Position numbers and translations under genes: made by a program
Assembly: GCA_024277675.1 (NCBI GenBank)
Contig: JAJRUS010000047.1
Location: 37,791-101,790, forward strand
Source of the DNA: a bacterium
GTDB lineage: Bacteria > SZUA-182 > SZUA-191 > JAJRXT01
Direction: 5' to 3'
DNA length: 64,000 nucleotides
Shown: one piece after another, positions 1 through 64,000 of the stretch
Layout: each line of letters starts with the position of its first letter
Position numbering within the stretch: the stretch's first letter is position 1
Notes under the pieces: generated by a model
What the model saw: the letters and a program-made list of their open reading frames with translations, nothing else
The model's database searches: none
Told to the model about the DNA's origin: nothing

Positions 1-938
1 ACATTGGCCCAGCCCTCTTTGGAGCTTGCCAGGCCAAAAATATCAGCCGCACTATACCATTTATACAGCTCATCATAGGGGCGGCGGCCGGCAAAATAAA
101 CCGCATCTTTTACGCCTAACCGATTAATCAGCTCATCCAACCGGGCTTTATAATCGCCTTCTATGCCGGCAGCCCCCACAATTACCAGTTGCAGATCCCC
201 CCTACCCTGCTCGGCCAGTATCGAAATCGCCCGGATTATATGCTGAAATCCCTTGCGCACCACCAGATGCCCAACCGAGAGGATAATTCTTTTATCCCGC
301 GGCAAGCCCAATTCCTCTCTGGCGACAAGTTTATCTATCGGGTGAAACAAGCGGGTATCCACCCCATTTGTTGCCAGCACAATTTTTTCTCCGGCTATCC
401 CCAATGCTACCGCTTCCCGCTTTAAGGCATCGGCCACCGAAAATACAATGTTCGCCTGCTTCAGCGCATAAACCACCTGCCGCTTACGTATCGGATATTG
501 GGGCAGCTCAAATATATCGTGTCCCCTTAAGGTGATAGCTACCGGTTTTTTAAGCAGCTTGCCCAGCAACACCGCTGCAAAACCATCCGGATAGGCCAGG
601 TGGGCGTCGATAACATCAAAATCGAATTCTTTACGAATCCGGCGGCAGAACAATACCAGACACAGAAAATAAAACACTCCGTCTAGCGGTTTTAGTATCA
701 TGGGAATGGAAAAAAAGCGGGGGTAATAAACCTCCAGCCCGTCGATATTCAGTTTATGCTTAACCCGGGCTCGATAGGCGTAACGCTTCAGCCTTCCCAC
801 TACCGGGCAATACGGGATGGGATTTACCACTTTTAACCGGCAATGCTTACTCATGCGCACAAGCCGCTGCTGGACAAATATGCCAAAGGTCGGCTGCACA
901 TTATTGGGGAACATACTGCTTATTACCAGGATTTTCAT
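1..938 (-). CDS. Glycosyltransferase family 4 (GT1-fold), N-terminal part; gene continues beyond the window start
   Basis: Reverse-strand translation from ATG at 938..936 gives MKILVISSMFPNNVQPTFGIFVQQRLV..., a typical GT4 N-terminus. The ORF runs off the window edge, so it is absent from the ORF track. Confidence 0.7.
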   Translation of the reverse strand, partial: MKILVISSMFPNNVQPTFGIFVQQRLVRMSKHCRLKVVNPIPYCPVVGRLKRYAYRARVKHKLNIDGLEVYYPRFFSIPMILKPLDGVFYFLCLVLFCRRIRKEFDFDVIDAHLAYPDGFAAVLLGKLLKKPVAITLRGHDIFELPQYPIRKRQVVYALKQANIVFSVADALKREAVALGIAGEKIVLATNGVDTRLFHPIDKLVAREELGLPRDKRIILSVGHLVVRKGFQHIIRAISILAEQGRGDLQLVIVGAAGIEGDYKARLDELINRLGVKDAVYFAGRRPYDELYKWYSAADIFGLASSKEGWAN

Positions 939-1132
939 AAGGAAAGCGAGATCACGGTGGTCCAGGCATAACGGGACAAAAACGGTATATGTTCAAATAG
1001 ATAATTATCCGCCGCCTCCAGTTTAGGCAACAATTTGTTAAACCATTTTTTATTTTTAAACAGCCCGGCGGCAAAAATAACCGGCAGCGAAAGCAAATTA
1101 AATTCGCGATGCTGCACTTTAGCAAAATATTG

Positions 1133-1702
1133 CTACAACATTTTAAAATCGCTGCTGGTCAGCGGGTGTTCATCTTCAGTTCTGGAATGGGGGGTTAACC
1201 TGCGATACAGGTTTAAGCAGGGATTGGTGCCCATCGGTTCAATAAATAAGGCCCACCCGCCGGGTTTCAGTACCCGCCTTATCTCAGGCAGCGCCACTTC
1301 CAGCCTTAAATGATGCAATATAGCCCGCCCGACCACCAGGTCAAAGCTGGCATCGGCAAAGCACAACACCTCACAATCCATTTTTAAGGGTGCAACCTGC
1401 TTTAACAGGCCGTTAGCCTTTAGAATCCGGTAGGTGCTCCTCACTGATTCCCCTGAAAGGTCTGCTGCGGTTACCCTGGCGCCGGCACGGGCTAATTTTA
1501 GCGACAGGTCGCCATAATTGCCGCAGCCATATTCCAATACCTGCTGGCCGCATAAATCACCGAGCAAAGACTCGAAGTAACTTATAAAAGCCTCCTGGAA
1601 GCCTAAATCGTTAAGCCGGTCATATAATTTAGTTTTCGATGCATCATGGGTCAGTTGATCAAAAAATCTTGCTTCCTGTTTTTTATGTGAATCGTTTAGC
1701 AT
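1133..1702 (-). CDS. Class I SAM-dependent methyltransferase
   Basis: 189-aa ORF. LEYGCGNYGDLSLKLARAGARVTAADLS matches Rossmann motif I; also VLKPGGWALF. Confidence 0.75.
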   Translation of the reverse strand: MLNDSHKKQEARFFDQLTHDASKTKLYDRLNDLGFQEAFISYFESLLGDLCGQQVLEYGCGNYGDLSLKLARAGARVTAADLSGESVRSTYRILKANGLLKQVAPLKMDCEVLCFADASFDLVVGRAILHHLRLEVALPEIRRVLKPGGWALFIEPMGTNPCLNLYRRLTPHSRTEDEHPLTSSDFKML

Positions 1703-1708
1703 ACTGGC

Positions 1709-3025
1709 TCACATACTGGGTTGCTTATATATGTAATTATAAATTAAACTGACCCCAATTATGCCTACCAGGAAGTTGGTGGTTACTGATGCGGCGGCGG
1801 CGCCTAATGCCCCATAGACCGGAATCAGTAACAGGTTGATTCCAGCGCTCAACAGCAATCTGATAATACACAACAGTGATAATATACGGGGCTTATTCAC
1901 CGAATATGCTACAAGATATATGGGATCAACAATAAAAGTAACCAAGAAGCCGAAAAACATAATCTGGAAAATTAAAATGGAAGGGGTATACTCCGCACCC
2001 ACTACCAAATGAATAACCGGGCCGATTATAAAAATTACCGGCAACAACAACAATGCGCAAGTAAAGGTAATTTTGGGTATTTTTCGTACATACTCCCTGA
2101 TTTGCGTCATATTATCGAATTTGCAGACATAAGGCAGCAAAACATTGACAAATGAACTTGTAAGAATGGTAAATACACTTATTATCATATAAGCCATAGA
2201 GTAATAACCTAAGACTTCGTCTTTGACAAAGTAGCCCAGAATCAACAAATCAACCCGGCTGGAAAGCATCAAGAAGAAGTCGATCAGAAAAATCCATTTA
2301 CTGAATTTAAACAGACTTCTGGCGGTCTGCTTAAATTTGCCCCTGGCTTTGAATAATGGAGTGGGAGTAAAGATAATGCCCAAAATGAAGCCGACCACCG
2401 GAATCAAAATATAGGCTATTAATACATTGACTACCGTCATGGCCGCCAGATATACTAATATCCCGATAACCCCCAGTTTGAGTAAGCCGATAATCACGCT
2501 AAAGACGGCATAGCGGGAGAAAAACTCGCGGGCGTGAAAGCTGGAGAGGAGATAGCTCCAAAGAATGCCCCCAATTACGGCTACAAAGGCTAAGCGTATG
2601 GGATTCACTAATTGGGGTTTATGATATATGCGGATGGCTATGGTAGGCGATAAAATTATACCTAATCCGGCTACCAGAAAAGCGGATACCAACAGGCACC
2701 AAAAACCCACTTTCAAATAATAATCGGCTAATCCCGCATCTTTAACAGAGTACATGGGGACGAACCGCACCAGGCTTATTCCAATACCGATTTCGGTAAA
2801 TACTACCGCAATTTCAAACACCGCCATGGCGATGGAGAAAACCCCGAAATCGGCCGGCTTCAGCATACGCGCTACCAGTAAACCAATCAAAAGCCCCAGC
2901 GCTGAAGCTATAAATCGACCACCGGATAAAATAAAGGTATTGGTGGTAACCTTGTGGGTGAAGATATTCCTGAGAGTAGATCTTAAGTCTTGTCCGATAA
3001 CCGATTCCAGCCAGTTTATACCCAT
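1709..3025 (-). CDS. Polysaccharide biosynthesis protein / oligosaccharide flippase (Wzx-like, MOP superfamily)
   Basis: 438 aa, 12+ predicted TM helices, typical polysaccharide-export flippase architecture. Sits inside a glycan locus. Confidence 0.7.
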   Translation of the reverse strand: MGINWLESVIGQDLRSTLRNIFTHKVTTNTFILSGGRFIASALGLLIGLLVARMLKPADFGVFSIAMAVFEIAVVFTEIGIGISLVRFVPMYSVKDAGLADYYLKVGFWCLLVSAFLVAGLGIILSPTIAIRIYHKPQLVNPIRLAFVAVIGGILWSYLLSSFHAREFFSRYAVFSVIIGLLKLGVIGILVYLAAMTVVNVLIAYILIPVVGFILGIIFTPTPLFKARGKFKQTARSLFKFSKWIFLIDFFLMLSSRVDLLILGYFVKDEVLGYYSMAYMIISVFTILTSSFVNVLLPYVCKFDNMTQIREYVRKIPKITFTCALLLLPVIFIIGPVIHLVVGAEYTPSILIFQIMFFGFLVTFIVDPIYLVAYSVNKPRILSLLCIIRLLLSAGINLLLIPVYGALGAAAASVTTNFLVGIIGVSLIYNYIYKQPSM

Positions 3026-3141
3026 GTATAGTTTCCGTTTATAGATAAACCTATATTTACATCAAGGGGACCTGCCCCCAAGGGGTCAGTGATCCCAACT
3101 CTGTGATAATACAAAAATAGAGCTAATAAAGTTGTATATGA

Positions 3142-4260
3142 CTATATTTTTTGAGAAAAAGCTAAAACAGTCTCAATAATATAGTCTATTTGGGAAGGAG
3201 TCAAGTCGGGAAATAAAGGCAGGGTAACTATTTTCTGCCAGATGCTTTCAGCTACCGGCAGTTTCCGGTAATATGGTTTATATACCGGATATAAATGATT
3301 GGGATAGTAATGAACCCCGGTGGAAATACCCTTGTCGGCCATATACTGGACAAACTTATCTCGTTGTTCCAGCTTGATCACGTAATTGTGCGAGGCGCTG
3401 CGAGTATAACTCTTCTCAACCGGAATAGTTATCCAGGCTGCTGCTGAAAAGGCCATATTATATTGCTTTACAATCTGGCGGCGGCGTTCATTTAATCTAT
3501 CGAGTTTTTTAAGCTGTACCAGGCCCAGTGCGGCCGGAATATCATTCATGTGTGCCTTATAACCCACTTCTTCTACATTATAAAACCAGGAATAGTTTTT
3601 CGTCTTGGCCCGATCCCAGGTGTCCTTGGTAATTCCCAGCCAGCGTAAGCTCCTGAGTTGAGTATCTAATCCCTCATCATTTACGGTAATCATTCCCCCC
3701 TCTCCACAGGCCAGGTTTTTCACCGCATGAAAGCTAAAGCAGCCAATATCTCCAATCGAGCCGCTGGGTTGCCCGTTATAGCTTCCCCCGCAGGCATGGG
3801 CGCAATCTTCTATTACCTTAAGCCGGTGTTTTCGGGCTAAATCCATAATGGCAGACATAAGGCAGGCATGTCCCCCGTAATGCACTACCACAATGGCTTT
3901 GGTGTTTTTGGTGATCAGCTTTTCTATTTCAAGCGGATCAATATTTAAGGTGTCTGCCTCAACATCGGCAAATACAGGGGCGGCATGGTTATACAAAATC
4001 GCATGATTGGTGGACACAAAGGTAATCGGAGTGGTAATTACCTCCCCGCCGCTAACGCCCATAACCTGCATCGCCAAATGTAGGGCGGCAGTCCCTGAAT
4101 TTAAACCTACAGCATATTTAGTACCGATAAACCGGGCAAATTGCTTCTCAAATTCGTGTGTTTTGGGCCCCAGCCCAATCCAGCCCGAGGAAAACGGCTC
4201 CCGCAAAGCCTCCAGTTCTTCATCATCATACGACGGTTTAAATACGGGTATCATGTCCAT
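3142..4260 (-). CDS. DegT/DnrJ/EryC1/StrS family PLP-dependent sugar aminotransferase
   Basis: 372 aa. GLNSGTAALHLA, ...HYGG..., and SFHAVKNL (PLP-binding Lys) motifs. Confidence 0.85.
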   Translation of the reverse strand: MDMIPVFKPSYDDEELEALREPFSSGWIGLGPKTHEFEKQFARFIGTKYAVGLNSGTAALHLAMQVMGVSGGEVITTPITFVSTNHAILYNHAAPVFADVEADTLNIDPLEIEKLITKNTKAIVVVHYGGHACLMSAIMDLARKHRLKVIEDCAHACGGSYNGQPSGSIGDIGCFSFHAVKNLACGEGGMITVNDEGLDTQLRSLRWLGITKDTWDRAKTKNYSWFYNVEEVGYKAHMNDIPAALGLVQLKKLDRLNERRRQIVKQYNMAFSAAAWITIPVEKSYTRSASHNYVIKLEQRDKFVQYMADKGISTGVHYYPNHLYPVYKPYYRKLPVAESIWQKIVTLPLFPDLTPSQIDYIIETVLAFSQKI

Positions 4261-4398
4261 AGATTAAAGCTACCTCCTGATATATGGCGTAAAAGTTTCA
4301 AGATTAATTCATGTATCCATTGGTTAGTTTTTGTATAGGAAATTATATAAGTGCATTTGCCAAAAAAGCTTATGTTGGCCGAATGGTTCATCGCATAA

Positions 4399-5430
4399 TT
4401 AATCCAGCCCTTGGCTGGTTAATTCCTGCGCAATACTCAGTACCGAGCGCACATATTTTTCAAAACTCCAATGTTTCTTTACATCGGCTAAAGCATTTCG
4501 TCCAATCCGGTTGCATTCTTCTGAATTATCGAGTAGAGACAATATCTTCTCCCTCAAGGCTTGAGGGTTTTCCATTTCCACCAATAGACCGTTTTCTCCG
4601 TCATTGATAAACTCCACATTAGAAATCGCCCGACTGTTGATAGTGGGCTTACCGAGCGCCATCGCCTCCAGCATAACCACCATTCCCAATGAGCGGATGT
4701 GTGGACTTAGCGGCAGGACAACTACCATCGAATCTTTCAGTAATTCAAGATAGTTATCATAGCTTATATCATAATATACTTTAACGTTGGACGGAATTTT
4801 AATTCCCTGCATGCTAGCCCGATCGCTTACCACAATCAATTCTACCGGGAGATTTTTTGCCGCCTCCATCAATGTCTTATAATCACGGCCTGATTTACCG
4901 GCGCTAAACAGATAGCCGGCATTGGCTGAGATCATTTGCGGTTGCGTAATATTAGTATGATACGGTACAAATCTGAACTTATCTGCACTTATGTTTAACA
5001 CCCTTGAATAATATTCTAATTCACTTCGGGAAAAAACCAACATGCAATCTACTGAGGCTAATATTTTCTTTTGTATAAAGCGCTTAATTCGCCAGCGCAG
5101 GCTCTGTCTCTCGGCATCCAGCATCAAATCCAACAGCAGGTGGGGACAACTGTTTCCGGCAAATAACTTTCTGAATAGCGCATAAAAAATTCCTGCTTTA
5201 AAATCACCGGTTATAACAATATCATAATCCTTTTTATTTTTAAACAATCTAAGGGCAATTACGACCGGTAAATTGTCGATATGCTGTATAAACTTTCTAA
5301 GCGGTGGGGGAATAAAAGCCTGCCGGGACAACCTGGAGCCCCATGAAGGAAAATAGCGGACATTATGCGTACGTTCTTCCCACAGCGGACACTGACTCTT
5401 TATAATTCTGTATTCGGTTAATACCTTCAT
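4399..5430 (-). CDS. Glycosyltransferase family 1/4
   Basis: 343 aa. C-terminal GT1 fold with E-x7-E-like region (MVVMLEAMALGKPTI). Confidence 0.7.
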   Translation of the reverse strand: MKVLTEYRIIKSQCPLWEERTHNVRYFPSWGSRLSRQAFIPPPLRKFIQHIDNLPVVIALRLFKNKKDYDIVITGDFKAGIFYALFRKLFAGNSCPHLLLDLMLDAERQSLRWRIKRFIQKKILASVDCMLVFSRSELEYYSRVLNISADKFRFVPYHTNITQPQMISANAGYLFSAGKSGRDYKTLMEAAKNLPVELIVVSDRASMQGIKIPSNVKVYYDISYDNYLELLKDSMVVVLPLSPHIRSLGMVVMLEAMALGKPTINSRAISNVEFINDGENGLLVEMENPQALREKILSLLDNSEECNRIGRNALADVKKHWSFEKYVRSVLSIAQELTSQGLD

Positions 5431-5453
5431 CTGATAATTTTTTTAATTATGGG

Positions 5454-6209
5454 TTATTTCCTGCGGGCAATTACAATACTATAGAACCCATATTTATGAT
5501 CCAGCCAGGGGTCAAAGCGTTTAAGCGCTTTCTTAATATAATTCAAGGCTAAATGATAGCCTCGAGACAGGAATGAATGTTGATTATAGTCATATATGTT
5601 GTATAAAACGGTCATGATAGAATTACTGAATCCCCTGGCATAATATTCCAGTACCTCAAAATCGCACTGTTCGAGCATTTCCTTCAACTCATGAGGGCGG
5701 TAATAATCCTCATACTCGTCAATCGGAAAGTATTTGGTTCTCAAGCTCCAGATACCCTTATTGGGAGTATTCAAAAACAATATGCCCCCCGGTTTTAACA
5801 TCCGTTTCATTTCAAGTAACGGCAACCGGGGCTGTTTGAAATGCTCTATTACCCCTAAGCTGGTAATAAAATCAAAGCGTTCTGGTTTAAATGGGAGCTT
5901 TAAAATGTCAGCTTTGGCAAAATAAGGCGAGCTCAATTTATGCTTTTTCTTATATCGCTGTGCCTCAAGCAAACAATCCGATATATCCACCCCCACAGAA
6001 AAATCTATCCGTTCATCAGCGCTAAACAGAAAATTCCAATAACCCGGGCCGCAGCCGGCTTCCAGCCAGCGTATTTGCCCGGTCAGACAATACCTGTTTA
6101 TACAATTAAGCAGTTCCGGCAACAGATATTGGTCCTCATATTTTTTTATCTCTTCTTCCAGCAGGGGATTCTTGTTCCATAACTCATCCCAATATTCCTT
6201 TTTGGGCAT
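5454..6209 (-). CDS. Class I SAM-dependent methyltransferase
   Basis: 251 aa. WLEAGCGPGYW motif I; LKPGGILFL. Confidence 0.75.
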   Translation of the reverse strand: MPKKEYWDELWNKNPLLEEEIKKYEDQYLLPELLNCINRYCLTGQIRWLEAGCGPGYWNFLFSADERIDFSVGVDISDCLLEAQRYKKKHKLSSPYFAKADILKLPFKPERFDFITSLGVIEHFKQPRLPLLEMKRMLKPGGILFLNTPNKGIWSLRTKYFPIDEYEDYYRPHELKEMLEQCDFEVLEYYARGFSNSIMTVLYNIYDYNQHSFLSRGYHLALNYIKKALKRFDPWLDHKYGFYSIVIARRK

Positions 6210-6231
6210 AATATAGGCTTTCTTATAAGGG

Positions 6232-6368
6232 TACCTTGAAAAATTGTCTTTTCGCCCAAGTCCTGCGTTATGCTAAAAAATTTAATCCTCAGAATATCAA
6301 CTATATGCCTGCGGTTAAATTTTTCGCATGCCTTGATCTTGAACAAAAATCCTAATTTTTCAAGATAC
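6232..6368. repeat. 137-bp element with terminal inverted repeats (TACCTTGAAAAATT ... AATTTTTCAAGATAC), copy A. MITE-like or structured-RNA repeat.
   Basis: About 85% identical to 25259..25395. Termini are shared with 36382..36518. Internal inverted repeats (TAAAAAATTTAA/TTAAATTTTT and ATCTTGAA/TTCAAGAT). The terminal ...AGATAC TGA supplies the last two codons and the stop of the upstream GT gene. Confidence 0.75.
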
Positions 6369-7490
6369 CCATAAGTTTAAAACTTGTCGATATAGCTTTT
6401 CGTAATTTGTAACCATCTGCTCAAGGCTAAATTGTTCTTCCACCTGCCGGCAACCGGCATTCCCCATTTGTTTTCTTAAATGCTCATCGGCAAACAGTTG
6501 CAACAAGCGGTCAGCCAGGGCCTCCGGGTCGCTTACCGGCACCAAAAATCCAGTTACTCCATCTTCCACCACTGCCGGATTGCCCCCTACCCTGCTGGCT
6601 ATCACCGGTTTTCCCGCCGCCATCGCCTCCAGGAGAGTAATGGAAGTCCCTTCGTAGAAGGTAGCTAACACCGCTATATCCAAAACAGCCAGTAATTCCG
6701 GGATATCCCTTCTGCTGCCGGTAAAAATCACTTTATCGGCTAACCCTAATTGTCGGACTAAGTTCTCAAGCTCGGTTTTTTTAGGCCCGTCCCCAATGAG
6801 CAGCAATCTGGCCTGTGGATATTTTAAAATTACCTTGGGCAGCGCCTTTATCAGCGTGGCCTGATCCTTCTCGGTGCCCAATCTGGCTATCATACCACAT
6901 ACTAAATCGCCGGGAGCCAGTCCCAGCGATTTTTTTTTGTTAATTTCATGGTTGTTTGTTTTGAACTTGCAGCAATCAATGCCGTTAAAAATTACCTCTA
7001 TCCGGCGGCCCGGCATGACTTCATAGGTGATCAAGCTTTGCTTTACCGCCGGGGAAACCGCAATTATCCTGGCGGTAAAAGGCAGCATCAGTTGATTGAC
7101 TATAACCCGTTTAGTATTTCGCTGATCGGGATAATGTCTGCCATGTTCGGTAAATATTAATTTTTTAAATCGTGAACTTATCGCTGCCAACCCCCCATAA
7201 AAAAATGCCGTATACTGATGGGCATGAATTAAATCCACCCTTTCTGTTTTAATTATTCGCCTTAGTTTTTTTATTATTCCCCAATCGGTTCCCGGTTGTC
7301 GGTTTAAGCAGAAAACCTTTACTCCACTTGCCTTAAGCTCCTCTCCCAGGGCGCCGGTTTCATCTAAACAACAGAGCATGGGATTAAACAAAGATCGATC
7401 TAAATGCTGAATTAAGTTATGGACTACAACTGCAGCCCCCCCTTTTGCAAAATTATCCACCACAAACAATAAATTAGTGAGGCCGGCCAT
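6360..7490 (-). CDS. Glycosyltransferase family 4
   Basis: 376 aa. GT4 N-domain plus GT1 C-domain (EGTSITLLEAMAAGKPVIAS). Confidence 0.8.
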   Translation of the reverse strand: MAGLTNLLFVVDNFAKGGAAVVVHNLIQHLDRSLFNPMLCCLDETGALGEELKASGVKVFCLNRQPGTDWGIIKKLRRIIKTERVDLIHAHQYTAFFYGGLAAISSRFKKLIFTEHGRHYPDQRNTKRVIVNQLMLPFTARIIAVSPAVKQSLITYEVMPGRRIEVIFNGIDCCKFKTNNHEINKKKSLGLAPGDLVCGMIARLGTEKDQATLIKALPKVILKYPQARLLLIGDGPKKTELENLVRQLGLADKVIFTGSRRDIPELLAVLDIAVLATFYEGTSITLLEAMAAGKPVIASRVGGNPAVVEDGVTGFLVPVSDPEALADRLLQLFADEHLRKQMGNAGCRQVEEQFSLEQMVTNYEKLYRQVLNLWVS

Positions 7491-7532
7491 TTTTTGTTCA
7501 CCCTTTCGGCGTTAGTCCACCAACTCGATTAA

Positions 7533-9476
7533 CTAACCCCCTGCTCTTAAAATTCCCATTCCAACAGTAGTATACAGCCAATAGCCAAACAATATTAACC
7601 CCAAAATTGAAATAGCGGCGCTATGTTTTTCAGCCGGCTTGAGTACTATATAACAGAGCGAAGAGGTCAGGGCATATACAACATAAATAAGTATTTGCTG
7701 AGGATTGTTCAAGAACATGGCGGTGGTTGCATAAGAGAGAATGCTCAATTCAAGAGCATGACTCAAATAGTGGATCCAATCGGTATCCTCGTTTAAGGGA
7801 ACCTGTTTCCTCAAATCCCGCAGTTTCTTTATCGAACGAAAAATCAGCCATATAAAAACTATTAAAGCGGGAATGCCATATTGTCCCCCTAAAGCCCCAT
7901 AAGCATTGTGAACAACAAAATTTTTACCCGGTTTTTCCAATAGCAGGGAATCATCTTCAGTAAATCCGGTTCTAATCAGTACCCCAAAATCGGGGAAAAA
8001 GGGTATTACTTTACCGCTGCTGAATGATCCTTGTCCAAAGAGCGGGGAATCCTTCATCATTTCCCAAGCCGCAATTACACTGATTATCCTGTTTTTAGCT
8101 GATTGATCCTCTTGCCAATTTTCAATTGATGCTACCCGGCTATTTATCTTTTCATGAAATACCCCGTAACCGGCTAAAACCAAAACACTTGTCAGCGCAA
8201 TCGGCAATATTTTATTTTTATTACCAGAGAGAACTAATTTAAAAAACAAAGGGATGCTTATTACTCCCAAACCCAGTAATCCACCGCGTGATCTGGTATA
8301 AATCACCGCTGCAATGGCCATAATAAAAGCCATCAGAAAAAAAGCCTTCCTGGGTTTAGTTTTTGAACATAAAAACAATGCATAAAATATTGGTACTGCC
8401 ATAGCAATACAAGCTGCTAATTCATTGTTATCGGCCAACTGCCCTCCGGCGCCGCCGGTAACTGAATAATCAGTGCCGAATCCAAAATAGGCCGCCTTTC
8501 TTAAAATTTTATAAGTAAAGTAAGCATATATACCGGCAACGGCGGTCACCATATAAAAAAATTTCTTCTTATCCTTGCCTATAATATAAATAATAACAAA
8601 AAATATTAAGCAGGCATTGGCAAAAGGCAAATAATCGCCTAATTCAGCGCCTATAGACAAATATTCCGGGATGGCAAACAAGGCTGATATAGTTAAAAAT
8701 CCCCAAAAGAGAATCATCAGAGAATTGTTTGAATCATAAATACCCCTGAATCTTTCTTTTTTATTGACCACTTCAATTAACCAACTCAACATGGTAGCCA
8801 GTAAGATCGGGGTGCTGAGAAACATAGGCAATCCCAAAAAACTACTGGGAAAATTCCACATAGTGAATTGAAGTACAGTAACGCTGAGAAATAAATATAC
8901 ACTTACCCCAAAAACAGGCTTCATCGCTATAAAAGCTATAGCAAGAGGTATCATGGTGAATACCACAACATGCCTCGGCGATAAGGTGATTATACCCTGT
9001 GCCATTAGATATCCCGTCATAACGACTATTAAAATCAGACCTTTTTTTCTAATAATATTAATTATACGGGGTAATAATTTATGTTGCTTTTTTTCATGCG
9101 ATTGAAATAATAATACATATATAGACTCCGTCAGTTCCAATATAGGCTTAAATAGTGCATTCAACATATTCGTTATATTAATATTATGCTGAGAATGTTT
9201 CTCGGTGGGGGCCTTTGGCGGATGTTCGGCATTGAAAGGATAGATTGATTCCAGCGCATTAAAAAACTTGTTGACTGATTTATTTATCAGGTTTTTAAAA
9301 AACCCAATAAAACCGGCGGCTTTTGTTTCGTCATAAGTGCTCTTATTGTTTAATGATTCTGTACTTGAAATAAATAAGGGGCGCTCAAGGGAAGGGTGTC
9401 TTAATCGATAAATAAATAATCCGATTTTTTCCGCTAATGAGGTGGGGGTTGATTTATTATGTTTAAAGAGCGCCAT
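7533..9476 (-). CDS. O-antigen ligase / Wzy-like polymerase family membrane protein
   Basis: 647 aa, multi-TM. Wzy_C-like YTRSRGGLLGLGV motif plus a large periplasmic loop. Confidence 0.6.
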   Translation of the reverse strand: MALFKHNKSTPTSLAEKIGLFIYRLRHPSLERPLFISSTESLNNKSTYDETKAAGFIGFFKNLINKSVNKFFNALESIYPFNAEHPPKAPTEKHSQHNINITNMLNALFKPILELTESIYVLLFQSHEKKQHKLLPRIINIIRKKGLILIVVMTGYLMAQGIITLSPRHVVVFTMIPLAIAFIAMKPVFGVSVYLFLSVTVLQFTMWNFPSSFLGLPMFLSTPILLATMLSWLIEVVNKKERFRGIYDSNNSLMILFWGFLTISALFAIPEYLSIGAELGDYLPFANACLIFFVIIYIIGKDKKKFFYMVTAVAGIYAYFTYKILRKAAYFGFGTDYSVTGGAGGQLADNNELAACIAMAVPIFYALFLCSKTKPRKAFFLMAFIMAIAAVIYTRSRGGLLGLGVISIPLFFKLVLSGNKNKILPIALTSVLVLAGYGVFHEKINSRVASIENWQEDQSAKNRIISVIAAWEMMKDSPLFGQGSFSSGKVIPFFPDFGVLIRTGFTEDDSLLLEKPGKNFVVHNAYGALGGQYGIPALIVFIWLIFRSIKKLRDLRKQVPLNEDTDWIHYLSHALELSILSYATTAMFLNNPQQILIYVVYALTSSLCYIVLKPAEKHSAAISILGLILFGYWLYTTVGMGILRAGG

Positions 9477-9485
9477 ATCTGTTTC

Positions 9486-10637
9486 TTAGGGCAAATAATT
9501 CCACAGCTTAGTAGTAAGAACACAGCACTTCAGACATTTGGGAAACAGCCCTTTTTCTTTCAAGATAGTCCTGAAACGGATATAATTTTCACTGTTCCAT
9601 AATTGGCTGAATGAGTGCTGGTGGATATTGCCGACCTTGAAATCAATTGAACAGGGATATACATCCCCATATGGATTAATTCTGCTGGAGTACCATGGCA
9701 GGAAGCATTTGTTACAATAAGAATAGTCATCATCAAAAAAATAGCGGTTGAGTTCCGATTGCTTTAAGGGAGGGTTGAAATTCACCGATACATCAGCTGC
9801 CTTGGCATAACACTTATCTATCTCTGATTGAAGCACAACCGGATCAATTTGTTTTAAATAATCGGGTAATACCTGATCTTCCGGTTTGGCTTGTTTCAGC
9901 GGGATTAGTTGTTGTGTTTTATCTATCGCTGCCTGTTGAGTAAAGAATAAAAATGCGTAATTAACCGCACCCAGATTATATCTTTTTGCGGTATCGACCA
10001 ATTGGCTGAATTTGTGTTGGTTCAGCGAAGATATAGTGCAATTAAGGCCCAGATACGGTTTGTTCTTACCCTGAATCTGCTTTTGTTTTTGAATAGCTTC
10101 AATTGAATGACAAACCTTTGCGTAAGATCCCTTAACGCCCCTGACCTGATCATGAATTTCCTCCGGCCCATCCATTGAAAAGGTAATGGTATCAACCTCG
10201 GCGCTAACCAATTCGGCGGCTATTTTGGGATTAATTAACATGCCGTTGGTCAAAATATTACATCCAATTCCCTTAGTCTTAATATGGGATATTATGTCTA
10301 AGATATCCTTTCTCAGGAAAGGCTCTCCACCGGTAAGGGTAATGATTTTAACCCCCATTTGTGCCGCATCGTTAACTACAGCCCTAATATCCGTCAAACT
10401 TATTTCTTCGGCTTGCCGGGGGAGCGAAGTTGACTGTCCGGCGGCTTTCTGTTTGTCCTTATATAATTCTTGCGGACAAATTTTACATTTTAAGTTACAT
10501 CTGAAAGTAAGCTCCATATCTATTGAAACCGGGGCAAAAGCCCTCCCTGCTGAAAAAGCATAGGAAATCCAATAATGCGGAACAGCCAGCATTTGCTTTA
10601 CATCCGTTTTCAAGTTTCCCAATAACCGAGAAAACAT
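9486..10637 (-). CDS. Radical SAM protein with C-terminal SPASM-like Cys cluster
   Basis: 383 aa. CNLKCKICPQ (CxxxCxxC). C-terminal CNKCFLPW...YPCS and CLKCC cysteine motifs. Confidence 0.8.
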   Translation of the reverse strand: MFSRLLGNLKTDVKQMLAVPHYWISYAFSAGRAFAPVSIDMELTFRCNLKCKICPQELYKDKQKAAGQSTSLPRQAEEISLTDIRAVVNDAAQMGVKIITLTGGEPFLRKDILDIISHIKTKGIGCNILTNGMLINPKIAAELVSAEVDTITFSMDGPEEIHDQVRGVKGSYAKVCHSIEAIQKQKQIQGKNKPYLGLNCTISSLNQHKFSQLVDTAKRYNLGAVNYAFLFFTQQAAIDKTQQLIPLKQAKPEDQVLPDYLKQIDPVVLQSEIDKCYAKAADVSVNFNPPLKQSELNRYFFDDDYSYCNKCFLPWYSSRINPYGDVYPCSIDFKVGNIHQHSFSQLWNSENYIRFRTILKEKGLFPKCLKCCVLTTKLWNYLP

Positions 10638-10818
10638 TCCTCAAAATTTCCTGTGGTGGTGGAGGTATATATTACCTCACGTTACCAGCATGGGAGAATA
10701 AAACAATACTTAATAAAACAATAACATAATAATGATAATATATAATAAACCCTTTCCTGTCAAGCAATTTAGGCATTAGCGGAGACATTAGGAAATTCCG
10801 GGTACAGACGTTAGCTGC

Positions 10819-10833
10819 TAAAGTCCGACAAAC
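10819..10833 (+). promoter_or_regulatory. Recurrent 15-mer TAAAGTCCGACAAAC in the divergent promoter region
   Basis: The identical 15-mer recurs at 55723..55737, and inverted at 55582..55595. Confidence 0.3.
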
Positions 10834-10930
10834 GCCTATGAGCCGGATATAATAATACCTTGACTTTAATTTATGCTGTTGCTATGTTAATGCCATTCTG
10901 ATTGTTCCGAATTACTATGGCTTAATAATC

Positions 10931-13102
10931 ATGGGCTTAGCCGAAAAAACCGTGGTAGAACAAAAACACCTCAAGGAATGGGTTAGGAAAAAATGGCTGC
11001 TTTTGCTGGTTATTTCCCTGAGCTGCTTCCTGGTACTTGCTCTTTTCTCCTGGTTGGCCGGAGCTACCAGCTACGGGCGTCGGCATCTTTCCTTCCAATC
11101 GAACAGCCTGGATCTGCTTTTTGATCTATCATATAAGAATAAAACAGTTTTCTTCAGTCTGCCCCAGGAAAATATATCTCTAAAAATCCCTTACTGGAAA
11201 TTGGCCAGATTCGGCAAAAAATATTGGTTGTATTTAAAGATTACGATTTTAAACCTTTTATTCCTGATATTTGTTCTGCTAATCAGGCGCATAATAAAAA
11301 ACCGTCGCCGGTTAATCAGCCGCTTTAAGGATTTTCGGGAACAACCCGGATCAGTCGGACTGCTATTTATCAGTAAAATTATAATAGTTGTGGCCTGCCT
11401 ACTCAGTATATTTCCAACTCCCCATTTCAATTTCTGGTGGAAGCGGTTTGCTTTTGTTTCCTCCCCTCCAAAACACTCCGGCATAACGCTGGCGCTGTAT
11501 GAGTTTATGCGTATTATGTTAATAGATAAGGGGAATCGCTTCTTTTATGCGGTTTTATTCACCCTGCCCCGCTTTATAGTTAAATGGATCGGGGTAAGCA
11601 GTTTTCTGCTGCTTGTTTCAGGGCAAATCAAGCTACCCGGCGCCTGGAGTGCCCTGACAAATCGTTATCTGGACAAGTTATCCAATTTAGATTATAAAAA
11701 ATGGTTGCCCGGAGCATCTTTATGGGTTTTTGTGCTGGCCAACCTTATTTCTTTAATAAAGTATCAGCGCCTGCCGGCTTATATTGAGGATACGGCTCAA
11801 TTTTTTCAAGCCAGGCTTTTTGCGGTGGGCAGGTTAGCGGAATCAATTAATTTCAGTCGGGAGTTCTTTGAGTTTCCCTTGCTAAACATGGGGACTCAAT
11901 GGTATTCTACTCTGGCGCCAGGGCAATCATTTTTACTGGCTTTGGGACACAAGGCCGGGGCTGCCTGGCTGATAAATCCGTTATTCGGACTGTTGGCAGT
12001 AGTAGTGCTTTATAGCCTGGCCAACCGAATTTATGGTCGTTCAACGGCCTTGCTGTCCATCATGTTTATGGTTCTTTCCCCGTTATATCTGACATTATCG
12101 GCTTCATACCTTAACCATTTGTCATTTATATTTTTTATGCTGTCGGCATTACTTCTTTTTCATTATAGCCTGCTGAAACAGGGGCTGGGTTATCCTATAT
12201 TGAGTGGATTGTGTTGGGGCCTGGCGCTTATGATCAGGCCCTCGAGCGCTATAGTTATGGCATTACCCTTCGGGGTTTATTCAATAAAGCAGACCCTGTC
12301 CCGGCGGTCTAGTTTTGGGTTTAAGTGGAAACATTTACTGGTCTTTATGGGATTAGCGCTCTGCCTGTTGTTATTGCTGACATATAATCAGCTTTTGCAA
12401 GTAGATCAGGGGGGAATAACCCCCGGTTATTGGCTAACCAGGGGCTTGCAAAATCCATCCCGGGGATTATTTTACCTGATGACTAATCTATTTACCCTTA
12501 ACGAACAACTATGGGGCTTTATTATCCCCGGTCTTTTCCTGGTTATGCTATGGATATTATCCAGCCACCAGTTGGAGCCTTGGGATTATATGCTGTTATG
12601 GTCAATAATATGCCTGCTTATTTTCAATTTCTTAGCGTATGACATCCGTCCGGGCCTGGCAAATCCTTTAATGGTAACCATACCCTTCTGGGCCTTACTT
12701 ACGGCCAGAGCCGTTATGAAACTGCCGGCAGTTCTGGTCGATTTTGGCTTTTCTGCGCAAGACATTAAATCAGTACTGGCCTTAGGCATATCTGTATGCT
12801 GCATATCTTTATTAAGCCTCCGGGTAGCTCCCCTGCTCCACTCCAATGATACTTATCGGCTTAATATCGCCAGCTTAATAGAAGAAAAAAGAATTAATAA
12901 CGCCATAATTTTTCTAGAACGAGAACCCTTCTGGCAGACCTTTGCCTATAACCAACCGGATCTGAATAATGATATAATATTTGCCCGACACCTGAAAGGG
13001 TATAACTATAAATTAATTAGAGAGTTTCCTGCACGCAGCTATTATTTTTACGACGCAGGCGAAAATAAGCTGGTATCAATCAACCCCCGGGAAAGCCCAT
13101 GA
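10931..13102 (+). CDS. Large polytopic membrane protein, putative ArnT/PMT-like (GT39/GT83-type) glycosyltransferase
   Basis: 723 aa with many TM helices. Placement in the glycan locus. Family assignment is by architecture only. Confidence 0.4.
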   Translation: MGLAEKTVVEQKHLKEWVRKKWLLLLVISLSCFLVLALFSWLAGATSYGRRHLSFQSNSLDLLFDLSYKNKTVFFSLPQENISLKIPYWKLARFGKKYWLYLKITILNLLFLIFVLLIRRIIKNRRRLISRFKDFREQPGSVGLLFISKIIIVVACLLSIFPTPHFNFWWKRFAFVSSPPKHSGITLALYEFMRIMLIDKGNRFFYAVLFTLPRFIVKWIGVSSFLLLVSGQIKLPGAWSALTNRYLDKLSNLDYKKWLPGASLWVFVLANLISLIKYQRLPAYIEDTAQFFQARLFAVGRLAESINFSREFFEFPLLNMGTQWYSTLAPGQSFLLALGHKAGAAWLINPLFGLLAVVVLYSLANRIYGRSTALLSIMFMVLSPLYLTLSASYLNHLSFIFFMLSALLLFHYSLLKQGLGYPILSGLCWGLALMIRPSSAIVMALPFGVYSIKQTLSRRSSFGFKWKHLLVFMGLALCLLLLLTYNQLLQVDQGGITPGYWLTRGLQNPSRGLFYLMTNLFTLNEQLWGFIIPGLFLVMLWILSSHQLEPWDYMLLWSIICLLIFNFLAYDIRPGLANPLMVTIPFWALLTARAVMKLPAVLVDFGFSAQDIKSVLALGISVCCISLLSLRVAPLLHSNDTYRLNIASLIEEKRINNAIIFLEREPFWQTFAYNQPDLNNDIIFARHLKGYNYKLIREFPARSYYFYDAGENKLVSINPRESP

Positions 13103-15993
13103 AAAAACATATTTTGAATAAAAACACCATAATTGCCCTATTGGGCTACCTGTTAATATTTGTTCCCAACCCAAGTTGGGCCGCTCTCCGGCTTGAATTA
13201 AAGGTGGAAAACCGGGCTTCGGTTAATAGAGTCAACGAACCGCTTACCTCCGGTGTTCCGCTGCCCCGGGGTTTGATTTTTGCCGATGCCGCCAGCGGCC
13301 GGCTGCCACTAAAAATTACCGATCAAACAGGAAAACAAATACCGGCCCAGTTTTCTGTATCAGCTAAATGGCCCGATGGGAGTGTGCGTTGGGTATTGCT
13401 GGATTTTCAGGCATCAGTGGAGGATGAAGAGCAGGCGGTTTATTATTTAGAGGATGGCATACCAGGCGATACTTCTTATGGAATAAAAATAGAAGAATCT
13501 AATCAAAAAATAAATATTGATACGGGCAAATTATACTTTAGCATAAATAAAAAAGAGGGAAATTTATTTGGCGAGGTTTTCCGCCAAGGCCTGAAAGTTC
13601 AGCCCATTATCAGCGCTCAAGAGCAAAACGGTATAACCCTGCTGGGCGCTGACAATCGGCTATATGCCAGTTATTTTATTGATCCTGATCAAGTTGTTGT
13701 CGAGGAACAAGGCCCCTTAAGGGCAGTCATCTTAGTGCGCGGGAAGTTTGCCGCCGCCGATGGAAAAATATTCCATCCGCAAACTGCCCGTTATAGCTTG
13801 CGCATCCACAGTTACTTTAATCAAGACTACCTAAGGTTATTTCTTACACTGGAGAATAACGGCAGATACGGCTTCAGGCATGAAAGTTATAAAAGCGAGA
13901 CTTATGACTTTAAGGAGCTGGCCCTGAATCTAAAATTTAACCTTAACCAGACTGTTCAACTGCGTACCCAAGGCTACCGCGGTAAAATTAAGCCTGATGA
14001 CCGATTTTTCCTTCACCAGCGTCATCGTATTATTAATCCGGCAAATGAGGCTGAAAATTTCAGCTACGTTATAAAAGAGGGGGATAAGATAGAGGAAAAA
14101 GGAAAGCGGTCTCCGGGCTGGCTGGATATATCGGATCAAAACCAGGGAGTAAGCGTAGCTATAAGGCACTTCTGGCAGAACTTTCCGAAATCGATTACCT
14201 TCCAACACCAGACCCTGTCCCTTGGATTATGGCCACTGGGAGGGAAATGGCCGCCCCAGGCCGTTGAAAATTACCGCTTTCGCGGGGGAACCCATAAAAC
14301 TTATGAGATTTTGTTACGTTTTTATAATAAAGCCATTCCTGCCTTAACAGCGCAGAAGCTGCTGGAATGTTTTAATAACCCGCTATTTGCGATTGCGCCA
14401 CCAGCCTGGTATGCCAATACAGGGGTGCTGGGGCTGACTGCCCCCAAGGGCGTAACCAGCCAGAATCCTATATTGGCTGAGGCTTTGCAGCGTTATGAAA
14501 AACTTCAGGCCTGCAAGGTTCATCTGGAGGAATCAGAAGAACAGCATGGAAAATATCCGCCTTCAACCATATATACCGAAAGGGAGGCGCGGGGAGAAAA
14601 TCAGGATTGGTATGGTTGGATGGATTTTGGCGATATTCCATGGGGTGGTCAAAGTGGAGACGGGGCATACTCATCCGGGCATTATGACTGGCCTTACGGC
14701 ATGTTACTTCAATTCCTGAGAACCGGGGATTATGCCTTCTTTAGATTAGGGGATGAGCTGACCCGCCACCGGATGGATATAGATCAATATCACACCGACC
14801 GTGGCAGCCCCTATCTCAATCATTTTCAGTGGAATGAATTCGGCAATCACGATCGCAGCCCGGAACCCTGGGAACCCAATCCCAGCCACACTTGGATACA
14901 GGGGTTAGTGTTATACTATTTGCTTACTGGAAATAAGAAAGCCAAAGAAGCTGCCCTGGAGGTGGGAGAAGCCACCAAAACCTATTGGAATAAAGTTCCC
15001 GGTTCGGCCGAACTCAGGATTCAGGGCTGGAGCATAGAAAACCTGTTAGCGCTTTATCAACTCACCGGTAAACAAGATTATTTAGATTTAGCAATCAAGA
15101 TATACAAAGACAGAACCATTCGCTTTATTGCCCCCGATGGATATGTGGGCAATCCAAAGGAACTGAATATTTTTCAAGCGGTATTGGTATTGGAGCCGCT
15201 TATCAAACTGAATTTACTCACCAAAGACGAAAACATACAGGATACTATATTGAAGTTATTGGATTTTTTGATTCATAAGGCCTATCGTGGCGGAAAGAGC
15301 GAGGGGAAAGATTGGTATTATCCGATGTATCTTCCGTTTAGCTTTAACATCCAGACCGGCCTCAGGTTTGGGGTGGCTCCCGGCTATAATTTTATGACCA
15401 GTAATGCCCTGGCATATGCCTATTTAGTAACCGGTGAAAAGGAATACCTTAATCTGGCTCATCAAATATTTAAAGATGCGGTCTTTTACTGGCAAGAGGA
15501 GGCTACCACAATTAATCCCAAAGAGCGTTCGCCGATTGCCTATGCCGCCGCTCATTTTCCCGGCTCGCGCAGTAAGATCCATGGCTGGATAAACCGCTAC
15601 CCCCAAATCTACCTTTTTATGGAAGCCCATCCCAAATTGGATACAACTCCACCGGCAGCGGTGAAAGATCTGGAGGTTAGTCTTGGTGATAAACCAGGCT
15701 CGGTAATCCTGGATTGGACTGCTCCCGGAGATGATGGGAGAAAAGGAACCGCCAGGCGCTATCAGATTAAATATGCTACCCAGCATTTGCAATCTCAACT
15801 GGAATGGCTGCAGGCCGAAAATGTAGCCGGTGAAACCGCTCCCCGGGCGCCTTACAGCCTGGAGCATTTTACCATTAAAGGTTTAATCCCTGGCACCACT
15901 TACTTTTTTGCCATCAGGGCTTATGATGAGGAAAGTAATATATCGCCCATATCAAACTTAGCCTCTATTACCATAGATGTGGCTAAAGATTAA
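13099..15993 (+). CDS. Secreted 964-aa protein with C-terminal fibronectin type III domain; putative polysaccharide-active enzyme
   Basis: Signal peptide MKKHILNKNTIIALLGYLLIFVPNPSWA. C-terminal Fn3 signature (DWTAPGDDG...YQIKYAT...YFFAIRAYDE). ATGA start overlap with the upstream gene. Confidence 0.5.
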   Translation: MKKHILNKNTIIALLGYLLIFVPNPSWAALRLELKVENRASVNRVNEPLTSGVPLPRGLIFADAASGRLPLKITDQTGKQIPAQFSVSAKWPDGSVRWVLLDFQASVEDEEQAVYYLEDGIPGDTSYGIKIEESNQKINIDTGKLYFSINKKEGNLFGEVFRQGLKVQPIISAQEQNGITLLGADNRLYASYFIDPDQVVVEEQGPLRAVILVRGKFAAADGKIFHPQTARYSLRIHSYFNQDYLRLFLTLENNGRYGFRHESYKSETYDFKELALNLKFNLNQTVQLRTQGYRGKIKPDDRFFLHQRHRIINPANEAENFSYVIKEGDKIEEKGKRSPGWLDISDQNQGVSVAIRHFWQNFPKSITFQHQTLSLGLWPLGGKWPPQAVENYRFRGGTHKTYEILLRFYNKAIPALTAQKLLECFNNPLFAIAPPAWYANTGVLGLTAPKGVTSQNPILAEALQRYEKLQACKVHLEESEEQHGKYPPSTIYTEREARGENQDWYGWMDFGDIPWGGQSGDGAYSSGHYDWPYGMLLQFLRTGDYAFFRLGDELTRHRMDIDQYHTDRGSPYLNHFQWNEFGNHDRSPEPWEPNPSHTWIQGLVLYYLLTGNKKAKEAALEVGEATKTYWNKVPGSAELRIQGWSIENLLALYQLTGKQDYLDLAIKIYKDRTIRFIAPDGYVGNPKELNIFQAVLVLEPLIKLNLLTKDENIQDTILKLLDFLIHKAYRGGKSEGKDWYYPMYLPFSFNIQTGLRFGVAPGYNFMTSNALAYAYLVTGEKEYLNLAHQIFKDAVFYWQEEATTINPKERSPIAYAAAHFPGSRSKIHGWINRYPQIYLFMEAHPKLDTTPPAAVKDLEVSLGDKPGSVILDWTAPGDDGRKGTARRYQIKYATQHLQSQLEWLQAENVAGETAPRAPYSLEHFTIKGLIPGTTYFFAIRAYDEESNISPISNLASITIDVAKD

Positions 15994-16080
15994 ATCTGCC
16001 AACTGACTCTATCAACCAGACAGTATATCTTGCCTTAGACAGCCGGCTGGTATATACTGCTTATTATTCGGATAATTCTA

Positions 16081-16908
16081 TTGCTTAATGCCCTCAGCAT
16101 CGACCTGGAAGATTATTATCACGCCAGAACCCTGGCCGGAGTGATTAGCGAAGCAAAATGGGATGCGTGTGAAAGTCGGGTAGCTGATAGTGTCCGCCGT
16201 TTGCTGACAATTTTAGCTGAGTATGAGGTATCAGCCACCTTTTTTGTGTTGGCCTGGGTAGCTGAGCGTGAACCGCAATTGATAAAAGAGGTGCAGGCCG
16301 CTGGGCATGAAATAGCCTGCCATGGTTACGGCCATAAACTAATTTATGAGCAACAACCCGATGAGTTCAGGGCTGATATACGGCGGGCCAAACAAATACT
16401 GGAGGATTTGATTAAAGAACCGGTTAAGGGCTATCGGGCGCCGGTCTTCTCCATAACAGAGGATAGCTTGTGGGCATTGGATATCCTGATTGAGGAAGGG
16501 TTTTTATATGATTCCAGCATCTTCCCCATAATTCATGACCGTTATGGAATCCCGAAGGCGGAGCGTTTTCCCCACCGGATTAGCCGCAACAGCGCTGGAG
16601 AAATCTATGAATTTCCGTTGTCTACCATCCGCTGGCTCGGATATAATATTCCGATTGCCGGCGGCGGTTATTTAAGATTTATGCCTGATTGGTTTATAAA
16701 AAAAGGAATTACCCGCTTGAACAAAAATGGTAAACCGGCTATTATTTATCTTCATCCCTGGGAAATAGACCCGCAGCAGCCCCGGCAGGCGGTTGGCGCT
16801 TTATCGTCTATCAGGCAATATTATAACCTGGATAAGATGGAAGCTAAATTAAAAAAACTGTTGACCGATTTCTCCTTTGCTCCGGTAGCCAAGGTATTAG
16901 ACATATGA
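16081..16908 (+). CDS. Polysaccharide deacetylase family protein, PEP-CTERM/XrtA-locus subtype (DUF3473-like)
   Basis: 275 aa. LSIDLEDYYH N-terminus, FFVLAWVAE, and HGYGH motifs typical of the exosortase-locus deacetylase. TTG start. Confidence 0.7.
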   Translation: MLNALSIDLEDYYHARTLAGVISEAKWDACESRVADSVRRLLTILAEYEVSATFFVLAWVAEREPQLIKEVQAAGHEIACHGYGHKLIYEQQPDEFRADIRRAKQILEDLIKEPVKGYRAPVFSITEDSLWALDILIEEGFLYDSSIFPIIHDRYGIPKAERFPHRISRNSAGEIYEFPLSTIRWLGYNIPIAGGGYLRFMPDWFIKKGITRLNKNGKPAIIYLHPWEIDPQQPRQAVGALSSIRQYYNLDKMEAKLKKLLTDFSFAPVAKVLDI

Positions 16909-17537
16909 AGAGATTAATGTTAATCAGGCACCCTGAGATTGCCGACGCCGAGCAACTTAAATATTTCGGGGCCACCGATGTGCGCTTAAGCCAACACGGG
17001 TATAAACAAGCTGAACGGCTGGCGGATTTTTTGAGTAAACGGCAGGTCAAAGCGGTATATTGCAGTCCGCTGCAGCGGGCTAAATACACCGCTCAATTGA
17101 TAGCTGACAAATCCGGGCTTACAATTAATATCATACCAGAATTAAAGGAAATAAATTTCGGGCGCTGGGAAGGCAATTCATATCAGGAAATATTAAGCGT
17201 TGATGAGCAGTTGTGCCGGGAGTGGCTGGAAATGAAACCCGAGTTCCGCTTTCCGGCGGGAGAGTCTTTAGCGGAATTTTATCAAAGGGTGATACAGGAG
17301 TACAACCGTATATTATCAACTGACTTAGAAACACAAGCCGGCGAGCTGATAGTGGTAGTTGCCCACGGTGGGGTAATAAGGCTTATTTTAGCGGATTTAC
17401 TGGATATTAACTGGGGCCGGGTAAATTGTATAAAACAGGATTTCGGAGCGCTTAATATAATTGAATATCATGATGATTGCGGATTATTACGCCTGCTGAA
17501 TGACACCTGTTATCTGGACGGTAAATGTCGCATATAG
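16905..17537 (+). CDS. cobC: Histidine phosphatase family protein, probable alpha-ribazole phosphatase
   Basis: 210 aa. LIRHPE...RHG catalytic His motif. Immediately precedes and overlaps cobU. Confidence 0.6.
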   Translation: MKRLMLIRHPEIADAEQLKYFGATDVRLSQHGYKQAERLADFLSKRQVKAVYCSPLQRAKYTAQLIADKSGLTINIIPELKEINFGRWEGNSYQEILSVDEQLCREWLEMKPEFRFPAGESLAEFYQRVIQEYNRILSTDLETQAGELIVVVAHGGVIRLILADLLDINWGRVNCIKQDFGALNIIEYHDDCGLLRLLNDTCYLDGKCRI

Positions 17538-18073
17538 CGCTGATAGTGGGCGGCTGTCGCAGCGGTAAATCGGCTTATGCCCGTAAACTGGCTTGCCGCT
17601 ATAAGCAGGTAGCCTATATAGCCACCGCCACCGCTTCAGATGATGAGATGCGAGAACGCATCGCCCGGCATATAAATGATCGCCCCAAGCATTGGCTGAC
17701 CATAGAGGCGCCATTGGATGTTGCTTCGGCGCTTAAAGATTTGAACAATGAGGTTGAGGCGGTAATTATAGATTGCCTGACCCTGTATTTAAGTAATATA
17801 ATAGCAGCCGGTAAATTTAAGCTTAAGGATACCGCAAGTTATCCTGAATATGAAAAACAAATTAACGCTCAGATAAATGGACTTATCCAGGCAGCGAAAG
17901 AGATAGCGCCCATGGTGCTTATGGTCAGTAACGAATTGGGGCAAGGGCTGGTGCCCTATGAACCGTTAAGCCGCTTTTTTCGCGATATGGCGGGCTTGAT
18001 GAACCAACGTGTAGCCCAGGCAGCGGACGAGGTGTATAAACTGGAAGTAGGAATTCCGGTAAGGCTGAAATAG
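17525..18073 (+). CDS. cobU: Bifunctional adenosylcobinamide kinase / adenosylcobinamide-phosphate guanylyltransferase
   Basis: 182 aa. IALIVGGCRSGKSAYA P-loop typical of CobU/CobP. Confidence 0.85.
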   Translation: MSHIALIVGGCRSGKSAYARKLACRYKQVAYIATATASDDEMRERIARHINDRPKHWLTIEAPLDVASALKDLNNEVEAVIIDCLTLYLSNIIAAGKFKLKDTASYPEYEKQINAQINGLIQAAKEIAPMVLMVSNELGQGLVPYEPLSRFFRDMAGLMNQRVAQAADEVYKLEVGIPVRLK

Positions 18074-18106
18074 TAAGATAGAAATTATAAAGTTGGAGGA
18101 ATAAAG

Positions 18107-18334
18107 TTGGAGAGAATCGTGGCGAATCCCGAAATACTGGGAGGCAAACCAATTATCAAAGGTACCAGACTCAGTGTGGAATTTATCCTGGAGTTATTGG
18201 CATCTGGAATGACCAGGTCAGAAATTCTGGCAGATTATTCCCATATTACCGAAGCAGACCTGAATGCGGTTTTGGAATATGCTGCCCATGCCTTTAAAAA
18301 CGATGTTTATGTCTCTTTTGAGAAGGCTTCATGA
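18107..18334 (+). CDS. DUF433 domain protein (antitoxin-like)
   Basis: 75 aa. IVANPEILGGKPIIKGTRLSVEFILELLASGMTRSEILADY matches DUF433. Confidence 0.7.
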   Translation: MERIVANPEILGGKPIIKGTRLSVEFILELLASGMTRSEILADYSHITEADLNAVLEYAAHAFKNDVYVSFEKAS

Positions 18335-18467
18335 ACCTGCGTAGGAAAATTGGCTGAAAAAGTGAAATTTGAACAAGGCATGATTATTATCCTGACCGAT
18401 GCCGGTATTCGAATTCGGCGTAATTAAAGTAGGTCTTCTTTAATTATAGATTTTGGTGAGCCTGTTT

Positions 18468-18623
18468 ATGAAAAAATATACTTTAACTGCCGTAATCTGG
18501 AAAGAGGAGGCCGGGTTGGTATCTAAGTACCCGGAATTAGGGGTGGCAAGCGCCGGCGATGATCCAGGGGATGCCCTGAAAAACCTTAAGGAAGCGGTAG
18601 AACTTTATCTGGATAATGTATAG
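18468..18623 (+). CDS. HicB-like antitoxin family small protein (UPF0150)
   Basis: 51 aa: MKKYTLTAVIWKEEAGLVSKYPELGVASAGDDPGDALKNLKEAVELYLDNV. Below the ORF-track size cutoff. Confidence 0.55.
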   Translation: MKKYTLTAVIWKEEAGLVSKYPELGVASAGDDPGDALKNLKEAVELYLDNV

Positions 18624-18631
18624 GTGACAAC

Positions 18632-19702
18632 ATGGATATAAAGAAACTTAGAGAACAGATTGATAAGCTTGACAGCCAGATTTTGGATTTGCTCAATAAA
18701 AGGGCTGAAATTGTGCTTCAGGTCGGCAAGATAAAAAGCCAGCATAACCTGGAGGTATATGTTCCCAGCCGTGAGGAAGAAATATATAAAAGGCTTGAGC
18801 AGGCAAACCGGGGCCCCTTCCCTTCTTCAGCTATTAAGCCGGTGTTCAGGGAGATAATGTCGGCTTCATTGTCGCTGGAGAAACCACTTCGGGTGGCTTA
18901 TCTCGGCCCCAAGGCCACCTTTACGCATTTGGCCTGTATGCAGAAATTCGGCTTGTCGGCAGAGTTTGTGCCGGTACGCAGTATCGAGGATGTGTTCCTG
19001 GAGGTTGAGCGCAATCAGGTTGACTATGGGGTGGTTCCGGTGGAGAATTCACGCGAGGGAATCGTCAGTCACACGCTGGATATGTTCGTGGATTCAGATT
19101 TACATATCTGGGGTGAAATTTTGGTAAAAATCTCTTTATGCCTGTTATCCAAGGCCAAGCAGCTTGAGGGGATCAGCAAGATTTATTCTCATCGCCAACC
19201 CATTGCCCAGGCGCGCGGCTGGTTGCGGGAGAATCTGTTTAATGCGAAAATCATCGAGGTGGGCAGTACGGCCGAGGCGGCTGAAGAAGCGGCGGCTGAC
19301 CCTGAATCGGCAGCCATTGCCAGCGAGCTGGCCGCCAGGCTGTATAATCTGAATATATTACAAGACAGCATTGAGGACAGCGCAAACAACTATACCCGGT
19401 TTCTGATTATCAGCCAGGCCTTAAGACCGCCTACCGGCAAGGATAAAACCTCCATTGTGTTTTCCATCAAGGACAGGGTGGGAGCGCTGTATTCCATGTT
19501 GCAGCCATTTCATAAACGCAATGTAAACCTGACCAAGATTGAATCCCGTCCGTCAAAGAAGAAGATTTGGGAGTATATCTTTTATCTGGACATGCAGGGT
19601 CACATTGAGGATAGCAATATTAAGGCCGCTATAGATGAGTTGTCCGAGCGGGCGCTGTATCTGAAAATCCTCGGTTCTTATCCGGTGGGAGAGTTGAAGT
19701 AA
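18632..19702 (+). CDS. pheA: Bifunctional chorismate mutase / prephenate dehydratase (P-protein)
   Basis: 356 aa. N-terminal CM domain, VAYLGPKATFTH PDT domain, C-terminal ACT domain. Confidence 0.9.
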   Translation: MDIKKLREQIDKLDSQILDLLNKRAEIVLQVGKIKSQHNLEVYVPSREEEIYKRLEQANRGPFPSSAIKPVFREIMSASLSLEKPLRVAYLGPKATFTHLACMQKFGLSAEFVPVRSIEDVFLEVERNQVDYGVVPVENSREGIVSHTLDMFVDSDLHIWGEILVKISLCLLSKAKQLEGISKIYSHRQPIAQARGWLRENLFNAKIIEVGSTAEAAEEAAADPESAAIASELAARLYNLNILQDSIEDSANNYTRFLIISQALRPPTGKDKTSIVFSIKDRVGALYSMLQPFHKRNVNLTKIESRPSKKKIWEYIFYLDMQGHIEDSNIKAAIDELSERALYLKILGSYPVGELK

Positions 19703-19752
19703 GGGGCAATGCCCTTTATTATAAGTGTATGAAATGTATTTGGTTAGTATAA

Positions 19753-19778
19753 AAAGGGCACTTGTGCCCCTTGACTTA
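19753..19778 (+). terminator. Rho-independent terminator after pheA
   Basis: AAAAAGGGCACTTGTGCCCCTTGACTT GC-rich hairpin. Confidence 0.5.
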
Positions 19779-19924
19779 AAGTAAAAATAATGCTAATTTA
19801 CCCGACTAAGTTAGGTTTTATCAGCCGCAGTTGGGGTCATTGACCCCTTGGGGATACGTTCCCTTTTTCAAGGCACCCATTAATTGTCTGAAATAAAGAG
19901 TTATTTGGATTAAGCCGGTTTCCG

Positions 19925-20017
19925 GGAGAGGTGGCTGAGTTGGCTTAAGGCACTCGCCTGCTAAGCGAGAGAGGGGAGAAATCCCCTCCGGGGGTTCGAA
20001 TCCCCCCCTCTCCGCCA
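19925..20017 (+). tRNA. tRNA-Ser (anticodon GCT)
   Basis: Cloverleaf: acceptor GGAGAGG/CCTCTCC. Anticodon loop CTGCTAA. Long variable arm. T-loop GGGGGTTCGAATCCCCC. Encoded CCA. Confidence 0.9.
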
Positions 20018-20038
20018 AACAATGAACACAAGGAGTTA

Positions 20039-20620
20039 ATGATGAATCGTTTTTTTAAATTATGTTTTTTTAGTGGACTGATATGCTTGTTGATAACCGG
20101 CTGTGAACAGAAAACTCCGCCGGAGACCAAAAAACCGAAGGCGGAAGCTCCCCCGGCAACGGAATCTTCACGTCAGTCACCTGCTAACCCACATCAGATG
20201 ATGGGGGATTCTCAGCAGATGGGTTCAGGCACACATCAAATGGATACTAAACAGGATGTGCCCAAACCCCCCAAGCAAGTAGTAGTGCCTGATGCAGTAA
20301 AGCAGAAATGGAAAACGCTCAGCATATTGGTAACCGATAAAACCAGCGGAAAATCGGTCAGTTATGAAGTTAAACCAAACTCGGAATTTGAAGTTCCCGG
20401 TACCGACTTGAAGTTGGATATAGGGGCGTTTTTGCCGGATTTCAGCATGGATGGTCAGCAGATTACTTCAGCCTCCGCAAACCCTAACAATCCCGCGCTC
20501 CAAGTATCTATAAAAGAGCAGGGTCAGGAAAAATATAGCGGCTGGTTATTCTCCAAGTTCGCCAATATGCATGCCTTTGAGCATGAAAAGTATAGCATTG
20601 TCCTGGAAAACAAGTTTTAA
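20039..20620 (+). CDS. Lipoprotein of unknown function
   Basis: 193 aa. Lipobox LITGC after the signal peptide. Pro/Lys-rich linker. Confidence 0.6.
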   Translation: MMNRFFKLCFFSGLICLLITGCEQKTPPETKKPKAEAPPATESSRQSPANPHQMMGDSQQMGSGTHQMDTKQDVPKPPKQVVVPDAVKQKWKTLSILVTDKTSGKSVSYEVKPNSEFEVPGTDLKLDIGAFLPDFSMDGQQITSASANPNNPALQVSIKEQGQEKYSGWLFSKFANMHAFEHEKYSIVLENKF

Positions 20621-20749
20621 GCCGTAGCGAAAACCGGCAATATTTAACCCTAATGCTGTGGGTCTTATTGGTGGTGAATTTATATGCTTACTGGAAAGCA
20701 TTCAATTTATCAGCCAGCTAACAGGTTTTCAGGTAAACATAATTTAGAT

Positions 20750-20823
20750 TGGGGGATCGTCTAGCGGCAGGACACAAGACTCTGAATCTTGTTACCGGGG
20801 TTCGAATCCCTGTCCCCCAGCCA
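20750..20823 (+). tRNA. tRNA-Gln (anticodon CTG)
   Basis: Acceptor TGGGGGA/TCCCCCA. Anticodon stem CAAGA/TCTTG with loop CTCTGAA. T-loop TTCGAAT. Encoded CCA. Confidence 0.9.
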
Positions 20824-20831
20824 AAACGTTA

Positions 20832-20870
20832 AGGGCGGAAGCTGACAAGTGTTCCGCCCTTTTTGTTTTC
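20832..20870 (+). terminator. Rho-independent terminator after tRNA-Gln
   Basis: GGGCGGAAGCTGACAAGTGTTCCGCCC hairpin followed by TTTTTGTTTT. Confidence 0.6.
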
Positions 20871-20930
20871 TATCTTATTATAGTCTTAGTAATTAAATCA
20901 AATACAGAAACGTTGGATATTTTATTGGCT

Positions 20931-21014
20931 GATGTTTCGGCCTGTCCCAAGGCCGAAACCGGAAAGGGAAATCGTCCCTGCTGATATTTTCGGCTTGAGG
21001 ACAAGCCGAAAATA
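20931..21014. repeat. Two related perfect stem-loops sharing a TTTCGGC/GCCGAAA core
   Basis: GTTTCGGCC-TGTCCCAA-GGCCGAAAC, and GATATTTTCGGCTTG-AGGA-CAAGCCGAAAATATC (15-bp perfect stem) followed by ATTTTTT. Confidence 0.5.
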
Positions 21015-21074
21015 TCATTTTTTGATTGTTTTTTGCTGTGCGCAAGAACCTAACCGGACAACGCTGATATTTTA

Positions 21075-21650
21075 TTAATGTTTGGAACTATCCTGAAGGA
21101 TTATCGGGTAATAATATGGATGGGGCCACCAATATGGGTATGAACCAGGAGAATAAGTATAGTTAGGGCTTTCTGAATAGCGGGTATCTTCCCATAAATA
21201 TATACTTTTAACCTCTAAATACGGGTAAGTGTATTTTATTTCATCTAATGGCCGGGTCTCGGCCCCTAAAACCTCCCCGGCTATAGTTACGGTGCGCCCC
21301 GGTTTATAAATCGCTGTATCCAGATATCCCTTATACAGCACTAAAAATCTCCCCCCGGATTTATCCGTATCCTCTGGTATATTATAATAAGCCAGCGGTT
21401 TTTCCAATACTTCTAATTCTGTCCCCTCCTTGGTGTTTTTTGCTTTCAGTATCGTGCCTCCCAGGGCCACCAACTTCCCCTTATAGCTCGTCGGAGATTC
21501 CTCTAGTTCCTTAAAGCTTATACTCTTATCCACTTTCTGGGCCAACTCCTTAGGAATTGCCACAATACAGCCGCAAAACAAGACAATTCCCCACACCAAG
21601 GCCCACCTTAACCCCGGTTTTATATAAATCTGAAATCCGTCTTCATTCAT
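21075..21650 (-). CDS. slp: Slp family outer-membrane lipoprotein
   Basis: 191 aa. Lipobox LFCGC. YKGKLVALGGTI and GRFLVLYKGYLD motifs typical of Slp/YeaY. Confidence 0.6.
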   Translation of the reverse strand: MNEDGFQIYIKPGLRWALVWGIVLFCGCIVAIPKELAQKVDKSISFKELEESPTSYKGKLVALGGTILKAKNTKEGTELEVLEKPLAYYNIPEDTDKSGGRFLVLYKGYLDTAIYKPGRTVTIAGEVLGAETRPLDEIKYTYPYLEVKSIYLWEDTRYSESPNYTYSPGSYPYWWPHPYYYPIILQDSSKH

Positions 21651-21744
21651 TATTAATGCTCCTTAATATTGCCCTATTTGACTATAGCACAAGTTTCTTT
21701 GAATATCCACGGCTATTAAAATATGTCCGGGCATATTATGCAAC

Positions 21745-21764
21745 CATTATTATATGACAGGTGT
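21745..21764. promoter_or_regulatory. Perfect 9-bp inverted repeat TATATGACA-GG-TGTCATATA upstream of slp
   Basis: Palindrome about 95 bp upstream of the slp start codon. Candidate operator. Confidence 0.35.
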
Positions 21765-22254
21765 CATATAAATAACTTTCTGCTATCGACTGTTTCGCTA
21801 AAACCTTTTACTCACAAGCGTATTCCAATTAGCCCCCGGCAATAATTCTGAATCAACCGGAATAGTCGGGTTTACCATCAACTCTTCATTTATAGATAAC
21901 CCAAGTTACCCTGTAGTTAACCGATTTCGAGTTGCATTAAAAGCTGATAAGGGGGTGGATGAGGTGGATATTTCTTATGGTTGCAGCTTCTTCTATTTGA
22001 AAGGGATATCATCTGGTGGGAATAGTGGGACATGCCACATGTATTGTGGTAAAGGATACGATATCGGCAGTAAATGTAATAAATCCTGTCCTGGTTTCAG
22101 GCAAATAAAAACCTTGTCGGTAGCTCCTCACAGAGAGCATTTTTTACAGGAAGTAGTCGATTTTTTATTCCTGTCTATTCCGAGCTGGTTGAATATAAGG
22201 CTGCCTAAAATCAGCAAACCGTAGGGCAGCAAGTATCCTGGTTAATATTTCCCC

Positions 22255-22292
22255 AAAAAAGGCCGGCCTTAAAAAGGCTGGCCTTTTTTGGG
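22255..22292. terminator. Bidirectional rho-independent terminator hairpin
   Basis: AAAAAAGGCCGGCCTTAAAAAGGCTGGCCTTTTTTGGG. Confidence 0.6.
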
Positions 22293-22361
22293 AGTTGGAT
22301 GCTGTGATAGTGCCCGCCATAAAATTTCCTTACCACCCTGGCCTGAAATATAGTATAATAA

Positions 22362-22853
22362 TTGGGATTTAATCATCATATCATAAAAGGATATGTTAAC
22401 CAGATGAAGGCCTCGGTTCATTTTTATAGTTCATGGTTGTTGGGAGGGATTGTTTATAAATTATCACAATCGGTGGGAATCTCTATGGCGGCATTTTTAA
22501 GTACTATCTTAATAGATATAGATCATGTGTTTGATTTTATAATCTTTTCCGGAGAAAAATTTTCCATTAAGAATATATTCAGTTGGTGTAATCATGGACG
22601 CTGGTAAAGGGTGGCCTTGATTTTTCATTCATATGAGCTTTATTTTTTATTAGGGGTTATAGCCTATTATTTTCCCGCTGAGATAATGACAGGATTAATG
22701 ATTGGAATAGGGGGTCATCTCATATTAGATCAAAGCTGGAATTGTCATCTGCGCAAAGATTATTATTTGTCGCCCTGGTTTTATTTTTTAACCTATCGGA
22801 TTTACGCCGGGTTTCATAAAGATAAATTACGCATTGAATTTGGGAGGCAATAA
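22362..22853 (+). pseudogene. YdjM/DUF457-like membrane-bound metal-dependent hydrolase, interrupted by in-frame TAA at 22608..22610
   Basis: ORFs 22362..22607 and 22611..22853 share one frame and are separated only by TAA. The joined 164-aa product has ILIDIDHVFDF and GGHLILD motifs resembling YdjM family. Matches the family size. Confidence 0.5.
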
Positions 22854-22987
22854 ACCCTTTGATTGTTTAGCAGGCTCCTAATGATCCTGATAGCACATAT
22901 CAACTTATTGCTAAGCTGCTTAAGTATCTTATGGTAATATTATGGATTAACTATTTTAACTGATAAACCAAGGAGGGATTACCCTAT

Positions 22988-23752
22988 ATGGCGGATATTC
23001 TGGATTATAAAATTTATGGCAATGACATGCAGATTGTGGAAATTGAGTTAGACCCTGGCGAGGGTGTGAGAGCGGAAGCGGGAGCCATGGTTTACATGGA
23101 TCAGGGAATCGAGATGCAAACTGCTACTGATGGGGGAATATTTACCGGATTTAAACGAAAGATAACCGGAGAAAGCTTCTTTATCACCACCTTTCTTTAT
23201 CGGTTGTCCGGTAAGGGACATGTGGCTTTCGGGGCGCCTTATCCAGGCAAAATAATTCCGCTTGATCTAAAGGAATTGGGGGGCCGCTTTTTGTGTCAGA
23301 AAGATGCCTTCCTGTGTGCCGCCAGGGATGTTGAAATTGAAGTGGCTTTCACTAAAAAAATTGGCGCCGGTCTGTTCGGCGGTGAGGGTTTCATTCTGCA
23401 ACGGCTGGAAGGCTATGGCCTGGCATTTATCCATGCCGGCGGAACCATCATTCAGAAAAGCCTGGCCGCCAACCAAATTTTGCGGGTAGATACGGGTTGC
23501 CTGGTGGCATTCTCGGCGTCGGTAAATTATGACATTCGGTTTATCGGTGGATTTAAAAATGCACTATTCGGCGGTGAAGGGCTGTTTTTTGCTGAGTTAA
23601 CCGGCCCCGGGCTGGTTTATGTACAAAGCCTGCCTTTCTCACGCCTGGCCGACCGAATTTCTGCCGCATCCCGCTTCCAGCAAAAGGGAGAACAAAGGGG
23701 TATTGCCGGTGTCGGCGCCGGTCTGTTAGGCGGGATTTTGAGCGGCGACTGA
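22988..23752 (+). CDS. AIM24 / TIGR00266 (DUF124) family protein
   Basis: 254 aa. MADILDYKIYGNDMQIVEIELDPGEGVRAEAGAMVYMD N-terminus typical of TIGR00266. Confidence 0.7.
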   Translation: MADILDYKIYGNDMQIVEIELDPGEGVRAEAGAMVYMDQGIEMQTATDGGIFTGFKRKITGESFFITTFLYRLSGKGHVAFGAPYPGKIIPLDLKELGGRFLCQKDAFLCAARDVEIEVAFTKKIGAGLFGGEGFILQRLEGYGLAFIHAGGTIIQKSLAANQILRVDTGCLVAFSASVNYDIRFIGGFKNALFGGEGLFFAELTGPGLVYVQSLPFSRLADRISAASRFQQKGEQRGIAGVGAGLLGGILSGD

Positions 23753-23837
23753 TATTTAAACTAGGCTATTGGCATTATATAGTTTATACTATGTTTTTAT
23801 CAGCTCTATTGAAATAGTCATTGATAATGGGAAGATA

Positions 23838-25250
23838 ATGAGACGTAATTTATTTTTTAGCTATATGTTATTTGGTAGTCTTCTTATCGCAGGTTGTATC
23901 AGCACCCTCAGGTTATATTCCGGTCCAGAATTACCCCGGGATAAAATCGCTAAAGTAATAATAGAATCCCCTTTATTACTATATGCAGTGGACAGGAACC
24001 CCCCATTTTACAATCAGCGGCGAAGTATAGTAGCCTGGGAACTGGAGCTGCTTCCCGGATATCATACAATTACCCTTAAGTATAATTCAAATATCAACGG
24101 CCAATCCCTGTTAACGGAAAAAACTATTCCGGTAAAATTTTTGGCTAAAGCCGGACATACATATCGCGCCATGTCTTCCACTGACTGGAATACAAAGAAT
24201 ACGCAAACTTTTAAGGTCTGGTTTGATGACGAAACGCAGGCAGTTCTTAGCGCAGTTGAGCCTAAACCGAAAGATATTAATTCAGCCTTAATAGAGGCGA
24301 TAAAAAAAGGCGATTTAAATGCCGCCAGAACGCTCATGGAGAAAGGCGCTGATGTAAATAACCGGGATGCGGGTGGTTGGACGCCCTTAATGTATGCGGT
24401 TAGAAATAATCAGAACTATCTCGTACATGTGATGCTGATTAAAGGCGCTGATGTAAACGCAACCACCGAGCTGGGCACGACAGCCTTCATGTTGGCGGCC
24501 GGTACCGGCCAGAAAGATATCTTACAAGCTATGCTGGATAAGGGCGCTGATCTGAATGCAAAAGACAGGGCCGGCTGGACACCCATAATGCTGGCCACCA
24601 GAAACGGTCATGCCGGTATCGTGAAATTTTTGCAGAATAAGGGCGCCGATGTAAATGCAGAAACAGAGACTGGGCTGACCGCCTTTCTCTTGGCGGTAGA
24701 AAAGGGTCGGCTGGAGATTGTAGAAACCCTATTAAATAAAACCGCCGATATTGACCTGGCGCTTGAGGATGGGACAACCCCCTTGATATCTGCGGCCAAA
24801 AGTGGCCATATCGATATTGCCAAGGCCTTGTTAGGTAAGGGCGCCGATGTAAATTTAAAGACTGATGCCGGGGTAACGGCTTTAATGTATGCCGCTAAAG
24901 AGGGCTACACTGACATTGCAGAAGCTATCCTGGCTAAAAATGTCAATATAAATGCAAAAGACAATCACCAGGTAACCGCTTTGATGGAAGCCGCCGCTGG
25001 CGGCCACACTGATATCGTACGGTTACTACTATATAAAGGGGCTGAGGTAAATATCAAAAACAATGACGGTACAACAGCTTTAATGTTGGCAGCAATCGAG
25101 GGTCACACCGCTGTTCTACAGGCACTGCTGGATAAGGGCGCTGATTTAAACCAGCAGGATAACTATGGCCGAACGGCCTTAACCCTGGCGGCCAGGAATC
25201 TCCAAACGGGGGCGGTTATATTGCTTAAAGAGGCTGGAGCAAAAGAATAA
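23838..25250 (+). CDS. Ankyrin-repeat lipoprotein (about 10 ANK repeats)
   Basis: Start moved to the in-frame ATG giving MRRNLFFSYMLFGSLLIAGC (lipobox). Repeated (G)ADVNAKD..G.T(P/A)LM(L/Y)AA...GH motifs. Confidence 0.8.
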   Translation: MRRNLFFSYMLFGSLLIAGCISTLRLYSGPELPRDKIAKVIIESPLLLYAVDRNPPFYNQRRSIVAWELELLPGYHTITLKYNSNINGQSLLTEKTIPVKFLAKAGHTYRAMSSTDWNTKNTQTFKVWFDDETQAVLSAVEPKPKDINSALIEAIKKGDLNAARTLMEKGADVNNRDAGGWTPLMYAVRNNQNYLVHVMLIKGADVNATTELGTTAFMLAAGTGQKDILQAMLDKGADLNAKDRAGWTPIMLATRNGHAGIVKFLQNKGADVNAETETGLTAFLLAVEKGRLEIVETLLNKTADIDLALEDGTTPLISAAKSGHIDIAKALLGKGADVNLKTDAGVTALMYAAKEGYTDIAEAILAKNVNINAKDNHQVTALMEAAAGGHTDIVRLLLYKGAEVNIKNNDGTTALMLAAIEGHTAVLQALLDKGADLNQQDNYGRTALTLAARNLQTGAVILLKEAGAKE

Positions 25251-25258
25251 TTTTTGGG

Positions 25259-25395
25259 TATCTGGGAAAATTGCCCTTTCGTCCAATATCGGCGTTATGC
25301 TAAAAAATTTAATCCTCGGAATATCAACCATAGCCTTGAGTTAAATTTTTCGCAGGCGCTTTATCTTGAACGAAATTTCTAATTTTTCAAGATAC
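25259..25395. repeat. 137-bp TIR element, copy B
   Basis: About 85% identical to 6232..6368, same orientation. Lies 8 bp beyond the stop of the sigma-54 regulator gene. Confidence 0.75.
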
Positions 25396-25402
25396 ACTTT
25401 TA

Positions 25403-26803
25403 TTATAAGTGATATTTCTTGATCTTGCGGTAGAGGGTTTTATAGTCTATTTTAAGTCGTTGGGCCGCCTTAACCTTATTGCCATGTGCCTCTTCTATGG
25501 CCTGTCGTATGGCCTGTTTCTCTACCTGTTCTATGGCAGCCTGGCTTATTTCCTTTAAAGATGTCCGGTTATTATAATTAGCAGCCGGGCTCATATTAGA
25601 CGGCATAAATTGAGATATGGGCGACTGAAACAAATGATAGGGTTGAATAATATCCGGTGAGAGTAATACTGCCCGGCGAATGACGTTTCTCAATTCCCTG
25701 ACGTTTCCCCGCCATTCCTGTTCCGATAGCCAGTTTATGGCTTCTTCAGAAAAACCGTGAAGCTTCTTGCCCAGTTCAGTTGAGGTTTCATGCAGAAATT
25801 TCTTGGCTAAAAGCAGTATATCCTCTTGCCGCTCACGTAGCGGCGGCAGGTAAATAGTAAATTCATTCAATCTATGATATAGGTCTTCCCGTAGATTTTC
25901 TGCGTTAACTTCTTCATCCAGCATAAGGTTTGAAGCGGCAATAATTCTTACATCCACGGTTATGGGTTTATTACCCCCCAAACGATAAAATTGCCGCTCT
26001 TGAAGTACTCGCAACATTTTTCTCTGGGTGCTCAGTGGAATATTGGCTACTTCATCCAGGAACAGCGTACCATCCTGAGCTAATTCAAAATAACCGGCTT
26101 TACTTTGATTAGCGCCCGTAAAGGCTCCTTTTTCATAGCCGAACAACTCGCTTTCGATAAGCGTATCGGGTATGGCGCCGCAATCAACCGGCACAAAAGG
26201 CTTATCTTTTCGAGAACTTTTCCGGTGGATAAAATGAGCCACCAGTTCTTTGCCGGTACCGGTTTCTCCTTGCAAAATCACGGTAAAGTTGGTTTTAGCC
26301 ACTTGTTCCACTTGATAGCTTATTCTCTGTATCTGGTGACTGGTCCCCATCAGTGAAAACAACGATGATTGGTCTCTTAGTTGTTCCCGTAGAAATTCAA
26401 CCTCCTGCTGCAACATAAAGTGATCCAATACCCGTTTAATGGTATACACAATCTGCTCATTGTCAAAGGGTTTGGTGAGAAAATCAGAAGCGCCCGTCTT
26501 TATGGCCTGAACAGAAGAAGGGATATCGCCATGAGCGGTAAGCATAATCACCGGCAACGAATAATTAATCTCCTTAATCTTTTTTAAAGCTTCCATGCCA
26601 TCCATGGTGGGCATCTTTATATCCAACAGCACTATATCGGGGGGCTGTTTTTTAACTTTGCCGATAGCATCGAGGCCATCTACTGCCTGCTGAACTATAA
26701 ACCCTTCGGCTTTCAGAATATTAGCCAGCAACCAGCGCATATCCTGTTCATCATCTACTATTAAAACAGTAGCCGGACAAAGCTTATCTTTCACTCTATT
26801 CAT
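25403..26803 (-). CDS. Sigma-54-dependent two-component response regulator (NtrC family)
   Basis: 466 aa. Receiver (VLIVDDE...LLDIKMP), AAA+ (GETGTGKE, GAFTGA, ESELFGYEKGAFTGA), C-terminal Fis-type HTH. Confidence 0.9.
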   Translation of the reverse strand: MNRVKDKLCPATVLIVDDEQDMRWLLANILKAEGFIVQQAVDGLDAIGKVKKQPPDIVLLDIKMPTMDGMEALKKIKEINYSLPVIMLTAHGDIPSSVQAIKTGASDFLTKPFDNEQIVYTIKRVLDHFMLQQEVEFLREQLRDQSSLFSLMGTSHQIQRISYQVEQVAKTNFTVILQGETGTGKELVAHFIHRKSSRKDKPFVPVDCGAIPDTLIESELFGYEKGAFTGANQSKAGYFELAQDGTLFLDEVANIPLSTQRKMLRVLQERQFYRLGGNKPITVDVRIIAASNLMLDEEVNAENLREDLYHRLNEFTIYLPPLRERQEDILLLAKKFLHETSTELGKKLHGFSEEAINWLSEQEWRGNVRELRNVIRRAVLLSPDIIQPYHLFQSPISQFMPSNMSPAANYNNRTSLKEISQAAIEQVEKQAIRQAIEEAHGNKVKAAQRLKIDYKTLYRKIKKYHL

Positions 26804-26808
26804 CTCCT

Positions 26809-28962
26809 TTATGCTTTTTCTTGAAAAATGGGGAGCGAAATCTTCACCTTAAGCCCCCCTTGAGCCAGATTAAAAGCGGAAATCTTACCCTGATGTTGTT
26901 CCAGAATTCTTTTTGAAATCGATAATCCCAGCCCTACACCCCTGACCCGGGTGGTAAAAAACGGATCAAATATAGAGGCTAAATACTCTTCGGGAATACC
27001 AGGGCCATTATCAATTATATATAAGTTAAGCAGTTGATTTGTCTGGTCTGATTCTGCCGTTATCCGAATTTCTCCCGCTTGGGTCAGCCCCTCGATAGAG
27101 TTAAGGGTTATGTTCATCAATACTTGCTCTAATTGGTTTCTATCACCCATAATAATCGGCATATCAGGCGGATACTCCCGTTTGACCTTGATCCCTTTTT
27201 TGTTTAATTCCGATTTCAATAACAATAACATCTTTTGTACCAGATCACCCATGTTTATGGGCACAAATTTAGTGTTACTCGACGAAGGTCTGGCAAAGTT
27301 CAACAGGGCATTGATTACCTTACTGGCAGCAGATGCATTGCGATTTATGACTAGAAGGTGTTCGGTGATATTAGCCGGAGGGTTTAGGTTTTGTAAACAG
27401 AATTGAGCCGACCCGGCGATAATAGCCAGCGGATTACCTAAATCATGAGCTAAGCCAACCGCAATCTGACCCACTGCCGACATTTTTTCGGAATCTACCA
27501 GAATTTGTTCTTGCTTTTTCTGAGTGGTAATGTTCTGGGTCAGTTCTAATACTTGAATCACCTCGCCGGTATGATCACAAATCGGAGTGGTGGTAATTTG
27601 ATAATAGTGAACCTGTCCATTCTTGTCAAGCCGCAACTCATGTTGTTCAACCCTGTTATGCTCAAAGGTTTTGACTGCCGGACAATTATCACAGATGCGC
27701 TGAAGCCGGTAACAGGTCTCATAGCAATGTGTATCGGTAATGCTTTTGAGAGAACCCACCCGCTGGGTTACATTTTTATTGGCCCAGAGCAGCTTAAAGT
27801 TTTTGTCTATTACAGATAGCTCCGCCCCGATGGCGCTTATGATGTTGTCCAGTTTTTGTTTTTCCTGCTTGATTTCTAAAGTCTGGGCATCCACTTCCTT
27901 TTCCAGTTTGTCGGCATATAAGGCCCGGTTTTCGGCTTGCATCCGTTCTTTGTTGATTCGAAAGATAAAAAAGTTGGTTATCAATAACCCACTGATTACT
28001 GCCAGAGAAAAGAATAGTATTTGATAGAAACTTTTTCGTACCAACTGGGTGACTTCACTGAAAGGGGCTGATATGACTATCATCCAGGTGTGCGGCCCAA
28101 TCTTGATGGGCGAGTAGGCCACCAATTTGTCCTTTTTGCCGGCAGCCAGGTAGCGGCCGTTACCGGCAATTTTTTCTTTCGTTATTTTCCTTTCCATATC
28201 AAAAGAAATGTGGCAGCCAAAGCATTTATCTTTGACTTTAACTATAGATCGATTGATCATTTCAGGGTGTTCGGGGTGGTGTAGTAAAGCCCCATTTCCA
28301 TCTAATAAAAAGGCGTAGCCGGATTTACCCGATTTAATGTGAGAAATGAATTTTGCGATAATCCTGTTCAACGAAATCGCAAATGCCAGCACCTGGGGTT
28401 CGTCAGTCCCGGCTGATATCGCAGCCGGCAATTTAGTGGCTATTAGAAAGGCTTTGGTATTATAGGCTTTATTGCGGGAAATATTAAACTGCTCGAATTG
28501 GAAAATTGCAGAAATTTTAATTTCTCCGGGTTTAATACCGGATATTTTCCCCCAGAATTGCTTTTCCAAATTTTTTGAATAAGCGTCAGCCAGTTTACTC
28601 AGGGTGCGGTCTTCGACCCCGTTTTTCGTTATGCGCCAGACATCAATAACCGCTGTTCCTTGAATGCTGCTATATAATTTAGTTTTAAAATCCTGCTTCC
28701 AGAGCAGATCATCTATGGCGGCCAGTTGCCTCAAATTCCGCTTAAGTGAAGCCAGGTATTCCTCTATACCCGTGGCTGCCTCTTGGGCCAAAATGAGTTG
28801 TTGCCCATTGAATTGGTTAGCCATTTCCTTTTCGGTGGTATAATATATAAACGCTCCAAAGCCGATGGTAAGACAAATAAATATTATTGAAGCTATCCAC
28901 ACTATTCGTTGAATATTGAACTGCTTTTTAGGGAGATTTTTTTTATTCTCAGTCTTTTCCAT
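26809..28962 (-). CDS. Sensor histidine kinase with periplasmic sensor domain carrying a CXXCH heme-c motif and a Cys-rich PAS domain
   Basis: 717 aa. TM helices flanking a ~270-aa periplasmic region containing KCFGCH. Cytoplasmic PAS with CYETCYRLQRICDNCP. HisKA (LAHDLGNPL). HATPase (DNGPGIP...GVGLGLSISK). Confidence 0.85.
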   Translation of the reverse strand: MEKTENKKNLPKKQFNIQRIVWIASIIFICLTIGFGAFIYYTTEKEMANQFNGQQLILAQEAATGIEEYLASLKRNLRQLAAIDDLLWKQDFKTKLYSSIQGTAVIDVWRITKNGVEDRTLSKLADAYSKNLEKQFWGKISGIKPGEIKISAIFQFEQFNISRNKAYNTKAFLIATKLPAAISAGTDEPQVLAFAISLNRIIAKFISHIKSGKSGYAFLLDGNGALLHHPEHPEMINRSIVKVKDKCFGCHISFDMERKITKEKIAGNGRYLAAGKKDKLVAYSPIKIGPHTWMIVISAPFSEVTQLVRKSFYQILFFSLAVISGLLITNFFIFRINKERMQAENRALYADKLEKEVDAQTLEIKQEKQKLDNIISAIGAELSVIDKNFKLLWANKNVTQRVGSLKSITDTHCYETCYRLQRICDNCPAVKTFEHNRVEQHELRLDKNGQVHYYQITTTPICDHTGEVIQVLELTQNITTQKKQEQILVDSEKMSAVGQIAVGLAHDLGNPLAIIAGSAQFCLQNLNPPANITEHLLVINRNASAASKVINALLNFARPSSSNTKFVPINMGDLVQKMLLLLKSELNKKGIKVKREYPPDMPIIMGDRNQLEQVLMNITLNSIEGLTQAGEIRITAESDQTNQLLNLYIIDNGPGIPEEYLASIFDPFFTTRVRGVGLGLSISKRILEQHQGKISAFNLAQGGLKVKISLPIFQEKA

Positions 28963-29221
28963 CGTATATATATACTTCGTCCGCTGTTATATTCAGTTAA
29001 CTACACTACTATCGACAAGCTCTGATTAACCGCAGTCAGCTTGAGGGGGATGATTCCGGTAGCAGGCGGGAGAGCAGCGGGGCCTGGGGTTCGGCAAATG
29101 CGTCTATATAATTTCCTGTACAGGAACAAAAAACACAAAAGCCCCCCGCTTTCCACTACCGGGCAGGCAAATATGAACACAATGCTTTGCTGAATACAGG
29201 CTGCATTTGATGAAAAATTTT

Positions 29222-30022
29222 CTAAGGTACTGATTTGGCACACCTGAAGCCAACATTTTCATCATCGGTAATAGGGGTAAATTTACTACGCATAGTAGTA
29301 AGTGCATCATATTTGGCATCCATAAATGAGCCGCCTCGCAATACGTAACGCTCCTTACCGTAGAACTCATCTTCATGCTTATTACCGGGGTACGGCAGAT
29401 AATTATCGGCGGTCCACTCCCACACATTGCCGGCCATATCATAACAACCGTATGGACTGACCCCCTTAGGGTAACTGCCTACCTTGGTGGTGCCGCGTTT
29501 TCTGGATTTTTCAAAGTTTAATTTCTTCCTGGAGAATTTATTCCCCCAGGGAAACAATCTGCCGTCGGCGCCGCGGGCGGCCTTTTCCCATTCAGCTTCA
29601 GTAGGCAAGCGTTTACCCACCCATTCACAATAAGCCACCGCATTTTCCCAATTAACATACACCACCGGGTGTTTGCCCTTACCCCTGGGCATATCCCCGC
29701 CGGCATCCTCCCAGCTAAGCGGAATCGCCGCCCCGGTAGCCGCTATAAACTTTTTATACTCGTCATTAGTTACTTCGTATTTATCAATATAAACGGCATC
29801 CACATTAACCTTATGTGCCGGGGTAGCGCTGTCATGGTACTTAACCATTCCCCCCAAAGTGCCGACTATTTTTTCCAGCCGGGCCTCATCTATACCCATA
29901 GTAAATTCACCGGCCGGCACCAATACCATTCCAGTTGGAACATCCTCCGCAGCCACGGATTTAATATAAAAAACCAACAAACATATCACTAAAACAACAA
30001 GTTTTTTCTTACTCATAAACAC
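29222..30022 (-). CDS. Secreted formylglycine-generating enzyme (FGE/SUMF1) family protein
   Basis: 266 aa. Signal peptide. VNWENAVAYCEWVGKRLPTEAEWEKAARG...GNVWEWT...GFRCA motifs. Confidence 0.85.
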   Translation of the reverse strand: MFMSKKKLVVLVICLLVFYIKSVAAEDVPTGMVLVPAGEFTMGIDEARLEKIVGTLGGMVKYHDSATPAHKVNVDAVYIDKYEVTNDEYKKFIAATGAAIPLSWEDAGGDMPRGKGKHPVVYVNWENAVAYCEWVGKRLPTEAEWEKAARGADGRLFPWGNKFSRKKLNFEKSRKRGTTKVGSYPKGVSPYGCYDMAGNVWEWTADNYLPYPGNKHEDEFYGKERYVLRGGSFMDAKYDALTTMRSKFTPITDDENVGFRCAKSVP

Positions 30023-30053
30023 CTCCGTTCAGAATATTATAACAAACCGGACA

Positions 30054-30068
30054 GGGGTCATTGACCCC
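30054..30068. promoter_or_regulatory. Perfect palindrome GGGGTCATTGACCCC about 30 bp upstream of the FGE gene start
   Basis: Identical 15-mer at 19832..19846. Degenerate copy at 3082..3096. Overlaps a putative -35/-10 region (TTGTTATAAT downstream). Confidence 0.4.
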
Positions 30069-30096
30069 AGGTTGGATTAACGATGTGGAACCGTAA

Positions 30097-31098
30097 TTAA
30101 CGGGCACAACGAAATCCCACATCATCATAAATACCATCAGCCTTCAGCTTTTTACGATAAATGGTAGTGGCCATAAAGGGTTTTGACTTAAATGATCCTC
30201 CCCGGGCAACCCGCAGGTTTTGGTCCGCTGCTTCAACACTTAGGGCAGAGCCCGGATATGGTTTATACTTGTCGGCAGTCCATTCCCACACATTACCGGC
30301 CATATCATAGCAATCAAATTTACTGATTCCTTTCTCATACCTGCCGGTAATAGTGGGGGCGTTGAATCTTTCTCCTTTTGTATTAGTCCAGGCCCCTCGA
30401 AATTTTCGTCCCCAGGGAAAATAGAAGCTCTTTTTCCCGCCGCTGGCGGCTATTTCCCATTCCGCCTCAGTAGGCAGTCGCTTTTTTGCCCACTTGCAAT
30501 AGGCGGCTGCATCACTCCAGCTTACATTAACTACGGGATAGTCATCCTGATTCCTGCGGTAAGCGCCTCCGCGCCAGTGCCGTGGAGCCGGATGATGGGC
30601 AGCCTTTATGAATTTCTTGTAGCGGCTGTTGGTAACTTCATATTTGTCAATACGGAAAGCCTTCAATTTCACCGTATGTTTAGGAACGGATGCCAGGTAA
30701 TCCTTCTCGGAACCGCCTATGTTTTTGAGAATCCATTTTATTCTTTTTTGATCAATTCCCATGCTGTATTCGTCGGCAGGAATTGATACCATCCGGCTTC
30801 GGTCCTGATCGGCTCTAACCAGCGACAGGTTCACCTCGGCAACGGCGCCGGCAAATATCTCTATATTAGCCGTCTCCTGTAAATAGCCGCTGGTTTCCGC
30901 AATAATTACATGCTTGCCGACGTCTATATTTATTTTCAGCTTTTTGGTAGTAGCTAAATGAGCCGCCTGACCATCAATGAAAATATAGGCTTCCGGAATA
31001 CACTTAATTATCAACTTACCCACCTCGGCCCTGGCGATTGAATTACCAATCAGTAAAAACATCCCGCCTATTAACCAGCCTGCCAAAAAATTTTTCAT
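30097..31098 (-). CDS. Secreted PEGA-like domain + FGE/SUMF1 domain protein
   Basis: 333 aa. Signal peptide. N-terminal beta-rich PEGA-like segment (GKLIIKCIPEAYIFIDG...VGKHVIIAE). C-terminal VNVSWSDAAAYCKWAKKRLPTEAEWE...GNVWEWT...GFRCA. Confidence 0.8.
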   Translation of the reverse strand: MKNFLAGWLIGGMFLLIGNSIARAEVGKLIIKCIPEAYIFIDGQAAHLATTKKLKINIDVGKHVIIAETSGYLQETANIEIFAGAVAEVNLSLVRADQDRSRMVSIPADEYSMGIDQKRIKWILKNIGGSEKDYLASVPKHTVKLKAFRIDKYEVTNSRYKKFIKAAHHPAPRHWRGGAYRRNQDDYPVVNVSWSDAAAYCKWAKKRLPTEAEWEIAASGGKKSFYFPWGRKFRGAWTNTKGERFNAPTITGRYEKGISKFDCYDMAGNVWEWTADKYKPYPGSALSVEAADQNLRVARGGSFKSKPFMATTIYRKKLKADGIYDDVGFRCAR

Positions 31099-31144
31099 TA
31101 TAATTACCTCTTAGATTCAAAGAACTGTACCGGAAAATTAAATC

Positions 31145-32014
31145 TTATTTTACGGTTACACAACTAATGCCAACTTCCTTGGGACTGTTTCCGGTATCAT
31201 CAAAATCGCGATCTATGCAACGCAAGTAAAACTTAACGTTTAAAACCGACCCGCCTCGCACTACTTTATAAAAACCGGTCTCAGGCCCCGTCGGGTTTTT
31301 ATTCGGGCTATACTTATAATATCCGGGATCATACCAATCAGCTACCCATTCAGCCACATTACCGGCCATGTCCAAGGCCCCATATGCTGAAAAACCTTGA
31401 GGCTTGCTGCCCACGGGTTGATACGTCCGGTTTCCATCCCATTGCCGGCCGAAGGGAATATTTATCGACTCAGGCGGTTGGTTGCCCCAGGGATAAAGTC
31501 TTTCGTCAATCCCCCGAGCGGCTTTCTCCCATTCCGCTTCAGTGGCTAAGCGCTTACCCGCCCACTTGCAATAGCTGTCTGCATCCTGCCAACTCACATC
31601 AACCACCGGATAATTATCCAATCCAGCCGGAAAGCCAGCCTTGCTCCAGATATCAAATTCCGGATCGCTGGTATGCGCCGGTATTCGATGATTAGTAGCC
31701 TGCACAAACTTAAAATATTGAGCATTTGTAATCTCATGTTTGTCAATGTAAAAGGCATCCAGATAAACCTTATGTGCCGGTTTTTCGTCATTATAATAAG
31801 GTTTATCGGTGCCCATTACAAACTCTCCCGCCGGCACCAGCATCATCAGGGATCCATCTTTTTTATTAAGCCGGGTAGCCGGCAAACCAGCGGCCACAGC
31901 TAAACCGGGAAAGAAAAAACAAAATGTCAATATTCCCGGTAAACATCGCCTGCCAATAATTACGGCGCTTTTGGTACGACCTTTTTTTGTCTCTGGCCCG
32001 GTATCAATCGGCAT
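31145..32014 (-). CDS. Exported FGE/SUMF1 family protein
   Basis: 289 aa. Hydrophobic N-terminus. VDVSWQDADSYCKWAGKRLATEAEWEKAARG...GNVAEWV... Confidence 0.8.
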   Translation of the reverse strand: MPIDTGPETKKGRTKSAVIIGRRCLPGILTFCFFFPGLAVAAGLPATRLNKKDGSLMMLVPAGEFVMGTDKPYYNDEKPAHKVYLDAFYIDKHEITNAQYFKFVQATNHRIPAHTSDPEFDIWSKAGFPAGLDNYPVVDVSWQDADSYCKWAGKRLATEAEWEKAARGIDERLYPWGNQPPESINIPFGRQWDGNRTYQPVGSKPQGFSAYGALDMAGNVAEWVADWYDPGYYKYSPNKNPTGPETGFYKVVRGGSVLNVKFYLRCIDRDFDDTGNSPKEVGISCVTVK

Positions 32015-32078
32015 TATTTGTTACCTCTTAGTTAACTGGTTAATCAAGCATAGTATATACTATTAGACTATTATTTGG

Positions 32079-32489
32079 CTAAGAATTTTTTACCGCCTTC
32101 ATATTATTGCTCTTGGCCGGGGGAAATAAGGCCTGTTTTACGGTGGTAACGAGGTTTTCAATTACAAACGGCTTAGCCACAAATTCATAGTTACCAATTT
32201 CCTGTAGCCTGCTATATAGAACATCATTTCTATAAGGGCCGATAACTATTACCGGCGTGTTTGGCTGGTGATTCCTTATACATTTCAATATGTTATTAGT
32301 AGATAAGTTGGTCAGCGGCGTATCCAGCAATACCAAATCAAGTCCTTTTTTAGAAACAGCCTCAAGCGTATCGGCTAAAGAATCACTGGTTATGATATGG
32401 CAATTCTGGGTCTGGAATACTTTTTTAAGCAGCCAACACATATCTGCGTCTGAACCCACCACGAGTATATTTTTAGCGTCCTTAGGCAT
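32079..32489 (-). CDS. Single-domain response regulator (CheY-like receiver)
   Basis: Receiver fold (ILVVGSDADM...DLVLLDTPL...KPF). Start placed at MPKDAKN (ATG 32489..32487) downstream of GGGAGA and of a sigma-54 promoter. The ORF track's longer ORF starts at 32516. Confidence 0.7.
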   Translation of the reverse strand: MPKDAKNILVVGSDADMCWLLKKVFQTQNCHIITSDSLADTLEAVSKKGLDLVLLDTPLTNLSTNNILKCIRNHQPNTPVIVIGPYRNDVLYSRLQEIGNYEFVAKPFVIENLVTTVKQALFPPAKSNNMKAVKNS

Positions 32490-32536
32490 AAATTTTCCAT
32501 CTCCCGAAATTAACATATAAAATCTTACCTATCCAT

Positions 32537-32554
32537 TTGCAACCCTTATGCCAT
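32537..32554 (-). promoter_or_regulatory. Sigma-54 (-24/-12) promoter TGGCAT-N5-TTGCA
   Basis: Minus strand reads A-TGGCAT-AAGGG-TTGCA-A with consensus GG/GC spacing. About 38 nt upstream of the receiver gene ATG. Confidence 0.6.
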
Positions 32555-32693
32555 ATACAAAGGCAGAAAACAGCCCTCATAAAATAAGTTAACTGGTTGA
32601 AAAGAATATACTATAAAAACAAACTAAGAAAATGAATTAGATTATGGTTAGTTAGAATATGGCATGGATGCCATATGGGAGGGCAATGTTGGC

Positions 32694-33689
32694 CTAAAAC
32701 CGTGCCAACAGTTTCCAGTATTCATCCAGCATCTGGAAGAAGCGGGGTTTGCTTTGCAGGGTATGCATTAGTCGGCGGAAATTAGCGCTACCAGGCAAGC
32801 TTTGAGTGTACCAGATAAGATGCTTTCTTATATGTAATAAGGCTGGTTCAAAGCCGTAATACCGACCAAATAACTCAAAATGACGGATTATAACCGATTT
32901 TCTCTCCGCCAAACCGGGCGCCGGGGGGCAATGGCCGGAAGCTAAATATCGGCCTGTTTGATCAAATATCCAGGGATTTCCCCTGGCCGCCCGGCCTATC
33001 ATAACGCCGTCGCAGCCGGTTTGGCTTAACATGCGGCCGGCATCCAGCGGCGTTTTAACATCTCCATTACCGATTACCGTACAGGATACCGTTTCTTTTA
33101 GTTTTCTTATAAGTTGCCAATCGGCCGCCCCGGTAAATCCTTGAGTCCTGGTGCGTCCATGTATGCTAATGGCGTCTACCCCGCAACCCTCAGCAATACG
33201 GGCAATTTCCAGCGCATTAATTTGGGCGGTATCCCAACCGGCTCGAATCTTAACCGTCAACGGAACATTAACCGCCCGGCGAACCTTTTTTAGAATTCGC
33301 TCGACCAGGCGCGGCTCTCTCATAAGTGCAGAACCCGCCCCGCTCCTTACCACCTTCTTCACCGGACAGCCCATATTAATATCTATTAAATCCGCCCCGT
33401 TTTCGGCGGCGATTATAGCCCCTGCTGCCAATATGTCGGGATCGGCCCCAAACAATTGCACCGCCAGAGGTTTTTCTGCCGGATGACTCATTAAATAACG
33501 GTTATTATGCTTAAAGTGATGTACCAAACCGTGGCTGCTCACCATCTCACTAAACACCAGCCCACAGCCATATTCTTTGGCCAGCAGTCTGAAAGGCAGA
33601 TTAGTGATGCCCGCCATAGGGGCCAATATAAGCGGATTTTTTAGTTTCAGCTTACCAATTTGCATAAGGCTTACAGGTATTTCCCCCAA
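32694..33689 (-). CDS. dusB: tRNA-dihydrouridine synthase
   Basis: 331 aa. LAPMAGITNLPFRLL, DINMGCPVKKV, IGNGDV motifs. Confidence 0.9.
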   Translation of the reverse strand: MGEIPVSLMQIGKLKLKNPLILAPMAGITNLPFRLLAKEYGCGLVFSEMVSSHGLVHHFKHNNRYLMSHPAEKPLAVQLFGADPDILAAGAIIAAENGADLIDINMGCPVKKVVRSGAGSALMREPRLVERILKKVRRAVNVPLTVKIRAGWDTAQINALEIARIAEGCGVDAISIHGRTRTQGFTGAADWQLIRKLKETVSCTVIGNGDVKTPLDAGRMLSQTGCDGVMIGRAARGNPWIFDQTGRYLASGHCPPAPGLAERKSVIIRHFELFGRYYGFEPALLHIRKHLIWYTQSLPGSANFRRLMHTLQSKPRFFQMLDEYWKLLARF

Positions 33690-34753
33690 CCCTTATCCCT
33701 TAACATATTCACCAGTTGCTTAATCTCCTGGGCCCGTTCGGCGTTACAAACCAACAATACATCCTCAGTTTCCACAATTATTATGTTTTCCAACCCGATG
33801 GTGGCTACCGGTTTATTGGGTGAGTGGATGATTATATCTTTACTGTCCAGCCCCAGGTGCCGCCCCAAGGTTACATTGCCGGCTTCATCTGCCGGGAACA
33901 CCTCCCGCAAACTGGGCCAGCTTCCCACATCATTCCAGCCCAGATCACCCCTTACCACCACTGTATGAGGGTATTTCTCCATAATGCCATAGTCAATGGA
34001 AATGGACGGCAGACGCGGATAAACACCGGCCAGGCTTGATTCTTGCTGCGGCGTCCCCAAAGCAGGCTCAATGCCGAGTAACGATTTATAAATATCCGGC
34101 AGGTATTGTTCGAAGGCGGACAATATAACTTCACTTCGCCATACAAAAATGCCGCTGTTCCATAAGGCGCCGTCAGCTAAATATTTTTCAGCCTCGGTCA
34201 ATTCCGGCTTTTCGGTAAAGGTTTTGACTTTATATGCTTTAAGCCCTGCCGAATGCGCTATCTCGTCCGCCAGCAGAATATACCCATAACCGGTATGCGG
34301 AGACTGAGGCTTTACCCCCAAGGTAACCAGACAATCATCAGTCTCAGCTAATGAAGCCGCCATAAGCAGCGCTTGCTTAAATTCATCGGTATCTTGAATC
34401 AAGTGATCGGCCGGCATCACCACCATTACGGCTTGTGGGTCGGATTTTTTAAGATATAAAGCTGCCAGCGCAATGCAGGGGGCGGTATTACGCCCAATTG
34501 GCTCCACTAAGATATTCTGGCGGGGGATTTGGGGTAGTTGCTGCCGGATAGCATCCGCCTGATTAGCGGCGGTTACCACCAACACCCGTTCGGCAGGGAT
34601 AATATCAGCCAAACGCTGTACGGTCTGCTGAATAAGGCTCAGCTCGCCCCCCAGTCTGATTAGTTGCTTGGGATATTTGGCCCGACTTAAGGGCCAGAAG
34701 CGAGTGCCTGAGCCACCAGCCATTATTACCGCATATAGTGACTTATTTGCCAA
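33671..34753 (-). CDS. manC: Mannose-1-phosphate guanylyltransferase (GDP-mannose pyrophosphorylase)
   Basis: YAVIMAGGSGTRFWPLSR nucleotidyl-transferase motif. Start placed at TTG 34753..34751 to remove a 47-nt overlap with the upstream gene. The longest ORF extends to 34801. Confidence 0.8.
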   Translation of the reverse strand: MANKSLYAVIMAGGSGTRFWPLSRAKYPKQLIRLGGELSLIQQTVQRLADIIPAERVLVVTAANQADAIRQQLPQIPRQNILVEPIGRNTAPCIALAALYLKKSDPQAVMVVMPADHLIQDTDEFKQALLMAASLAETDDCLVTLGVKPQSPHTGYGYILLADEIAHSAGLKAYKVKTFTEKPELTEAEKYLADGALWNSGIFVWRSEVILSAFEQYLPDIYKSLLGIEPALGTPQQESSLAGVYPRLPSISIDYGIMEKYPHTVVVRGDLGWNDVGSWPSLREVFPADEAGNVTLGRHLGLDSKDIIIHSPNKPVATIGLENIIIVETEDVLLVCNAERAQEIKQLVNMLRDKGWGKYL

Positions 34754-34754
34754 T

Positions 34755-35681
34755 TTAGTATGGATTATCTTCCTCTTCCCGTTCCAGTATGTTGCCGACA
34801 ATGCGCTCTATCTCTCTAGCTGGAGAAGAATATGGGGCTTGCAGTAAAAAGGGGGTCATGGTCTTAACCGATTTACGTATCGCCTGATCGCTATAGACAC
34901 ACCCCACAAAATTTACCTTAATATTCAAGTACTTCTCGGCTACCAGCTTTACTGCGCCCACGCTTTCTTGTTCTTCCCGGGTGGTTATCATATTTGTAAT
35001 TATCTGGGGTCTGAAGTTATCCAACAGCCGGCAGAAATCAGACCTCAGGTCGCCATTGTCAGTTCCCAGTCTGCTAATCAGCTCCGCCATGGATTCAATG
35101 CTTCTTACGCTTTTGGGTTTGCCCAGTTCTCGCAACAGTTCACAAATGAAATCATTTTTTCGGATATACATCCGGGTTAATTTTCTGAACAAAGCGGTTT
35201 TGATAAAACCGTAAGCATTCTGGATAGAGGTAGGATCAGGGGTAACCACTACCAGGCGCTCATCGGCAACCGAGAAGAAATCCAATACATTAAAGGAAGT
35301 ACCCGCTCCCAGATCCAGCAATATATAGTCAACATCCAGTCTTGACAAATGGTTAATAAGTTTAAGTTTCTGGGTATATTTGGGATTGGCCAATCCCAGG
35401 ATGGCGCTGGCGCCGCTGATTAGTTTCAGATTATCGACACCCACATCCTGCAGTATTTCTGCTAAGGATTTCCGCCGGCTGAGAAAATCATTCAGTGTGT
35501 ATTTAGTGGCCCGCAATCCGAGGACAATATGAAGGTTGGAACCTCCTAAATCGGCATCTACCAGCACCACCCGTTTACCCGTGTGAGCTAAGGCGATTGC
35601 CAGATTAGCGGTAATTATTGTTTTACCTACGCCTCCCTTTCCCCCGCCTACAGCCCATATTTTTTTACCGATCATGCTCAA
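34755..35681 (-). CDS. MinD/ParA/FlhG-family P-loop ATPase
   Basis: 308 aa. GGGKGGVGKT deviant Walker A. VLVDADL. Confidence 0.75.
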   Translation of the reverse strand: MSMIGKKIWAVGGGKGGVGKTIITANLAIALAHTGKRVVLVDADLGGSNLHIVLGLRATKYTLNDFLSRRKSLAEILQDVGVDNLKLISGASAILGLANPKYTQKLKLINHLSRLDVDYILLDLGAGTSFNVLDFFSVADERLVVVTPDPTSIQNAYGFIKTALFRKLTRMYIRKNDFICELLRELGKPKSVRSIESMAELISRLGTDNGDLRSDFCRLLDNFRPQIITNMITTREEQESVGAVKLVAEKYLNIKVNFVGCVYSDQAIRKSVKTMTPFLLQAPYSSPAREIERIVGNILEREEEDNPY

Positions 35682-35963
35682 TAATCCCGTGTGAATGGCT
35701 GCTGAATCAACAGTTAAAGGGAGTAATTTGTGAATTCCTCCTTAACATACCGACATAACTACACATTCTCCAGTATATCATTTATTCGGCTAACTGCCAA
35801 GCAAAATTTTAGTGCTTGGAACCGGGATGGTAACCGGTGTCCCCCCTGTTCCAAAACTTCAATTAAAATGTTGTTGACTTCTTATTTCAGAGGTGGTAGT
35901 TTGCTAATTATTAATTAGCCATATAGATTGTCAAGCTTGTTTTCAGGGACGTTGAAGCACTAA

Positions 35964-36389
35964 ATGATACTAATAAGCGAGCAATTGCTGAGTCGGATTT
36001 GTCAGCAGGCGGTGGCTGCTTACCCTGAAGAGTGTTGTGGAATATTGGTGGGTACGGGTGATGGCAAGAAGCAGATACAGCGTTTTTGTAAAACCGCCAA
36101 CATGAATAAACAGCGGCTGCGGGAGCGATATCTGATTGATGCCTTTGAACACTATAATATAGACAAACAGGCTAGGGCTGATGGGTTGAGCATTGTCGGC
36201 TTTTATCACTCTCATCCGGATTCTCCGCCCTACCCTTCTGAATTCGATATAAAAAGCGCCTGGCCCGCTTATTCATACATAATCATTTCAGTAGATAAGC
36301 ATAAAAATACTGAGGCAAAATCATGGATACTGGCTGGCCGGAACCGGTGTTTAGTAGCTGAAGAAATACGGTACTTAAGGATATCTTGA
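35964..36389 (+). CDS. Mov34/MPN/JAB (JAMM) family metalloprotease
   Basis: 141 aa. E...HSHPDSPPYPSEFD JAMM motif. Stop codon lies within the terminus of TIR element copy C. Confidence 0.8.
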   Translation: MILISEQLLSRICQQAVAAYPEECCGILVGTGDGKKQIQRFCKTANMNKQRLRERYLIDAFEHYNIDKQARADGLSIVGFYHSHPDSPPYPSEFDIKSAWPAYSYIIISVDKHKNTEAKSWILAGRNRCLVAEEIRYLRIS

Positions 36390-36518
36390 AAAATTAGAGA
36401 TTTTGTTCGGGGACAAGGAGCAGCGAGTCGAAAAAGCGCAGTGTACATACGAGTACATGAGCATTTTGAGGCGACCTGCGACGCCGTCAATCGGTGAGGA
36501 GAGCAATTTTTCAAGGTA
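36382..36518. repeat. 137-bp TIR element, copy C (inverted orientation, divergent core)
   Basis: Begins TATCTTGAAAAATTAGAGATTTTGTTC and ends CAATTTTTCAAGGTA. Both termini match copies A and B. The interior has diverged. Confidence 0.65.
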
Positions 36519-36545
36519 CTCTCATAGAGGAGATGGCAAAAATAA

Positions 36546-36995
36546 ATGCAAGCTAAAGATATTATGACTAAAAAAGTGTTTACTGTAACTGCGGATATGC
36601 CCATTAAAGAGTTAGCTCAATTTCTATTGGAACACCGGATTAGCGGTGCGCCGGTGGTGGACGAGCAAGGCAGCTTTTTGGGATTGATCACCGAAAAAGA
36701 GCTGATTGAACAAAATAAAAAGTTGCATATTCCCACAGTAGTAACTATAATGGAAGCTGTAATTTACCTGGAAAGTCTCAAGCATTTCGAGCAAGAGCTA
36801 AAAGAAATGCTGGCTACCCGGGTGGAGGATTTATATTTGAGAGAAGTGGCTACTATCGGCGAGGATACCGAGTTAGAAGATATTGCCACCCTGATGAGTG
36901 AATCCAGCGCTGAGTTATTGCCGGTAATGCGGGATAACGAGTTGGTGGGTATAGTCGGCAAGGCCGATGTGGTGCGTGCTATTACCAGGCAGTAG
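36546..36995 (+). CDS. CBS domain pair protein
   Basis: 149 aa. Two CBS motifs (DIMTKKVFTV...ISGAPVVD; LLPVMRDNELVGIV). Confidence 0.8.
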   Translation: MQAKDIMTKKVFTVTADMPIKELAQFLLEHRISGAPVVDEQGSFLGLITEKELIEQNKKLHIPTVVTIMEAVIYLESLKHFEQELKEMLATRVEDLYLREVATIGEDTELEDIATLMSESSAELLPVMRDNELVGIVGKADVVRAITRQ

Positions 36996-37058
36996 ATTAG
37001 CAGAACGATATTTAGTTAAACCTTTAAACTTATAAGCTTCCCGGACAACAAAAAAATC

Positions 37059-38078
37059 ATGGCGATATTTGATAAAGACAATAAAAACAAACAGCAAAGC
37101 CCCTGGGACAAGCTTTCCAGCGGTTCCAATCTACCCAAACTTCCGCAGATCAAGCTGCCCAATGCAGGGATAATTTTACTGATATTTTTAGTTCTCTGGC
37201 TGGCCAGCGGCATTTTCGTAGTGGGGCCTGATGAGCAGGGAGTGGTAAGGCGGTTTGGCAAGTTGACAAGGTTGGCGATGCCGGGCATAAGCTGGCATTT
37301 TCCCTCACCGATAGAGGAAGTGGATGTCCCTAAAATTACCGAGGTAAAGCGGGTTGAAGTTGGCTTTCGTACCCGTGATCCGGGGCCGCCGGCCATTTAT
37401 CAGGATGTGTTACCCGAAGCGCTTATGTTGACCAGCGATGAGAATATAATCAGCGTACAGTTTGTAGTGCAATATATGATCAAAGATGCTCCGGCCTATT
37501 TATTCAACGTGCGGAACGTTGATAAAACCGTACGCAATGCCTCAGAAGCGGCCATGCGGGAAGTAATAGGCAAAACCAATATCGATGAAGCGCTGACTGT
37601 GGCCCAGGCCAGTGTTCAGGAAAGTGTCCGAGAATTACTGCAACAGATACTGGATAGCTATAAGGCCGGTTTGAAGGTAAGCCTGGTACAACTGCAGGAA
37701 GTGAAGGTGCCGAGACAGGTAATCCAGGCCTTTGAAGATGTGGTTAATGCCAAAAAAGACAAAAAAAGGTTAATCAACGAATCGCAAGGGTATCAGGAGG
37801 ATGTGTTGCCCAAGGCCCGCGGCCGGGCAGCACAAATTTTAAAACAAGCTGAAGCCTACCGGGACAAAAAAGTAAAGCACGCCCTGGGAGATGCCAAAAA
37901 GTTCCTTGAAATTCTCAAAGAATACCGCAAGGCCAAGAATATTACCAGAAAAAGACTGTTTATTGAAACCATGGAAGAAGTCCTGCCTTCAATGGAGAAG
38001 GTTATTGTGGATAAAAATGTCAAAGGCGGAATATTACCGCTGTTGCAATTGAAACCAGCTACTAAATCCGCTAAATAG
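37059..38078 (+). CDS. hflK: FtsH protease modulator HflK (SPFH/band 7)
   Basis: 339 aa. N-terminal TM. SPFH domain. Followed by hflC. Confidence 0.85.
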   Translation: MAIFDKDNKNKQQSPWDKLSSGSNLPKLPQIKLPNAGIILLIFLVLWLASGIFVVGPDEQGVVRRFGKLTRLAMPGISWHFPSPIEEVDVPKITEVKRVEVGFRTRDPGPPAIYQDVLPEALMLTSDENIISVQFVVQYMIKDAPAYLFNVRNVDKTVRNASEAAMREVIGKTNIDEALTVAQASVQESVRELLQQILDSYKAGLKVSLVQLQEVKVPRQVIQAFEDVVNAKKDKKRLINESQGYQEDVLPKARGRAAQILKQAEAYRDKKVKHALGDAKKFLEILKEYRKAKNITRKRLFIETMEEVLPSMEKVIVDKNVKGGILPLLQLKPATKSAK

Positions 38079-38091
38079 GGATGGCCCACAT

Positions 38092-38946
38092 ATGAATAGA
38101 AAATTGTCCATTATTCTTATTGCCCTGTTTGCGGTGATGTTTGCCGCCAATCTGGTCTTATTTACCGTAGATGAGCGGCAACAAGTGGTAATTACCCGTT
38201 TCGGCAAGCCGATAAAAGTAATTAAAGAGCCGGGGCTGTACATTAAAAGCCCACTGGAGCAAACTACTTTATTTGACGACCGTTTATTGGATTACGACTC
38301 CCTGCCGGCCAAAATTTATACCAAGGATAAACAATTGCTGGTGGTAGATAACTACTGCAAGTGGAGAATAACGGATGCGTTATTGTTTTTACAATCAGTA
38401 ATGAATGAACGTTCTGCCCAGACGCGCATCGATGATATTGTGTTCTCTGAGTTGAGGTAGCGGTTGAAGCATTATACTCTAACCAATGTGGTCTCCACCG
38501 ACCGTGAGTTAATACTGAAATCAGTAACTGAGGCCAGCCGGAAAAAGGCTATAAAATTAGGCATTGGGATAGTCGATGTACGCATTAAACGGGCCGATCT
38601 GCCGGATGAAAACGCCAAGCATCTATATGGTGAAATGCGGGCTGAACGTGAGAAACAGGCCAAAAAATACCGCTCCGAAGGCGAAGAAGAGGCGGTTAAA
38701 ATAAGGGCCGCTACCGATGAAGAAAGGGTGAAAATTCTGGCTACGGCTTATCAGCAGGAACAGGAAATAAAAGGTAGAGGGGATGCCGAGGCCACCCGCA
38801 TTTATGCCGAGGCTTATAAGCAAGACCCTGAATTCTTTGCTTTCACTCGTTCATTGGATGCTTACAAAAAGACACTGAAATCACAAACCACGCTGGTCGT
38901 CTCGCCCGACAGCGAATTCCTGCAATACCTGCAAAAATCCCGCTGA
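38092..38946 (+). pseudogene. hflC: FtsH protease modulator HflC, interrupted by in-frame TAG at 38458..38460
   Basis: ORFs 38092..38460 and 38464..38946 share one frame. The joined 283-aa product aligns along its length with E. coli HflC (e.g. VDVRIKRADLP...RAEREKQAKKYRSEGEEEA...GRGDAEATRIYAEAY...FFAFTRSL). The stop falls in ...IVFSELR*RLKHY... Confidence 0.6.
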
Positions 38947-38969
38947 ATCTGCAAAACCGGCTCCCCGGC

Positions 38970-40418
38970 CTAAAATTCCAGTTGCTTTTCCGGCTTATGC
39001 CGTTCAGCTTGTTTAAATGTTTTATCGGTTAAATATGCCGGCGGTCGTTCGATTTTATTGTTCTGTAACAAATCACCTATGGTTATTATTTGGATTTTGG
39101 GAAATTGCTTATCCCAAATGGGGGGTTTATAATATCCTTGTGAGACGGCATAACTTTTCATCGGTTTGGTAGGTTCAGCCAAAGTGATAAACACCCCCAT
39201 TTGAGCATGGTTACTATCCACCACCGAACAGAAATCCCTGATCTGGGCTACTCCCACCTGTCGGCCACCTTTAACCTGCACCAATATTGATTTAATCTTG
39301 TTTGTTTTATCATCTTGAAAGTAGATTACCCCATCTATACCTCTGTCGGCTCCCTTCTTTTTACCTCCCATTGGCCTTGCGCCAATTAAACTCAAAGCCC
39401 ACCATTCAAACTGGTGTTTGTTGGCTTGCGCCAGGGCTTCGGCTCCGGCTAAATCCACCGGCTCACCGATAACCCTATATGGCAAATCACCATATTTATC
39501 CTTTAACCTGTTTTTTATCAAAGCGATAGCCAGATGAGTAATGTCTATACCGATCCACTGCCGGTTCAGTTCCTGAGCTGCGTCTATGGCAGTGCCACAA
39601 CCGCAGAACGGGTCTAACACTATATCTCCCTCGTTGCTGCTGGCCAGTATAATTCGCCGCAGCAATTCCAGCGGTTTTTGGGTGGGATAACCCAGTCGTT
39701 CTTTGGCCGAGGGGGCTATTATTGGAACTTCCCAAACATCATCAGGATGTTTACCCAACGGATGGAGACTTTGTTCTCCAAAATCTATGCCGTTTCTTAT
39801 GTTGCCTATATAATGTTTGAATCTTTCCTTAGTTGTATCTGCATATGGAACTCGTACATCATCAGCGTTAAACTTCCAGTTTACGCCCTTTGTATAATAG
39901 AAAATAATGTCATGTCTTCTGCCATATCTTTTAGGGGAAATACCAGCACCTTTATAGTACCAAACAATTTCATTCTGAAATCCTCCTCCTCCAAATATAA
40001 TATCCAATATAATCTTCAAATAATGGCTGGCGTTAGGGTCGCAGTGCAAGTATAATGCACCATTTTCTTTAAGAACCCTATGCAACTCCACCAAGCGGAT
40101 AGCCATCATAGTTAAATAAGTCATGGTGTCGCTCTCGCCCATAAACCCGCGAAAACCTCGCATTAACTCTACCAACTTGGCGGGGGCATATTCTGTCATC
40201 AGATGGTAAGCTTTCTCAGAAGTTTCTCCCCAATGCCAGCTATCGCTAAAAGCTTCCACCTGAGCTGCCGATTCAGCGCCGCCGGTATCTTTAAATAATA
40301 CATTATAATTTCGCTTGCTGTTAAACGGAGGGTCTAAATAAATTAAGTCCACACTCTCATCACTTATATATTCGCCTAACACATCCAGATTATCCCCATA
40401 GTAAAGACAATTAGTCAT
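38970..40418 (-). CDS. Beta-class N6A/N4C DNA methyltransferase fused to a C-terminal Mrr-like (PD-(D/E)xK) nuclease domain
   Basis: 482 aa. Motif IV DLIYLDPPFNS near the N-terminus, then motif I VLDPFCGCGTA (beta order). C-terminal DRGIDGVIYF...LVQVKGG resembles the Mrr catalytic core. Markedly AT-rich. Confidence 0.75.
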   Translation of the reverse strand: MTNCLYYGDNLDVLGEYISDESVDLIYLDPPFNSKRNYNVLFKDTGGAESAAQVEAFSDSWHWGETSEKAYHLMTEYAPAKLVELMRGFRGFMGESDTMTYLTMMAIRLVELHRVLKENGALYLHCDPNASHYLKIILDIIFGGGGFQNEIVWYYKGAGISPKRYGRRHDIIFYYTKGVNWKFNADDVRVPYADTTKERFKHYIGNIRNGIDFGEQSLHPLGKHPDDVWEVPIIAPSAKERLGYPTQKPLELLRRIILASSNEGDIVLDPFCGCGTAIDAAQELNRQWIGIDITHLAIALIKNRLKDKYGDLPYRVIGEPVDLAGAEALAQANKHQFEWWALSLIGARPMGGKKKGADRGIDGVIYFQDDKTNKIKSILVQVKGGRQVGVAQIRDFCSVVDSNHAQMGVFITLAEPTKPMKSYAVSQGYYKPPIWDKQFPKIQIITIGDLLQNNKIERPPAYLTDKTFKQAERHKPEKQLEF

Positions 40419-40448
40419 TTTTCGCTACCCCTTGTCAAACACATTTAT

Positions 40449-41642
40449 TTATACCTCGCCCCGTATTTCGTAGCCGAAGTTTTTAGGCAGGCAAGTCTCT
40501 TTGAAGCAATCATTGAAATAATCATCAGTCATCCCGGCGATAAAATCACGCACTATCTCAGCTTTATGCTTATTCAAATAAGCTTCATTTTCTATTGGAA
40601 TATCCTTATGATTTAAGAAATCCTGATAAATTCTGGATTCAAGGTTTTCTGAGGTCATATCCTCTATAAACCGGTCAAATAAAATAGAGAACATTCTTTC
40701 AATTTTATTCGCCTCAGTTTTTATCTGCGGGTTCAGATAAATATGCCGGTAATTAAACTGCTTTAATTTAAAAAGCGCTGCTGAAATATCAGGGCTGAAA
40801 CCGACCGAATCCCGATCAATGCTGCTTTCGATAACATCCTTAACCAGCGTATCCACTATCTCCCGATTGTCGTTACCCAGTATTTTAGTACATTCTTCGG
40901 GAACATCCGCTTTACTTATTAACTTTACCATTATGGCATCCTGGATATCCCGGCCGATATAGCTGATGGTATCGGCAAGCCTGACCACACAGCCTTCCAG
41001 CGTCATAGGCGTTATTTCAAAGGCTTTACCCTTATTCACTTTGGCCTGCAACTCCGCCGCATGTATATCCCAGTCCTTGTCTTTGTCGGGCGTCAATCTC
41101 ATATTATGTATCTCCCCGTCATGACACAGGATTCCATCCACTACCTGCAAGGTAAGATTTAAGCCCCAGCCTTTGTTTTCAATCTGTTCTAAGAAGATAA
41201 CGCTTTGCACATTATGCAGAAAATTATTTATGCCATGTTTTTGACATATTTGGGAAATATATGCTTCGCCGTCATGCCCGAACGGCGGATGTCCGATATC
41301 ATGCCCCAGGGCAATGGCCTCTATCAAATCCTCATTCAGGCGCAAGGCCCGGCCGATGGTGCGGGCAATCTTGGATAATAACTGCACATGAATCATGCGG
41401 TGGGTAATAAGGTCGTTTTTAAACAGATAAAAGACCTGGGTCTTATCTATATAACGCGAGAAGGCGAAAGAATGCAGAATCCGGTCGGCATCCCGCCAGA
41501 ATATGGGGCGGATATCAAGCTCATCCGAGGCGTCGGGCCGCTTCCTGGCTCCACATTCATTTTTGGCGGCGAATTTGGATAGGGTGGCCGTTTCCCGCTC
41601 TCGCAGCTGATTTTTTAAACGGGCAATAAGTTCTTGATCCAT
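40449..41642 (-). CDS. HD-domain dGTP triphosphohydrolase-like protein (Dgt family)
   Basis: 397 aa. RDADRILHSFAFSRYIDKTQVF, THRMIHVQL, GHDIGHPPFGHDGE motifs. AT-rich. Co-oriented with the MTase-nuclease fusion. Confidence 0.8.
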   Translation of the reverse strand: MDQELIARLKNQLRERETATLSKFAAKNECGARKRPDASDELDIRPIFWRDADRILHSFAFSRYIDKTQVFYLFKNDLITHRMIHVQLLSKIARTIGRALRLNEDLIEAIALGHDIGHPPFGHDGEAYISQICQKHGINNFLHNVQSVIFLEQIENKGWGLNLTLQVVDGILCHDGEIHNMRLTPDKDKDWDIHAAELQAKVNKGKAFEITPMTLEGCVVRLADTISYIGRDIQDAIMVKLISKADVPEECTKILGNDNREIVDTLVKDVIESSIDRDSVGFSPDISAALFKLKQFNYRHIYLNPQIKTEANKIERMFSILFDRFIEDMTSENLESRIYQDFLNHKDIPIENEAYLNKHKAEIVRDFIAGMTDDYFNDCFKETCLPKNFGYEIRGEV

Positions 41643-41646
41643 AACT

Positions 41647-41826
41647 CACTTCCGGCTCATCAAGCCTTCCAGCTTAAGCGGCATAATCAGGCGATTAAAT
41701 AAAATAACATCATCCACCACATTGCCGCAATTTATGCAGACAGAAACATCCAGCGTACCCATATAGGTATAAACCCGCTCACGGTACATATAACCATTAC
41801 ATCTTATACAGCGCACATATTGCATA
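41647..41826 (-). CDS. Small zinc-ribbon protein (59 aa), first gene of the putative three-gene island
   Basis: MQYVRCIRCNGYMYRERVYTYMGTLDVSVCINCGNVVDDVILFNRLIMPLKLEGLMSRK has two CxxC pairs. Stop lies 5 nt upstream of the dGTPase start. Below the ORF-track size cutoff. Confidence 0.4.
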
Positions 41827-41938
41827 ATTATACTGACCTATTCTAAATCCACCCCGAATTCACCAGGCTCATTCATCGAATAGCAGCTCAAAACCAACGT
41901 CCCTGAAGAAACAGGCTGTGCCTGCCCGAATTTTCGGG

Positions 41939-43108
41939 CTACATCAATACTAGGTTGTCTCGATGGATTACCTCATCATAAGATTTGTACTTTAAGATAG
42001 TTTTAATCTCACTAGTCTTTCGACCCTGAATCCGCTCTATTTCATTAGCGTTGTAGTTACTCAACCCACGGGCAATCTCCACCCCGTCCAGCCTCACACA
42101 ACTTACCATATCCCCGACACTGAATATACCCTCCACTCTTAGAATTCCAGAGGGCAGCAGACTTTTGCCCATCTCAAGCAGCGCCTTGCCGGCGCCATCA
42201 TCTACCACGATTTTACCCCTGGGTTTTAGGGCATGGGCAATCCAATGCTTGCGGCTGGTCAGCCCCTTTTGTTTGGGTAAAAACATGGTGCCCACCTCAT
42301 CCCCCTGCATAATCTGCTTAATTACTCCCGGCCGGCGTCCATTAGCCACCACCGCCGGCACCCCAAACCTGGCCGCTTTGTGGACCGCTTGCAGCTTGGT
42401 AATCATCCCCCCGGTACCCAAATGCTTACCATCACCCGCCAACCGCTCTATCTCCGGGGTAATCATCTCCACCACACTTATTAGACAGGCAGTATCATCT
42501 TTACAGGGATCAGCCGAATGAAAACCCTCGACATCAGACAGTATAATCAACAAATCCGCCTCAGCCAGGCTGGTTACTAAGGCCGAAAGATTATCGTTGT
42601 CTCCCAGCTTTATTTCCTCCACCATTACAGTATCATTTTCATTTATAATCGGCACCACCCCATGATGCAGTAAGGTGAAAATAGTGTTGCGCGCATTGAG
42701 ATAGCGCCGCCGATTGTTTATATCATCGCTGGTGAGCAGCAGTTGGGCTACCTGCACCTGGTGGACATTGAACAACTTCTCATAATTCCACATAAGACTT
42801 GTTTGGCCGACCGCCGCCGCTGCCTGCTTGAAGTTAAGCGAATTAACAGCCAGGTTGAAGGCTTTATTAAAATTGGGCCCCAATTTAGTGCGCCCGGCCA
42901 GAATCGCCCCGGAGGAAACCAGCACCACTTCATGTCCGGCTTTACGCAAATCTGCCATCTCCTGCACCAGGTTACCCATAACCTGTAAATCCAAGCCACG
43001 TTCCAGTGAGGCCAACACCCGGCTGCCGATCTTAACCACAATCCGCCTGACACCCGCCAAAATATCCTTGCGGCAAAAATTTTGTTGAGTAGCTGAATTA
43101 TCTTTCAT
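41939..43108 (-). CDS. proB: Glutamate 5-kinase with PUA domain
   Basis: 389 aa. IVVKIGS...amino-acid kinase fold. C-terminal PUA. Confidence 0.9.
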   Translation of the reverse strand: MKDNSATQQNFCRKDILAGVRRIVVKIGSRVLASLERGLDLQVMGNLVQEMADLRKAGHEVVLVSSGAILAGRTKLGPNFNKAFNLAVNSLNFKQAAAAVGQTSLMWNYEKLFNVHQVQVAQLLLTSDDINNRRRYLNARNTIFTLLHHGVVPIINENDTVMVEEIKLGDNDNLSALVTSLAEADLLIILSDVEGFHSADPCKDDTACLISVVEMITPEIERLAGDGKHLGTGGMITKLQAVHKAARFGVPAVVANGRRPGVIKQIMQGDEVGTMFLPKQKGLTSRKHWIAHALKPRGKIVVDDGAGKALLEMGKSLLPSGILRVEGIFSVGDMVSCVRLDGVEIARGLSNYNANEIERIQGRKTSEIKTILKYKSYDEVIHRDNLVLM

Positions 43109-43136
43109 CTTGTTTCTTTCTTAACAACAGACAATT

Positions 43137-43640
43137 CTATGTTTGAGACATTTTGTTCTGTATAATCGCCATCAAGTTTTTTTCAAGACACTTAACTTCC
43201 ACAGCTAATTTTTCAAGTAGTTCTTGGAATTCTTCTACATAGCTTTCGTTGAAAGGAACTTCCTTAACTTCTGACGGTAAAGAAGCAAATGATAAATCTC
43301 CGTGAACGGTCAATTTGTTCCTACTATGCCTTGTGAAATCCCCAAAAGTTGTATTCCCAACAGGTAATTCCATAATTTCTCTAATTTTGTCCAATAGGCC
43401 TTCTAGTCCGATTGGTTTTAGGACTCTATAACAAAAGCCCCCCATTGGTTTGTTACCTTTATCAAGTAGAAACATAGTTGAGATCAAGTGAATGCCTGCA
43501 AATTCATTATATAAACGGGGTATCGGATCCGTAACCCCAAGAGCTTCTAAGGTAGGACTGTAAGTTTGGCTAAATCCATATTCAAACATCTTGCAATGAA
43601 AAATAACAGGTTCGATGTTTTCTTTGTCTTTTTCATTCAT
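43137..43640 (-). CDS. Hypothetical protein (AT-rich, accessory)
   Basis: 167-aa ORF. No recognisable motifs. Adjacent to hicAB. Confidence 0.4.
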   Translation of the reverse strand: MNEKDKENIEPVIFHCKMFEYGFSQTYSPTLEALGVTDPIPRLYNEFAGIHLISTMFLLDKGNKPMGGFCYRVLKPIGLEGLLDKIREIMELPVGNTTFGDFTRHSRNKLTVHGDLSFASLPSEVKEVPFNESYVEEFQELLEKLAVEVKCLEKNLMAIIQNKMSQT

Positions 43641-43704
43641 AGTTAATCACAGTTTCGCCTAACGCATTTTATACGAACTTACCAAAAGCTTTCAAAAAAA
43701 AGGA

Positions 43705-43944
43705 TTATTTTCTAAGCTCATTAAACTCATCAATGGTTAAATCTGCATCTTTCAGTATCGCTTTTAAGGTTTTTCTCTTGATGATCTTAGCTGAATGGAT
43801 GGGAACAACAGTTCTCCTTTTATCATTTAGCCTCTTATAAATGGCATGACTGCTGCCTGCTTGCCGAATAAATTGAAAGCCAATCTTCTCTAAAGCCCTG
43901 ACAACTTCCTTGGAAGTAACTGCCGGGAATCGTTTGGACGTCAT
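43705..43944 (-). CDS. hicA: Type II toxin HicA (YcfA-like mRNA interferase)
   Basis: 79 aa. SKEVVRALEKIGFQFIRQAGSSHAIYKR...RRTVVPIH...TLKAILKDADL. Confidence 0.75.
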   Translation of the reverse strand: MTSKRFPAVTSKEVVRALEKIGFQFIRQAGSSHAIYKRLNDKRRTVVPIHSAKIIKRKTLKAILKDADLTIDEFNELRK

Positions 43945-44168
43945 ACAGCAACCTTCAAAGAAGTTATGGTTATCTCATCATTTGGAATCGCTTCTCCATC
44001 AGCCACATAGTCTGAAAGCACAGCATCTATCGCCGTTCGCATCTCGGCAATAGTTTCCTCATATGTTTCGCCCTGGACATGACATCCGGGTAGTGCCGGA
44101 CAATCGGCAAAATAGCCGCCTTCAGCACAGGGTTCAATGATTACCGTAAAGCGATGTTCGTGTTTCAT
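43941..44168 (-). CDS. hicB: Type II antitoxin HicB (UPF0150)
   Basis: 75 aa. FTVIIEPCAEGGYFADCPALPGCHVQGETYEETIAEMRTAI. 4-nt overlap with hicA. Confidence 0.75.
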   Translation of the reverse strand: MKHEHRFTVIIEPCAEGGYFADCPALPGCHVQGETYEETIAEMRTAIDAVLSDYVADGEAIPNDEITITSLKVAV

Positions 44169-44181
44169 TATATTATCCCCC

Positions 44182-45189
<1,008 letters not shown>

Positions 45190-45204
45190 CTATAATTAAA
45201 AAAG

Positions 45205-45240
45205 GGTTTCGGATATAAGTTCCAAAACCCTTTTGTTCTC
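45205..45240 (-). terminator. Rho-independent terminator downstream of rpmA
   Basis: Minus strand reads AAAAGGGTTTTGGAACTTATATCCGAAACCCTTTTTT. Confidence 0.6.
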
Positions 45241-45262
45241 TGAAGGAAAACCACTAAACAAA

Positions 45263-45541
45263 TTACACCGCATAGACGCTTATTTGGCGCTTGTATTTTC
45301 CCCGGTGTTCAAACTTAACCACGCCATCTATAAGAGCAAATAAGGTGTCATCTCCACCCTTTTTGACATTGGCTCCGGGAGAAAATTTGGTGCCTCGCTG
45401 GCGCACCAGGATACTACCGGCGCTGACTACCTGACCGGCAAAACGTTTCGCTCCAAGGCGTTTGGCAGCGCTATCCCTGCCATTACTGGAGCTGCCACCC
45501 GCTTTTTTATGTGCCATATTATCTAACCCCCTCCCGAACAA
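45263..45541 (-). CDS. rpmA: 50S ribosomal protein L27
   Basis: 92 aa. [16 protein letters not shown]. Confidence 0.95.
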
Positions 45542-45668
45542 GCTCGGGTATTATGCAGACAAACCTGCTTTTACTTAAGAAATTATCGTAAGCATTAAAC
45601 AATTATCAATAAACTTCAAGATTAACAAAAAATTTTGTAAAAAAGTGACTTGTCCCAGGGACTTGTCC

Positions 45669-45980
45669 CTAAGCCTTTATCTCCAGAATAGCTACCCCGG
45701 TAAAATATTGGCGGTGGCCCCATTTTCGCTTATATCCTTTGCGGCGCTTAAATTTAAATCCGATTATCTTGGCCGCCCGATCCTGTTCCGTTACCCGGCC
45801 AATAACCCTGGCCGCTTTAAGTTGAGCCTCTTTGGTAATAAGTTGTTCTTCCCCCCCTACCAGCAACACCCGGTCAAACTCAACCTGTTCTCCCAAAGAT
45901 GCATCCAGTCGCTCTACCCGAATGCAATCTCCCTCACTGACCCGATATTGCTTACCACCTGTTTCAATTACAGCAAACAT
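45669..45980 (-). CDS. rplU: 50S ribosomal protein L21
   Basis: 103 aa. MFAVIETGGKQYRVSEGD. Confidence 0.95.
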   Translation of the reverse strand: MFAVIETGGKQYRVSEGDCIRVERLDASLGEQVEFDRVLLVGGEEQLITKEAQLKAARVIGRVTEQDRAAKIIGFKFKRRKGYKRKWGHRQYFTGVAILEIKA

Positions 45981-46070
45981 GTATAAACTCCAATTTATTA
46001 GTTAACTCATTCTCCGATTTACGGCTATTTAATTAACACGGCAGGGGCATTTTGTCAAGAACTATCTTGC

Positions 46071-47228
46071 CTATATGCCGTTTTTAGTCAGCGTACTTAA
46101 CGCTTTACATACATAGTCCACTTCCTCGGCGGTATTAAAATAGCCCATGCTCAAGCGTACTGTACCATCAGGTGAAGTACCCATGGTTTTGTGCGCTATA
46201 GGGGCACAATGTAATCCCACCCGGGTCATTATGCCTTGCTGCTGGTCAAGATAATAGCCCACTTCATTAGAGCGCAGGCCATCAACATTAATAGACACTA
46301 CCGCAGTCTGTTTATCAGCATCCTGGGGCCCGTACATGGTTACTCCCTCAATCTTCTGCAGGCCTTTAATCAGTTGTTCGGTAAGCTCATGTTCATGCTT
46401 ACTAATTTTATCAATACCGGTTTCCATGATGAATTCAATACCGGCCGCCAGGCCCGCCAGCCCGCCGGTATTTTTGGTACCGCTTTCATATTTGTCGGGC
46501 AGGAAATCAGGATGCACCTCCTGCTCCGAAAGGCTGCCGGTTCCGCCTTCTTTAAAGGAAGGCATGATATCTTCCAATCCCTCGCCTATATACAAGCCCC
46601 CGGTGCCCTGCGGGCCAAACAGGCATTTGTGACCCGGAACGGCCAGTAAGTCCAGCTTGTATTGTTTTACATCGATAGGAATGACGCCCGCTGTCTGGGC
46701 CGCATCGATCATGTAATATACCCCATCATACTTAGAAACAATCTCCCCCACCTCTTCCACCGGCATAATGGTACCGGTAACGTTTGAGGCATGAATCAAG
46801 GTAACCAGCTTAGTGTTAGGTCGAATGCTCTTTTTAACATCGGCCGGGTTTAAAAAACCTTCTTTGGTGCAAGGTACAATGGTCAGCTCAATTATATCCA
46901 GTTGCTCTAAATGTCTTAAGGGCCTGATAACCGAGTTATGTTCAAAGGCGCTGGTTACAACATGATCTCCCTTGCGTAATAAGCATTTGATGGCCAGATT
47001 GAGTGAATCAGTGGCATTAAAGGTTAAGATCATCCGGGAAGAATCCTCTATCCCGAACAATTCGGCCGACGCCTCACGTGCATTTAATACAATTCGCTCT
47101 GCCTCCACCGACATTTTATGTCCTGAACGCCCTGGATTGGCTCCCACCTGCCGCGAAAAATAATCCATGGCTTTATAGACTGTCTCCGGTTTGGGCCAAC
47201 TGGTGGCAGCATTATCAAAATATACCAT
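46071..47228 (-). CDS. Aminotransferase class V / cysteine desulfurase family protein
   Basis: 385 aa. MVYFDNAATSWPKP. SGHK PLP-Lys motif. GLHCAP Cys loop. Confidence 0.75.
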   Translation of the reverse strand: MVYFDNAATSWPKPETVYKAMDYFSRQVGANPGRSGHKMSVEAERIVLNAREASAELFGIEDSSRMILTFNATDSLNLAIKCLLRKGDHVVTSAFEHNSVIRPLRHLEQLDIIELTIVPCTKEGFLNPADVKKSIRPNTKLVTLIHASNVTGTIMPVEEVGEIVSKYDGVYYMIDAAQTAGVIPIDVKQYKLDLLAVPGHKCLFGPQGTGGLYIGEGLEDIMPSFKEGGTGSLSEQEVHPDFLPDKYESGTKNTGGLAGLAAGIEFIMETGIDKISKHEHELTEQLIKGLQKIEGVTMYGPQDADKQTAVVSINVDGLRSNEVGYYLDQQQGIMTRVGLHCAPIAHKTMGTSPDGTVRLSMGYFNTAEEVDYVCKALSTLTKNGI

Positions 47229-47382
47229 AACCCCTCCTTAACAGGATAACTCCACATTACAAACTTTAAACTAAGCTTGACATAAAAAACGTAGTATAGC
47301 ATAATTCATATATAGTTGTAAAATAAAAATAGTTTCACCCCGGATAATTATTATTAAATGCAAAAGCGTATCTGTATATACA

Positions 47383-48159
47383 ATGAAATATTACGATAAC
47401 TTTAATTGGGGCTATATGCCTCAGACCAGTTATATACACCAATTAGACCCCCGCATCAAATTGCTGGCCCTGTTTGGATTGATGACTGGTTTATTCTTTT
47501 CCAAGCTGGGGATTTTGCTGGTATTCTGCTTAAGCGCGGTAGCTATCAAATTAGCCCGACTGCCATATAAAAGGTTGTTTCGCAGCCTGTATATGCTTAA
47601 GTGGTTGTTTTTGTTTGCCATATTATTCCACCTTTTCCTCACTCCCGGGCATTATATATTTAACGGCTGGGGTGGAACTTACGAGGGTTTAGAGAATGGA
47701 ATTCTGGTCAGTACTCGTTTAATGCTGTTGGTAGTAATCTCATCAATGCTGATGCTGACTACTTCACCGGTGAAGCTGACTCATGGGTTGGAAAGCCTGC
47801 TTAGTCCGTTGAAATATTTCAGAGTGCCGGTTGATGAGATGGCCTTAATGATTATGCTGTCACTGCAATTTATCCCGGTTTTGCTGGCGGAAGCCCAGCG
47901 CCTGGTCAAAGCTCAACGGGCCAGGGGAATAGATTTCAGTCAAACCAATATAATCCGTAAAGCCAAAAATATGCTGGCCTTGTTTATACCGCTGATCCTG
48001 GGGGCTCATCGAAAAGCTGAAAACCTGGCGCTTTCCATGCAGACTCGCGGCTATTGTGGACAACGCCAGCGCAGTCGTTTGCATCCATTAAAGCTTAAGC
48101 GTTCCGACTACATAGCCGGTATAATCGTTATTGGCATAATATTTGCCGCCGGTTTATAA
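47383..48159 (+). CDS. ecfT: Energy-coupling-factor transporter transmembrane (T) component
   Basis: 258 aa. CbiQ/EcfT family topology. ARGID-type conserved loop. Confidence 0.75.
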   Translation: MKYYDNFNWGYMPQTSYIHQLDPRIKLLALFGLMTGLFFSKLGILLVFCLSAVAIKLARLPYKRLFRSLYMLKWLFLFAILFHLFLTPGHYIFNGWGGTYEGLENGILVSTRLMLLVVISSMLMLTTSPVKLTHGLESLLSPLKYFRVPVDEMALMIMLSLQFIPVLLAEAQRLVKAQRARGIDFSQTNIIRKAKNMLALFIPLILGAHRKAENLALSMQTRGYCGQRQRSRLHPLKLKRSDYIAGIIVIGIIFAAGL

Positions 48160-48179
48160 TTTTAGAGCGCCTTTATACT

Positions 48180-48914
48180 ATGCGTAACTTGAAATTAAGC
48201 ATTGCCTACGACGGCACCAACTACCGGGGCTGGCAGGTACAGCCGAGGGATAAAACCATCCAGGGAACCTTAGAGGAAAAGTTATCCAAAATTACCGGCG
48301 AGTCTGTGCGTTTGCAGGCTGCCGGTCGCACCGATGCCGGGGTACATGCCTTAAAACAAGTGGCTAATTTCACCACCGCTCACCACATCCCGGCGCCTTC
48401 ATTACTTAAGGCCTTAAACAGTATGCTGCCGGATGATATTGTGATTAATGATATAGCAGAAGTGGAGCCGGACTTTCAAGCGCGTTACTGGGCTAAGAGC
48501 AAGAAATACATTTATCGTTTCCTGCAGCAGCCCTACCCTTCCCCATTTGAACGCCGGTACGCCTGGTATATACGAAAACCGCTTAATATAGAACAGATGC
48601 GCCAGGCGACTAAATACTTACTGGGTGAGCAGCATTTCGGTTCTTTCCAGGCTGCGGGTTGCAGTGCCAGAAATCCGGTCAAGACTATATATCAACTGGA
48701 TTTTCAAGAAAATTGCCAGCTATTGAGCTTTACTGTTAAAGCCGATGGATTTTTGCGGCATATGGTGCGCAATATTGTGGGTACCTTGGTGGAGGTGGGC
48801 CGGGGGAAATTGCCGCCGGCTGAGTTACAAACCATATTAGCGGCCCAAGACCGCACCCAGGCCGGCCCCACCGCCCCGCCGCAGGGGCTTTTTATGGCGG
48901 AAGTGGAGTACTGA
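48180..48914 (+). CDS. truA: tRNA pseudouridine(38-40) synthase
   Basis: 244 aa. IAYDGTNYRGWQ...AGRTDAGVHA catalytic Asp motif. Confidence 0.9.
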   Translation: MRNLKLSIAYDGTNYRGWQVQPRDKTIQGTLEEKLSKITGESVRLQAAGRTDAGVHALKQVANFTTAHHIPAPSLLKALNSMLPDDIVINDIAEVEPDFQARYWAKSKKYIYRFLQQPYPSPFERRYAWYIRKPLNIEQMRQATKYLLGEQHFGSFQAAGCSARNPVKTIYQLDFQENCQLLSFTVKADGFLRHMVRNIVGTLVEVGRGKLPPAELQTILAAQDRTQAGPTAPPQGLFMAEVEY

Positions 48915-48919
48915 ACTAT

Positions 48920-49408
48920 ATGAACCGGAGAATCCGCTTAATTTTAATAACTATTTTGATCATATCAGGAATCAGCTTAGCGGCTGAAACCTGGGCACAT
49001 AAGTTTAAATATGATATAATTGAGCTGACTTTAATTTCCAGGCAGGGCAGATTCAAAATAAAGGCCGAGATCGCTGATTCCTGGACCAAAAGAATCCTGG
49101 GGCTTATGCACCGTAAACACCTGGCTTCAGATGCCGGCATGTTATTTATTTTTGAAGATGAGGCGCCACGTTCTTTCTGGATGAAAAACACGCTGATTCC
49201 GCTGGATATGATATTTGTAGCCGATGATCTTAAGATTGTACATATAGCCAAAATGGCCACTCCCTGTAAGATCGACCCCTGCCCCAGGTATAACTCCGGT
49301 TATCCGGCAAAATACGTGGTGGAGATAAATGGGGGTTTGAGTGGTAAAATGGGACTGGCAGCGGGAGACCTTATTGAGTTTGAGCTATCTACATTGACCA
49401 GCCACTAA
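48920..49408 (+). CDS. DUF192 domain protein
   Basis: 162 aa. MLFIFEDEAPRSFWMKNTLIPLDMIF. Confidence 0.75.
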   Translation: MNRRIRLILITILIISGISLAAETWAHKFKYDIIELTLISRQGRFKIKAEIADSWTKRILGLMHRKHLASDAGMLFIFEDEAPRSFWMKNTLIPLDMIFVADDLKIVHIAKMATPCKIDPCPRYNSGYPAKYVVEINGGLSGKMGLAAGDLIEFELSTLTSH

Positions 49409-49420
49409 AAGGAGGATTTT

Positions 49421-51136
49421 TTGCTTTATTCTAAAATGCTGTTGCCTACACTGAAAGAGACGCCGGCTGAAGCGGATTTAATCAGCCATCAGTTGATGTT
49501 GCGGGCGGGCATGATTCGCAATCTGGCGGCCGGAATTTATTGCTATCTGCCGTTAGGTTATAAAGTAATCCGTAAGGTTGAGCATATAATTCGTGAAGAG
49601 ATGAATCGGGCCGGCGCCCAGGAGGTACTTTTGCCGGTGCTGAGTCCGGCTGAGTTGTGGCAGGAAAGTAAGCGCTGGGAGGTATATGGGCCGGAGTTAA
49701 TCAGGTTAAAGGATCGTCATCAGCGGGATTTTTGCCTGGGGCCGACTCATGAGGAGGTAATCACTGATTTAGTGCGGCGTGATGTGCGTTCATACCGTGA
49801 GCTGCCGCTTAATTTATATCAGATACAAACCAAGTTCCGGGATGAAATACGTCCCCGTTTCGGACTGATGCGGGCCCGTGAATTCATTATGAAGGATGGC
49901 TATAGTTTTGACGGCAGTGAAACCGAGGCCGAAGAAAGCTATCGCCGGATGTATGAAGCATACCACAACATCTTTAAGCGTTGCGGATTGGATTTCAGGG
50001 CGGTGGAGGCTGACACCGGGCCTATTGGGGGCAGTTTTTCCCATGAATTTATGGTGTTGGCGGATATGGGTGAAGACCGGATTGTAAGTTGTCCGGGCGG
50101 TGATTATGCCGCTAATATTGAACGGGCACATGCAATCCACCCCCAGGAGAAAAACAAATTGCCCATAGATTTGCGGGAATTAGAGCAAGTGGTCACCCCC
50201 GATATGAAGACGGTGGAGGAAGTATCAGCTTTTCTGGGATGTACTGCCGGGGATTTAGTAAAGACATTAGTGGTTCAAGTCGACAATGAAGTGGTGTTCA
50301 CTCTGCTGCGCGGGGATCACGAAATTAATCTTACCAAACTCAGGAATTTATTGGGATCGGAGCAACTGGCGCTGGCTGATGAGGAAACTATTGTCCGGGT
50401 GACTGAGGCGCCGGTTGGTTTTGCCGGTCCGCTGGGGATTAAAGGTTATAAGATCATTGCTGATCTGGCGACTAAAGAAATGAGTAACTTTGTTACCGGA
50501 GCCAACAAGCAGGATCGACATTATATAAATGTAAACTGGGAAAGGGACGTGATTCCCGCTCAATATGCCGATATCAGAGTGGCATCTGCCGGCGATTTAT
50601 GCCCGCATTGCCGTAAACCACTCGAGTTCAGTCGTGGAATCGAGGTGGGACATATATTTAAATTAGGCACTAAATACAGCCAGGCGCTACGGGCGACTTA
50701 CCTGGACGAGCAGGGCCGGGAGCAACTGATTATTATGGGCTGCTACGGTATCGGAGTGGGGCGTACTGTGGCGGCGGCCATAGAACAAAACCATGATCAG
50801 TATGGCATTATCTGGCCCAAGGCGTTGGCTCCCTTTAAAGTATTGTTGTTGCCGCTCGATATGGCGGATCAAGAGGTAATGAATTTAACTTCGGAGTATT
50901 ATGATGGTTTAGCGCAAGCCGGCATAGAATGCTTACTGGATGATCGGGATGTAAGGCCTGGAATAAAATTTAAGGACGCCGACCTTATAGGTATTCCGCT
51001 CAGGGTAACCATCGGCGCCAGAGACTTGAAACTCGGTACAGTAGAGCTTAAGATCAGAAAAACTGGCCAAACGCTTAAATCGTCTCCTGAACAAGCTCCG
51101 ACAACCATTAAACAATTGCTGGAACAGGTGGATTAG
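49421..51136 (+). CDS. proS: Proline--tRNA ligase (bacterial type with INS editing domain)
   Basis: 571 aa. Class II aaRS motifs, editing insertion, C-terminal anticodon-binding domain. Confidence 0.95.
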   Translation: MLYSKMLLPTLKETPAEADLISHQLMLRAGMIRNLAAGIYCYLPLGYKVIRKVEHIIREEMNRAGAQEVLLPVLSPAELWQESKRWEVYGPELIRLKDRHQRDFCLGPTHEEVITDLVRRDVRSYRELPLNLYQIQTKFRDEIRPRFGLMRAREFIMKDGYSFDGSETEAEESYRRMYEAYHNIFKRCGLDFRAVEADTGPIGGSFSHEFMVLADMGEDRIVSCPGGDYAANIERAHAIHPQEKNKLPIDLRELEQVVTPDMKTVEEVSAFLGCTAGDLVKTLVVQVDNEVVFTLLRGDHEINLTKLRNLLGSEQLALADEETIVRVTEAPVGFAGPLGIKGYKIIADLATKEMSNFVTGANKQDRHYINVNWERDVIPAQYADIRVASAGDLCPHCRKPLEFSRGIEVGHIFKLGTKYSQALRATYLDEQGREQLIIMGCYGIGVGRTVAAAIEQNHDQYGIIWPKALAPFKVLLLPLDMADQEVMNLTSEYYDGLAQAGIECLLDDRDVRPGIKFKDADLIGIPLRVTIGARDLKLGTVELKIRKTGQTLKSSPEQAPTTIKQLLEQVD

Positions 51137-51139
51137 CTA

Positions 51140-51904
51140 ATGCATAATTCTAAAAAATCTAAAGCCCTGTGGATAGGATTTATTATAATTTGTCTGGTGG
51201 GTATATATTTTAAAGCGGCCCACGCCAAAGCGCCCCAGGATATGGTACTCATCCCGGCCGGTGAATTTACCATGGGCAGTGAGGATGGTGATAAGGATGA
51301 ACTTCCACAGCGCCAGGTATACCTGGATGCCTTCTATATAGCTAAATATGAGGTTACCAATGCCCAATACCGTAAGTTCGTTAAAGCTACCGGTTATAGA
51401 GAGCCATATGGCTGGGATGATAAAAATTTTAATCAGCCCAATCAACCGGTAGTCGGTGTTTCATGGGAGGATGCAGCGGCATATTGCAAATGGGCCGGCC
51501 GGCGCCTACCCACTGAAGCCGAATGGGAAAAGGCGGCCCGCGGCGACGGGGGCTGGATATTTCCCTGGGGCCAGGATTGGAATAAGCAAAATGCCAACAG
51601 CTCATCATTGGACAAGCATAAAACTGCGCCGGTGGGCAGTTATCCTCAAGGAGTAAGTTCCTATGGGGTATATGATATGGCCGGCAATGTATGGGAATGG
51701 TGTGCTGATTGGTATGTAGCCGATTATTATCTCCTGGGTCCCGGGCGGAATCCCCCCGGTCCTTCAACCAGTGATTCGAAAGTAATCCGTGGCGGCGGCT
51801 GGTTTGATTCCCCTACCCAGTTGCGCACCACCAACCGCTATTACAGTCATCCGATGGTAAGGTACAACGGCATTGGTTTCCGCTGTGCCAAGGATTATAA
51901 ATAA
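51140..51904 (+). CDS. Exported FGE/SUMF1 family protein (fourth paralog)
   Basis: 254 aa. Signal peptide. VGVSWEDAAAYCKWAGRRLPTEAEWEKAARG...GNVWEWCADW...GFRCA. Starts 4 nt after the proS stop. Confidence 0.85.
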   Translation: MHNSKKSKALWIGFIIICLVGIYFKAAHAKAPQDMVLIPAGEFTMGSEDGDKDELPQRQVYLDAFYIAKYEVTNAQYRKFVKATGYREPYGWDDKNFNQPNQPVVGVSWEDAAAYCKWAGRRLPTEAEWEKAARGDGGWIFPWGQDWNKQNANSSSLDKHKTAPVGSYPQGVSSYGVYDMAGNVWEWCADWYVADYYLLGPGRNPPGPSTSDSKVIRGGGWFDSPTQLRTTNRYYSHPMVRYNGIGFRCAKDYK

Positions 51905-52025
51905 CCAGCCGGGGGCTGGATTTATCACTCAGGTAAATTTAAGGCCGGCCGCGCCCCCTGCCTATCCGATAGGTGGTAAGCCGGGACTTAATTTAAGCTA
52001 AAACAAATTATATGATTTCCGGTAC

Positions 52026-52778
52026 ATGAATAAATTAAAAGGTTTTATACTGGCGCTCCAGTTTTTAACCAAGTTTACTATAAAACGGAATATAACGGCG
52101 ACTCCCCGGGAGTTGGGGAAAAGCGGGGTTTGGTTTCCGGTGGTGGGCCTGGTATTGGGGCTGCTGCTGGTTGCGCTTAACCTGCTGCTTACTCCCTGGC
52201 TGCCGGAAATTATAGTAAGTATTATTTTGATACTCTGCCTGATCGGTTTTACCGGAGCCCTTCATCTGGACGGTTTTATAGATTTGGTAGATGGTTTTTA
52301 TGCTGGCCATAACCCAGCAGAAGTATTGAAAATAATGCGGGATACGAATGTCGGCAGTATGGGGGTGACGGCTCTTTCGGGTTTATTGTTACTCAAGATT
52401 TTTTCCTTTAATGCGCTTGATCCTGTATATAAAAATGTCGCTTTGATGCTTATGCCGGTTTTGGGTCGCTGGAGCCTGTTCTATGCAGCTTGCAAATATG
52501 ACTATGCCCGGCAGGAAACTGGTACGGGCCAGATATTCATCCAGGAAAATAGCCTGCAACAATTTATAAAGGCCAGTATATTTCCAGTTTTTTTCAGCGT
52601 CTTATTATTAAAGTCAGCCGCTATCTGGTTGGTGTTATTGGCGTTCTTCTCAATGGTCGGGCTCAGCGCCTGGTTCAATAAAAGAATAGGCGGTATGACC
52701 GGCGATAGCTTGGGAGCCGTTGTTGAAATAATGGAAGCCGTTGTTTTGTTGTTGTTATTGTTGTTACTCAACCGATAG
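52026..52778 (+). CDS. cobS: Adenosylcobinamide-GDP ribazoletransferase (cobalamin synthase)
   Basis: 250 aa. CobS topology and motifs (HLDGFIDLVDG). Unusual C-terminal poly-Leu (LLLLLLLL). Confidence 0.8.
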   Translation: MNKLKGFILALQFLTKFTIKRNITATPRELGKSGVWFPVVGLVLGLLLVALNLLLTPWLPEIIVSIILILCLIGFTGALHLDGFIDLVDGFYAGHNPAEVLKIMRDTNVGSMGVTALSGLLLLKIFSFNALDPVYKNVALMLMPVLGRWSLFYAACKYDYARQETGTGQIFIQENSLQQFIKASIFPVFFSVLLLKSAAIWLVLLAFFSMVGLSAWFNKRIGGMTGDSLGAVVEIMEAVVLLLLLLLLNR

Positions 52779-52862
52779 CCCTTAATTATTGGCGGCTGGA
52801 TTTTTTACTGACAATTTGATGTGTTTATATAGTCATAAGTCCTTAAAAAAAGGTGTTTCTCA

Positions 52863-53585
52863 TTGATAAATTATCTGAAATCAGTCATTTTTAATTGTCA
52901 ACACCCCAAATTTGAGGCTAACGATAGTAAAGTAAGATATTGGCACATTGTCAAGCGAAAATGTTTTCCCCAAGGCTGTGCGATCAGTGAAGGGGCGCCG
53001 ATAACTCCCGTGCTTACTGTATCCCAAGAGGAATACCGGGCTTTTTTAGATGGATTTAAGGTTTTTCAGAAATGGGCACATACCCGTAGCAAGAAGCTTA
53101 AGACCAATTTTATCGGCGTAATACAACGGGTAATCCCAAGATTTGAAATTGCCCTGGTGGAATCCACCTTGTTTCACACCTTTGAGGGTTATGCTCTGTT
53201 ATATAAAGAGTGTTTGATCGACAATACCTTTTTTGAGGATTATGTATATGTCTTAATTGATAAAGAAACTCAAGATATAATGAATTTCCATGATGATGAT
53301 ACGGTCTCCGGGGCAGGACGTTTCAATATAGATGAACGGGGGATTGTTACCATAAGTTCACCTGCTAAGCTTAAAACCATTATTCCCGGCAGCTCCAATA
53401 ATTATTGGGATGTTAAAGCCTTATCTCAAGTTTCTCTCCGCTATGTAAATTATCTACAACAAGATAACTGCTTGAGATGTCAATGGGCATTGATAAATAC
53501 CGAATGGTATCCTCACAGAAAGCGCCACCGTTTTCAGTTATGTTGTCCCCTTAAAGAATGTGTTTTACCAGCAAACGGGAATTAA
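52863..53585 (+). CDS. Hypothetical protein
   Basis: 240-aa ORF with a TTG start. Several Cys residues. No recognisable domain. Confidence 0.35.
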   Translation: MINYLKSVIFNCQHPKFEANDSKVRYWHIVKRKCFPQGCAISEGAPITPVLTVSQEEYRAFLDGFKVFQKWAHTRSKKLKTNFIGVIQRVIPRFEIALVESTLFHTFEGYALLYKECLIDNTFFEDYVYVLIDKETQDIMNFHDDDTVSGAGRFNIDERGIVTISSPAKLKTIIPGSSNNYWDVKALSQVSLRYVNYLQQDNCLRCQWALINTEWYPHRKRHRFQLCCPLKECVLPANGN

Positions 53586-53689
53586 CACTTTAATAAAAAC
53601 AGCACCATCTGGGTCGGGGGATATTAATAAATATAAGATTGTAGACCCAAACGGATCCCTTTATGGTATAATATGTGTAGGAGTGAGAA

Positions 53690-54475
53690 ATGGACTGTGA
53701 AAAATTCAGCCAGGAAATAGAGCTTATCTCTTTCCTCGAAGAAGATAATATCCGGTTGGAAGAGGCAATCGAACACTTAAAAAGTTGTCCTCACTGCCAG
53801 GAAAAAAAGCTGGCTAGTCGACAACTGGATAAGCTGATCGAGGAAAAAATGCAGGATGTACCTACCCCGCCCTTCCTCGCCAGTCGTATTCTAAATCAAA
53901 TCAAGAGTTCCGCTGAGCCACCCCGGAGAACATGGCGCTGGGGTTATGCACTGGGGGTGGCGGTTATTTGTTTGCTGGCCTTCGTCGGTTACAATCAAAC
54001 CCGGATTTTATCGCGGATAAATGGACTATATCTCCCCCGGCCAGCCGGCGCTTCGCAAAATTTGCAACCCAGCCATTATGCTTTGCTGAACATTATAGCT
54101 ACCATGTCGGCTAAACGCCATCAAAATATTATTTCCAGCCGTTTTGTGGTTTTTGACGACAACCTGGCCAATAAAAGTTTTAAAAGCAAATTCAGTTTTA
54201 AAATAGCCCTGCCGGATTTTTCCGGCAAGCTAAGATTGGTGGGTGGAAGTAAATGTCATTCCTGTAGCTATGAAGTAGCCTACTTATTATATAGAATTGA
54301 TTCCGACGGCGTTTCACTAGATTCCGACAGCGTTTCGCTCTGCGTGTCTTCTGCCAGCAACCTCGGTCTGACTAACTGGAACGGTAAGCCGACGATATTT
54401 AAGAAGAATAATTATAATGTAGCTGTATGGAAAAAGGGCGGCCTGGTTTACGCCATGGTATCCCATATTCCTTAA
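53690..54475 (+). CDS. Putative zf-HC2 anti-sigma-factor-like membrane protein
   Basis: 261 aa. N-terminal HLKSCPHCQ zinc-finger anti-sigma motif. One TM (WGYALGVAVICLLAFVGY). Periplasmic C-domain. Contains an internal 21-bp tandem duplication. Confidence 0.45.
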   Translation: MDCEKFSQEIELISFLEEDNIRLEEAIEHLKSCPHCQEKKLASRQLDKLIEEKMQDVPTPPFLASRILNQIKSSAEPPRRTWRWGYALGVAVICLLAFVGYNQTRILSRINGLYLPRPAGASQNLQPSHYALLNIIATMSAKRHQNIISSRFVVFDDNLANKSFKSKFSFKIALPDFSGKLRLVGGSKCHSCSYEVAYLLYRIDSDGVSLDSDSVSLCVSSASNLGLTNWNGKPTIFKKNNYNVAVWKKGGLVYAMVSHIP

Positions 54476-54527
54476 AGTGAAGCCAAAAGCATTATATGGA
54501 ATTCACAACAGTAAGCAAAAACTCTCA

Positions 54528-55493
54528 TTATAGCTTAAGGGTTATCCCAAGCATCAATCCATAAGTAAAAAGATCATTGTCCGGCCATTCTATGACCTTG
54601 CCGTTTTCTGTAGTAGTATCCCCTTCCAAATACTGCCATTCTCCAAGCCCCCCCACATAAGCCCCAAAAAATTCAGTAAACTGATAATTCACTTGGGTTT
54701 CAAAGTTTGCAATAAAACCTTCCTGGGCTTCAATGCTTGTATCAAAAAAATCATTTACGGCTCGGCCTCTCAATACGTAAGCAAAGCCCGGACTGAATGA
54801 CCATGACCATTTTTGTCCTATGTCGGCAGTAAGTTGGGGATTATACGCTATATAATCAATGGTATATTTCTCATCCACCATAAAGTCAAGCGGAAAAGCA
54901 GTCCCACTTGTATCAGTTATTACTAAGTTCCTTCTTTCAAACTCGATAACCCGACGTCCATATAATACCTTATGTTTTATTTCCCAAGCGCTTTCGAAGT
55001 CCTGAACATAGCCGAGGCCCAACTTAAGCTCCCAGCCTCTAAATTCAGTATCATTCTTCTGATCCACTACACTTATGGTCTTACCTTCCACATCATAAGT
55101 ATCATCCATATCCCAATTTTCTTCTTCTGTTGTAGTACGAAACAAGCCGAAATCTATGTCCAGACCTATTTTATCCCCTGAATCATTCTCATGATAAATG
55201 CCAGCCAGTAGATCTCCCCTGCTCATCCAGGCATCCCATTTGCTCTCTGTATCGGTAATCGTAGCGTGTTCTTTGTAAACCACCCGGCTTTGAGTAAATC
55301 TGGCGCCAAACTCGGTGCTTAATTTCATTCTGTTTTTCGTTTCAAATTGTATGGGTTCGTCCTTTTCAAATGCTTTACTCGCCCGTTCTTCGACCTCTGG
55401 AAAAATGTCAGTCTGGGCATTAGTAATACACACCATACTCAGCAATAACATGCAAATAACCACTACCCCAAAACCTATTCTATGTTGTTTCAT
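54528..55493 (-). CDS. Secreted/outer-membrane beta-rich protein of unknown function
   Basis: Start placed at MKQHRIGFGVVVICMLLLSMVCITNAQ (signal peptide). The ORF track's longer ORF extends to 55565. Alternating amphipathic beta-strand pattern. Confidence 0.5.
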   Translation of the reverse strand: MKQHRIGFGVVVICMLLLSMVCITNAQTDIFPEVEERASKAFEKDEPIQFETKNRMKLSTEFGARFTQSRVVYKEHATITDTESKWDAWMSRGDLLAGIYHENDSGDKIGLDIDFGLFRTTTEEENWDMDDTYDVEGKTISVVDQKNDTEFRGWELKLGLGYVQDFESAWEIKHKVLYGRRVIEFERRNLVITDTSGTAFPLDFMVDEKYTIDYIAYNPQLTADIGQKWSWSFSPGFAYVLRGRAVNDFFDTSIEAQEGFIANFETQVNYQFTEFFGAYVGGLGEWQYLEGDTTTENGKVIEWPDNDLFTYGLMLGITLKL

Positions 55494-55975
55494 TAATCTC
55501 CCCCTTTTACACCCGGACAAGCCGGGTTTTATTAGCCCGAAAAATTCGGGTCTTGTTATGGGCAAATCGACACTTAGGAGCCTGTCGGACTTTAGATGAT
55601 TCTACTGTGGAAAGTGATAAACATATCCATTTTCCCGCTCATTTTCGTTAAATAAACACGCTATTCGCCTCAAATGACCAAAAAAATGGGCTATATTGCT
55701 TTACTTTCCTCGCTACGAACCCTAAAGTCCGACAAACTCCTGGAAAGAAAAATATAAATTTACCAGCTTCCCATTCCTGGCCCCTCAGGCAAACAAGGTT
55801 TTATGGGACGTTGGCTCATAAACCTTATCCCATAAGGTGTCTGGCGAATCCAGCCTGAATTTATGAATAGCTCAGATTAGATAGCCAGTCTGTCTTCAGT
55901 TTGAAAATATTAAGTTTATCAAATCCATAGATTTTTATGAGATATAGGAAAACCTATATTATATTTGCCTTATAA

Positions 55976-56371
55976 TTAAACCAGGCCGTGCCTGGTGGCA
56001 ATTGCTTCAATCTCCAGCCTGGCTCCTTTAGGCAGCCCGGCAACCCCGACTGTGGCCCTGGCCGGCGGATTTTTGCTGAAGTATTGGGCATAAACCTGAT
56101 TAAATTCAGCAAAGTCAGCTAAATCAATCATATAAACCGTTACCTTAACCACATCTTCCAAGGCAAAACCGGCTGAGTCGAGAATAGCGGTTAAATTATC
56201 TAAAACCTTGGCGGTTTGCTTATTTATATCATTGCCGATGACTTCGCCGCTTTTTTGATCCAGTGGAATCTGCCCGGAGACAAACAGCCAATCGCCCGCC
56301 CTTATAGCCTGTGAATATGGCCCGATAGCAGCCGGTGCGTTTTTACAACTAACGACCTGTTTTTTCCCCAT
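55976..56371 (-). CDS. ridA: RidA/YjgF family reactive-intermediate deaminase
   Basis: 131 aa. APAAIGPYSQA...ARATVGVAGLPKGARLEIEAIA. Confidence 0.9.
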   Translation of the reverse strand: MGKKQVVSCKNAPAAIGPYSQAIRAGDWLFVSGQIPLDQKSGEVIGNDINKQTAKVLDNLTAILDSAGFALEDVVKVTVYMIDLADFAEFNQVYAQYFSKNPPARATVGVAGLPKGARLEIEAIATRHGLV

Positions 56372-56415
56372 GCTCCGCCTTTATTTAATGTATTTTATTA
56401 ACACATTGCACATAT

Positions 56416-57591
56416 TTAGCTGATAACATTGCCACTGGCAGCCATAGCAGCTTGATATACTTCCTTCAGCGGCCGGCCGGTTTTCCGGGCCACCCGCTTG
56501 CAATCCTCATATTCTGGAGCTATATTTTTAACCTTACCATTGATTCTGGCCACCTTTAATTTAATCCGGCCAAACCCAGTCTCCACCTCTTCAAGCTGAC
56601 GTTGCAATTTTGTTCGCTGCACCATATAACGCCTGACTCCCAGGCTGGTGCTTTCGGTTAATAGGAGTTCGGCTAAAGCATTGGCCAACTGCGGCGGGGA
56701 AAGTAGAGTGATACGGCTGGCCGGGCGATTTCGCTTCATGTAAATCGGAGCAAGGGAGACATCCACCGCCCCCATCTCAAATGCCCGTTCCATTATCCAG
56801 GCATACCACTCCGGGTTCATATCGTCAATATCGGTTTCCAGCACACTTAATTGATCTTGCAGATAATCATGGCAATCTTCCCCCACGGCTATTCGCAACA
56901 TATTGGGTAATTTCTCTATATTGTAATCACCGGCCCCATAACCTACCGCCGCCAGCCGCATAGCCGGGTACGGCCCATAGTCCTGGGCCAGGCCGGTAAT
57001 TATAGCCGCTCCGGTGGGGGTTACCAGTTCAAAATCGACCCCGCTGGAATATACGCCAACCCCCGTTAGCAGTTCCATGGTAGCCGGCGCCGGAACCGGC
57101 AAGCGGCCATGTTGTGTATCGACCATACCGCCGCCCACATTTATCGGGGATGCTACAACCTGTTCTATCCCCAGCAGAGCTAATCCAGCCACGGCCCCCA
57201 CTACATCTATTATAGTATCTACTGCGCCTGTTTCGTGAAAATGCACCTCTTCCAATTTCACTCCGTGAACCTTGGCTTCAGCCTCCGCCAATCGTTTGAA
57301 AATATGGGAAGCCGGCTGCTTTATGGAAGCAGCCAGGGAACTGTGATCAATAATCTGTTGAATATGATTGAGATTGCGTAGCGGTTGACTTGTTGAAGAG
57401 AGTTTAATCTCAAGCCTACTTCCCCGAATGACCCCTTTGACGGTTGATTTAAGCTCGAGCTGATAACCGCTTAATTTCAGTTTACCCAACTCACGCTTAA
57501 GATCGTTTAAGCTTACGCCTAAATCGAGTATCGCCCCCAGGATCATATCCCCGCTAATTCCCGAAAAACAATCAAAATAGGCGATTTTCAT
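56416..57591 (-). CDS. larC: LarC family nickel-insertion protein (nickel-pincer cofactor biosynthesis; DUF111)
   Basis: 391 aa. MKIAYFDCFSGISGDMILGA N-terminus typical of LarC. Confidence 0.8.
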   Translation of the reverse strand: MKIAYFDCFSGISGDMILGAILDLGVSLNDLKRELGKLKLSGYQLELKSTVKGVIRGSRLEIKLSSTSQPLRNLNHIQQIIDHSSLAASIKQPASHIFKRLAEAEAKVHGVKLEEVHFHETGAVDTIIDVVGAVAGLALLGIEQVVASPINVGGGMVDTQHGRLPVPAPATMELLTGVGVYSSGVDFELVTPTGAAIITGLAQDYGPYPAMRLAAVGYGAGDYNIEKLPNMLRIAVGEDCHDYLQDQLSVLETDIDDMNPEWYAWIMERAFEMGAVDVSLAPIYMKRNRPASRITLLSPPQLANALAELLLTESTSLGVRRYMVQRTKLQRQLEEVETGFGRIKLKVARINGKVKNIAPEYEDCKRVARKTGRPLKEVYQAAMAASGNVIS

Positions 57592-57705
57592 ACGTAAAAC
57601 CGATCCTTAACCTTTAAAACAAGCCACTAACCAGCCGAAATACCTGAAAAGACTACCATAGCCAAACGGGTTTAGTCAATTTTTTTTATCTTACAAGTTG
57701 AACCT

Positions 57706-58479
57706 TTAATATGACCCGGCCCCGTCGGGTTCTCCCAGCTTATTTATCTTATGTGCCAGGCAACCGGCCCCAAAACCATTATCGATATTTACCACCCCTA
57801 CCCCGGCGGCACAACTATTCAGCATAGTGAGTAACGCCGCCAGGCCGTTAAAACTGCTGCCATAACCCACGCTGGTAGGCACGGCAATCAAGGGTTTGTC
57901 CACCAGCCCCCCTACCACACTGGCCAGCGCACCCTCCATGCCGGCTACCACCACAATTACTCTGGCGCCGGACAACTTTGCTTCCTGCCCCAACAGGCGA
58001 TGAATACCGGCCACTCCCACATCATACAGACATTCTACCTGACTGCCCAACATACCGGCGGTAACCACCACCTCTTCAGCCACCGGAATATCCGAGGTAC
58101 CGGCGCTTATTATAAGAATCCGACCGCTGGTTTTAGGGCGCACTTCCAATTGAATAATAATGGTTCTTCCCTGTTCATTATAAATGGCCCGTGAGTCTAA
58201 CTTATATAGCGCCTGATATACTTCCGGTGTGGCCCTGGTGGCTAATAGATTGCAGCCCATAGCCAGAATCCGCTTAACGATTTCCTTAATCTGCGAAATG
58301 GACTTGCCCTGGCAGAAGACTACTTCCGGAAATCCCTGGCGCAGATGGCGATGGTGATCCAGCCGGGCAAAGCCCAGGTCCTCAAAAGGGAGCATCTTAA
58401 GCCGCTCCATGGCCTGCTCAACCGAGCACCCCCCCTCTTTTACCCGCTGTAATAATTCTTTCAGCTTATTAGGTTCCAT
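57706..58479 (-). CDS. larB: Nickel-pincer cofactor biosynthesis protein LarB (PurE-like carboxylase/hydrolase)
   Basis: 257 aa. ISAGTSDIPVAEE and PurE-like C-terminal fold. Confidence 0.8.
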   Translation of the reverse strand: MEPNKLKELLQRVKEGGCSVEQAMERLKMLPFEDLGFARLDHHRHLRQGFPEVVFCQGKSISQIKEIVKRILAMGCNLLATRATPEVYQALYKLDSRAIYNEQGRTIIIQLEVRPKTSGRILIISAGTSDIPVAEEVVVTAGMLGSQVECLYDVGVAGIHRLLGQEAKLSGARVIVVVAGMEGALASVVGGLVDKPLIAVPTSVGYGSSFNGLAALLTMLNSCAAGVGVVNIDNGFGAGCLAHKINKLGEPDGAGSY

Positions 58480-58482
58480 AAA

Positions 58483-59493
58483 CTAATTACCCATAATATC
58501 GGCAAATTCGCCTTTGATTTCGCGTTGCAACAATTCTTCCACCGCCTGTCTGGGAGGTTTATCTTCAAATAGTACCGCATATACCTGTTCGGTAATCGGC
58601 ATGTCCACCCCGGCTTTTCGAGCCAGCTCCAGGGCGGATTTGGTGGTTTCCACCCCTTCGGCCACCATTCTCATTTCGGCCAATATCTGGTCTAATTTTT
58701 GACCCTGCCCTACCTTGAGCCCCACATGGCGGTTACGGCTTAAATCACCGGTGCAGGTAAGCACCAGATCGCCCATGCCGGCCAAACCCAGGAAGGTAAT
58801 CGGCTTAGCTCCCTGCGCTGCTCCCAGTTTAGCCATTTCGATTAGTCCCCGGTTTATCAAAGCTGATCTGGTATTTAAGCCAAAACCCAGGCCGTCGGAT
58901 ATACCGGTAGCCAGCGCCATGATATTTTTTATCGCTCCGCCTAATTCGGTACCCACTATATCGTTATTGGTATATACCCTGAAACAGGGGGTACGGAAAA
59001 TCTGCTGAATTGTTTCGGCTATCCGGGCGTCATTGGCCGCCGCCACTACTGCGGTTGGATGTTTCCGGGCGACTTCGACGGCAAAACTGGGGCCGGAAAG
59101 CGCCCCCACCCGACATGGCAGCATTTGCCCTAACACCTGGCTCATGCGCAGCAGGGTATCATGCTCTATGCCCTTGGAAGTGCTGACGATGATAGTCTGG
59201 GAAGTGACATACGGCTTTAACTGTTGGGCTATCTGGCGCAAATGTTGCGAAGGCACCGCCATGACGATAAACTCAACCTGCTTTAACGCCTGCTCAAAAG
59301 AAGTACAAACTTGCAGCGATTCAGCCAGCTTTATGCCCGGTAAATAGACTACATTTTCCCGCTGCCGCTTAATAATTTCAGCTAACTCCGGGTTATGCAC
59401 CCACAGCTTCACCGGAAAACCTTTTTGAGCCAGCAAATCAGCCTGGGCGGTGCCCCAACTGCCTGCACCGATTACCAGCAGCGGTTGAGCCAT
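58483..59493 (-). CDS. gpsA: NAD(P)H-dependent glycerol-3-phosphate dehydrogenase
   Basis: 336 aa. VIGAGSWGTA Rossmann motif. GpsA C-domain. Confidence 0.9.
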   Translation of the reverse strand: MAQPLLVIGAGSWGTAQADLLAQKGFPVKLWVHNPELAEIIKRQRENVVYLPGIKLAESLQVCTSFEQALKQVEFIVMAVPSQHLRQIAQQLKPYVTSQTIIVSTSKGIEHDTLLRMSQVLGQMLPCRVGALSGPSFAVEVARKHPTAVVAAANDARIAETIQQIFRTPCFRVYTNNDIVGTELGGAIKNIMALATGISDGLGFGLNTRSALINRGLIEMAKLGAAQGAKPITFLGLAGMGDLVLTCTGDLSRNRHVGLKVGQGQKLDQILAEMRMVAEGVETTKSALELARKAGVDMPITEQVYAVLFEDKPPRQAVEELLQREIKGEFADIMGN

Positions 59494-59667
59494 ACATTGC
59501 TCCTTATCTTTGCATACGTTGTATTACCTTAAAAACAGGAGTCCGACAGATTCCCAGCCAATATTATCATTTTTAGCTGTAAAGTACAAACCGTTTACCA
59601 CATTGGGGCAGAATCTACAGCATAATTAATTTTTGTGGTGTACAGAGACACTTTGCAGTAATTTCTT

Positions 59668-59696
59668 GACAGTATCGACCAACAAGTATACAATTA
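59668..59696 (+). promoter_or_regulatory. Sigma-70 promoter (TTGACA-17-TACAAT) upstream of the mreC operon
   Basis: TTGACAGTATCGACCAACAAGTATACAAT. Perfect -35, 17-bp spacer, near-consensus -10. Confidence 0.55.
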
Positions 59697-59910
59697 CAAT
59701 TAATTAGCAAAACACCAGTTGAAACCCTGATGGACAGGAAAGTCTTTTTATCACGCCCGGCTGATACAAAAACAGTCTGCATTGTGACCTCTTAGGGAAA
59801 TTTTACTCTTTAAATGTCCCACCGAAGGCAGCAGCACCCTTTTTTTAAGCATTATCTTAAAGAAGCGGGGTTCATATCTAAAAACAGTAACAACTGATTC
59901 TGGTCGATTT

Positions 59911-60720
59911 ATGCCTAAGACAAAAAAAAAATATAAGCCGCTAATAACAATCATAGTTATTGCCATGCTGGCTATTTTCTTAATGACGGTCCAGATTCGC
60001 ACCGGCCAGCGCCCCACATTTATAGCTCGCCACATAATACACTTATATAGCTCAACCCATAAACTGGCAAACTATGCAATTCACCCGATTATTGAGCTGT
60101 GGGAAACCTATGCCTGGCTGATCGGAATTAAACAAGATAATATCAAGCTTCAAACCGAGGTAGACCGACTTAAAGAAATAAACAATCATTACCTGGAATA
60201 CAAGAAGGAAAATCAGCGGCTGCGGTTGTTGCTGGAGTTTAAAAAAGAGGCCAGTATTGTTGTATTTCCTGCCCAAATAGTTGGGAAGGATCCCTCCAGT
60301 TGGTTTAAAACTGTTATTATAGGCAAGGGCGCTGATGACGGCATAGAAAAGAATCAGGCCGTAGTAACCCATCAAGGAGTAGTGGGGCATATTATTGAGG
60401 TAACCCCTAAAGCGGCTAAGGTGCTGCTTATTTCCGATCAAAACAGTAGTGTGGCGGTAATTATCCAGGCAAGCCGGGCGGAGGGAATCATGGTGGGGGT
60501 GCAGCAGGGACGCTGTAAAATAAATTATCTGGCCCGAACCGCCGAGGTACGGGAAGGGGATGTGGTAATCACCTCCGGGCTGGGCGGCATATTTCCTAAA
60601 GGCTTGAGGGTGGGTGAGGTAACCCAGATCAAAAAGAAAACTTATGGCCTCTTCCAGGATGCCGAGGTGCGTCCTTATGTTGATTTTTCCAAGCTGGAAG
60701 AGGTATTAATCATTCGTTGA
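59911..60720 (+). CDS. mreC: Rod shape-determining protein MreC
   Basis: 269 aa. N-terminal TM. Coiled coil (LKEINNHYLEYKKENQRLR). C-terminal beta domain. Confidence 0.85.
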   Translation: MPKTKKKYKPLITIIVIAMLAIFLMTVQIRTGQRPTFIARHIIHLYSSTHKLANYAIHPIIELWETYAWLIGIKQDNIKLQTEVDRLKEINNHYLEYKKENQRLRLLLEFKKEASIVVFPAQIVGKDPSSWFKTVIIGKGADDGIEKNQAVVTHQGVVGHIIEVTPKAAKVLLISDQNSSVAVIIQASRAEGIMVGVQQGRCKINYLARTAEVREGDVVITSGLGGIFPKGLRVGEVTQIKKKTYGLFQDAEVRPYVDFSKLEEVLIIR

Positions 60721-60739
60721 TTATGCCTTACTGATAATT

Positions 60740-61246
60740 ATGAAGAAATTTTTAACTATAGGGTTGGTTTTCGCCGCTTTATTTATCCAGACCACCAGCT
60801 TTGATTTCTTCACTTTCCGGGGCATTAAGCCCGACTTAGGACTTATTTTGGTAATCTACTTCGCCTTATTGCACGGCCCAATAACCACTATCGGCGCCGG
60901 CATAGCAATCGGCCTGCTTGAAGACATCCTCTCCGGGGGATTGATGGGACTCAACCTGTTTACCAAGCCGCTCATCGGTTATCTCTTCAGCCTCATAGGC
61001 CATCAGGTGGTGGTGGTCAATCCGGTCAATCAAGGGGTGCTGGTATTTTTAGGCAGTTTGCTTAACGGGGGGTTGACCTACCTCATCCTTAAGGTTACCC
61101 CTGTAATTATCCCTGGAAAAGCGCTGCTGTTTAAGCTTATCTTTTTGCAGGCAATTTACAATGGATTATTGGGTGTTATATTAATTCCTATTTTGCAACG
61201 CTTATACTGCAGTTCCCATAAAAAGAGAAAGTCAATGGTACGTTAA
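60740..61246 (+). CDS. mreD: Rod shape-determining protein MreD
   Basis: 168 aa. Polytopic membrane protein between mreC and mrdA. Confidence 0.75.
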   Translation: MKKFLTIGLVFAALFIQTTSFDFFTFRGIKPDLGLILVIYFALLHGPITTIGAGIAIGLLEDILSGGLMGLNLFTKPLIGYLFSLIGHQVVVVNPVNQGVLVFLGSLLNGGLTYLILKVTPVIIPGKALLFKLIFLQAIYNGLLGVILIPILQRLYCSSHKKRKSMVR

Positions 61247-61251
61247 GCATT

Positions 61252-63108
61252 ATGCGCATATCCAGCAAGGGCACCTATCTACATAAAAAGCGCCGGATTC
61301 TGGCCTTTACTTTTCTGGTCATCATCGCCTTTGCCACCCTCATCTTAAGGTTGTGGTATCTACAAATAATCCAGTACGCTACCTACAGCGATCTTTCTAA
61401 AAACAATCGTATCCGCCTGGTGCGGATCAAATCCCCCCGTGGAATTATTTATGATAAGAATATGATTCCGCTGGTTACCAATCGGCCTGTCTTTGATGCT
61501 TCCTTAATCAAAGAAGATATTAGTGGAAAGCTTAAAGATGTACTTAAACCTGTAAGCGGCTTTCTGAAAATGGATCCAGCCCAACTAAAAGCCTTGGTCG
61601 CTCAAAAGCATCAGCCATTTCAACCCATAGTTCTTAAGCACAATCTGGATTTTAAAGAAGTGGCACAACTTGAGGAACATCAGCTTGAATTATCTGGAAT
61701 AATGGTACAGGTAAGCCCGGGGCGCAGCTACCCCTTTGGTCAATTAGCCGCTCATCTGCTCGGCTATATGGGGGAAATCAGTGAACGACAATTAAAACGC
61801 CCTCAATACCGAAAATTCAAATTAGGAGATTTTATCGGTCAGGCCGGGATTGAAAAAACATTCAATTCGGTACTTACCGGGACTGATGGTGGAAAGCAAG
61901 TTGAGGTGAATGCCCAGGGCAGAGAACTCAAGGTATTAGGCGAACTGGAGCCTAAACCTGGATTGAATTTGATACTAACCCTGGATAGTCGTCTACAAAT
62001 GCTGGCCGAAAAATTGTTTGAGGAAAAAACCGGAGCCCTGGTGGCCTTGAATCCTCAAAATGGAAAAGTGCTCTGCATGGTAAGCAAGCCCGCCTTTGAT
62101 CCTAATAAATTCGCTACAGGCATTTCCCAACTGGAATGGAATAAGATATTGTCTGATTCAAATGATCCCCTGCAAAACAGAGTCATCCAAAGCTATTATC
62201 CGCCGGGTTCGGTGTTTAAAATATTAACCGCTACCGCCGCTCTGGAGGAAAATATAATTGACAGTGCGACTTCCCTGACCTGTAACGGAGTATTTCGCCT
62301 CGGGCGTGGGAGTTATGATTGCTGGAAGCGGGGCGGACACGGCAAATTACAGGTTCACCAGGCGCTGGTTCACTCCTGCAATGTGTTTTTCTACCAACTG
62401 GGCAATCGCCTGGGCATTGAAAACATTGCTTACTGGGCCTTTAAGATGGGCTTAGGAAAGGCCACCGGCATCGACCTGCCGGATGAAAAAACCGGGCTGG
62501 TGCCCACTCCAGAATGGAAGCTTAAAAATATCGGGGAAAAATGGCAACCGGGAGAGACCATTTCTATTTCCATCGGCCAGGGTTATTTATCGGTCACCCC
62601 TATTCAATTGGCCAATCTGGTCAGCGCCATAGCCAATGGCGGCATTCTGTATAAACCCTGGATAGTTGATCGCATCCTCAATGCTGATGGGCAAACCAAA
62701 CGTATATACCATCCGGAAGTGTTAGCCAAGCCAAGTCCCGCTGACTCAACTTTACAGATAATACGCCGCGGGCTTTATGGGGTGGTCAATGAACAAGGAA
62801 CCGGCGCCCGGGCCCGGGTAGCCGGTTTGAGTATTGCCGGCAAAACTGGTACCGCCCAGGTGGTAAGCAAGCAAGCCACCGCAGAAACCGATGGGGAAGA
62901 AATTCCGCTCGAGCTTAAGGATCATGCCTGGTTTGTGGCCTTTGCTCCGGTGGATAATGCCGAAATTGCCTTAGCGGTGATGGTGGAACATGGCGGTCAC
63001 GGTGGAAGTGCCTCGGCTCCGATTGCCAGGGAATTAATTAAGGAATACTTTAAACTAAAGGGAACCTGGCCCCCACTCAAAAAGGCGCCGCCGGCTTCCA
63101 CTTCATAA
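61252..63108 (+). CDS. mrdA: Penicillin-binding protein 2 (peptidoglycan D,D-transpeptidase)
   Basis: 618 aa. SVFK (SxxK), SCN (HSCNVFF) and KTGT (GKTGTAQV) motifs. Confidence 0.9.
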   Translation: MRISSKGTYLHKKRRILAFTFLVIIAFATLILRLWYLQIIQYATYSDLSKNNRIRLVRIKSPRGIIYDKNMIPLVTNRPVFDASLIKEDISGKLKDVLKPVSGFLKMDPAQLKALVAQKHQPFQPIVLKHNLDFKEVAQLEEHQLELSGIMVQVSPGRSYPFGQLAAHLLGYMGEISERQLKRPQYRKFKLGDFIGQAGIEKTFNSVLTGTDGGKQVEVNAQGRELKVLGELEPKPGLNLILTLDSRLQMLAEKLFEEKTGALVALNPQNGKVLCMVSKPAFDPNKFATGISQLEWNKILSDSNDPLQNRVIQSYYPPGSVFKILTATAALEENIIDSATSLTCNGVFRLGRGSYDCWKRGGHGKLQVHQALVHSCNVFFYQLGNRLGIENIAYWAFKMGLGKATGIDLPDEKTGLVPTPEWKLKNIGEKWQPGETISISIGQGYLSVTPIQLANLVSAIANGGILYKPWIVDRILNADGQTKRIYHPEVLAKPSPADSTLQIIRRGLYGVVNEQGTGARARVAGLSIAGKTGTAQVVSKQATAETDGEEIPLELKDHAWFVAFAPVDNAEIALAVMVEHGGHGGSASAPIARELIKEYFKLKGTWPPLKKAPPASTS

Positions 63109-63141
63109 ACTGATATTTATATATAAATTGGGGTAACCTGA

Positions 63142-64000
63142 TAATGTTTGACAGGCGATTAATTCTTCATTTCGACTGGCTGTTATTGCTAATTACTATG
63201 TTGGTGTGTTTTGAAGGAGTAATAGTAATATATAGCGCCACCTATAACATGGGCGACCAATTTTATATAAAGCAAATATACTGGGTGCTGATGGGCCTGG
63301 GAGCCATGTTGGTTGTAATAAGCATCGACTACCGCGCTTGGGGCAGATCCGCCTATGCATTATATGCAATCAACATAATCCTTTTAATCGTGGTATTGAT
63401 GGGCGGACCAACCAGTCAGAAAGTCGGAAGGTGGCTTAAATTTGGTGGCTTCAGCGTTCAACCTTCCGAATTCATGAAAATCACTTTTATTCTTACACTG
63501 GCCACTTATTTTAAACGAAGCAAAGATCGCAGCAGTTCTATCCGCGATGTTTTCATTCCCTTATTTTTACTGTTAATTCCACTGGCTTTAATTGTAAAAC
63601 AACCCGATCTGGGCACGGCGATTACGCTGATTCCCATATTCTTATCTATCTTATTTATTGCCGGCATTGAGTTCAGATATATTTCATACATTGTCCTGCC
63701 GAGTATTTTATTTGCTCCTTTTGCCTGGGGATTGCTCAAGGAATACCAACGCGATCGCATTCTGGTTTTTCTTAATCCCAACGCCGACCCGCTGGGCGCA
63801 GGTTATCACTTAATACAATCCAAAATTGCAGTGGGATCAGGCAGCTTATGGGGCAAGGGATTTTTAATGGGCACTCAAAACAGACTCAATTTCCTGCCCG
63901 CCCAGTATACTGATTTCATATTTTCAGTGTTGTCGGAGGAATGGGGATTCATCGGGGCTCTATTGACATTAGGGCTTATCTTATTTATTATCTTGAGAGG
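63142..64000 (+). CDS. rodA: Rod shape-determining protein RodA (SEDS family), C-terminus beyond the window
   Basis: ATG at 63142. MFDRRLILHFDWLLLLIT... multi-TM SEDS protein. The ORF runs off the window edge. Confidence 0.85.

What the first reader, a model, noticed from the sequence alone, without database searches (positions are those of the whole stretch)
6232..6368. Undescribed ~137-bp TIR element family, three copies (6232..6368, 25259..25395, 36382..36518), inserted at gene 3' ends and donating stop codons
Copies A and B are about 85% identical over 137 bp. Copy C shares both termini (TATCTTGAAAAATTAG(G/A)ATTTTGTTC ... CAATTTTTCAAGGTA) but has a diverged core. All three are bounded by imperfect 14-bp terminal inverted repeats (TAYCTTGAAAAATT). 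They contain strong internal inverted repeats and would fold into long hairpins. Each lies directly at the 3' end of a gene (GT4 6360, JAB 36389, sigma-54 regulator 25403). In two cases the terminus ...ATATCT-TGA encodes the last two residues and the stop codon of the host gene. This is behaviour typical of MITEs or Correia/ERIC-like elements, which can also act as terminators or sRNA sources.
Basis: seen in the sequence. Interest (0 to 1): 0.7.

Follow-up and report, generated by a model that had tools for sequence, protein, structure and literature searches.

The report
New hairpin MITE family in Desulfobulbales
The three repeats are real copies of a small transposase-less mobile element (a MITE) that is common in Desulfobulbales sulfate reducers, and in two cases here it landed on a gene's stop codon and supplied a new one; this is a well-documented but ordinary kind of element.

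Summary
The window has exactly three copies of a 142-143 bp palindromic element: A 6229-6370 (-), B 25256-25397 (-), C 36379-36521 (+). This is 3 nt wider on each side than reported.

It is a genuine MITE:
- The inverted ends read GG(G/C)NNC-CTTGAAAAATT.
- It is flanked by 4-bp target-site duplications with consensus TNNA in a C|TNNA|G target. These are perfect in 55/92 genome copies and 50/74 metagenome copies, against about 4.6 expected in the metagenome set.
- There are well over 100 copies in Desulfobulbales genomes, and the same ends occur around other cores in Chromatiaceae.
- Two orthologous empty sites were found, for A and C.

A and C split the native stop codons (TTAT|AA, TTAT|AG). 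The glycosyltransferase and JAB proteins therefore now end in element-encoded WVS* and RIS*. B sits in a 6-nt gap between two convergent stop codons.

C's "diverged core" is a second conserved subfamily, not decay.

The whole element is a hairpin kept by compensatory changes. It folds better on one strand, yet its orientation relative to genes is unbiased. It has no terminator, promoter or Rfam signature.

No autonomous transposase partner was found.

Verdict: a new member of a known kind, of modest interest.

The parts
6229..6370 (-). MITE copy A, subfamily 1, 142 bp. It lies between the GT4 glycosyltransferase gene (6360-7490, -) and a methyltransferase gene (5454-6209, -).
   Evidence: nhmmer E = 1.5e-39 over the full model. 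Hairpin of -58.5 kcal/mol. Gene identities.
6225..6228 (.). Target-site duplication of copy A, left copy (ATAA).
   Evidence: Identical to 6371-6374. It sits at the position defined by the family-wide flank matrix.
6371..6374 (.). Target-site duplication of copy A, right copy (ATAA; TTAT on the gene strand). Its last T on the gene strand was the first base of the native stop codon TAA.
   Evidence: The orthologues end ...LN* with a stop at this place.
6360..6370 (-). Element-derived end of the GT4 open reading frame: (T)GG GTA TCT TGA, giving W-V-S-stop.
   Evidence: The ORF ends at 6360. The window protein ends ...LNLWVS while orthologues P0002, P0003 and P0005 end ...LN.
25256..25397 (-). 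MITE copy B, subfamily 1, 142 bp and degenerate. One end reads CTGGGAAAATT and the outer end reads GTGTAT. It lies between convergent genes: an ankyrin-repeat protein (stop at 25248-25250, +) and a sigma-54 response regulator (stop at 25403-25405, -).
   Evidence: nhmmer E = 2.9e-28. Sequence. Pfam assignments. ORF ends.
25252..25255 (.). Target-site duplication of copy B, left copy (TTTT).
   Evidence: Identical to 25398-25401.
25398..25401 (.). Target-site duplication of copy B, right copy (TTTT). Removing the element and one duplication leaves only 6 nt between the two convergent stop codons.
36379..36521 (+). MITE copy C, subfamily 2, 143 bp. It lies between a JAB/MPN gene (35964-36389, +) and a CBS-domain gene (36546-36995, +).
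   Evidence: nhmmer against the subfamily-2 model gives E = 6.9e-22. It aligns with 21 outside subfamily-2 copies. Gene identities.
36375..36378 (.). Decayed target-site duplication of copy C, left copy (TTAA; inferred original TTAT).
   Evidence: The inference comes from alignment with the empty site in L245.
36522..36525 (.). Decayed target-site duplication of copy C, right copy (TCAT), followed by AG. The inferred native stop codon is T|AG.
36379..36389 (+). Element-derived end of the JAB open reading frame: (A)GG ATA TCT TGA, giving R-I-S-stop.
   Evidence: The ORF ends at 36389. The window protein ends ...RYLRIS while the orthologues end ...RYV.

Best explanation
These are three copies of a non-autonomous DNA transposon (a MITE) that is endemic in Desulfobulbales.

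**Anatomy (shown).** Each copy is about 142 bp and carries no gene. It ends in inverted repeats GG(G/C)NNC-CTTGAAAAATT. The whole element is a near-perfect palindrome.

**Mobilisation (inferred).** It is moved in trans by a DDE-type transposase that binds the roughly 17-nt ends. The enzyme makes a 4-bp staggered cut in an AT-rich, roughly palindromic target, C|TNNA|G. Repair of that cut gives the 4-bp duplication. The transposase itself was not found. From my memory of IS-family tables, a 4-bp duplication with GG ends fits IS5, IS427, ISAzo13, IS701 or ISH3-like enzymes best.

**Why copies sit at gene ends (shown pattern, inferred cause).** The target resembles stop-codon contexts. Only insertions that spare genes persist. 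Copies therefore pile up in tiny intergenic gaps and on stop codons.

**How the stop codon is replaced (shown).** Either end of the element carries TGA 9-11 nt in. One end also carries TAG in a second frame. The first G of the element can rebuild TAG. A gene whose stop codon is split is therefore re-terminated after 0-3 extra residues. This happened to the GT4 gene (copy A, +WVS) and the JAB gene (copy C, +RIS). In both cases the downstream ribosome-binding site is left intact.

**Consequence (inferred, untested).** The two operons now carry a roughly 140-nt hairpin in their transcripts. Its effect on mRNA processing or stability is not known.
For: **Copies and distribution**
About 90 of them are true family members, nearly all from Desulfobulbaceae, Desulfocapsaceae, Desulfofustis, Desulfogranum and Desulfobia.
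- A one-end pattern found 120 more metagenome loci.
- The same pair pattern gave only 3 chance hits in 2.9 million viral contigs.

**Target-site duplication**
- A flank-by-flank identity matrix peaks at 0.79-0.87 for exactly four positions abutting GG...CC.
- The duplication is perfect in 55/92 genome copies. In an independent metagenome sample it is perfect in 50/74, against 4.6 (maximum 11) for shuffled partners.
- The consensus is T-N-N-A, flanked by C and G.

**Empty sites**
- L240 has GT4 followed by the methyltransferase with a 40-bp spacer and no element.
- L245 has JAB followed by CBS with an 18-bp spacer and no element.
- The orthologous proteins are 3-4 residues shorter.

**Stop-codon overlap across the family**
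- 24 of 65 ORFs that read into a copy stop in the element terminus, at the first G, or in the duplication.

**Both orientations and all intergenic types**
- Co-directional contexts split 18 to 14. Convergent contexts number 9 and divergent 11.

**Ends are sufficient**
- Chromatiaceae copies and other variants carry the same ends and 4-bp duplications around unrelated cores. My reading of their flanks is in the full report.

**Lineage-specific bursts**
- Copies are 89-95% identical within a genome and 75-83% identical between genera.

**No coding capacity and no known RNA family**
-.
Against: - No full-length element with these ends and a transposase gene was found. I searched about 0.8 Mb of genome loci, 0.7 Mb of metagenome loci, the plasmid collection and viral contigs. 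The mobilising enzyme and its family are therefore inferred only from the duplication length and the end sequence.
- The hairpin shows a strand asymmetry that a double-strand-DNA transposase model does not predict. One strand folds 13-15 kcal/mol better in 90/91 copies. G:U cells outnumber A.C cells 239 to 26, or 99 to 26 without the three fixed wobble sites.
- Compensatory changes maintain pairing deep inside the core, beyond what end recognition needs.
- Copy C has only a decayed duplication (2/4).
- Gene calls around outside copies were made with a crude long-ORF heuristic.
Confidence: 0.88

Rival explanations
1. The element is primarily a functional structured RNA module. Examples would be a 3'-UTR or intercistronic hairpin that controls mRNA decay or RNase III processing, or an sRNA precursor. 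On this view the inverted ends are just the base of the stem, and spread by transposition is secondary or ancient.
For: - The hairpin is conserved with compensatory changes. In subfamily 1, 96% of cells are paired and 18/40 pairs show double changes; 0/500 shuffles reach this, and slid controls give 36-55% paired. In subfamily 2, 21/50 pairs show double changes.
- There is a strand-specific wobble bias.
- All three window copies are co-oriented with the gene upstream.
Against: - Orientation relative to flanking genes is unbiased across the family: 18 to 14 in co-directional contexts, and 37 to 30 by my wider tally that also counts contexts with a gene on one side only.
- Copies also sit between divergent genes.
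- Target-site duplications and empty sites show insertion.
- Most of the strand asymmetry comes from the shared ends and so is probably inherited from a founder copy.
- There is no terminator tail, no conserved promoter and no Rfam match.
- Variants with unrelated cores, and end-only mini-palindromes, exist.
Confidence: 0.07
2. It is a REP/REPIN-like or other hairpin element moved as single-stranded DNA by an HUH (RAYT or IS200/IS605-type) enzyme. That would explain the strand-specific fold.
For: - The whole element is a hairpin.
- One strand folds much better than the other in 90/91 copies.
- Wobble pairs are tolerated on that strand only.
Against: - By established knowledge of IS200/IS605 and REPINs, HUH enzymes insert without target duplication. 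Here a variable 4-bp duplication flanks about two-thirds of copies.
- The ends are true terminal inverted repeats, not subterminal hairpins next to a fixed target tetranucleotide.
- Both orientations occur.
Confidence: 0.03
3. It is a Tn3-family derived miniature element (a TIME), mobilised by a Tn3-type transposase.
For: The ends begin GGG/GGGG, and similarity between the two arms extends about 38-40 nt. This recalls the 38-bp Tn3-family repeats, a comparison made from memory.
Against: - The duplication is 4 bp, not 5. Identity drops to 0.49-0.63 at the fifth position, and that residual value is explained by the conserved element base.
- There is no internal TAAG motif at the expected place.
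- The palindrome runs through the whole element.
Confidence: 0.03

Closest known systems
Correia elements (NEMIS) of Neisseria
   Same: Both are 100-160 bp non-coding elements with terminal inverted repeats. Both are present in many copies, lie in or next to transcription units, fold into long RNA hairpins and can overlap gene ends. (General properties from reviews PMC3184786 and PMC10969869.)
   Different: There is no detectable sequence relationship. By my own knowledge Correia elements duplicate TA, whereas this family duplicates 4 bp (TNNA). No conserved outward promoter or clear IHF site was seen here. The host is a different phylum.
ERIC/IRU elements of Enterobacteriaceae and Yersinia
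   Same: Both are imperfect palindromes of about 127-140 bp in transcribed intergenic regions. In both, the two strands fold unequally because of G:U pairs. Both have variants with internal insertions. Here these are 159-160 bp copies carrying a 17-nt insert.
   Different: The sequence is unrelated. This family shows a clear 4-bp duplication and demonstrable empty sites. It is distributed across an order of sulfate reducers.
Chunjie MITE of Geobacter uraniireducens
   Same: Both are MITEs of a former deltaproteobacterium. Both insert within operons or gene ends without destroying them and fold into very stable hairpins (PMC3184786, PMC10969869).
   Different: Chunjie is 178-235 bp, with 21-bp inverted repeats and 9-bp direct repeats (PMC3184786). 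This family is 142 bp, with about 17-nt core ends and 4-bp duplications. It is therefore a different family with a different transposase.
IS5-superfamily-derived MITEs (IS5/IS427-type)
   Same: Both have a short AT-rich, palindromic-looking target, a 4-bp duplication and ends that begin GG. (The IS5 features are my own knowledge of IS-family tables, not tested here.)
   Different: As I recall it, the IS5 target is YTAR rather than C|TNNA|G. No IS5-like transposase with matching ends was found.

Membership tests
MITE (miniature inverted-repeat transposable element) | Small size (well under 500 bp) and no transposase gene | tested here: met
   The copies are 142-143 bp. No reading frame is conserved, and stops occur in 2 of 3 frames from the AATTAG end.
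MITE (miniature inverted-repeat transposable element) | Terminal inverted repeats | tested here: met
   The ends read GG(G/C)NNC-CTTGAAAAATT on both sides. The 11-nt core is invariant in 60/60 aligned copies, although it was also the search key.
MITE (miniature inverted-repeat transposable element) | Direct target-site duplication of fixed length and variable sequence | tested here: met
   The duplication is 4 bp. It is perfect in 55/92 and in 50/74 copies, against 4.6 expected for the latter set. In the window it is ATAA/ATAA and TTTT/TTTT.
MITE (miniature inverted-repeat transposable element) | Many copies per genome | tested here: met
   There are 3 copies in this 64 kb window. At least 16 exact-end copies occur in MAG Del10, at least 7 in Desulfofustis glycolicus DSM 9705 and at least 5 in Desulfogranum mediterraneum DSM 13871. 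The scan was truncated, so these are lower bounds.
MITE (miniature inverted-repeat transposable element) | Filled versus empty orthologous sites | tested here: met
   L240 is an empty site for copy A and L245 for copy C.
MITE (miniature inverted-repeat transposable element) | A cognate autonomous IS with matching ends | tested here: inconclusive
   None was found in about 1.5 Mb of fetched loci, in plasmids or in viral contigs. Whole genomes could not be searched.
Correia / ERIC families | TA target duplication and family consensus sequence | tested here: not met
   The duplication is 4 bp TNNA. I recognised no sequence resemblance. Neither family matched in Rfam, and I did not check whether Rfam holds models for them.
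REP/REPIN (RAYT-mobilised) | No target duplication; short GC-rich palindrome with a GTAG-type head; associated RAYT gene | tested here: not met
   A target duplication is present. The element is AT-rich, 142 bp long and has true terminal repeats. The RAYT gene was not testable.
Tn3-derived miniature elements (TIMEs) | 5-bp duplication and 38-bp GGGG...TAAG repeats | tested here: not met
   The duplication is 4 bp. There is no TAAG at the inner boundary.
Intrinsic (Rho-independent) terminator | GC-rich stem followed by a T-run | tested here: not met
   No terminator-like sites were found at copies A and C. The 3' arm ends ...AATTTTTCAAGGNNNCC, with no tail after the stem.
Any Rfam RNA family | Score at or above the gathering threshold | tested here: not met
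   Only two tRNAs pass in the window. At the relaxed threshold the best hit is a plant miRNA hairpin at 24 bits against a threshold of 83.

The most novel reading that the evidence does not exclude
The palindrome may be more than a by-product of two inverted ends. A fold of one specific strand, as RNA or as single-stranded DNA, may be under selection across the whole order.

Two readings would follow:
- These MITEs have been co-opted as orientation-dependent RNA modules in operons and 3' UTRs.
- They are moved by a still unknown transposase, shared between Desulfobulbales and purple sulfur bacteria, that uses a strand-specific hairpin intermediate yet still makes a 4-bp duplication.

The basis is the wobble bias on one strand (239 to 26), compensatory changes throughout both subfamilies, and identical 17-nt ends around unrelated cores in two phyla.
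Probability: 0.15. Interest if true: 0.6.

Novelty: new member of a known kind. Interest (0 to 1): 0.35.

Why it matters
- **Annotation.** Desulfobulbales genomes and MAGs, a group that includes cable-bacteria relatives, carry tens to probably hundreds of these hairpins. The hairpins alter the annotated C-termini of genes, create spurious small ORFs and probably break assemblies.
- **Usable rule.** The ends GGNNNCCTTGAAAAATT plus a 4-bp TNNA duplication let the element be masked, used as a strain marker, or used to trace a still unidentified transposase. That transposase appears to be shared with Chromatiaceae.
- **Biology.** The element is a clean natural example of a mobile element that replaces the stop codon it destroys. 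It also places a large hairpin inside operons of cultured strains, Desulfofustis glycolicus and Desulfogranum mediterraneum, where its effect on mRNA could be tested.
- **Limits.** None of this changes the general understanding of bacterial MITEs.

Tried and rejected
**Known RNA family.** Rfam at the gathering threshold and at the relaxed threshold returned only tRNAs and meaningless miRNA-like hairpin hits.

**Terminator or promoter.** Consensus scans at copies A and C found no terminator and nothing conserved.

**Parent transposase. All of these failed:**
- Looked for solo or loosely matching ends in fetched loci. They were degenerate, truncated or internally deleted MITEs, or chance matches. 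The one with an adjacent ORF (L078) showed nothing recognisably transposase-like, though I did not run it against Pfam.
- Clustered all ORFs of at least 200 codons to find repeated proteins. The only cross-taxon cluster was argininosuccinate synthase.
- Ran BLAST of the element and of one end against plasmids, with no meaningful hit.
- Ran four viral-contig scans. They returned only chance hits or none.
- Used the single metagenome scan with a one-end pattern. It returned 98 paired elements, 13 at contig edges and 10 solo ends, and no solo end lies next to a transposase.

**Tn3-derived idea.** Rejected because the duplication is 4 bp.

**Orientation bias (3'-UTR function).** Not supported: 18 to 14.

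**Strand asymmetry as independent evidence in both subfamilies.** Weakened, because it comes mainly from the shared ends.

**Source contig.** The look-up of encoding contigs has no record for the window's own proteins, and the cluster look-up gives no name. The organism is therefore inferred only as a Desulfobulbales-like MAG related to GCA_024277605.1.

**Literature.**
- No paper links MITEs to Desulfobulbales, and none contains the end sequence in a bacterial context.
- The Thiomargarita MITE paper describes unrelated elements.
- The Chunjie paper itself is not held.

Full report
**1. What is in the window**

- A gapped alignment gives 84% identity between A and B (120/143).
- C resembles A only at the ends: 83% over the first 40 nt, 72% over the last 35 nt, and about 53% in the core.
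- The end motif is far above chance: 10 matches at up to 2 mismatches against 2.5 expected.
- Profile HMMs built only from copies found elsewhere recover exactly three elements in the 64 kb. These are 6229-6370 (-), 25256-25397 (-) and 36379-36521 (+), with E-values from 1.5e-39 to 7e-22.
- The elements are therefore 142-143 bp, 3 nt longer on each side than reported.
- Copy A folds into an almost perfect 140-nt hairpin of -58.5 kcal/mol, z = -9.3.

**2. The family outside the window**

- One genome-collection scan used the two 11-nt end cores 94-124 nt apart.
- About 90 of those loci are clearly the same element. Nearly all come from Desulfobulbales: Desulfobulbaceae, Desulfocapsaceae, Desulfofustis (including D. 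glycolicus DSM 9705), Desulfogranum mediterraneum DSM 13871, Desulfobia and Ca. Tharpella.
- The same pattern found only three chance matches in 2.9 million viral contigs.
- A one-end pattern saturated again in metagenomes.

There are two conserved core types.
- Subfamily 1 has 68 copies and includes A and B.
- Subfamily 2 has 23 copies and includes C.
- C's "diverged core" is therefore subfamily membership, not decay.
- Both subfamilies share about 40 nt at one end and about 38 nt at the other, and they coexist in single genomes.

Other variants carry the same ends around different cores.
- These include a Desulfobia type and a Chromatiaceae type in Thiococcus pfennigii and Thioalkalicoccus limnaeus.

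Copies are 89-95% identical within a genome and 75-83% identical between genera. This pattern fits long residence with lineage-specific bursts.

**3. Proof of insertion**

*Target-site duplication.*
- I compared every flank position on the left with every position on the right over 92 copies.
- Direct identity of 0.79-0.87 appears at exactly four positions immediately outside GG...CC.
- The 4-bp duplication is perfect in 55/92 copies. Its consensus is T-N-N-A, preceded by C (64%) and followed by G (48%). The target is therefore roughly the palindrome C|TNNA|G.
- An independent set of 74 distinct metagenome copies gives 50 perfect duplications and 13 with one mismatch. Shuffled partners give 4.6 on average, with a maximum of 11.
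- In the window, A has ATAA/ATAA, B has TTTT/TTTT, and C has a decayed TTAA/TCAT.

*Empty sites.*
- Contig L240 has the syntenic order Wzy, GT4, methyltransferase, GT. There GT4 and the methyltransferase are 40 bp apart with no element.
- Contig L245 has JAB and the CBS gene 18 bp apart.

**4. Stop-codon donation**

- GT4 orthologues at 81%, 72% and 68% identity all end ...LN*. The window protein ends ...LNLWVS*.
- On the gene strand the junction reads AAC TTA T|GG GTA TCT TGA. Removing the element and one duplication restores AAC TTA TAA. The insertion therefore split the native TAA after its first base.
- JAB orthologues end ...RYV*, while the window protein ends ...RYLRIS*.
- Aligning the JAB junction with the empty site points to an original TAC TTA T|AG. 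This is the same kind of event.
- In both cases the downstream gene's ribosome-binding region lies beyond the element and is intact.
- Copy B does not touch a reading frame. Without it, the stop codons of the convergent ankyrin-repeat and sigma-54 regulator genes would be 6 nt apart.

This is a family trait.
- Among 65 long ORFs that read into a copy, 8 use the TGA at nt 9-11 of the end.
- A further 8 stop 1-2 nt inside the element, consistent with a stop codon completed by its first G.
- Another 8 stop within the duplication. The ORF calls here are a heuristic.
- Each end has TGA in one frame, and the AATTAG end also has TAG in a second frame.

**5. The hairpin**

- In subfamily 1 (60 sequences), 96% of cells are paired and 18 of 40 pairs show changes on both sides.
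- No shuffle out of 500 reaches the observed values, and sliding the partners drops pairing to 36-55%.
- In subfamily 2, 21 of 50 pairs show compensatory change.
- The strand that begins with the AATTAG end folds 13-15 kcal/mol better than its complement in 90 of 91 copies.
- G:U cells outnumber A.C cells 239 to 26, or 99 to 26 without the three sites where wobble is the majority state.
- Most of the energy difference comes from the shared ends (-35 against -23 kcal/mol) rather than the cores. It is therefore largely inherited and is not independent evidence.
- I regard the residual bias as unexplained.

**6. What argues against a dedicated RNA role**

- Orientation relative to neighbouring genes is unbiased: 18 to 14 in co-directional contexts.
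- Copies also lie between convergent genes (9) and divergent genes (11).
- There is no T-tail, no conserved promoter and no Rfam match.
- Variants with unrelated cores exist, as do internally deleted copies and end-only mini-palindromes. These point to the ends as the part that matters for spread, although the 4-bp duplication was checked only for the full-length variants.

**7. Mechanism**

*Shown:* terminal inverted repeats, a fixed-length duplication of variable sequence, empty sites, many copies, and both orientations.

*Inferred:*
- The element is mobilised in trans by a DDE transposase that makes a 4-bp staggered cut.
- From memory of IS-family tables, a 4-bp duplication with G-G ends is compatible with IS5, IS427, ISAzo13, IS701 or ISH3.
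- It is not compatible with Tn3 (5 bp), IS630 (TA), or HUH enzymes (no duplication).

I could not find the autonomous element. It may be rare, may have diverged at its ends, or may be absent from most host genomes.

**8. Comparison with known elements, and novelty**

- Functionally this is a textbook bacterial MITE, of the same kind as Correia, ERIC, RUP and Chunjie.
- Overlap with gene ends and long RNA hairpins are documented for those families (PMC3184786, PMC10969869).
- It is not a member of any of them. Chunjie has 21-bp repeats and 9-bp direct repeats (PMC3184786). From memory, Correia and ERIC duplicate TA.
- I found no description of this family. The 2024 prokaryotic MITE review has no Desulfo- entry, and full-text searches found nothing.
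- ISfinder and subscription journals could not be checked.
- Verdict: a new member of a known kind. It is well supported, useful for annotation and only mildly surprising.

**9. Caveats**

Copy numbers are therefore lower bounds, and end conservation is partly circular.
- Covariation counts are per sequence, not per evolutionary event.
- Some MAG labels (Spirochaetaceae, Bacteroidales, Pseudomonadota) are probably binning or naming artefacts.
- The window's organism is not identified directly.

Noticed in passing
L024:6925, L042:3162, L096:2223 and 2003, L010:1207/1259 and 5068, L060:3460/3516, L016:6639, L106:6987, L085:4416 (not in the window): A 17-nt unit, GGTAAGCG(C/T)AGACTCCG, sits at three or more different positions and in both orientations inside MITE copies. 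This gives the 159-160 bp variants. The unit also occurs alone in non-MITE DNA and as inverted pairs about 70 bp apart. It is nearly always preceded by CA or GA. It looks like a second, even smaller mobile unit, or the end of one.
   Followed up: partly
L239:4120-4345: In the sister MAG (GCA_024277605.1), the same GT4-to-methyltransferase spacer that holds copy A in the window is occupied by a different insertion of about 220 bp with inverted ends ATCTACAT... The spacer seems to be a recurrent landing site.
   Followed up: no
L019:2854-2888; L048:~4424-4446; start of L064, L067 and L092 elements: There are mini-palindromes made only of the two MITE ends, for example GGGTACCTTGAAAAATGAATTTTTTAAAGGTACCC. 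They could be products of deletion across the hairpin or minimal mobile units.
   Followed up: no
window 3064-3100 and 19829-19865: Two inverted copies of another short repeat, AGTTGGGRTCAYTGACCCCTTGGGG, lie in intergenic DNA. It contains the palindrome GGGGTCAnTGACCCC and was not found in any fetched locus. The second copy is followed at about 19866-19880 by CTTTTTCAAGGCACCC|ATTA, which looks like a solo terminus of the MITE family, just upstream of a tRNA gene.
   Followed up: partly
L027:7192-7345, L062:1698-1827: Desulfobia copies have the same ends around a third core. That core contains GTCATTCCCGCGCAGGCGGGAATCC, a palindrome of the ATTCCC-N8-GGGAAT type that is widespread in other bacteria (from memory, the Neisseria dRS3-like repeat).
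   Followed up: no
L040:5276-5413, L090:5856-5999, L110:7809-7945: Chlamydiae and Rhabdochlamydiaceae MAGs carry a different hairpin element of about 140 bp with 25-nt inverted ends, ATACCCAAACAACTTGAAAAATTGG. It shares only the CTTGAAAAATT core with the Desulfobulbales family.
   Followed up: no
window 29222-32014 and 51140-51904: There are four paralogous FGE-sulfatase-domain genes. Three are in tandem on the minus strand and one lies 20 kb away on the plus strand. They account for most of the long repeats in the window.
   Followed up: partly
window 23769-25250: A 493-residue protein made almost entirely of ankyrin repeats, with a 99-bp DNA periodicity, lies next to copy B. Such proteins are uncommon in free-living bacteria.
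   Followed up: no

What the first reader, a model, noticed from the sequence alone, without database searches (positions are those of the whole stretch)
26809..28962. Sensor kinase with a c-type heme-binding motif (CFGCH) in its periplasmic domain and a four-Cys PAS domain, paired with an NtrC-type sigma-54 activator
The CXXCH motif lies about 55 residues before the second TM helix, in a ~270-aa periplasmic sensor region. This suggests covalent heme attachment and redox or gas sensing, as in the heme-c PAS sensors of Geobacter. The cytoplasmic PAS carries CYETCY...CDNC, a possible metal or Fe-S site. The cognate regulator has an intact GAFTGA loop, so the output is sigma-54-dependent transcription. 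One candidate target promoter lies 4 kb away at 32537..32554.
Basis: partly seen in the sequence, partly recalled or inferred. Interest (0 to 1): 0.55.

Follow-up and report, generated by a model that had tools for sequence, protein, structure and literature searches.

The report
Heme-c double-Cache sensor kinase family
This membrane sensor kinase carries a conserved heme-attachment motif (CXXCH) in the membrane-near half of an ordinary double-Cache periplasmic sensor, and it belongs to a large, unannotated kinase family that looks like a second, separate origin of heme-based Cache sensors.

Summary
ORF 26809..28962(-) encodes a 717-aa histidine kinase with two TM helices. A ~270-aa periplasmic domain holds one CFGCH (aa 247-251), followed by PAS, HisKA and HATPase_c. 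An intact NtrC-type sigma-54 activator lies 5 bp downstream.

The motif is not chance. Among the 151 closest cluster representatives, drawn from 1.84 billion proteins, 118 carry exactly one CXXCH, at the aligned column wherever that column is covered. Met235, His232, Leu226, Ser253 and Phe254 are conserved with it and are absent from the CXXCH-less sister group.

The sensor is a dCache_1 double-Cache domain. The motif sits in the beta2-beta3 connector of the membrane-proximal module, with no insertion relative to heme-less relatives. It does not match PF11845, the Geobacter GSU0582/Tll0287 'sCache_heme' family described in 2026 as the first cofactor-bearing Cache. So it is an analogue of that family, not a member.

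The candidate sigma-54 promoter (32538..32553, -) and an upstream perfect palindrome are conserved in an orthologous MAG locus. They precede an operon of one REC gene and three secreted FGE-sulfatase-like genes.

Only three of the four PAS cysteines are conserved. Heme attachment, the signal sensed and the presence of a cytochrome c maturation system remain untested.

The parts
26809..28962 (-). Sensor histidine kinase gene, 717 aa: TM1, periplasmic dCache_1 with CXXCH, TM2, coiled coil, PAS, HisKA, HATPase_c
   Evidence: ORF list. Pfam domains. Catalytic motifs H506, N-box 617, G1 651 and G2 675 are intact.
28837..28905 (-). TM helix 1 (aa ~20-42), preceded by a K/R-rich N-terminus
   Evidence: Kyte-Doolittle window of 19 residues above 1.6; flanking charges.
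28027..28836 (-). Periplasmic double-Cache (dCache_1-type) sensor domain, aa 43-312
28027..28389 (-). Membrane-proximal Cache module (aa ~192-312), which holds the heme motif in its beta2-beta3 connector
28210..28224 (-). CFGCH (C247, C250, H251): predicted covalent heme c attachment site and proximal His ligand
   Evidence: 118 of 151 nearest cluster representatives carry one CXXCH, at the aligned column wherever it is covered. The three motif residues are present in nearly all-or-none fashion (121/122/121 of 149); two members keep degenerate remnants.
28258..28269 (-). H232-P-E-M235 segment: Met235 is the predicted distal axial ligand, and His232 is a one-residue insertion specific to the CXXCH group
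   Evidence: M235 is present in 111/119 CXXCH members against 3/33 CXXCH-less members. H232 is present in 98/119 and is a gap in 26/33 CXXCH-less members. M is invariant in alignments A1 and A4.
27958..28026 (-). TM helix 2 (aa ~313-335)
   Evidence: In the family, a TM segment follows the CXXCH by a median of 63 aa in 94 of 95 members.
27517..27816 (-). Cytoplasmic PAS domain (aa 383-482)
   Evidence: Pfam PAS_4, E = 6e-7.
27682..27726 (-). PAS cysteine cluster C413-x3-C417-x6-C424-x2-C427. Only C413, C424 and C427 are conserved (CY-x9-10-CxxCP motif).
   Evidence: Orthologues. The motif recurs in 19 of 31 PAS matches across the family.
25403..26803 (-). NtrC-type response regulator / sigma-54 enhancer-binding protein, 466 aa, starting 5 bp after the kinase stop codon
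   Evidence: Pfam Response_reg, Sigma54_activat, AAA_lid_14 and HTH_8. GAFTGA, Walker A/B and D61. The kinase-regulator pairing is conserved in L001, L003 and L009.
29222..32014 (-). Three tandem genes for secreted FGE-sulfatase-family (PF03781) proteins: 29222..30022, 30097..31098, 31145..32014. These are the likely regulated cargo.
   Evidence: Pfam E = 5e-53 to 7e-59. Signal-peptide-like N-termini. The same trio lies upstream of the kinase in L002.
32079..32516 (-). Stand-alone receiver (REC) gene, first gene after the promoter. The true start is probably M10 at 32489.
   Evidence: Pfam Response_reg. The L002 orthologue starts at the equivalent of M10 and has a stop codon upstream.
32538..32553 (-). 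Sigma-54 promoter-like element TGGCATAAGGGTTGCA (GG at -24, GC at -12)
   Evidence: An identical 22-nt block TATATGGCATAAGGGTTGCAAA is present in L002 at the same position.
32657..32676 (.). Perfect palindrome ATATGGCAT-N2-ATGCCATAT, ~115 bp upstream of the -24 element: a candidate enhancer (UAS) for the sigma-54 activator
   Evidence: one match against 0.07 expected. TATGGCAT-N2-ATGCCATA is conserved in L002.

Best explanation
The gene encodes a two-TM sensor histidine kinase whose periplasmic sensor is a dCache_1-type double-Cache domain. In its membrane-proximal module, the connector between strands beta2 and beta3 has acquired a CXXCH motif. After export, the cytochrome c maturation machinery would attach heme covalently to C247 and C250. 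H251 would serve as the proximal axial ligand and M235 most likely as the distal one, with H232 nearby.

The heme sits next to TM2. A change in iron redox state, or displacement of the Met ligand by a diatomic gas (NO, CO or O2), would then rearrange the proximal module and pass through TM2 and the coiled coil to the PAS, DHp and CA domains. The kinase would phosphorylate the adjacent NtrC-type activator on D61. The activator would bind the palindrome at 32657..32676 and drive the sigma-54 promoter at 32538..32553. That promoter expresses a receiver protein, three secreted FGE-sulfatase-like proteins and possibly the kinase-regulator pair itself.

Shown here: the motif, the fold, the predicted topology, the family-wide co-conservation, the intact catalytic motifs, and the conserved promoter and palindrome. 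Inferred: heme attachment, Met ligation, the nature of the signal, and which promoter the regulator controls.

The kinase belongs to a widespread, kinase-specific family that current annotation does not recognise. The family is distinct from the PF11845 sCache_heme family and probably arose independently.
Against: No experiment shows heme on this protein or on any family member. No cytochrome c maturation gene, and no other CXXCH protein, lies in the 64-kb window or the fetched orthologous contigs, so the organism's ability to make heme c is unverified. I could not inspect model coordinates, so the M235-H251 geometry is inferred from conservation only. The sigma-54 match is not significant by count alone. 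A 259-bp gap separates the third FGE gene from the kinase, so a single transcript is not established; a hairpin there is not better than shuffles, z = -0.36. The FGE trio is linked to the kinase only in the closest relative, while other orthologues have different neighbours. The signal sensed is unknown.
Confidence: 0.68

Rival explanations
1. The CXXCH, with H232 and M235, forms a non-heme site. It could be a Cu(I)/Zn-type metal-binding site or a periplasmic thiol-disulfide redox switch, so the kinase would sense a metal or oxidative stress directly.
For: Cys, His and Met are also typical Cu(I) ligands, and periplasmic CXXC pairs can form redox-active disulfides (general knowledge). No heme or maturation genes were demonstrated.
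Against: Among members with both cysteines, the His directly after the second Cys is kept in all but two degenerate cases (CVECR, CRQCY). The three residues therefore appear or disappear together. That is the signature of the cytochrome c attachment motif and is not required for a disulfide switch. XX is highly variable, as in heme c motifs. A conserved Met about 12 residues upstream and an aromatic residue three residues after the His fit an axial ligand and heme packing. The closest functional precedent, CXXCH in periplasmic Cache domains, binds heme c experimentally (PMC12889525).
Confidence: 0.12
2. The sensor is a divergent member of the known sCache_heme family (PF11845; DUF3365/Tll0287; Geobacter GSU0582/GSU0935), fused below another Cache module. 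This is what the first reader's analogy implies.
For: It shares a Cache-type fold, a periplasmic location, a single CXXCH and a histidine kinase output, which is one of the outputs described for sCache_heme (PMC12889525).
Confidence: 0.05
3. The kinase is an ordinary small-molecule-binding dCache sensor, and the heme (if present) or the motif is structural only and plays no part in signalling.
For: Most characterised dCache_1 domains bind amino acids or other small ligands in the membrane-distal module (PMC4822843). A distal module is present here.
Against: The distal module is the least conserved and lowest-confidence part of the domain; pLDDT falls to 55-73 in several blocks. Family-specific conservation concentrates in the proximal module around the motif. 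Purely structural hemes are unusual in sensor domains.
Confidence: 0.1

Closest known systems
sCache_heme domains (Pfam PF11845, DUF3365/Tll0287-like; Geobacter sulfurreducens GSU0582/GSU0935, Thermosynechococcus Tll0287, Pseudomonas azotoformans receptor). Source: Deshpande et al. 2026 preprint, PMC12889525.
   Same: It is a periplasmic Cache-superfamily sensor with one strictly conserved CXXCH. It is found mainly in Gracilicutes-type lineages, is fused to signalling outputs including histidine kinases, and is expected to sense redox state or gases.
   Different: Here the scaffold is a double Cache (dCache_1), not a single module. The motif lies in the beta2-beta3 connector of the membrane-proximal module, without any insertion. 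In sCache_heme it lies in an inserted helix and loop between beta3 and beta4, before the last strand. There is no sequence or profile match to PF11845. The predicted distal ligand is a Met from the same module. The family is almost exclusively made of histidine kinases: no MCP or GGDEF members and no stand-alone forms appeared among the 66 scanned.
[not shown]
   Different: Canonical members have no cofactor and usually bind small ligands in the distal module. This family has a conserved CXXCH/Met/His/Phe signature in the proximal module and a poorly conserved distal module.
NtrB/NtrC-, AtoS/AtoC- and ZraS/ZraR-type two-component systems that control sigma-54 promoters
   Same: The transmitter is HisKA/HATPase_c; the best NCBIfam similarity is to AtoS and ZraS, though far below their cut-offs. 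The regulator has REC, AAA+ (GAFTGA) and Fis-type HTH domains. A GG-N10-GC promoter has an upstream palindrome ~115 bp away.
   Different: All equivalog scores are far below cut-off (AtoS 222 against 646; AtoC 426 against 714), so this is not an orthologue of any named system. The input domain and the regulated genes, which encode secreted FGE-sulfatase-like proteins, are different.
NreB/AirS-type Fe-S PAS kinases (compared only for the PAS cysteine cluster)
   Same: Both have a cytoplasmic PAS domain with several cysteines in a histidine kinase.
   Different: From my own recollection, NreB uses four cysteines spaced roughly CxxC-x11-CxxC. Here only three cysteines are conserved, in a different pattern (C-x10-CxxC), and no cluster-binding evidence exists.

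Membership tests
dCache_1 (PF02743) double-Cache extracytoplasmic sensor | Match to the Pfam HMM at or above the gathering score | tested here: met
   The isolated periplasmic domain scores 46.8 bits against a 45-bit cut-off. Within the full-length protein it scores 42.6 bits, just below. 23/23 and 62/66 family members match; best E-values are 8e-24 and 8e-25.
dCache_1 (PF02743) double-Cache extracytoplasmic sensor | Two PAS-like modules stacked on a long N-terminal helix | tested here: met
   [not shown]
dCache_1 (PF02743) double-Cache extracytoplasmic sensor | Location between two TM helices, outside the cytoplasm | tested here: met
   Hydropathy and the positive-inside rule for this protein and across 95 family members. 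This is a prediction only.
sCache_heme (PF11845, DUF3365/Tll0287-like) | Match to the PF11845 profile, or to solved members 3B47, 3B42, 5B82 | tested here: not met
   No PF11845 hit at E <= 0.01, at E <= 1 in 23 members or at E <= 0.001 in 66 members. Family profiles find no sCache_heme chain in the PDB at E <= 10.
sCache_heme (PF11845, DUF3365/Tll0287-like) | Single Cache module with CXXCH in an inserted helix and loop between beta3 and beta4, preceding the last strand | tested here: not met
   The domain is a double Cache. The motif lies between beta2 and beta3 of the proximal module, with three strands after it. Connector length equals that of CXXCH-less relatives. The definition is taken from PMC12889525.
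sCache_heme (PF11845, DUF3365/Tll0287-like) | Strictly conserved CXXCH | tested here: met
   118 of 151 nearest representatives carry it. The CXXCH-less ones form a separate cluster apart from two degenerate cases.
c-type heme protein (covalent heme attachment) | CXXCH motif in a segment exported from the cytoplasm | tested here: met
   (predicted topology).
c-type heme protein (covalent heme attachment) | Cytochrome c maturation system (CcmA-H or ResB/CcsA) in the genome | not testable with these tools
   None is present in the 64-kb window or the fetched orthologous contigs. A WGxxWxWD motif scan and Pfam scans of 40 of the 49 large window ORFs found nothing.
c-type heme protein (covalent heme attachment) | Covalently bound heme shown by heme stain, pyridine hemochrome or mass | not testable with these tools
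   This needs an experiment.
NtrC-family bacterial enhancer-binding protein | REC with phospho-acceptor Asp, an AAA+ sigma-54 interaction domain with a GAFTGA loop and Walker A/B, and a C-terminal Fis-type HTH | tested here: met
   Pfam: Sigma54_activat 8e-69, Response_reg 7e-35, HTH_8 1e-14. GAFTGA 226-231, GETGTGK 179, DE 250, D61. It falls below the cut-off of every named equivalog.
Sigma-54-dependent promoter | TGGCAC-N5-TTGCW with invariant GG and GC, upstream of a gene, with an enhancer site | tested here: inconclusive
   The site has one mismatch, and the count is not above chance. It sits 25-50 nt upstream of the REC gene start, is identical in L002, and has a conserved palindrome ~115 bp upstream. 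rpoN was not found among the Pfam-scanned window ORFs, and function was not tested.
NreB-type [4Fe-4S] PAS sensor | Four conserved cluster-ligating cysteines in the PAS domain | tested here: not met
   Only C413, C424 and C427 are conserved in the four orthologues, and the spacing differs from my recollection of NreB. Cofactor binding is untestable here.

The most novel reading that the evidence does not exclude
This kinase may represent a second, independent origin of covalent heme c within the Cache superfamily. In this reading an ordinary dCache_1 domain converted the beta2-beta3 connector of its membrane-proximal module into a His/Met heme c site by point substitutions (K..YE to C..CH, F to M, plus one inserted His) rather than by capturing a cytochrome fragment. 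The result would be a widespread family of periplasmic redox or gas sensors found only in kinases, which no database annotates today. It would place the sensing cofactor directly above the transmembrane helix instead of in the distal ligand pocket.
Probability: 0.6. Interest if true: 0.72.

Novelty: new variant of a known kind. Interest (0 to 1): 0.62.

Why it matters
Cache domains are the largest class of bacterial extracellular sensors. Until a 2026 preprint they were thought to work without cofactors, and that preprint described one heme-c family (sCache_heme, PF11845) as the first exception, explaining it by insertion of a cytochrome fragment.

If the family found here binds heme, three things follow:
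- Heme-based sensing would have arisen at least twice in Cache domains, the second time by in-place substitution in a double-Cache scaffold.
- The membrane-proximal module, usually regarded as a passive relay, could be the primary sensing site.
- Many kinases in Acidobacteriota, Nitrospirota, Ignavibacteria, Zixibacteria and Desulfobacterota-like lineages, now labelled only 'PAS domain S-box protein', would become candidate periplasmic redox, NO, CO or O2 sensors. At least 118 clusters at 50% identity were seen here.

The signature L-x8-M-x11-CxxCH-x-SF gives a direct handle for building a profile and for choosing proteins for heme and ligand-binding assays.

Tried and rejected
- **Word-indexed protein searches.** The periplasmic domain as query found only one relative, P0001. 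The family alignment A1 as query returned nothing at E <= 1e-10. Both results reflect the tool's sensitivity limit, not absence, since the full HMMER scan found 557 relatives.
- **Exact look-ups.** The nearest named ProRS relatives, at 62-66% identity, are Desulfofervidaceae, 'Deltaproteobacteria', Syntrophaceae and Geobacter.
- **Maturation genes.** A search for Ccm/ResB/CcsA genes or other cytochromes in the window and fetched loci found nothing (and Pfam). This is uninformative for a 64-kb piece.
- **Terminator.** A terminator between the third FGE gene and the kinase was considered. The hairpin at 29125..29185 folds no better than shuffles (z = -0.36) and the pattern scan found none there, so operon boundaries stay open.
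- **afdb50 fold search.** The library was unavailable.
- **Literature.** Searches for dCache or double Cache with heme c or CXXCH returned only the sCache_heme preprint and the 2016 Cache classification paper, and neither describes this family. A search for the PAS CxxC motif gave nothing specific.
- **Gene context as a clue to the signal.** Neighbours differ between members, so context does not identify the signal. They include futalosine menaquinone genes, lactate-utilisation genes, TctABC, and NarL-type or GGDEF regulators.
Full report
**1. Observation**

The minus-strand ORF 26809..28962 encodes a 717-aa protein. It contains one CXXCH, CFGCH, at residues 247-251 (window 28210..28224).

Kyte-Doolittle analysis gives two hydrophobic segments, at about residues 20-42 and 313-335. 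The N-terminus before the first segment and the stretch after the second are rich in Lys and Arg. By the positive-inside rule, residues 43-312 therefore face the periplasm. The motif lies about 62-65 residues before TM2. It is the only CXXCH in the 49 ORFs of at least 150 aa in the window.

Pfam finds four domains:
- a Cache match, dCache_1 profile positions 141-240, on residues 188-298
- PAS_4 on residues 383-482
- HisKA on residues 501-560
- HATPase_c on residues 606-712

The H-box, N-box, G1 and G2 motifs are intact.

Five bases after the kinase stop codon starts a 466-aa regulator with REC, Sigma54_activat, AAA_lid_14 and HTH_8 domains. It has GAFTGA at 226-231, Walker A and B motifs, and D61.

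**2. The motif is a family character, not chance**

A full HMMER scan of the periplasmic domain against 1.84 billion cluster representatives gave 557 hits at E <= 1e-3 and 140 at E <= 1e-10.

I examined 151 proteins: the 150 best hits plus the earlier orthologue. Of these, 118 carry exactly one CXXCH. In a MAFFT alignment of the query and these proteins, 119 of 152 rows have it at the same columns. The XX pair varies widely.

The three motif residues appear or vanish together: 121, 122 and 121 of 149 sequences. Positions conserved only in the CXXCH group are:
- Leu226
- Met235, in 111/119 against 3/33
- Ser253
- Phe254, in 113/119
- His232, in 98/119 and a gap in most CXXCH-less relatives

The CXXCH-less relatives cluster together rather than being scattered. 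There are two exceptions, which carry decayed motifs (CVECR, CRQCY) and sit among CXXCH members.

In 94 of 95 long members a hydrophobic segment follows the motif by a median of 63 residues, and 87 have an N-terminal one. Orthologues in two MAGs and one JGI metagenome keep the motif with different XX: CFGCH, CYQCH and CRKCH.

**3. What the sensor domain is**

With a 23-sequence alignment, AlphaFold2 gives a confident model (pLDDT 85.4, pTM 0.87). It shows a long N-terminal helix, a membrane-distal module and a membrane-proximal module.

The connector from G224 to Y271 has a median of 46 residues in CXXCH members and 48 in CXXCH-less relatives. Nothing has been inserted. In the sister group the aligned residues read K/R..Y-E where this group has C..C-H, and F where it has M235.

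**4. Relation to known heme-c sensors**

A 2026 preprint (PMC12889525) defines 'sCache_heme' as Pfam PF11845. That family includes Geobacter GSU0582/GSU0935 and Tll0287. The preprint calls it the first Cache domain with a covalent cofactor, and shows NO binding for a signalling member.

In that family the CXXCH sits in a helix and loop inserted between beta3 and beta4, before the last strand. The authors propose capture of a cytochrome fragment.

The present family fails the membership tests:
- There is no PF11845 hit at E <= 1 in 23 members or at E <= 0.001 in 66 members.
- There is no profile hit to 3B47, 3B42 or 5B82 at E <= 10.
- The scaffold is double, not single.
- The motif occupies a different topological position and is not an insertion.

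The family therefore works like the Geobacter sensors but is not a member of their family. Full-text searches for dCache or double Cache together with heme c found no description of it.

Named members are labelled only 'PAS domain S-box protein', 'histidine kinase' or 'ATP-binding protein'. They come from Terriglobia/Acidobacteriota, Ignavibacteriales, Nitrospirota, Zixibacteria and Schekmanbacteria. Of 66 scanned members, 59 have HATPase_c, and no MCP or GGDEF output appears among the listed families.

**5. Mechanism**

*Shown here:* the motif, the predicted periplasmic location, the fold, the co-conserved residues, an intact transmitter and an intact sigma-54 activator.

*Inferred:* the maturation system attaches heme to C247 and C250. 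H251 is the proximal ligand. M235 is the distal ligand, because it is nearly invariant, specific to the CXXCH group and located in the same connector, with H232 nearby. A redox change, or replacement of Met by NO, CO or O2, would move the proximal module, which joins TM2 directly, and so set kinase activity.

I put heme attachment at about 0.75-0.8. I give no more than 0.3 to any one signal. By analogy with PF11845, redox state and NO are the leading candidates.

**6. Output circuit**

TGGCATAAGGGTTGCA at 32538..32553(-) is one mismatch from the sigma-54 consensus. Counting alone does not make it significant: 2 matches found against 2.67 expected. However, it lies just upstream of a stand-alone receiver gene, and three secreted FGE-sulfatase-family genes and then the kinase-regulator pair follow on the same strand.

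A perfect 9+9 palindrome, ATATGGCAT-N2-ATGCCATAT, lies about 115 bp upstream (0.07 expected). In the 80%-identical orthologous MAG locus L002, the 22-nt promoter block is identical, the palindrome core is kept, and the receiver plus three FGE genes precede the kinase. The L002 alignment also indicates that the receiver gene starts at M10, position 32489.

Whether the kinase and regulator are co-transcribed is open. A 259-bp gap precedes the kinase, and it holds no convincing terminator.

The kinase-bEBP pair is conserved in L001, L003 and L009, but the upstream genes differ:
- a papain-like peptidase in L003
- futalosine menaquinone genes overlapping the kinase start in L009

More distant members pair with NarL-type, GGDEF or REC-only partners. 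The heme-dCache therefore looks like a portable input module.

**7. PAS cysteines**

C413, C424 and C427 are kept in all four orthologues, and C417 is not. The pattern CY-x9-10-CxxCP recurs in 19 of 31 PAS matches across the family. It is probably a real metal or redox site, but no known family was matched, and it does not fit the four-Cys NreB pattern as I recall it.

**8. Limits**

No maturation genes or other cytochromes lie in the window or the fetched contigs. For a 64-kb sample this is uninformative. The source genome could not be reached. Its ProRS is 62-66% identical to the nearest named relatives, which are Desulfobacterota-like.

**9. Verdict**

The finding is a new variant of a known kind: a dCache_1-derived, kinase-specific, probably independently evolved heme-c Cache sensor family. 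Interest is 0.62.

Noticed in passing
L003:9977-13748 (MAG Dive96_bin3.184): The 56%-identical orthologue has an in-frame stop inside the conserved HHPEHPEM segment (HHP*HPEM). Its downstream sigma-54 regulator is split into two ORFs. This is either a decaying locus or assembly errors in the MAG.
   Followed up: partly
window 51140..51904 (+): A fourth secreted FGE-sulfatase-family paralogue (PF03781, E = 6e-67) sits next to the prolyl-tRNA synthetase gene. The genome therefore carries several of these genes besides the three in the operon upstream of the kinase. No sigma-54 site with intact GG/GC was seen near it.
   Followed up: partly
L009:625-10796 (Logan SRR24270834 contig): In the 45%-identical relative P0002, the heme-dCache kinase overlaps the end of a futalosine-pathway menaquinone gene cluster (UbiA, two CofH_C radical SAM genes, VitK2_biosynth, PNP_UDP_1, Amidohydro_1). 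The same type of sigma-54 regulator follows it. This hints at a link to quinone or respiratory status.
   Followed up: no
window 32657..32676 and 32545..32560: The candidate enhancer palindrome is built from two inverted copies of ATATGGCAT. The same 9-mer also overlaps the -24 element of the sigma-54 promoter (TATATGGCATAAGGG). The reason for this sharing is unexplained.
   Followed up: partly
window 27682..27726 (-) and PAS domains of P0001, P0002, P0073, P0062, P0033, P0088 and others: A three-cysteine PAS motif, G-x-x-CY-x9-10-C-x-x-CP, recurs in many otherwise different sensor kinases. I found no described cofactor or metal for it.
   Followed up: partly
window 38970..41642 (-): This stretch holds a fused N6/N4 DNA methylase and Mrr-type endonuclease gene (482 aa), next to a gene for an HD + HD_assoc phosphohydrolase (397 aa). 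It may be a restriction or defence pair sitting among housekeeping genes.
   Followed up: no
window 23769..25250 (+): This gene encodes a 493-aa lipoprotein-like protein with eight or more ankyrin repeats. It converges on the 3' end of the sigma-54 regulator gene. Ankyrin arrays of this size are uncommon in free-living bacteria.
   Followed up: no
window 37059..38946 (+): A complete SPFH/Band_7 gene is followed by a 160-aa ORF that matches only the C-terminal part of the Band_7 profile (positions 105-175). This may be a truncated or mis-started second paralogue.
   Followed up: no

What the first reader, a model, noticed from the sequence alone, without database searches (positions are those of the whole stretch)
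29222..32014. Tandem array of three secreted FGE/SUMF1-domain paralogs (one with an N-terminal PEGA-like domain), plus a fourth copy at 51140..51904, with no sulfatase in the neighbourhood
All four proteins carry signal peptides and the full FGE-sulfatase signature (W-x-D-A-x-A-Y-C-x-W, RLPTEAEWE, GNVWEW, GFRC). No sulfatase substrate gene is present in 64 kb. The array is flanked by a sigma-54-dependent single-domain response regulator and a heme-motif sensor kinase/NtrC pair, suggesting conditional regulation. Exported FGE-domain proteins without sulfatase partners (as in PvdO and EgtB relatives) have poorly understood functions. A four-fold expansion is notable.
Basis: partly seen in the sequence, partly recalled or inferred. 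Interest (0 to 1): 0.6.

Follow-up and report, generated by a model that had tools for sequence, protein, structure and literature searches.

The report
Sigma-54-switched trio of exported FGE-like proteins
Three neighbouring genes, plus a fourth elsewhere in the window, encode exported proteins with the fold of the sulfatase-activating enzyme FGE but without its two catalytic cysteines; the three form a conserved gene module switched on by a sigma-54 promoter under an adjacent haem-motif sensor kinase and activator, and what they do in the periplasm is still unknown.

Summary
Four ORFs are full-length PF03781 (FGE-sulfatase) proteins with Sec-type signal peptides, one has a PEGA-like N-domain, and no sulfatase is found among the window's ORFs of at least 130 aa.

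They are not FGEs. In all four, and in 24 FGE-like proteins from related loci, Cys336 is substituted and Cys341 falls in a 3-residue deletion. None reaches an NCBIfam cutoff for EgtB, SenA, OvoA, PvdO or GldK.

The array is not a recent expansion. It consists of three old orthogroups, a (about 283 aa), b (PEGA, about 333 aa) and c (about 264 aa), which are 37-45% identical to each other. The order a-b-c is kept in 6 loci. The b-c pair is present in all 8.

New here is the regulation. An exact TATGGC-N6-GCCATA palindrome lies 104 nt upstream of a -24/-12 sigma-54 promoter, in front of a receiver-domain gene and the three FGE-like genes. This arrangement recurs in 7 of 8 related loci. A DNA-pattern-only metagenome scan retrieved homologues of the window's NtrC-type activator directly beside the palindrome in at least 21 of 41 hits. 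The partner kinase has an invariant periplasmic CxxCH motif.

The molecular function is inferred only. I favour a non-catalytic periplasmic binding or scaffold assembly; a novel enzyme is the main rival. The fourth copy sits between proS and cobS and is separate from the module.

The parts
32658..32675 (.). Upstream activator sequence: exact palindrome TATGGCATGGATGCCATA (TATGGC-N6-GCCATA), directly after the dus stop codon and 104 nt upstream of the -24 element.
   Evidence: It is the only match in the window even allowing 3 mismatches. Exact TATGGC-N6-GCCATA palindromes sit beside the module in L001, L085, L086 (two copies), L087 and L090, and 1-mismatch copies in L084. They lie 104-162 nt upstream of the -24/-12 site in L001, L085, L086 and L087, but next to the first FGE-like gene in L090 and L084. 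A pattern-only metagenome scan retrieved homologues of the window activator directly upstream of it.
32538..32553 (-). Sigma-54 (-24/-12) promoter-like element TGGCATAAGGGTTGCA, upstream of the receiver gene.
   Evidence: Best match to TGGCAC-N5-TTGCW in the window. It is not significant on its own (2.67 expected at <=1 mismatch). However, sites with <=1 mismatch occupy the same position in L001, L084, L085, L086, L087 and L090. That is 7 of the 9 such sites in 173 kb. The background in 1.22 Mb of other FGE-family loci is 0.010 per kb per strand.
32079..32516 (-). First gene of the operon: a receiver-domain-only response regulator. The likely start is the ATG at 32489. The phospho-acceptor Asp and the conserved Lys are kept, but the window copy has Gly at the CheY D12 and T87 positions.
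   Evidence: PF00072 E 2.6e-14. Alignment with orthologues, CheY and the activator's receiver domain. Conserved in front of the FGE-like genes in L001, L084 and L090.
31145..32014 (-). FGE-like protein, type a (P3, 289 aa), exported. Lacks the catalytic Cys pair and has divergent motifs (RLATEAEWE, GNVAEW, GISC).
   Evidence: PF03781 E 3.3e-57. Alignment to human FGE. Orthogroup a is present in 6 loci.
30097..31098 (-). FGE-like protein, type b (P2, 333 aa): signal peptide, PEGA-like beta-sandwich (about residues 26-92), then an FGE fold. Lacks the catalytic Cys pair.
   Evidence: PF03781 E 5.1e-53. PEGA: 16.4 bits here, 32.5 and 22.2 bits in orthologues. AlphaFold pLDDT 94.1, pTM 0.88. Foldseek top hits are CalU17, ToxD, FGE, pFGE and EgtB. 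18-member orthogroup alignment.
29222..30016 (-). FGE-like protein, type c (P1, 264 aa from the ATG at 30016), exported. Lacks the catalytic Cys pair. Shares a roughly 15-residue insertion after the first conserved block with type b.
   Evidence: PF03781 E 6.5e-59. Alignments. Type c follows type b in all 8 related loci.
26809..28962 (-). Sensor histidine kinase with a periplasmic Cache-like domain carrying an invariant CxxCH (C247, C250, H251), a Cys-rich PAS domain, HisKA and HATPase_c.
   Evidence: Pfam hits. CxxCH and C413/C424/C427 are invariant in 4 orthologues. It sits downstream of the FGE-like genes in L084, L090 and L086, and probably in L085.
25403..26803 (-). NtrC-family sigma-54 activator (receiver, AAA+ with GAFTGA, HTH_8). 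Proposed binder of the palindrome.
   Evidence: Pfam Sigma54_activat E 8e-69, HTH_8 E 1.4e-14. Homologues 44-52% identical over at least 450 residues lie immediately upstream of the same palindrome and sigma-54 promoter in at least 21 of 41 metagenome loci found by DNA pattern alone.
51140..51904 (+). Fourth FGE-like protein (P4, 254 aa), exported, lacking the catalytic Cys pair. It starts 3 nt after proS and lies upstream of cobS. It is not part of the sigma-54 module.
   Evidence: PF03781 E 5.8e-67. Alignment to human FGE in the PDB search. proS-FGE-cobS-unknown synteny is conserved in L091. Forms a separate clade with L091_P4.

Best explanation
Shown by the sequence evidence:
- The three tandem genes are ancient paralogues (types a, b, c) of the FGE fold. 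All are exported and all lack the two Cu(I)-binding catalytic cysteines, so they are not sulfatase-maturating enzymes.
- Together with a receiver-only gene they sit behind a sigma-54 promoter that has an upstream TATGGC-N6-GCCATA palindrome.
- This module, especially the b-c pair, and its cis elements recur in related uncultivated bacteria.

Strongly inferred:
- The adjacent NtrC-type activator binds the palindrome and switches the operon on when phosphorylated by the adjacent kinase.
- The kinase's periplasmic Cache-like domain carries a conserved c-type haem motif. By analogy with haem-c Cache sensors, the signal would be a periplasmic redox or gas cue such as NO.
- The receiver-only protein would act as a phosphate sink or branch.

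Inferred, low confidence:
- In the periplasm the PEGA-FGE protein (b) and its partner c, with a in most genomes, act together as a non-catalytic ligand- or protein-binding assembly. The former active-site loops would be the specificity surface. Precedents for Cys-less FGE-fold proteins in such roles are pFGE/SUMF2, PorK/GldK, Tsi3 and bacterial OCTIN.

P4 is a separate, apparently constitutively placed paralogue between proS and cobS.
For: Not FGE:
- Cys336 is replaced by D/S/N and Cys341 lies in a 3-residue deletion in all four window proteins and in all 24 FGE-like proteins from related loci.
- None of the 117 nearest database homologues that carry the RGGS motif has the C-x4-C pair.
- All scores are below the equivalog cutoffs for EgtB, SenA, OvoA, PvdO and GldK.
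- There is no sulfatase in the window.

Fold:
- AlphaFold pLDDT 94. Foldseek hits to FGE, pFGE, CalU17, ToxD and EgtB at E 1e-17 to 1e-21.

Conserved module:
- a-b-c order in the window, L001, L084, L085, L090 and L089. L089 is only 43-47% identical and has different flanking genes.
- b-c pair in L086 and L087.
- Short intergenic gaps of 46 and 74 nt; b and c overlap in L089.

Regulation:
- Sigma-54 sites in 7 of 8 loci, against a background of 0.010 per kb per strand.
- Palindrome in 7 of 8 loci.
- A pattern-only scan recovers homologues of the activator next to the palindrome.
- The activator has Sigma54_activat, GAFTGA and HTH_8.
- The kinase's CxxCH is invariant.
- Signalling-linked haem-c Cache domains behave as NO sensors (PMC12889525).

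Precedents for non-catalytic roles:
- Tsi3 works by protein-protein binding (bioRxiv 10.1101/2021.05.21.445229).
Against: - No tool here tests protein-protein interaction, so the 'assembly' is inferred only from conserved co-occurrence and gene order.
- Each type keeps its own conserved residues in the loop that replaces the FGE active site (a: DRDFD; b: PFMxTTxYR; c: RSKFTP..DDEN). That would equally fit three enzymes with new chemistry.
- L089 has the trio but neither the palindrome nor a sigma-54 site.
- In L084 and L090 extra palindromes lie just upstream of the first FGE-like gene, not upstream of a recognisable promoter.
- The window's sigma-54 match is not significant on its own.
- The kinase's sensor does not match the described sCache_heme family PF11845. 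Haem binding and the nature of the signal are therefore unproven.
- The window's receiver copy has Gly at two conserved positions.
- The c gene is split in L001.
Confidence: 0.45

Rival explanations
1. The three proteins are periplasmic enzymes with a new catalytic solution on the FGE fold. An example would be oxidoreductases acting on a thiol, a small molecule or an envelope component, as proposed for PvdO. They would be induced by the redox or NO-type signal that the haem-motif kinase senses.
For: - Most characterised members of the fold are O2-dependent enzymes (FGE, EgtB, OvoA, SenA, OvsA; PDB hits).
- The top structural neighbours CalU17 and ToxD are biosynthetic-pathway proteins.
- Each orthogroup has type-specific invariant residues in the ex-active-site loop.
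- Induction by a dedicated sensor would fit a stress or detoxification enzyme set.
Against: - The trio has no conserved Cys pair and no DinB domain, which supplies the metal site in EgtB-type enzymes.
- There is no cofactor-biosynthesis or electron-transfer gene in the conserved module.
- Three paralogues kept in fixed order look more like subunits than like isoenzymes.
Confidence: 0.3
2. They are NirV-like accessory proteins of nitrogen-oxide or copper metabolism. NirV is an FGE-fold protein of unknown role encoded next to nirK. Under this reading the trio would be induced by NO.
For: - NirV is listed among FGE-family members implicated in nitrite reduction (bioRxiv 10.1101/2021.05.21.445229).
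- Signalling-linked haem-c Cache sensors behave as NO sensors (PMC12889525).
- The kinase here has an invariant CxxCH.
Against: - There is no nirK, nor or nos gene in the window or in the related loci.
- The relationship to NirV was not tested, because no NirV sequence was available.
- The kinase domain is not the PF11845 type.
Confidence: 0.08
3. They are an array of orphan immunity proteins of the Tsi3 type. These are FGE-like periplasmic proteins that neutralise a type VI secretion effector and are often encoded in tandem arrays.
For: Tsi3 homologues are Cys-less FGE-domain proteins, often adjacent to one another (bioRxiv 10.1101/2021.05.21.445229). The proteins here are also exported.
Against: - No vgrG, tse3 or other type VI secretion gene is found in the window or in any of the 8 related loci.
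- The three genes are distinct orthogroups in a fixed order, not variable copies.
- They are under a dedicated sigma-54/activator switch.
- They have no hits in PADLOC, although that library covers anti-phage defence rather than T6SS immunity.
Confidence: 0.05
4. They are genuine formylglycine-generating enzymes that mature sulfatases encoded elsewhere in the genome.
For: Strong sequence similarity to human and bacterial FGE (E about 1e-41, 35-43% identity). The rest of the genome is unseen.
Against: - Both copper-binding catalytic cysteines are missing in every copy and every orthologue.
- The FGE-specific loop HYANIWQGEFPV is deleted.
- There is no sulfatase in 64 kb.
Confidence: 0.02
5. They are variable proteins of a diversity-generating retroelement, like Treponema TvpA, which has the same fold.
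For: TvpA (2y3c) is among the PDB sequence hits.
Against: - No reverse transcriptase is found in any scanned ORF.
- No template repeat matches the 3' ends of the genes. The only cross-hits are the conserved DMAGNVWEW block among the paralogues themselves.
- The C-terminal regions are conserved within each orthogroup.
Confidence: 0.01

Closest known systems
Formylglycine-generating enzyme (SUMF1; human, S. coelicolor and T. curvata FGE)
   Same: Same fold and domain (PF03781), 35-43% identity. Conserved RLPTEAEWE, GNxWEW and RGGS blocks. The Cys equivalents of the C218-C365 disulfide are mostly kept. Also located in an exported or secretory compartment.
   Different: - Both catalytic Cu(I)-ligand cysteines are absent: Cys336 is substituted and Cys341 is deleted.
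- The HYANIWQGEFPV loop and the roughly 35-residue insertion of human FGE are missing.
- There is no sulfatase nearby.
- The genes occur as a three-gene module under sigma-54 control.
pFGE / SUMF2 (PDB 1y4j)
   Same: A Cys-less paralogue of FGE with the same fold and no FGE activity. From my own knowledge, it associates with SUMF1 and with sulfatases. This is a precedent for catalytically inactive FGE-fold paralogues that work by binding.
   Different: It is eukaryotic, resides in the ER, and works alongside an active FGE. Here no active FGE is seen, and the partners are other Cys-less paralogues.
Bacterial OCTIN and other N-terminally extended Cys-less FGE-domain proteins (PMC5915273)
   Same: Signal peptide, FGE domain without the catalytic cysteines, N-terminal extension. 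That paper explicitly lists PEGA-FGE architectures. [quoted passage not shown]
   Different: Membership of the OCTIN clade was not tested. OCTIN assembly relies on clade-specific cysteines. Here only type b has a consistently conserved extra Cys (the GC-Y-D-M position). No operon or regulatory context has been described for OCTIN.
Tsi3 family of type VI secretion immunity proteins (bioRxiv 10.1101/2021.05.21.445229)
   Same: Cys-less FGE-like proteins that act by protein-protein binding, not catalysis, and are frequently encoded as adjacent homologues.
   Different: There are no type VI secretion genes or effector here. The gene order is fixed among distinct orthogroups, and expression is sigma-54/activator-controlled.
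PvdO, PorK/GldK and GldJ
   Same: Periplasmic or envelope FGE-fold proteins without the FGE cysteines. PorK/GldK is a structural ring component and PvdO is a putative oxidoreductase.
   Different: - NCBIfam scores are far below the cutoffs (PvdO 52-99 vs 500; GldK 85-134 vs 350).
- There is no lipoprotein signal.
- There is no pyoverdine or type IX secretion gene context.
sCache_heme (DUF3365/Tll0287, PF11845) NO-sensing receptors (PMC12889525), as a comparison for the kinase's sensor
   Same: An extracytoplasmic Cache-type sensor carrying a conserved CxxCH, fused to a signalling module.
   Different: The window kinase matches dCache_1 and other Cache profiles, not PF11845. The sensor region is about 265 residues, which is double-Cache size. 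Haem binding is untested.

Membership tests
FGE-sulfatase domain superfamily (Pfam PF03781) | Full-length match to the domain profile above the gathering score | tested here: met
   All four score 181-227 bits against a cutoff of 23.3 and cover profile positions 3-5 to 254-255 of 255.
FGE-sulfatase domain superfamily (Pfam PF03781) | FGE fold in three dimensions | tested here: met
   AlphaFold model of P2: pLDDT 94.1. Foldseek against the PDB: FGE, pFGE, CalU17, ToxD and EgtB at E 1e-17 to 1e-21, probability 1.00. Only P2 was modelled.
Bona fide formylglycine-generating enzyme (SUMF1 type) | Two catalytic, Cu(I)-binding cysteines (human Cys336 and Cys341, motif C-x4-C after RGGS) | tested here: not met
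   Cys336 is replaced by D/S/N/D, and Cys341 lies in a 3-residue deletion in P1-P4. The same holds in all 24 FGE-like proteins from related loci and in 117 of 117 nearest homologues that carry the RGGS motif.
Bona fide formylglycine-generating enzyme (SUMF1 type) | Sulfatase substrates (PF00884, C/S-x-P-x-R) in the genome | tested here: inconclusive
   None is present among the window's 55 ORFs of at least 130 aa, two nested antisense ORFs aside. The rest of the genome is not available.
Bona fide formylglycine-generating enzyme (SUMF1 type) | Formylglycine formation on CxPxR peptides; copper binding | not testable with these tools
   Needs biochemistry.
EgtB / OvoA / SenA sulfoxide and selenoxide synthases | N-terminal DinB-type domain plus FGE-like domain; score above the NCBIfam equivalog cutoff | tested here: not met
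   No DinB hit in Pfam. EgtB scores 98-133 vs 360, SenA 95-130 vs 420, OvoA 27-63 vs 400. Only the C-terminal part of each profile is matched.
PvdO (dihydropyoverdine dehydrogenase) | Score above the NF051459 cutoff; pyoverdine gene context | tested here: not met
   52-99 bits vs 500. No pvd genes are found in the window.
PorK/GldK and GldJ (type IX secretion / gliding lipoproteins) | Score above the TIGR03525/TIGR03524 cutoffs; lipoprotein signal | tested here: not met
   GldK 85-134 vs 350; GldJ 38-50 vs 458. The N-termini end in AxA-type cleavage sites with no lipobox Cys. This was judged by eye.
Tsi3 type VI secretion immunity family | Encoded next to vgrG and a tse3-like effector; membership of the Tsi3 clade | tested here: not met
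   No such neighbours are present in the window or the 8 related loci. Clade membership was not tested, because no Tsi3 sequence was to hand.
DGR variable protein (TvpA type) | Nearby reverse transcriptase, and a template repeat matching the 3' variable region | tested here: not met
   No RT domain is found in the scanned ORFs. blastn of the four 3' ends against the window finds only the paralogues themselves.
PEGA domain (PF08308), N-terminus of P2 | Match above the gathering score | tested here: inconclusive
   Window P2: E 0.0086, 16.4 bits against a 20.8 cutoff. Orthologues P0002 (32.5 bits) and P0019 (22.2 bits) pass; P0014 gives no hit. The model shows a beta-sandwich at residues 26-92.
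Sigma-54-dependent, activator-controlled promoter | -24 GG / -12 GC element with canonical spacing, an upstream activator site, and a cognate AAA+ activator with GAFTGA | tested here: met
   - The sequence is TGGCAT-N5-TTGCA at 32538-32553.
- The position is conserved in 7 of 8 loci.
- The palindrome lies 104 nt upstream.
- The activator has Sigma54_activat, GAFTGA and HTH_8.
- Homologues of the activator lie beside the same palindrome in metagenomes.
- Whether the genome carries rpoN, and whether transcription actually occurs, is not testable here.
sCache_heme (PF11845) haem-c sensor domain, kinase 26809-28962 | Match to PF11845; conserved CxxCH | tested here: not met
   No PF11845 hit at E<=0.01. 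The best hits are dCache_1 and other Cache profiles, all below their cutoffs. CxxCH is nevertheless invariant in 4 orthologues.

The most novel reading that the evidence does not exclude
The b-c pair, with a in most genomes, could be a previously unrecognised inducible periplasmic system built only from FGE-fold proteins. It would be either a hetero-oligomeric envelope assembly or enzymes with a further, cysteine-independent catalytic solution on this fold. It would be produced in response to a periplasmic redox or NO signal read by a new haem-c double-Cache sensor kinase. That would give the very large 'Cys-less FGE-like' branch of PF03781 its first defined signal-to-output circuit.
Probability: 0.2. 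Interest if true: 0.75.

Novelty: new variant of a known kind. Interest (0 to 1): 0.45.

Why it matters
Cys-less, exported FGE-fold proteins are very abundant. One search returned more than 7,500 homologues, spanning Nitrospirota, Acidobacteriota, Poribacteria, Chloroflexota and other phyla. Almost none has a known role, and databases label them 'formylglycine-generating enzyme' or 'nonheme iron enzyme', which this analysis shows is wrong for this branch.

Here a small clade of them is tied to a complete, readable circuit: sensor kinase, activator, defined DNA site, sigma-54 promoter, and three exported proteins. That makes expression conditions and interaction partners experimentally approachable by heterologous reconstruction, even though the organisms are uncultivated.

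The palindrome/activator pairing and the haem-motif Cache-like kinase are useful by-products for people who study sigma-54 regulons and extracytoplasmic sensors.

Tried and rejected
- **Exact-sequence look-ups.** Look-ups of the window proteins for genomic context returned nothing.
- **Genome-contig scan.** The single scan with the type-b alignment saturated on generic FGE motifs. The best hit was 41% identical and the source genome was not retrieved. Those 80 loci served only as a background set.
- **Taxonomy from ProRS.** This could not name the lineage. The nearest named hits, at about 62-66% identity, are Deltaproteobacteria/Desulfobacterota-type MAGs.
- **Sigma-70 promoter and terminator scan of the array.** Results were at chance level. 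A hairpin plus T-run after P1 folds no better than shuffled sequence (z = 0.11), so I make no claim about where the transcript ends.
- **PADLOC.** No hits for the FGE-like proteins or the receiver.
- **DGR hypothesis.** Rejected.
- **Radical SAM/SPASM protein at 9486-10637.** I checked whether it is an anaerobic sulfatase-maturating enzyme. Its best NCBIfam hits are other maturases, all far below cutoff.
- **Metagenome scan with the cis-element pattern.** I hoped it would reveal other outputs of the same regulator and so hint at function. It found no further FGE loci. Most hits drive a small HTH_8 protein plus a hybrid kinase, and two low-GC hits (L114, L125) look like chance.
- **L086_a.** I first counted this ORF as a type-a FGE. 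It is a 2-oxoacid:ferredoxin oxidoreductase beta subunit, so L086 and L087 have only the b-c pair.
- **Literature searches.** Searches linking the FGE domain with sigma-54, or with NirV, gave essentially nothing.

Full report
**1. What is there**

The minus strand between 25.4 and 33.7 kb carries, in transcription order:
- dus (32694-33689)
- a receiver-only response regulator (32079-32516)
- three ORFs of 289, 333 and 266 aa (31145-32014, 30097-31098, 29222-30022)
- a 717-aa histidine kinase (26809-28962)
- a 466-aa NtrC-type activator (25403-26803)

A fourth ORF, 254 aa at 51140-51904(+), begins 3 nt after proS.

All four ORFs of interest match Pfam PF03781 (FGE-sulfatase) end to end, E 5e-53 to 6e-67.

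The 266-aa ORF more likely starts at the ATG at 30016, behind a GGAGG. That gives 264 aa, the length of database protein P0050 from the same 107-kb contig.

Each protein starts with a basic / hydrophobic / AxA-type signal peptide and has no lipobox. The same is true of the orthologues. This was judged by eye.

The N-terminal roughly 70 residues of the 333-aa protein score 16.4 bits on the PEGA profile, below the cutoff of 20.8. Two orthologues pass at 32.5 and 22.2 bits. AlphaFold models the region as a confident beta-sandwich in front of an FGE fold (pLDDT 94.1, pTM 0.88).

Pfam or NCBIfam scans covered the window's 55 ORFs of at least 130 aa, except two antisense ORFs nested inside scanned genes. 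They found no sulfatase. The one radical SAM/SPASM protein is not an anaerobic sulfatase maturase.

- P3 reads RLATEAEWE, GNVAEW and GISC.
- P1 reads W-E-N-A.
- The 'sigma-54-dependent response regulator' is only a receiver domain.

**2. They are not formylglycine-generating enzymes**

The best solved relatives are human and bacterial FGEs, E about 1e-41. I aligned the four proteins with the human FGE core. The Cys numbering of that core reproduces the known C218, C235, C336, C341, C346 and C365.

- Cys336 aligns with D, S, N and D in the four proteins.
- Cys341 falls in a 3-residue deletion in all four.
- The same holds for all 24 FGE-like proteins collected from related loci.
- None of the 117 nearest database homologues that carry the RGGS motif has a C-x4-C pair.
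- The FGE loop HYANIWQGEFPV is deleted as well.

NCBIfam scores for EgtB, SenA, OvoA, PvdO, GldK and GldJ are 3- to 15-fold below the equivalog cutoffs. There is no DinB domain. Foldseek confirms the fold but gives no specific assignment: CalU17, ToxD, FGE, pFGE and EgtB all score alike.

**3. The 'array' is a conserved module of three old paralogues**

The four proteins are 37-49% identical to each other, about as distant as each is from human FGE at 35-43%.

A search with the PEGA protein found about 20 full-length orthologues at 43-73% identity among 5.8 billion proteins, all from metagenomes or MAGs. Their contigs show the same arrangement:

| Locus | Arrangement |
|---|---|
| L084 | dus - REC - a - b - c - kinase - activator; a 48-aa ORF + PqqD + radical SAM + UbiA is inserted after REC |
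| L090 | dus - REC - a - b - c - kinase - activator |
| L001 | dus - REC - a - b - c, with c split into two ORFs |
| L085 | dus - a - b - c, followed by a 510-aa ORF, probably the kinase |
| L089 | a - b - c with unrelated flanks, 43-47% identity |
| L086 | b - c behind a 2-oxoacid oxidoreductase gene |
| L087 (Candidatus Schekmanbacteria) | b - c behind a 2-oxoacid oxidoreductase gene |

A neighbour-joining tree separates three orthogroups:
- a, about 283 aa
- b, PEGA-containing, about 333 aa
- c, about 264 aa

The proS-linked copy forms a fourth clade. Types b and c share a roughly 15-residue insertion. Each type has its own conserved sequence in the loop that replaces the FGE active site.

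The fourth copy keeps its own synteny, proS-FGE-cobS-unknown, in a relative whose ProRS is 68% identical.

So this is not a recent four-fold expansion. The b-c pair is the conserved core, present in 8 of 8 loci. Type a accompanies it in 6.

Multiple Cys-less FGE-like genes per genome are not unusual in these lineages. The Schekmanbacteria MAG has at least seven.

**4. Regulation, the main new result**

*The promoter.* Upstream of the receiver gene lies TGGCATAAGGGTTGCA (32538-32553, minus strand). It differs by one base from the sigma-54 consensus TGGCAC-N5-TTGCW. Taken alone it is not significant: 2.67 such matches are expected in the window.

However, sites with at most one mismatch occupy the same position in L001, L084, L085 and L090 (in front of REC) and in L086 and L087 (in front of b). 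That accounts for 7 of the 9 such sites in 173 kb.

In 80 loci (1.22 Mb) of the wider FGE-like family, the density is 0.010 per kb per strand, and only 1 locus has a site within 1.2 kb upstream.

*The palindrome.* Aligning the upstream regions revealed a palindrome. In the window it reads TATGGCATGGATGCCATA at 32658-32675, 104 nt upstream of the -24 element. It is the only match in the window even with 3 mismatches allowed.

Exact TATGGC-N6-GCCATA copies lie 104-162 nt upstream of the promoter in L001, L085, L086 (two copies) and L087. In L090, and with one mismatch in L084, copies lie next to the first FGE-like gene. L089 has neither element.

*Link to the activator.* I scanned the metagenome collection with the DNA pattern alone: palindrome, a 100-130 nt gap, then the -24/-12 element. 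Of the 41 hits:
- At least 21 encode a homologue of the window's activator, 44-52% identical over at least 450 residues, ending about 40-60 bp upstream of the palindrome.
- Several further loci carry partial copies cut by contig ends.
- In the roughly 70% GC contigs examined, the promoter drives a small HTH_8 protein and a GAF-PAS hybrid kinase.

Recovering the protein family from a DNA-only query is strong evidence that this activator family recognises this palindrome. The window's activator has the Sigma54_activat domain, the GAFTGA motif and an HTH_8 domain.

*The kinase.* Its periplasmic Cache-like region contains a CxxCH that is invariant in four orthologues (46-67% identical). A Cys triad in the cytoplasmic PAS domain is also invariant.

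A recent preprint shows that Cache domains carrying covalent haem c (PF11845), when fused to signalling modules, behave as NO sensors (PMC12889525). The domain here does not match PF11845. Haem binding and the nature of the signal therefore remain inferences.

**5. How it most likely works**

*Shown.* There is a conserved operon-like unit: REC-a-b-c, or b-c alone, behind a sigma-54 promoter with an activator site. Its products are exported FGE-fold proteins that cannot perform FGE chemistry.

*Strongly inferred.* The neighbouring kinase phosphorylates the NtrC-type activator. The activator binds the palindrome and opens the sigma-54 promoter. The receiver-only protein competes for phosphoryl groups, acting as feedback or as a branch. 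The window's copy has Gly at the CheY D12 and T87 positions but keeps the acceptor Asp and the conserved Lys.

*Inferred with low confidence.* The three proteins act together in the periplasm as a binding or scaffold assembly. The arguments are:
- Fixed gene order, tight spacing, and an overlap between b and c in one locus.
- Persistence of distinct paralogues rather than interchangeable copies.
- Loss of all known catalytic residues of the fold.
- A PEGA beta-sandwich on one member.
- Precedents among Cys-less FGE-fold proteins that work by binding or assembly: pFGE (PDB 1y4j), PorK/GldK, Tsi3 (bioRxiv 10.1101/2021.05.21.445229), and a bacterial OCTIN that forms high-order periplasmic oligomers. 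The OCTIN paper also lists PEGA-FGE architectures (PMC5915273).

*Main rival.* The proteins could be enzymes with new chemistry. The type-specific conserved residues in the ex-active-site loop are compatible with this, and it cannot be excluded in silico.

*Other readings.* Canonical FGE, DGR variable protein and type VI secretion immunity array are each contradicted by tested features (and the gene contexts). A NirV-like role is untested.

**6. Comparison with what is known, and novelty**

The proteins belong to the PF03781 superfamily by both sequence and fold. They fail the defining test for FGE, and they fail the curated thresholds for EgtB, OvoA, SenA, PvdO, GldK and GldJ.

Cys-less exported FGE-like proteins, including PEGA fusions, are already described as a large uncharacterised group (PMC5915273).

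I could not find the following in the searchable literature:
- the conserved a-b-c / b-c module
- its sigma-54/activator control with a defined operator
- the link to a kinase with a haem motif

I therefore rate this a new variant of a known kind.

The source is an unnamed MAG lineage. Its ProRS is closest, at about 62-66% identity, to Desulfobacterota-type MAGs.

**7. Verdict**

The 'expansion' framing is wrong.

Interest is moderate (0.45). The circuit is clean and testable and touches a very large unannotated protein group. The molecular function remains unknown, and the fold's recruitment for non-FGE roles is already established.

Noticed in passing
window 26809-28962 (-): The histidine kinase has a CxxCH (C247, C250, H251) that is invariant in 4 orthologues. 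It lies inside a roughly 265-residue Cache-like periplasmic region that hits dCache_1 and other Cache profiles but not PF11845, the only described haem-c Cache family. It may be an independent haem-c Cache sensor. A Cys triad (C413, C424, C427) in the cytoplasmic PAS domain is also invariant.
   Followed up: partly
loci L092-L132 (metagenome contigs), e.g. L099 1914-6395: In about 70% GC contigs, a homologue of the window's NtrC-type activator (44-52% identical over at least 450 residues) ends 40-60 bp before a TATGGC-N6-GCCATA palindrome and a sigma-54 promoter. That promoter drives a small HTH_8 (Fis-type) protein and a GAF-PAS-HisKA-HATPase-REC hybrid kinase. This looks like a widespread regulatory cassette that shares the operator found here.
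   Followed up: partly
window 38970-41642 (-): A fusion of an N6/N4 DNA methyltransferase with an Mrr-type restriction endonuclease domain (482 aa) lies next to an HD-domain dGTPase-like protein (PADLOC dGTPase, E 2.7e-57). This is a possible small defence island.
   Followed up: no
window 23769-25250 (+): A 493-aa ankyrin-repeat protein lies convergent with the activator gene and hits the PADLOC candidate family PDC-M72A (E 6.5e-66). An ankyrin-FGE fusion protein exists elsewhere (P0055). The neighbour is not conserved in L084 or L090.
   Followed up: no
window 1133-16908: A large surface-polysaccharide cluster: flippase, Wzy-like polymerase, glycosyltransferases, methyltransferases, a DegT aminotransferase, a PMT_2 protein, a radical SAM/SPASM protein with no equivalog match, a 964-aa GH127/PcRGLX-like protein with an Fn3 domain, and a polysaccharide deacetylase.
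   Followed up: no
window 56416-58479 (-): LarC-type nickel-insertion protein (PF01969, E 5.6e-142) next to a LarB-like AIR-carboxylase-domain protein. These look like genes for the nickel-pincer cofactor.
   Followed up: no
L091 806-2016 (relative GCA_024276125, same contig as its FGE trio): Two proteins with the MamS_MamX domain (PF26390), which is associated with magnetosomes, are encoded about 8-9 kb upstream of proS in the relative. No equivalent was looked for in the window.
   Followed up: no
L084 6465-8866: In one related metagenome contig a 48-aa ORF, a PqqD-like protein, a radical SAM protein and a UbiA prenyltransferase are inserted between the receiver gene and the first FGE-like gene. 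Two extra near-palindromes lie just before the FGE-like gene. In L086 a UbiA gene and futalosine-pathway genes follow the b-c pair.
   Followed up: no
L001 11034-11819: The type-c FGE-like gene of the relative GCA_024276125 is called as two ORFs (103 and 138 aa). This is either a frameshifted pseudogene or an assembly error.
   Followed up: no
window 52863-54475 (+): A 240-aa ORF with no family match follows cobS. An ORF of matching size and position follows cobS in the relative L091, but homology was not checked. It is followed in the window by a 261-aa protein with a weak anti-sigma-factor-like N-terminus.
   Followed up: no
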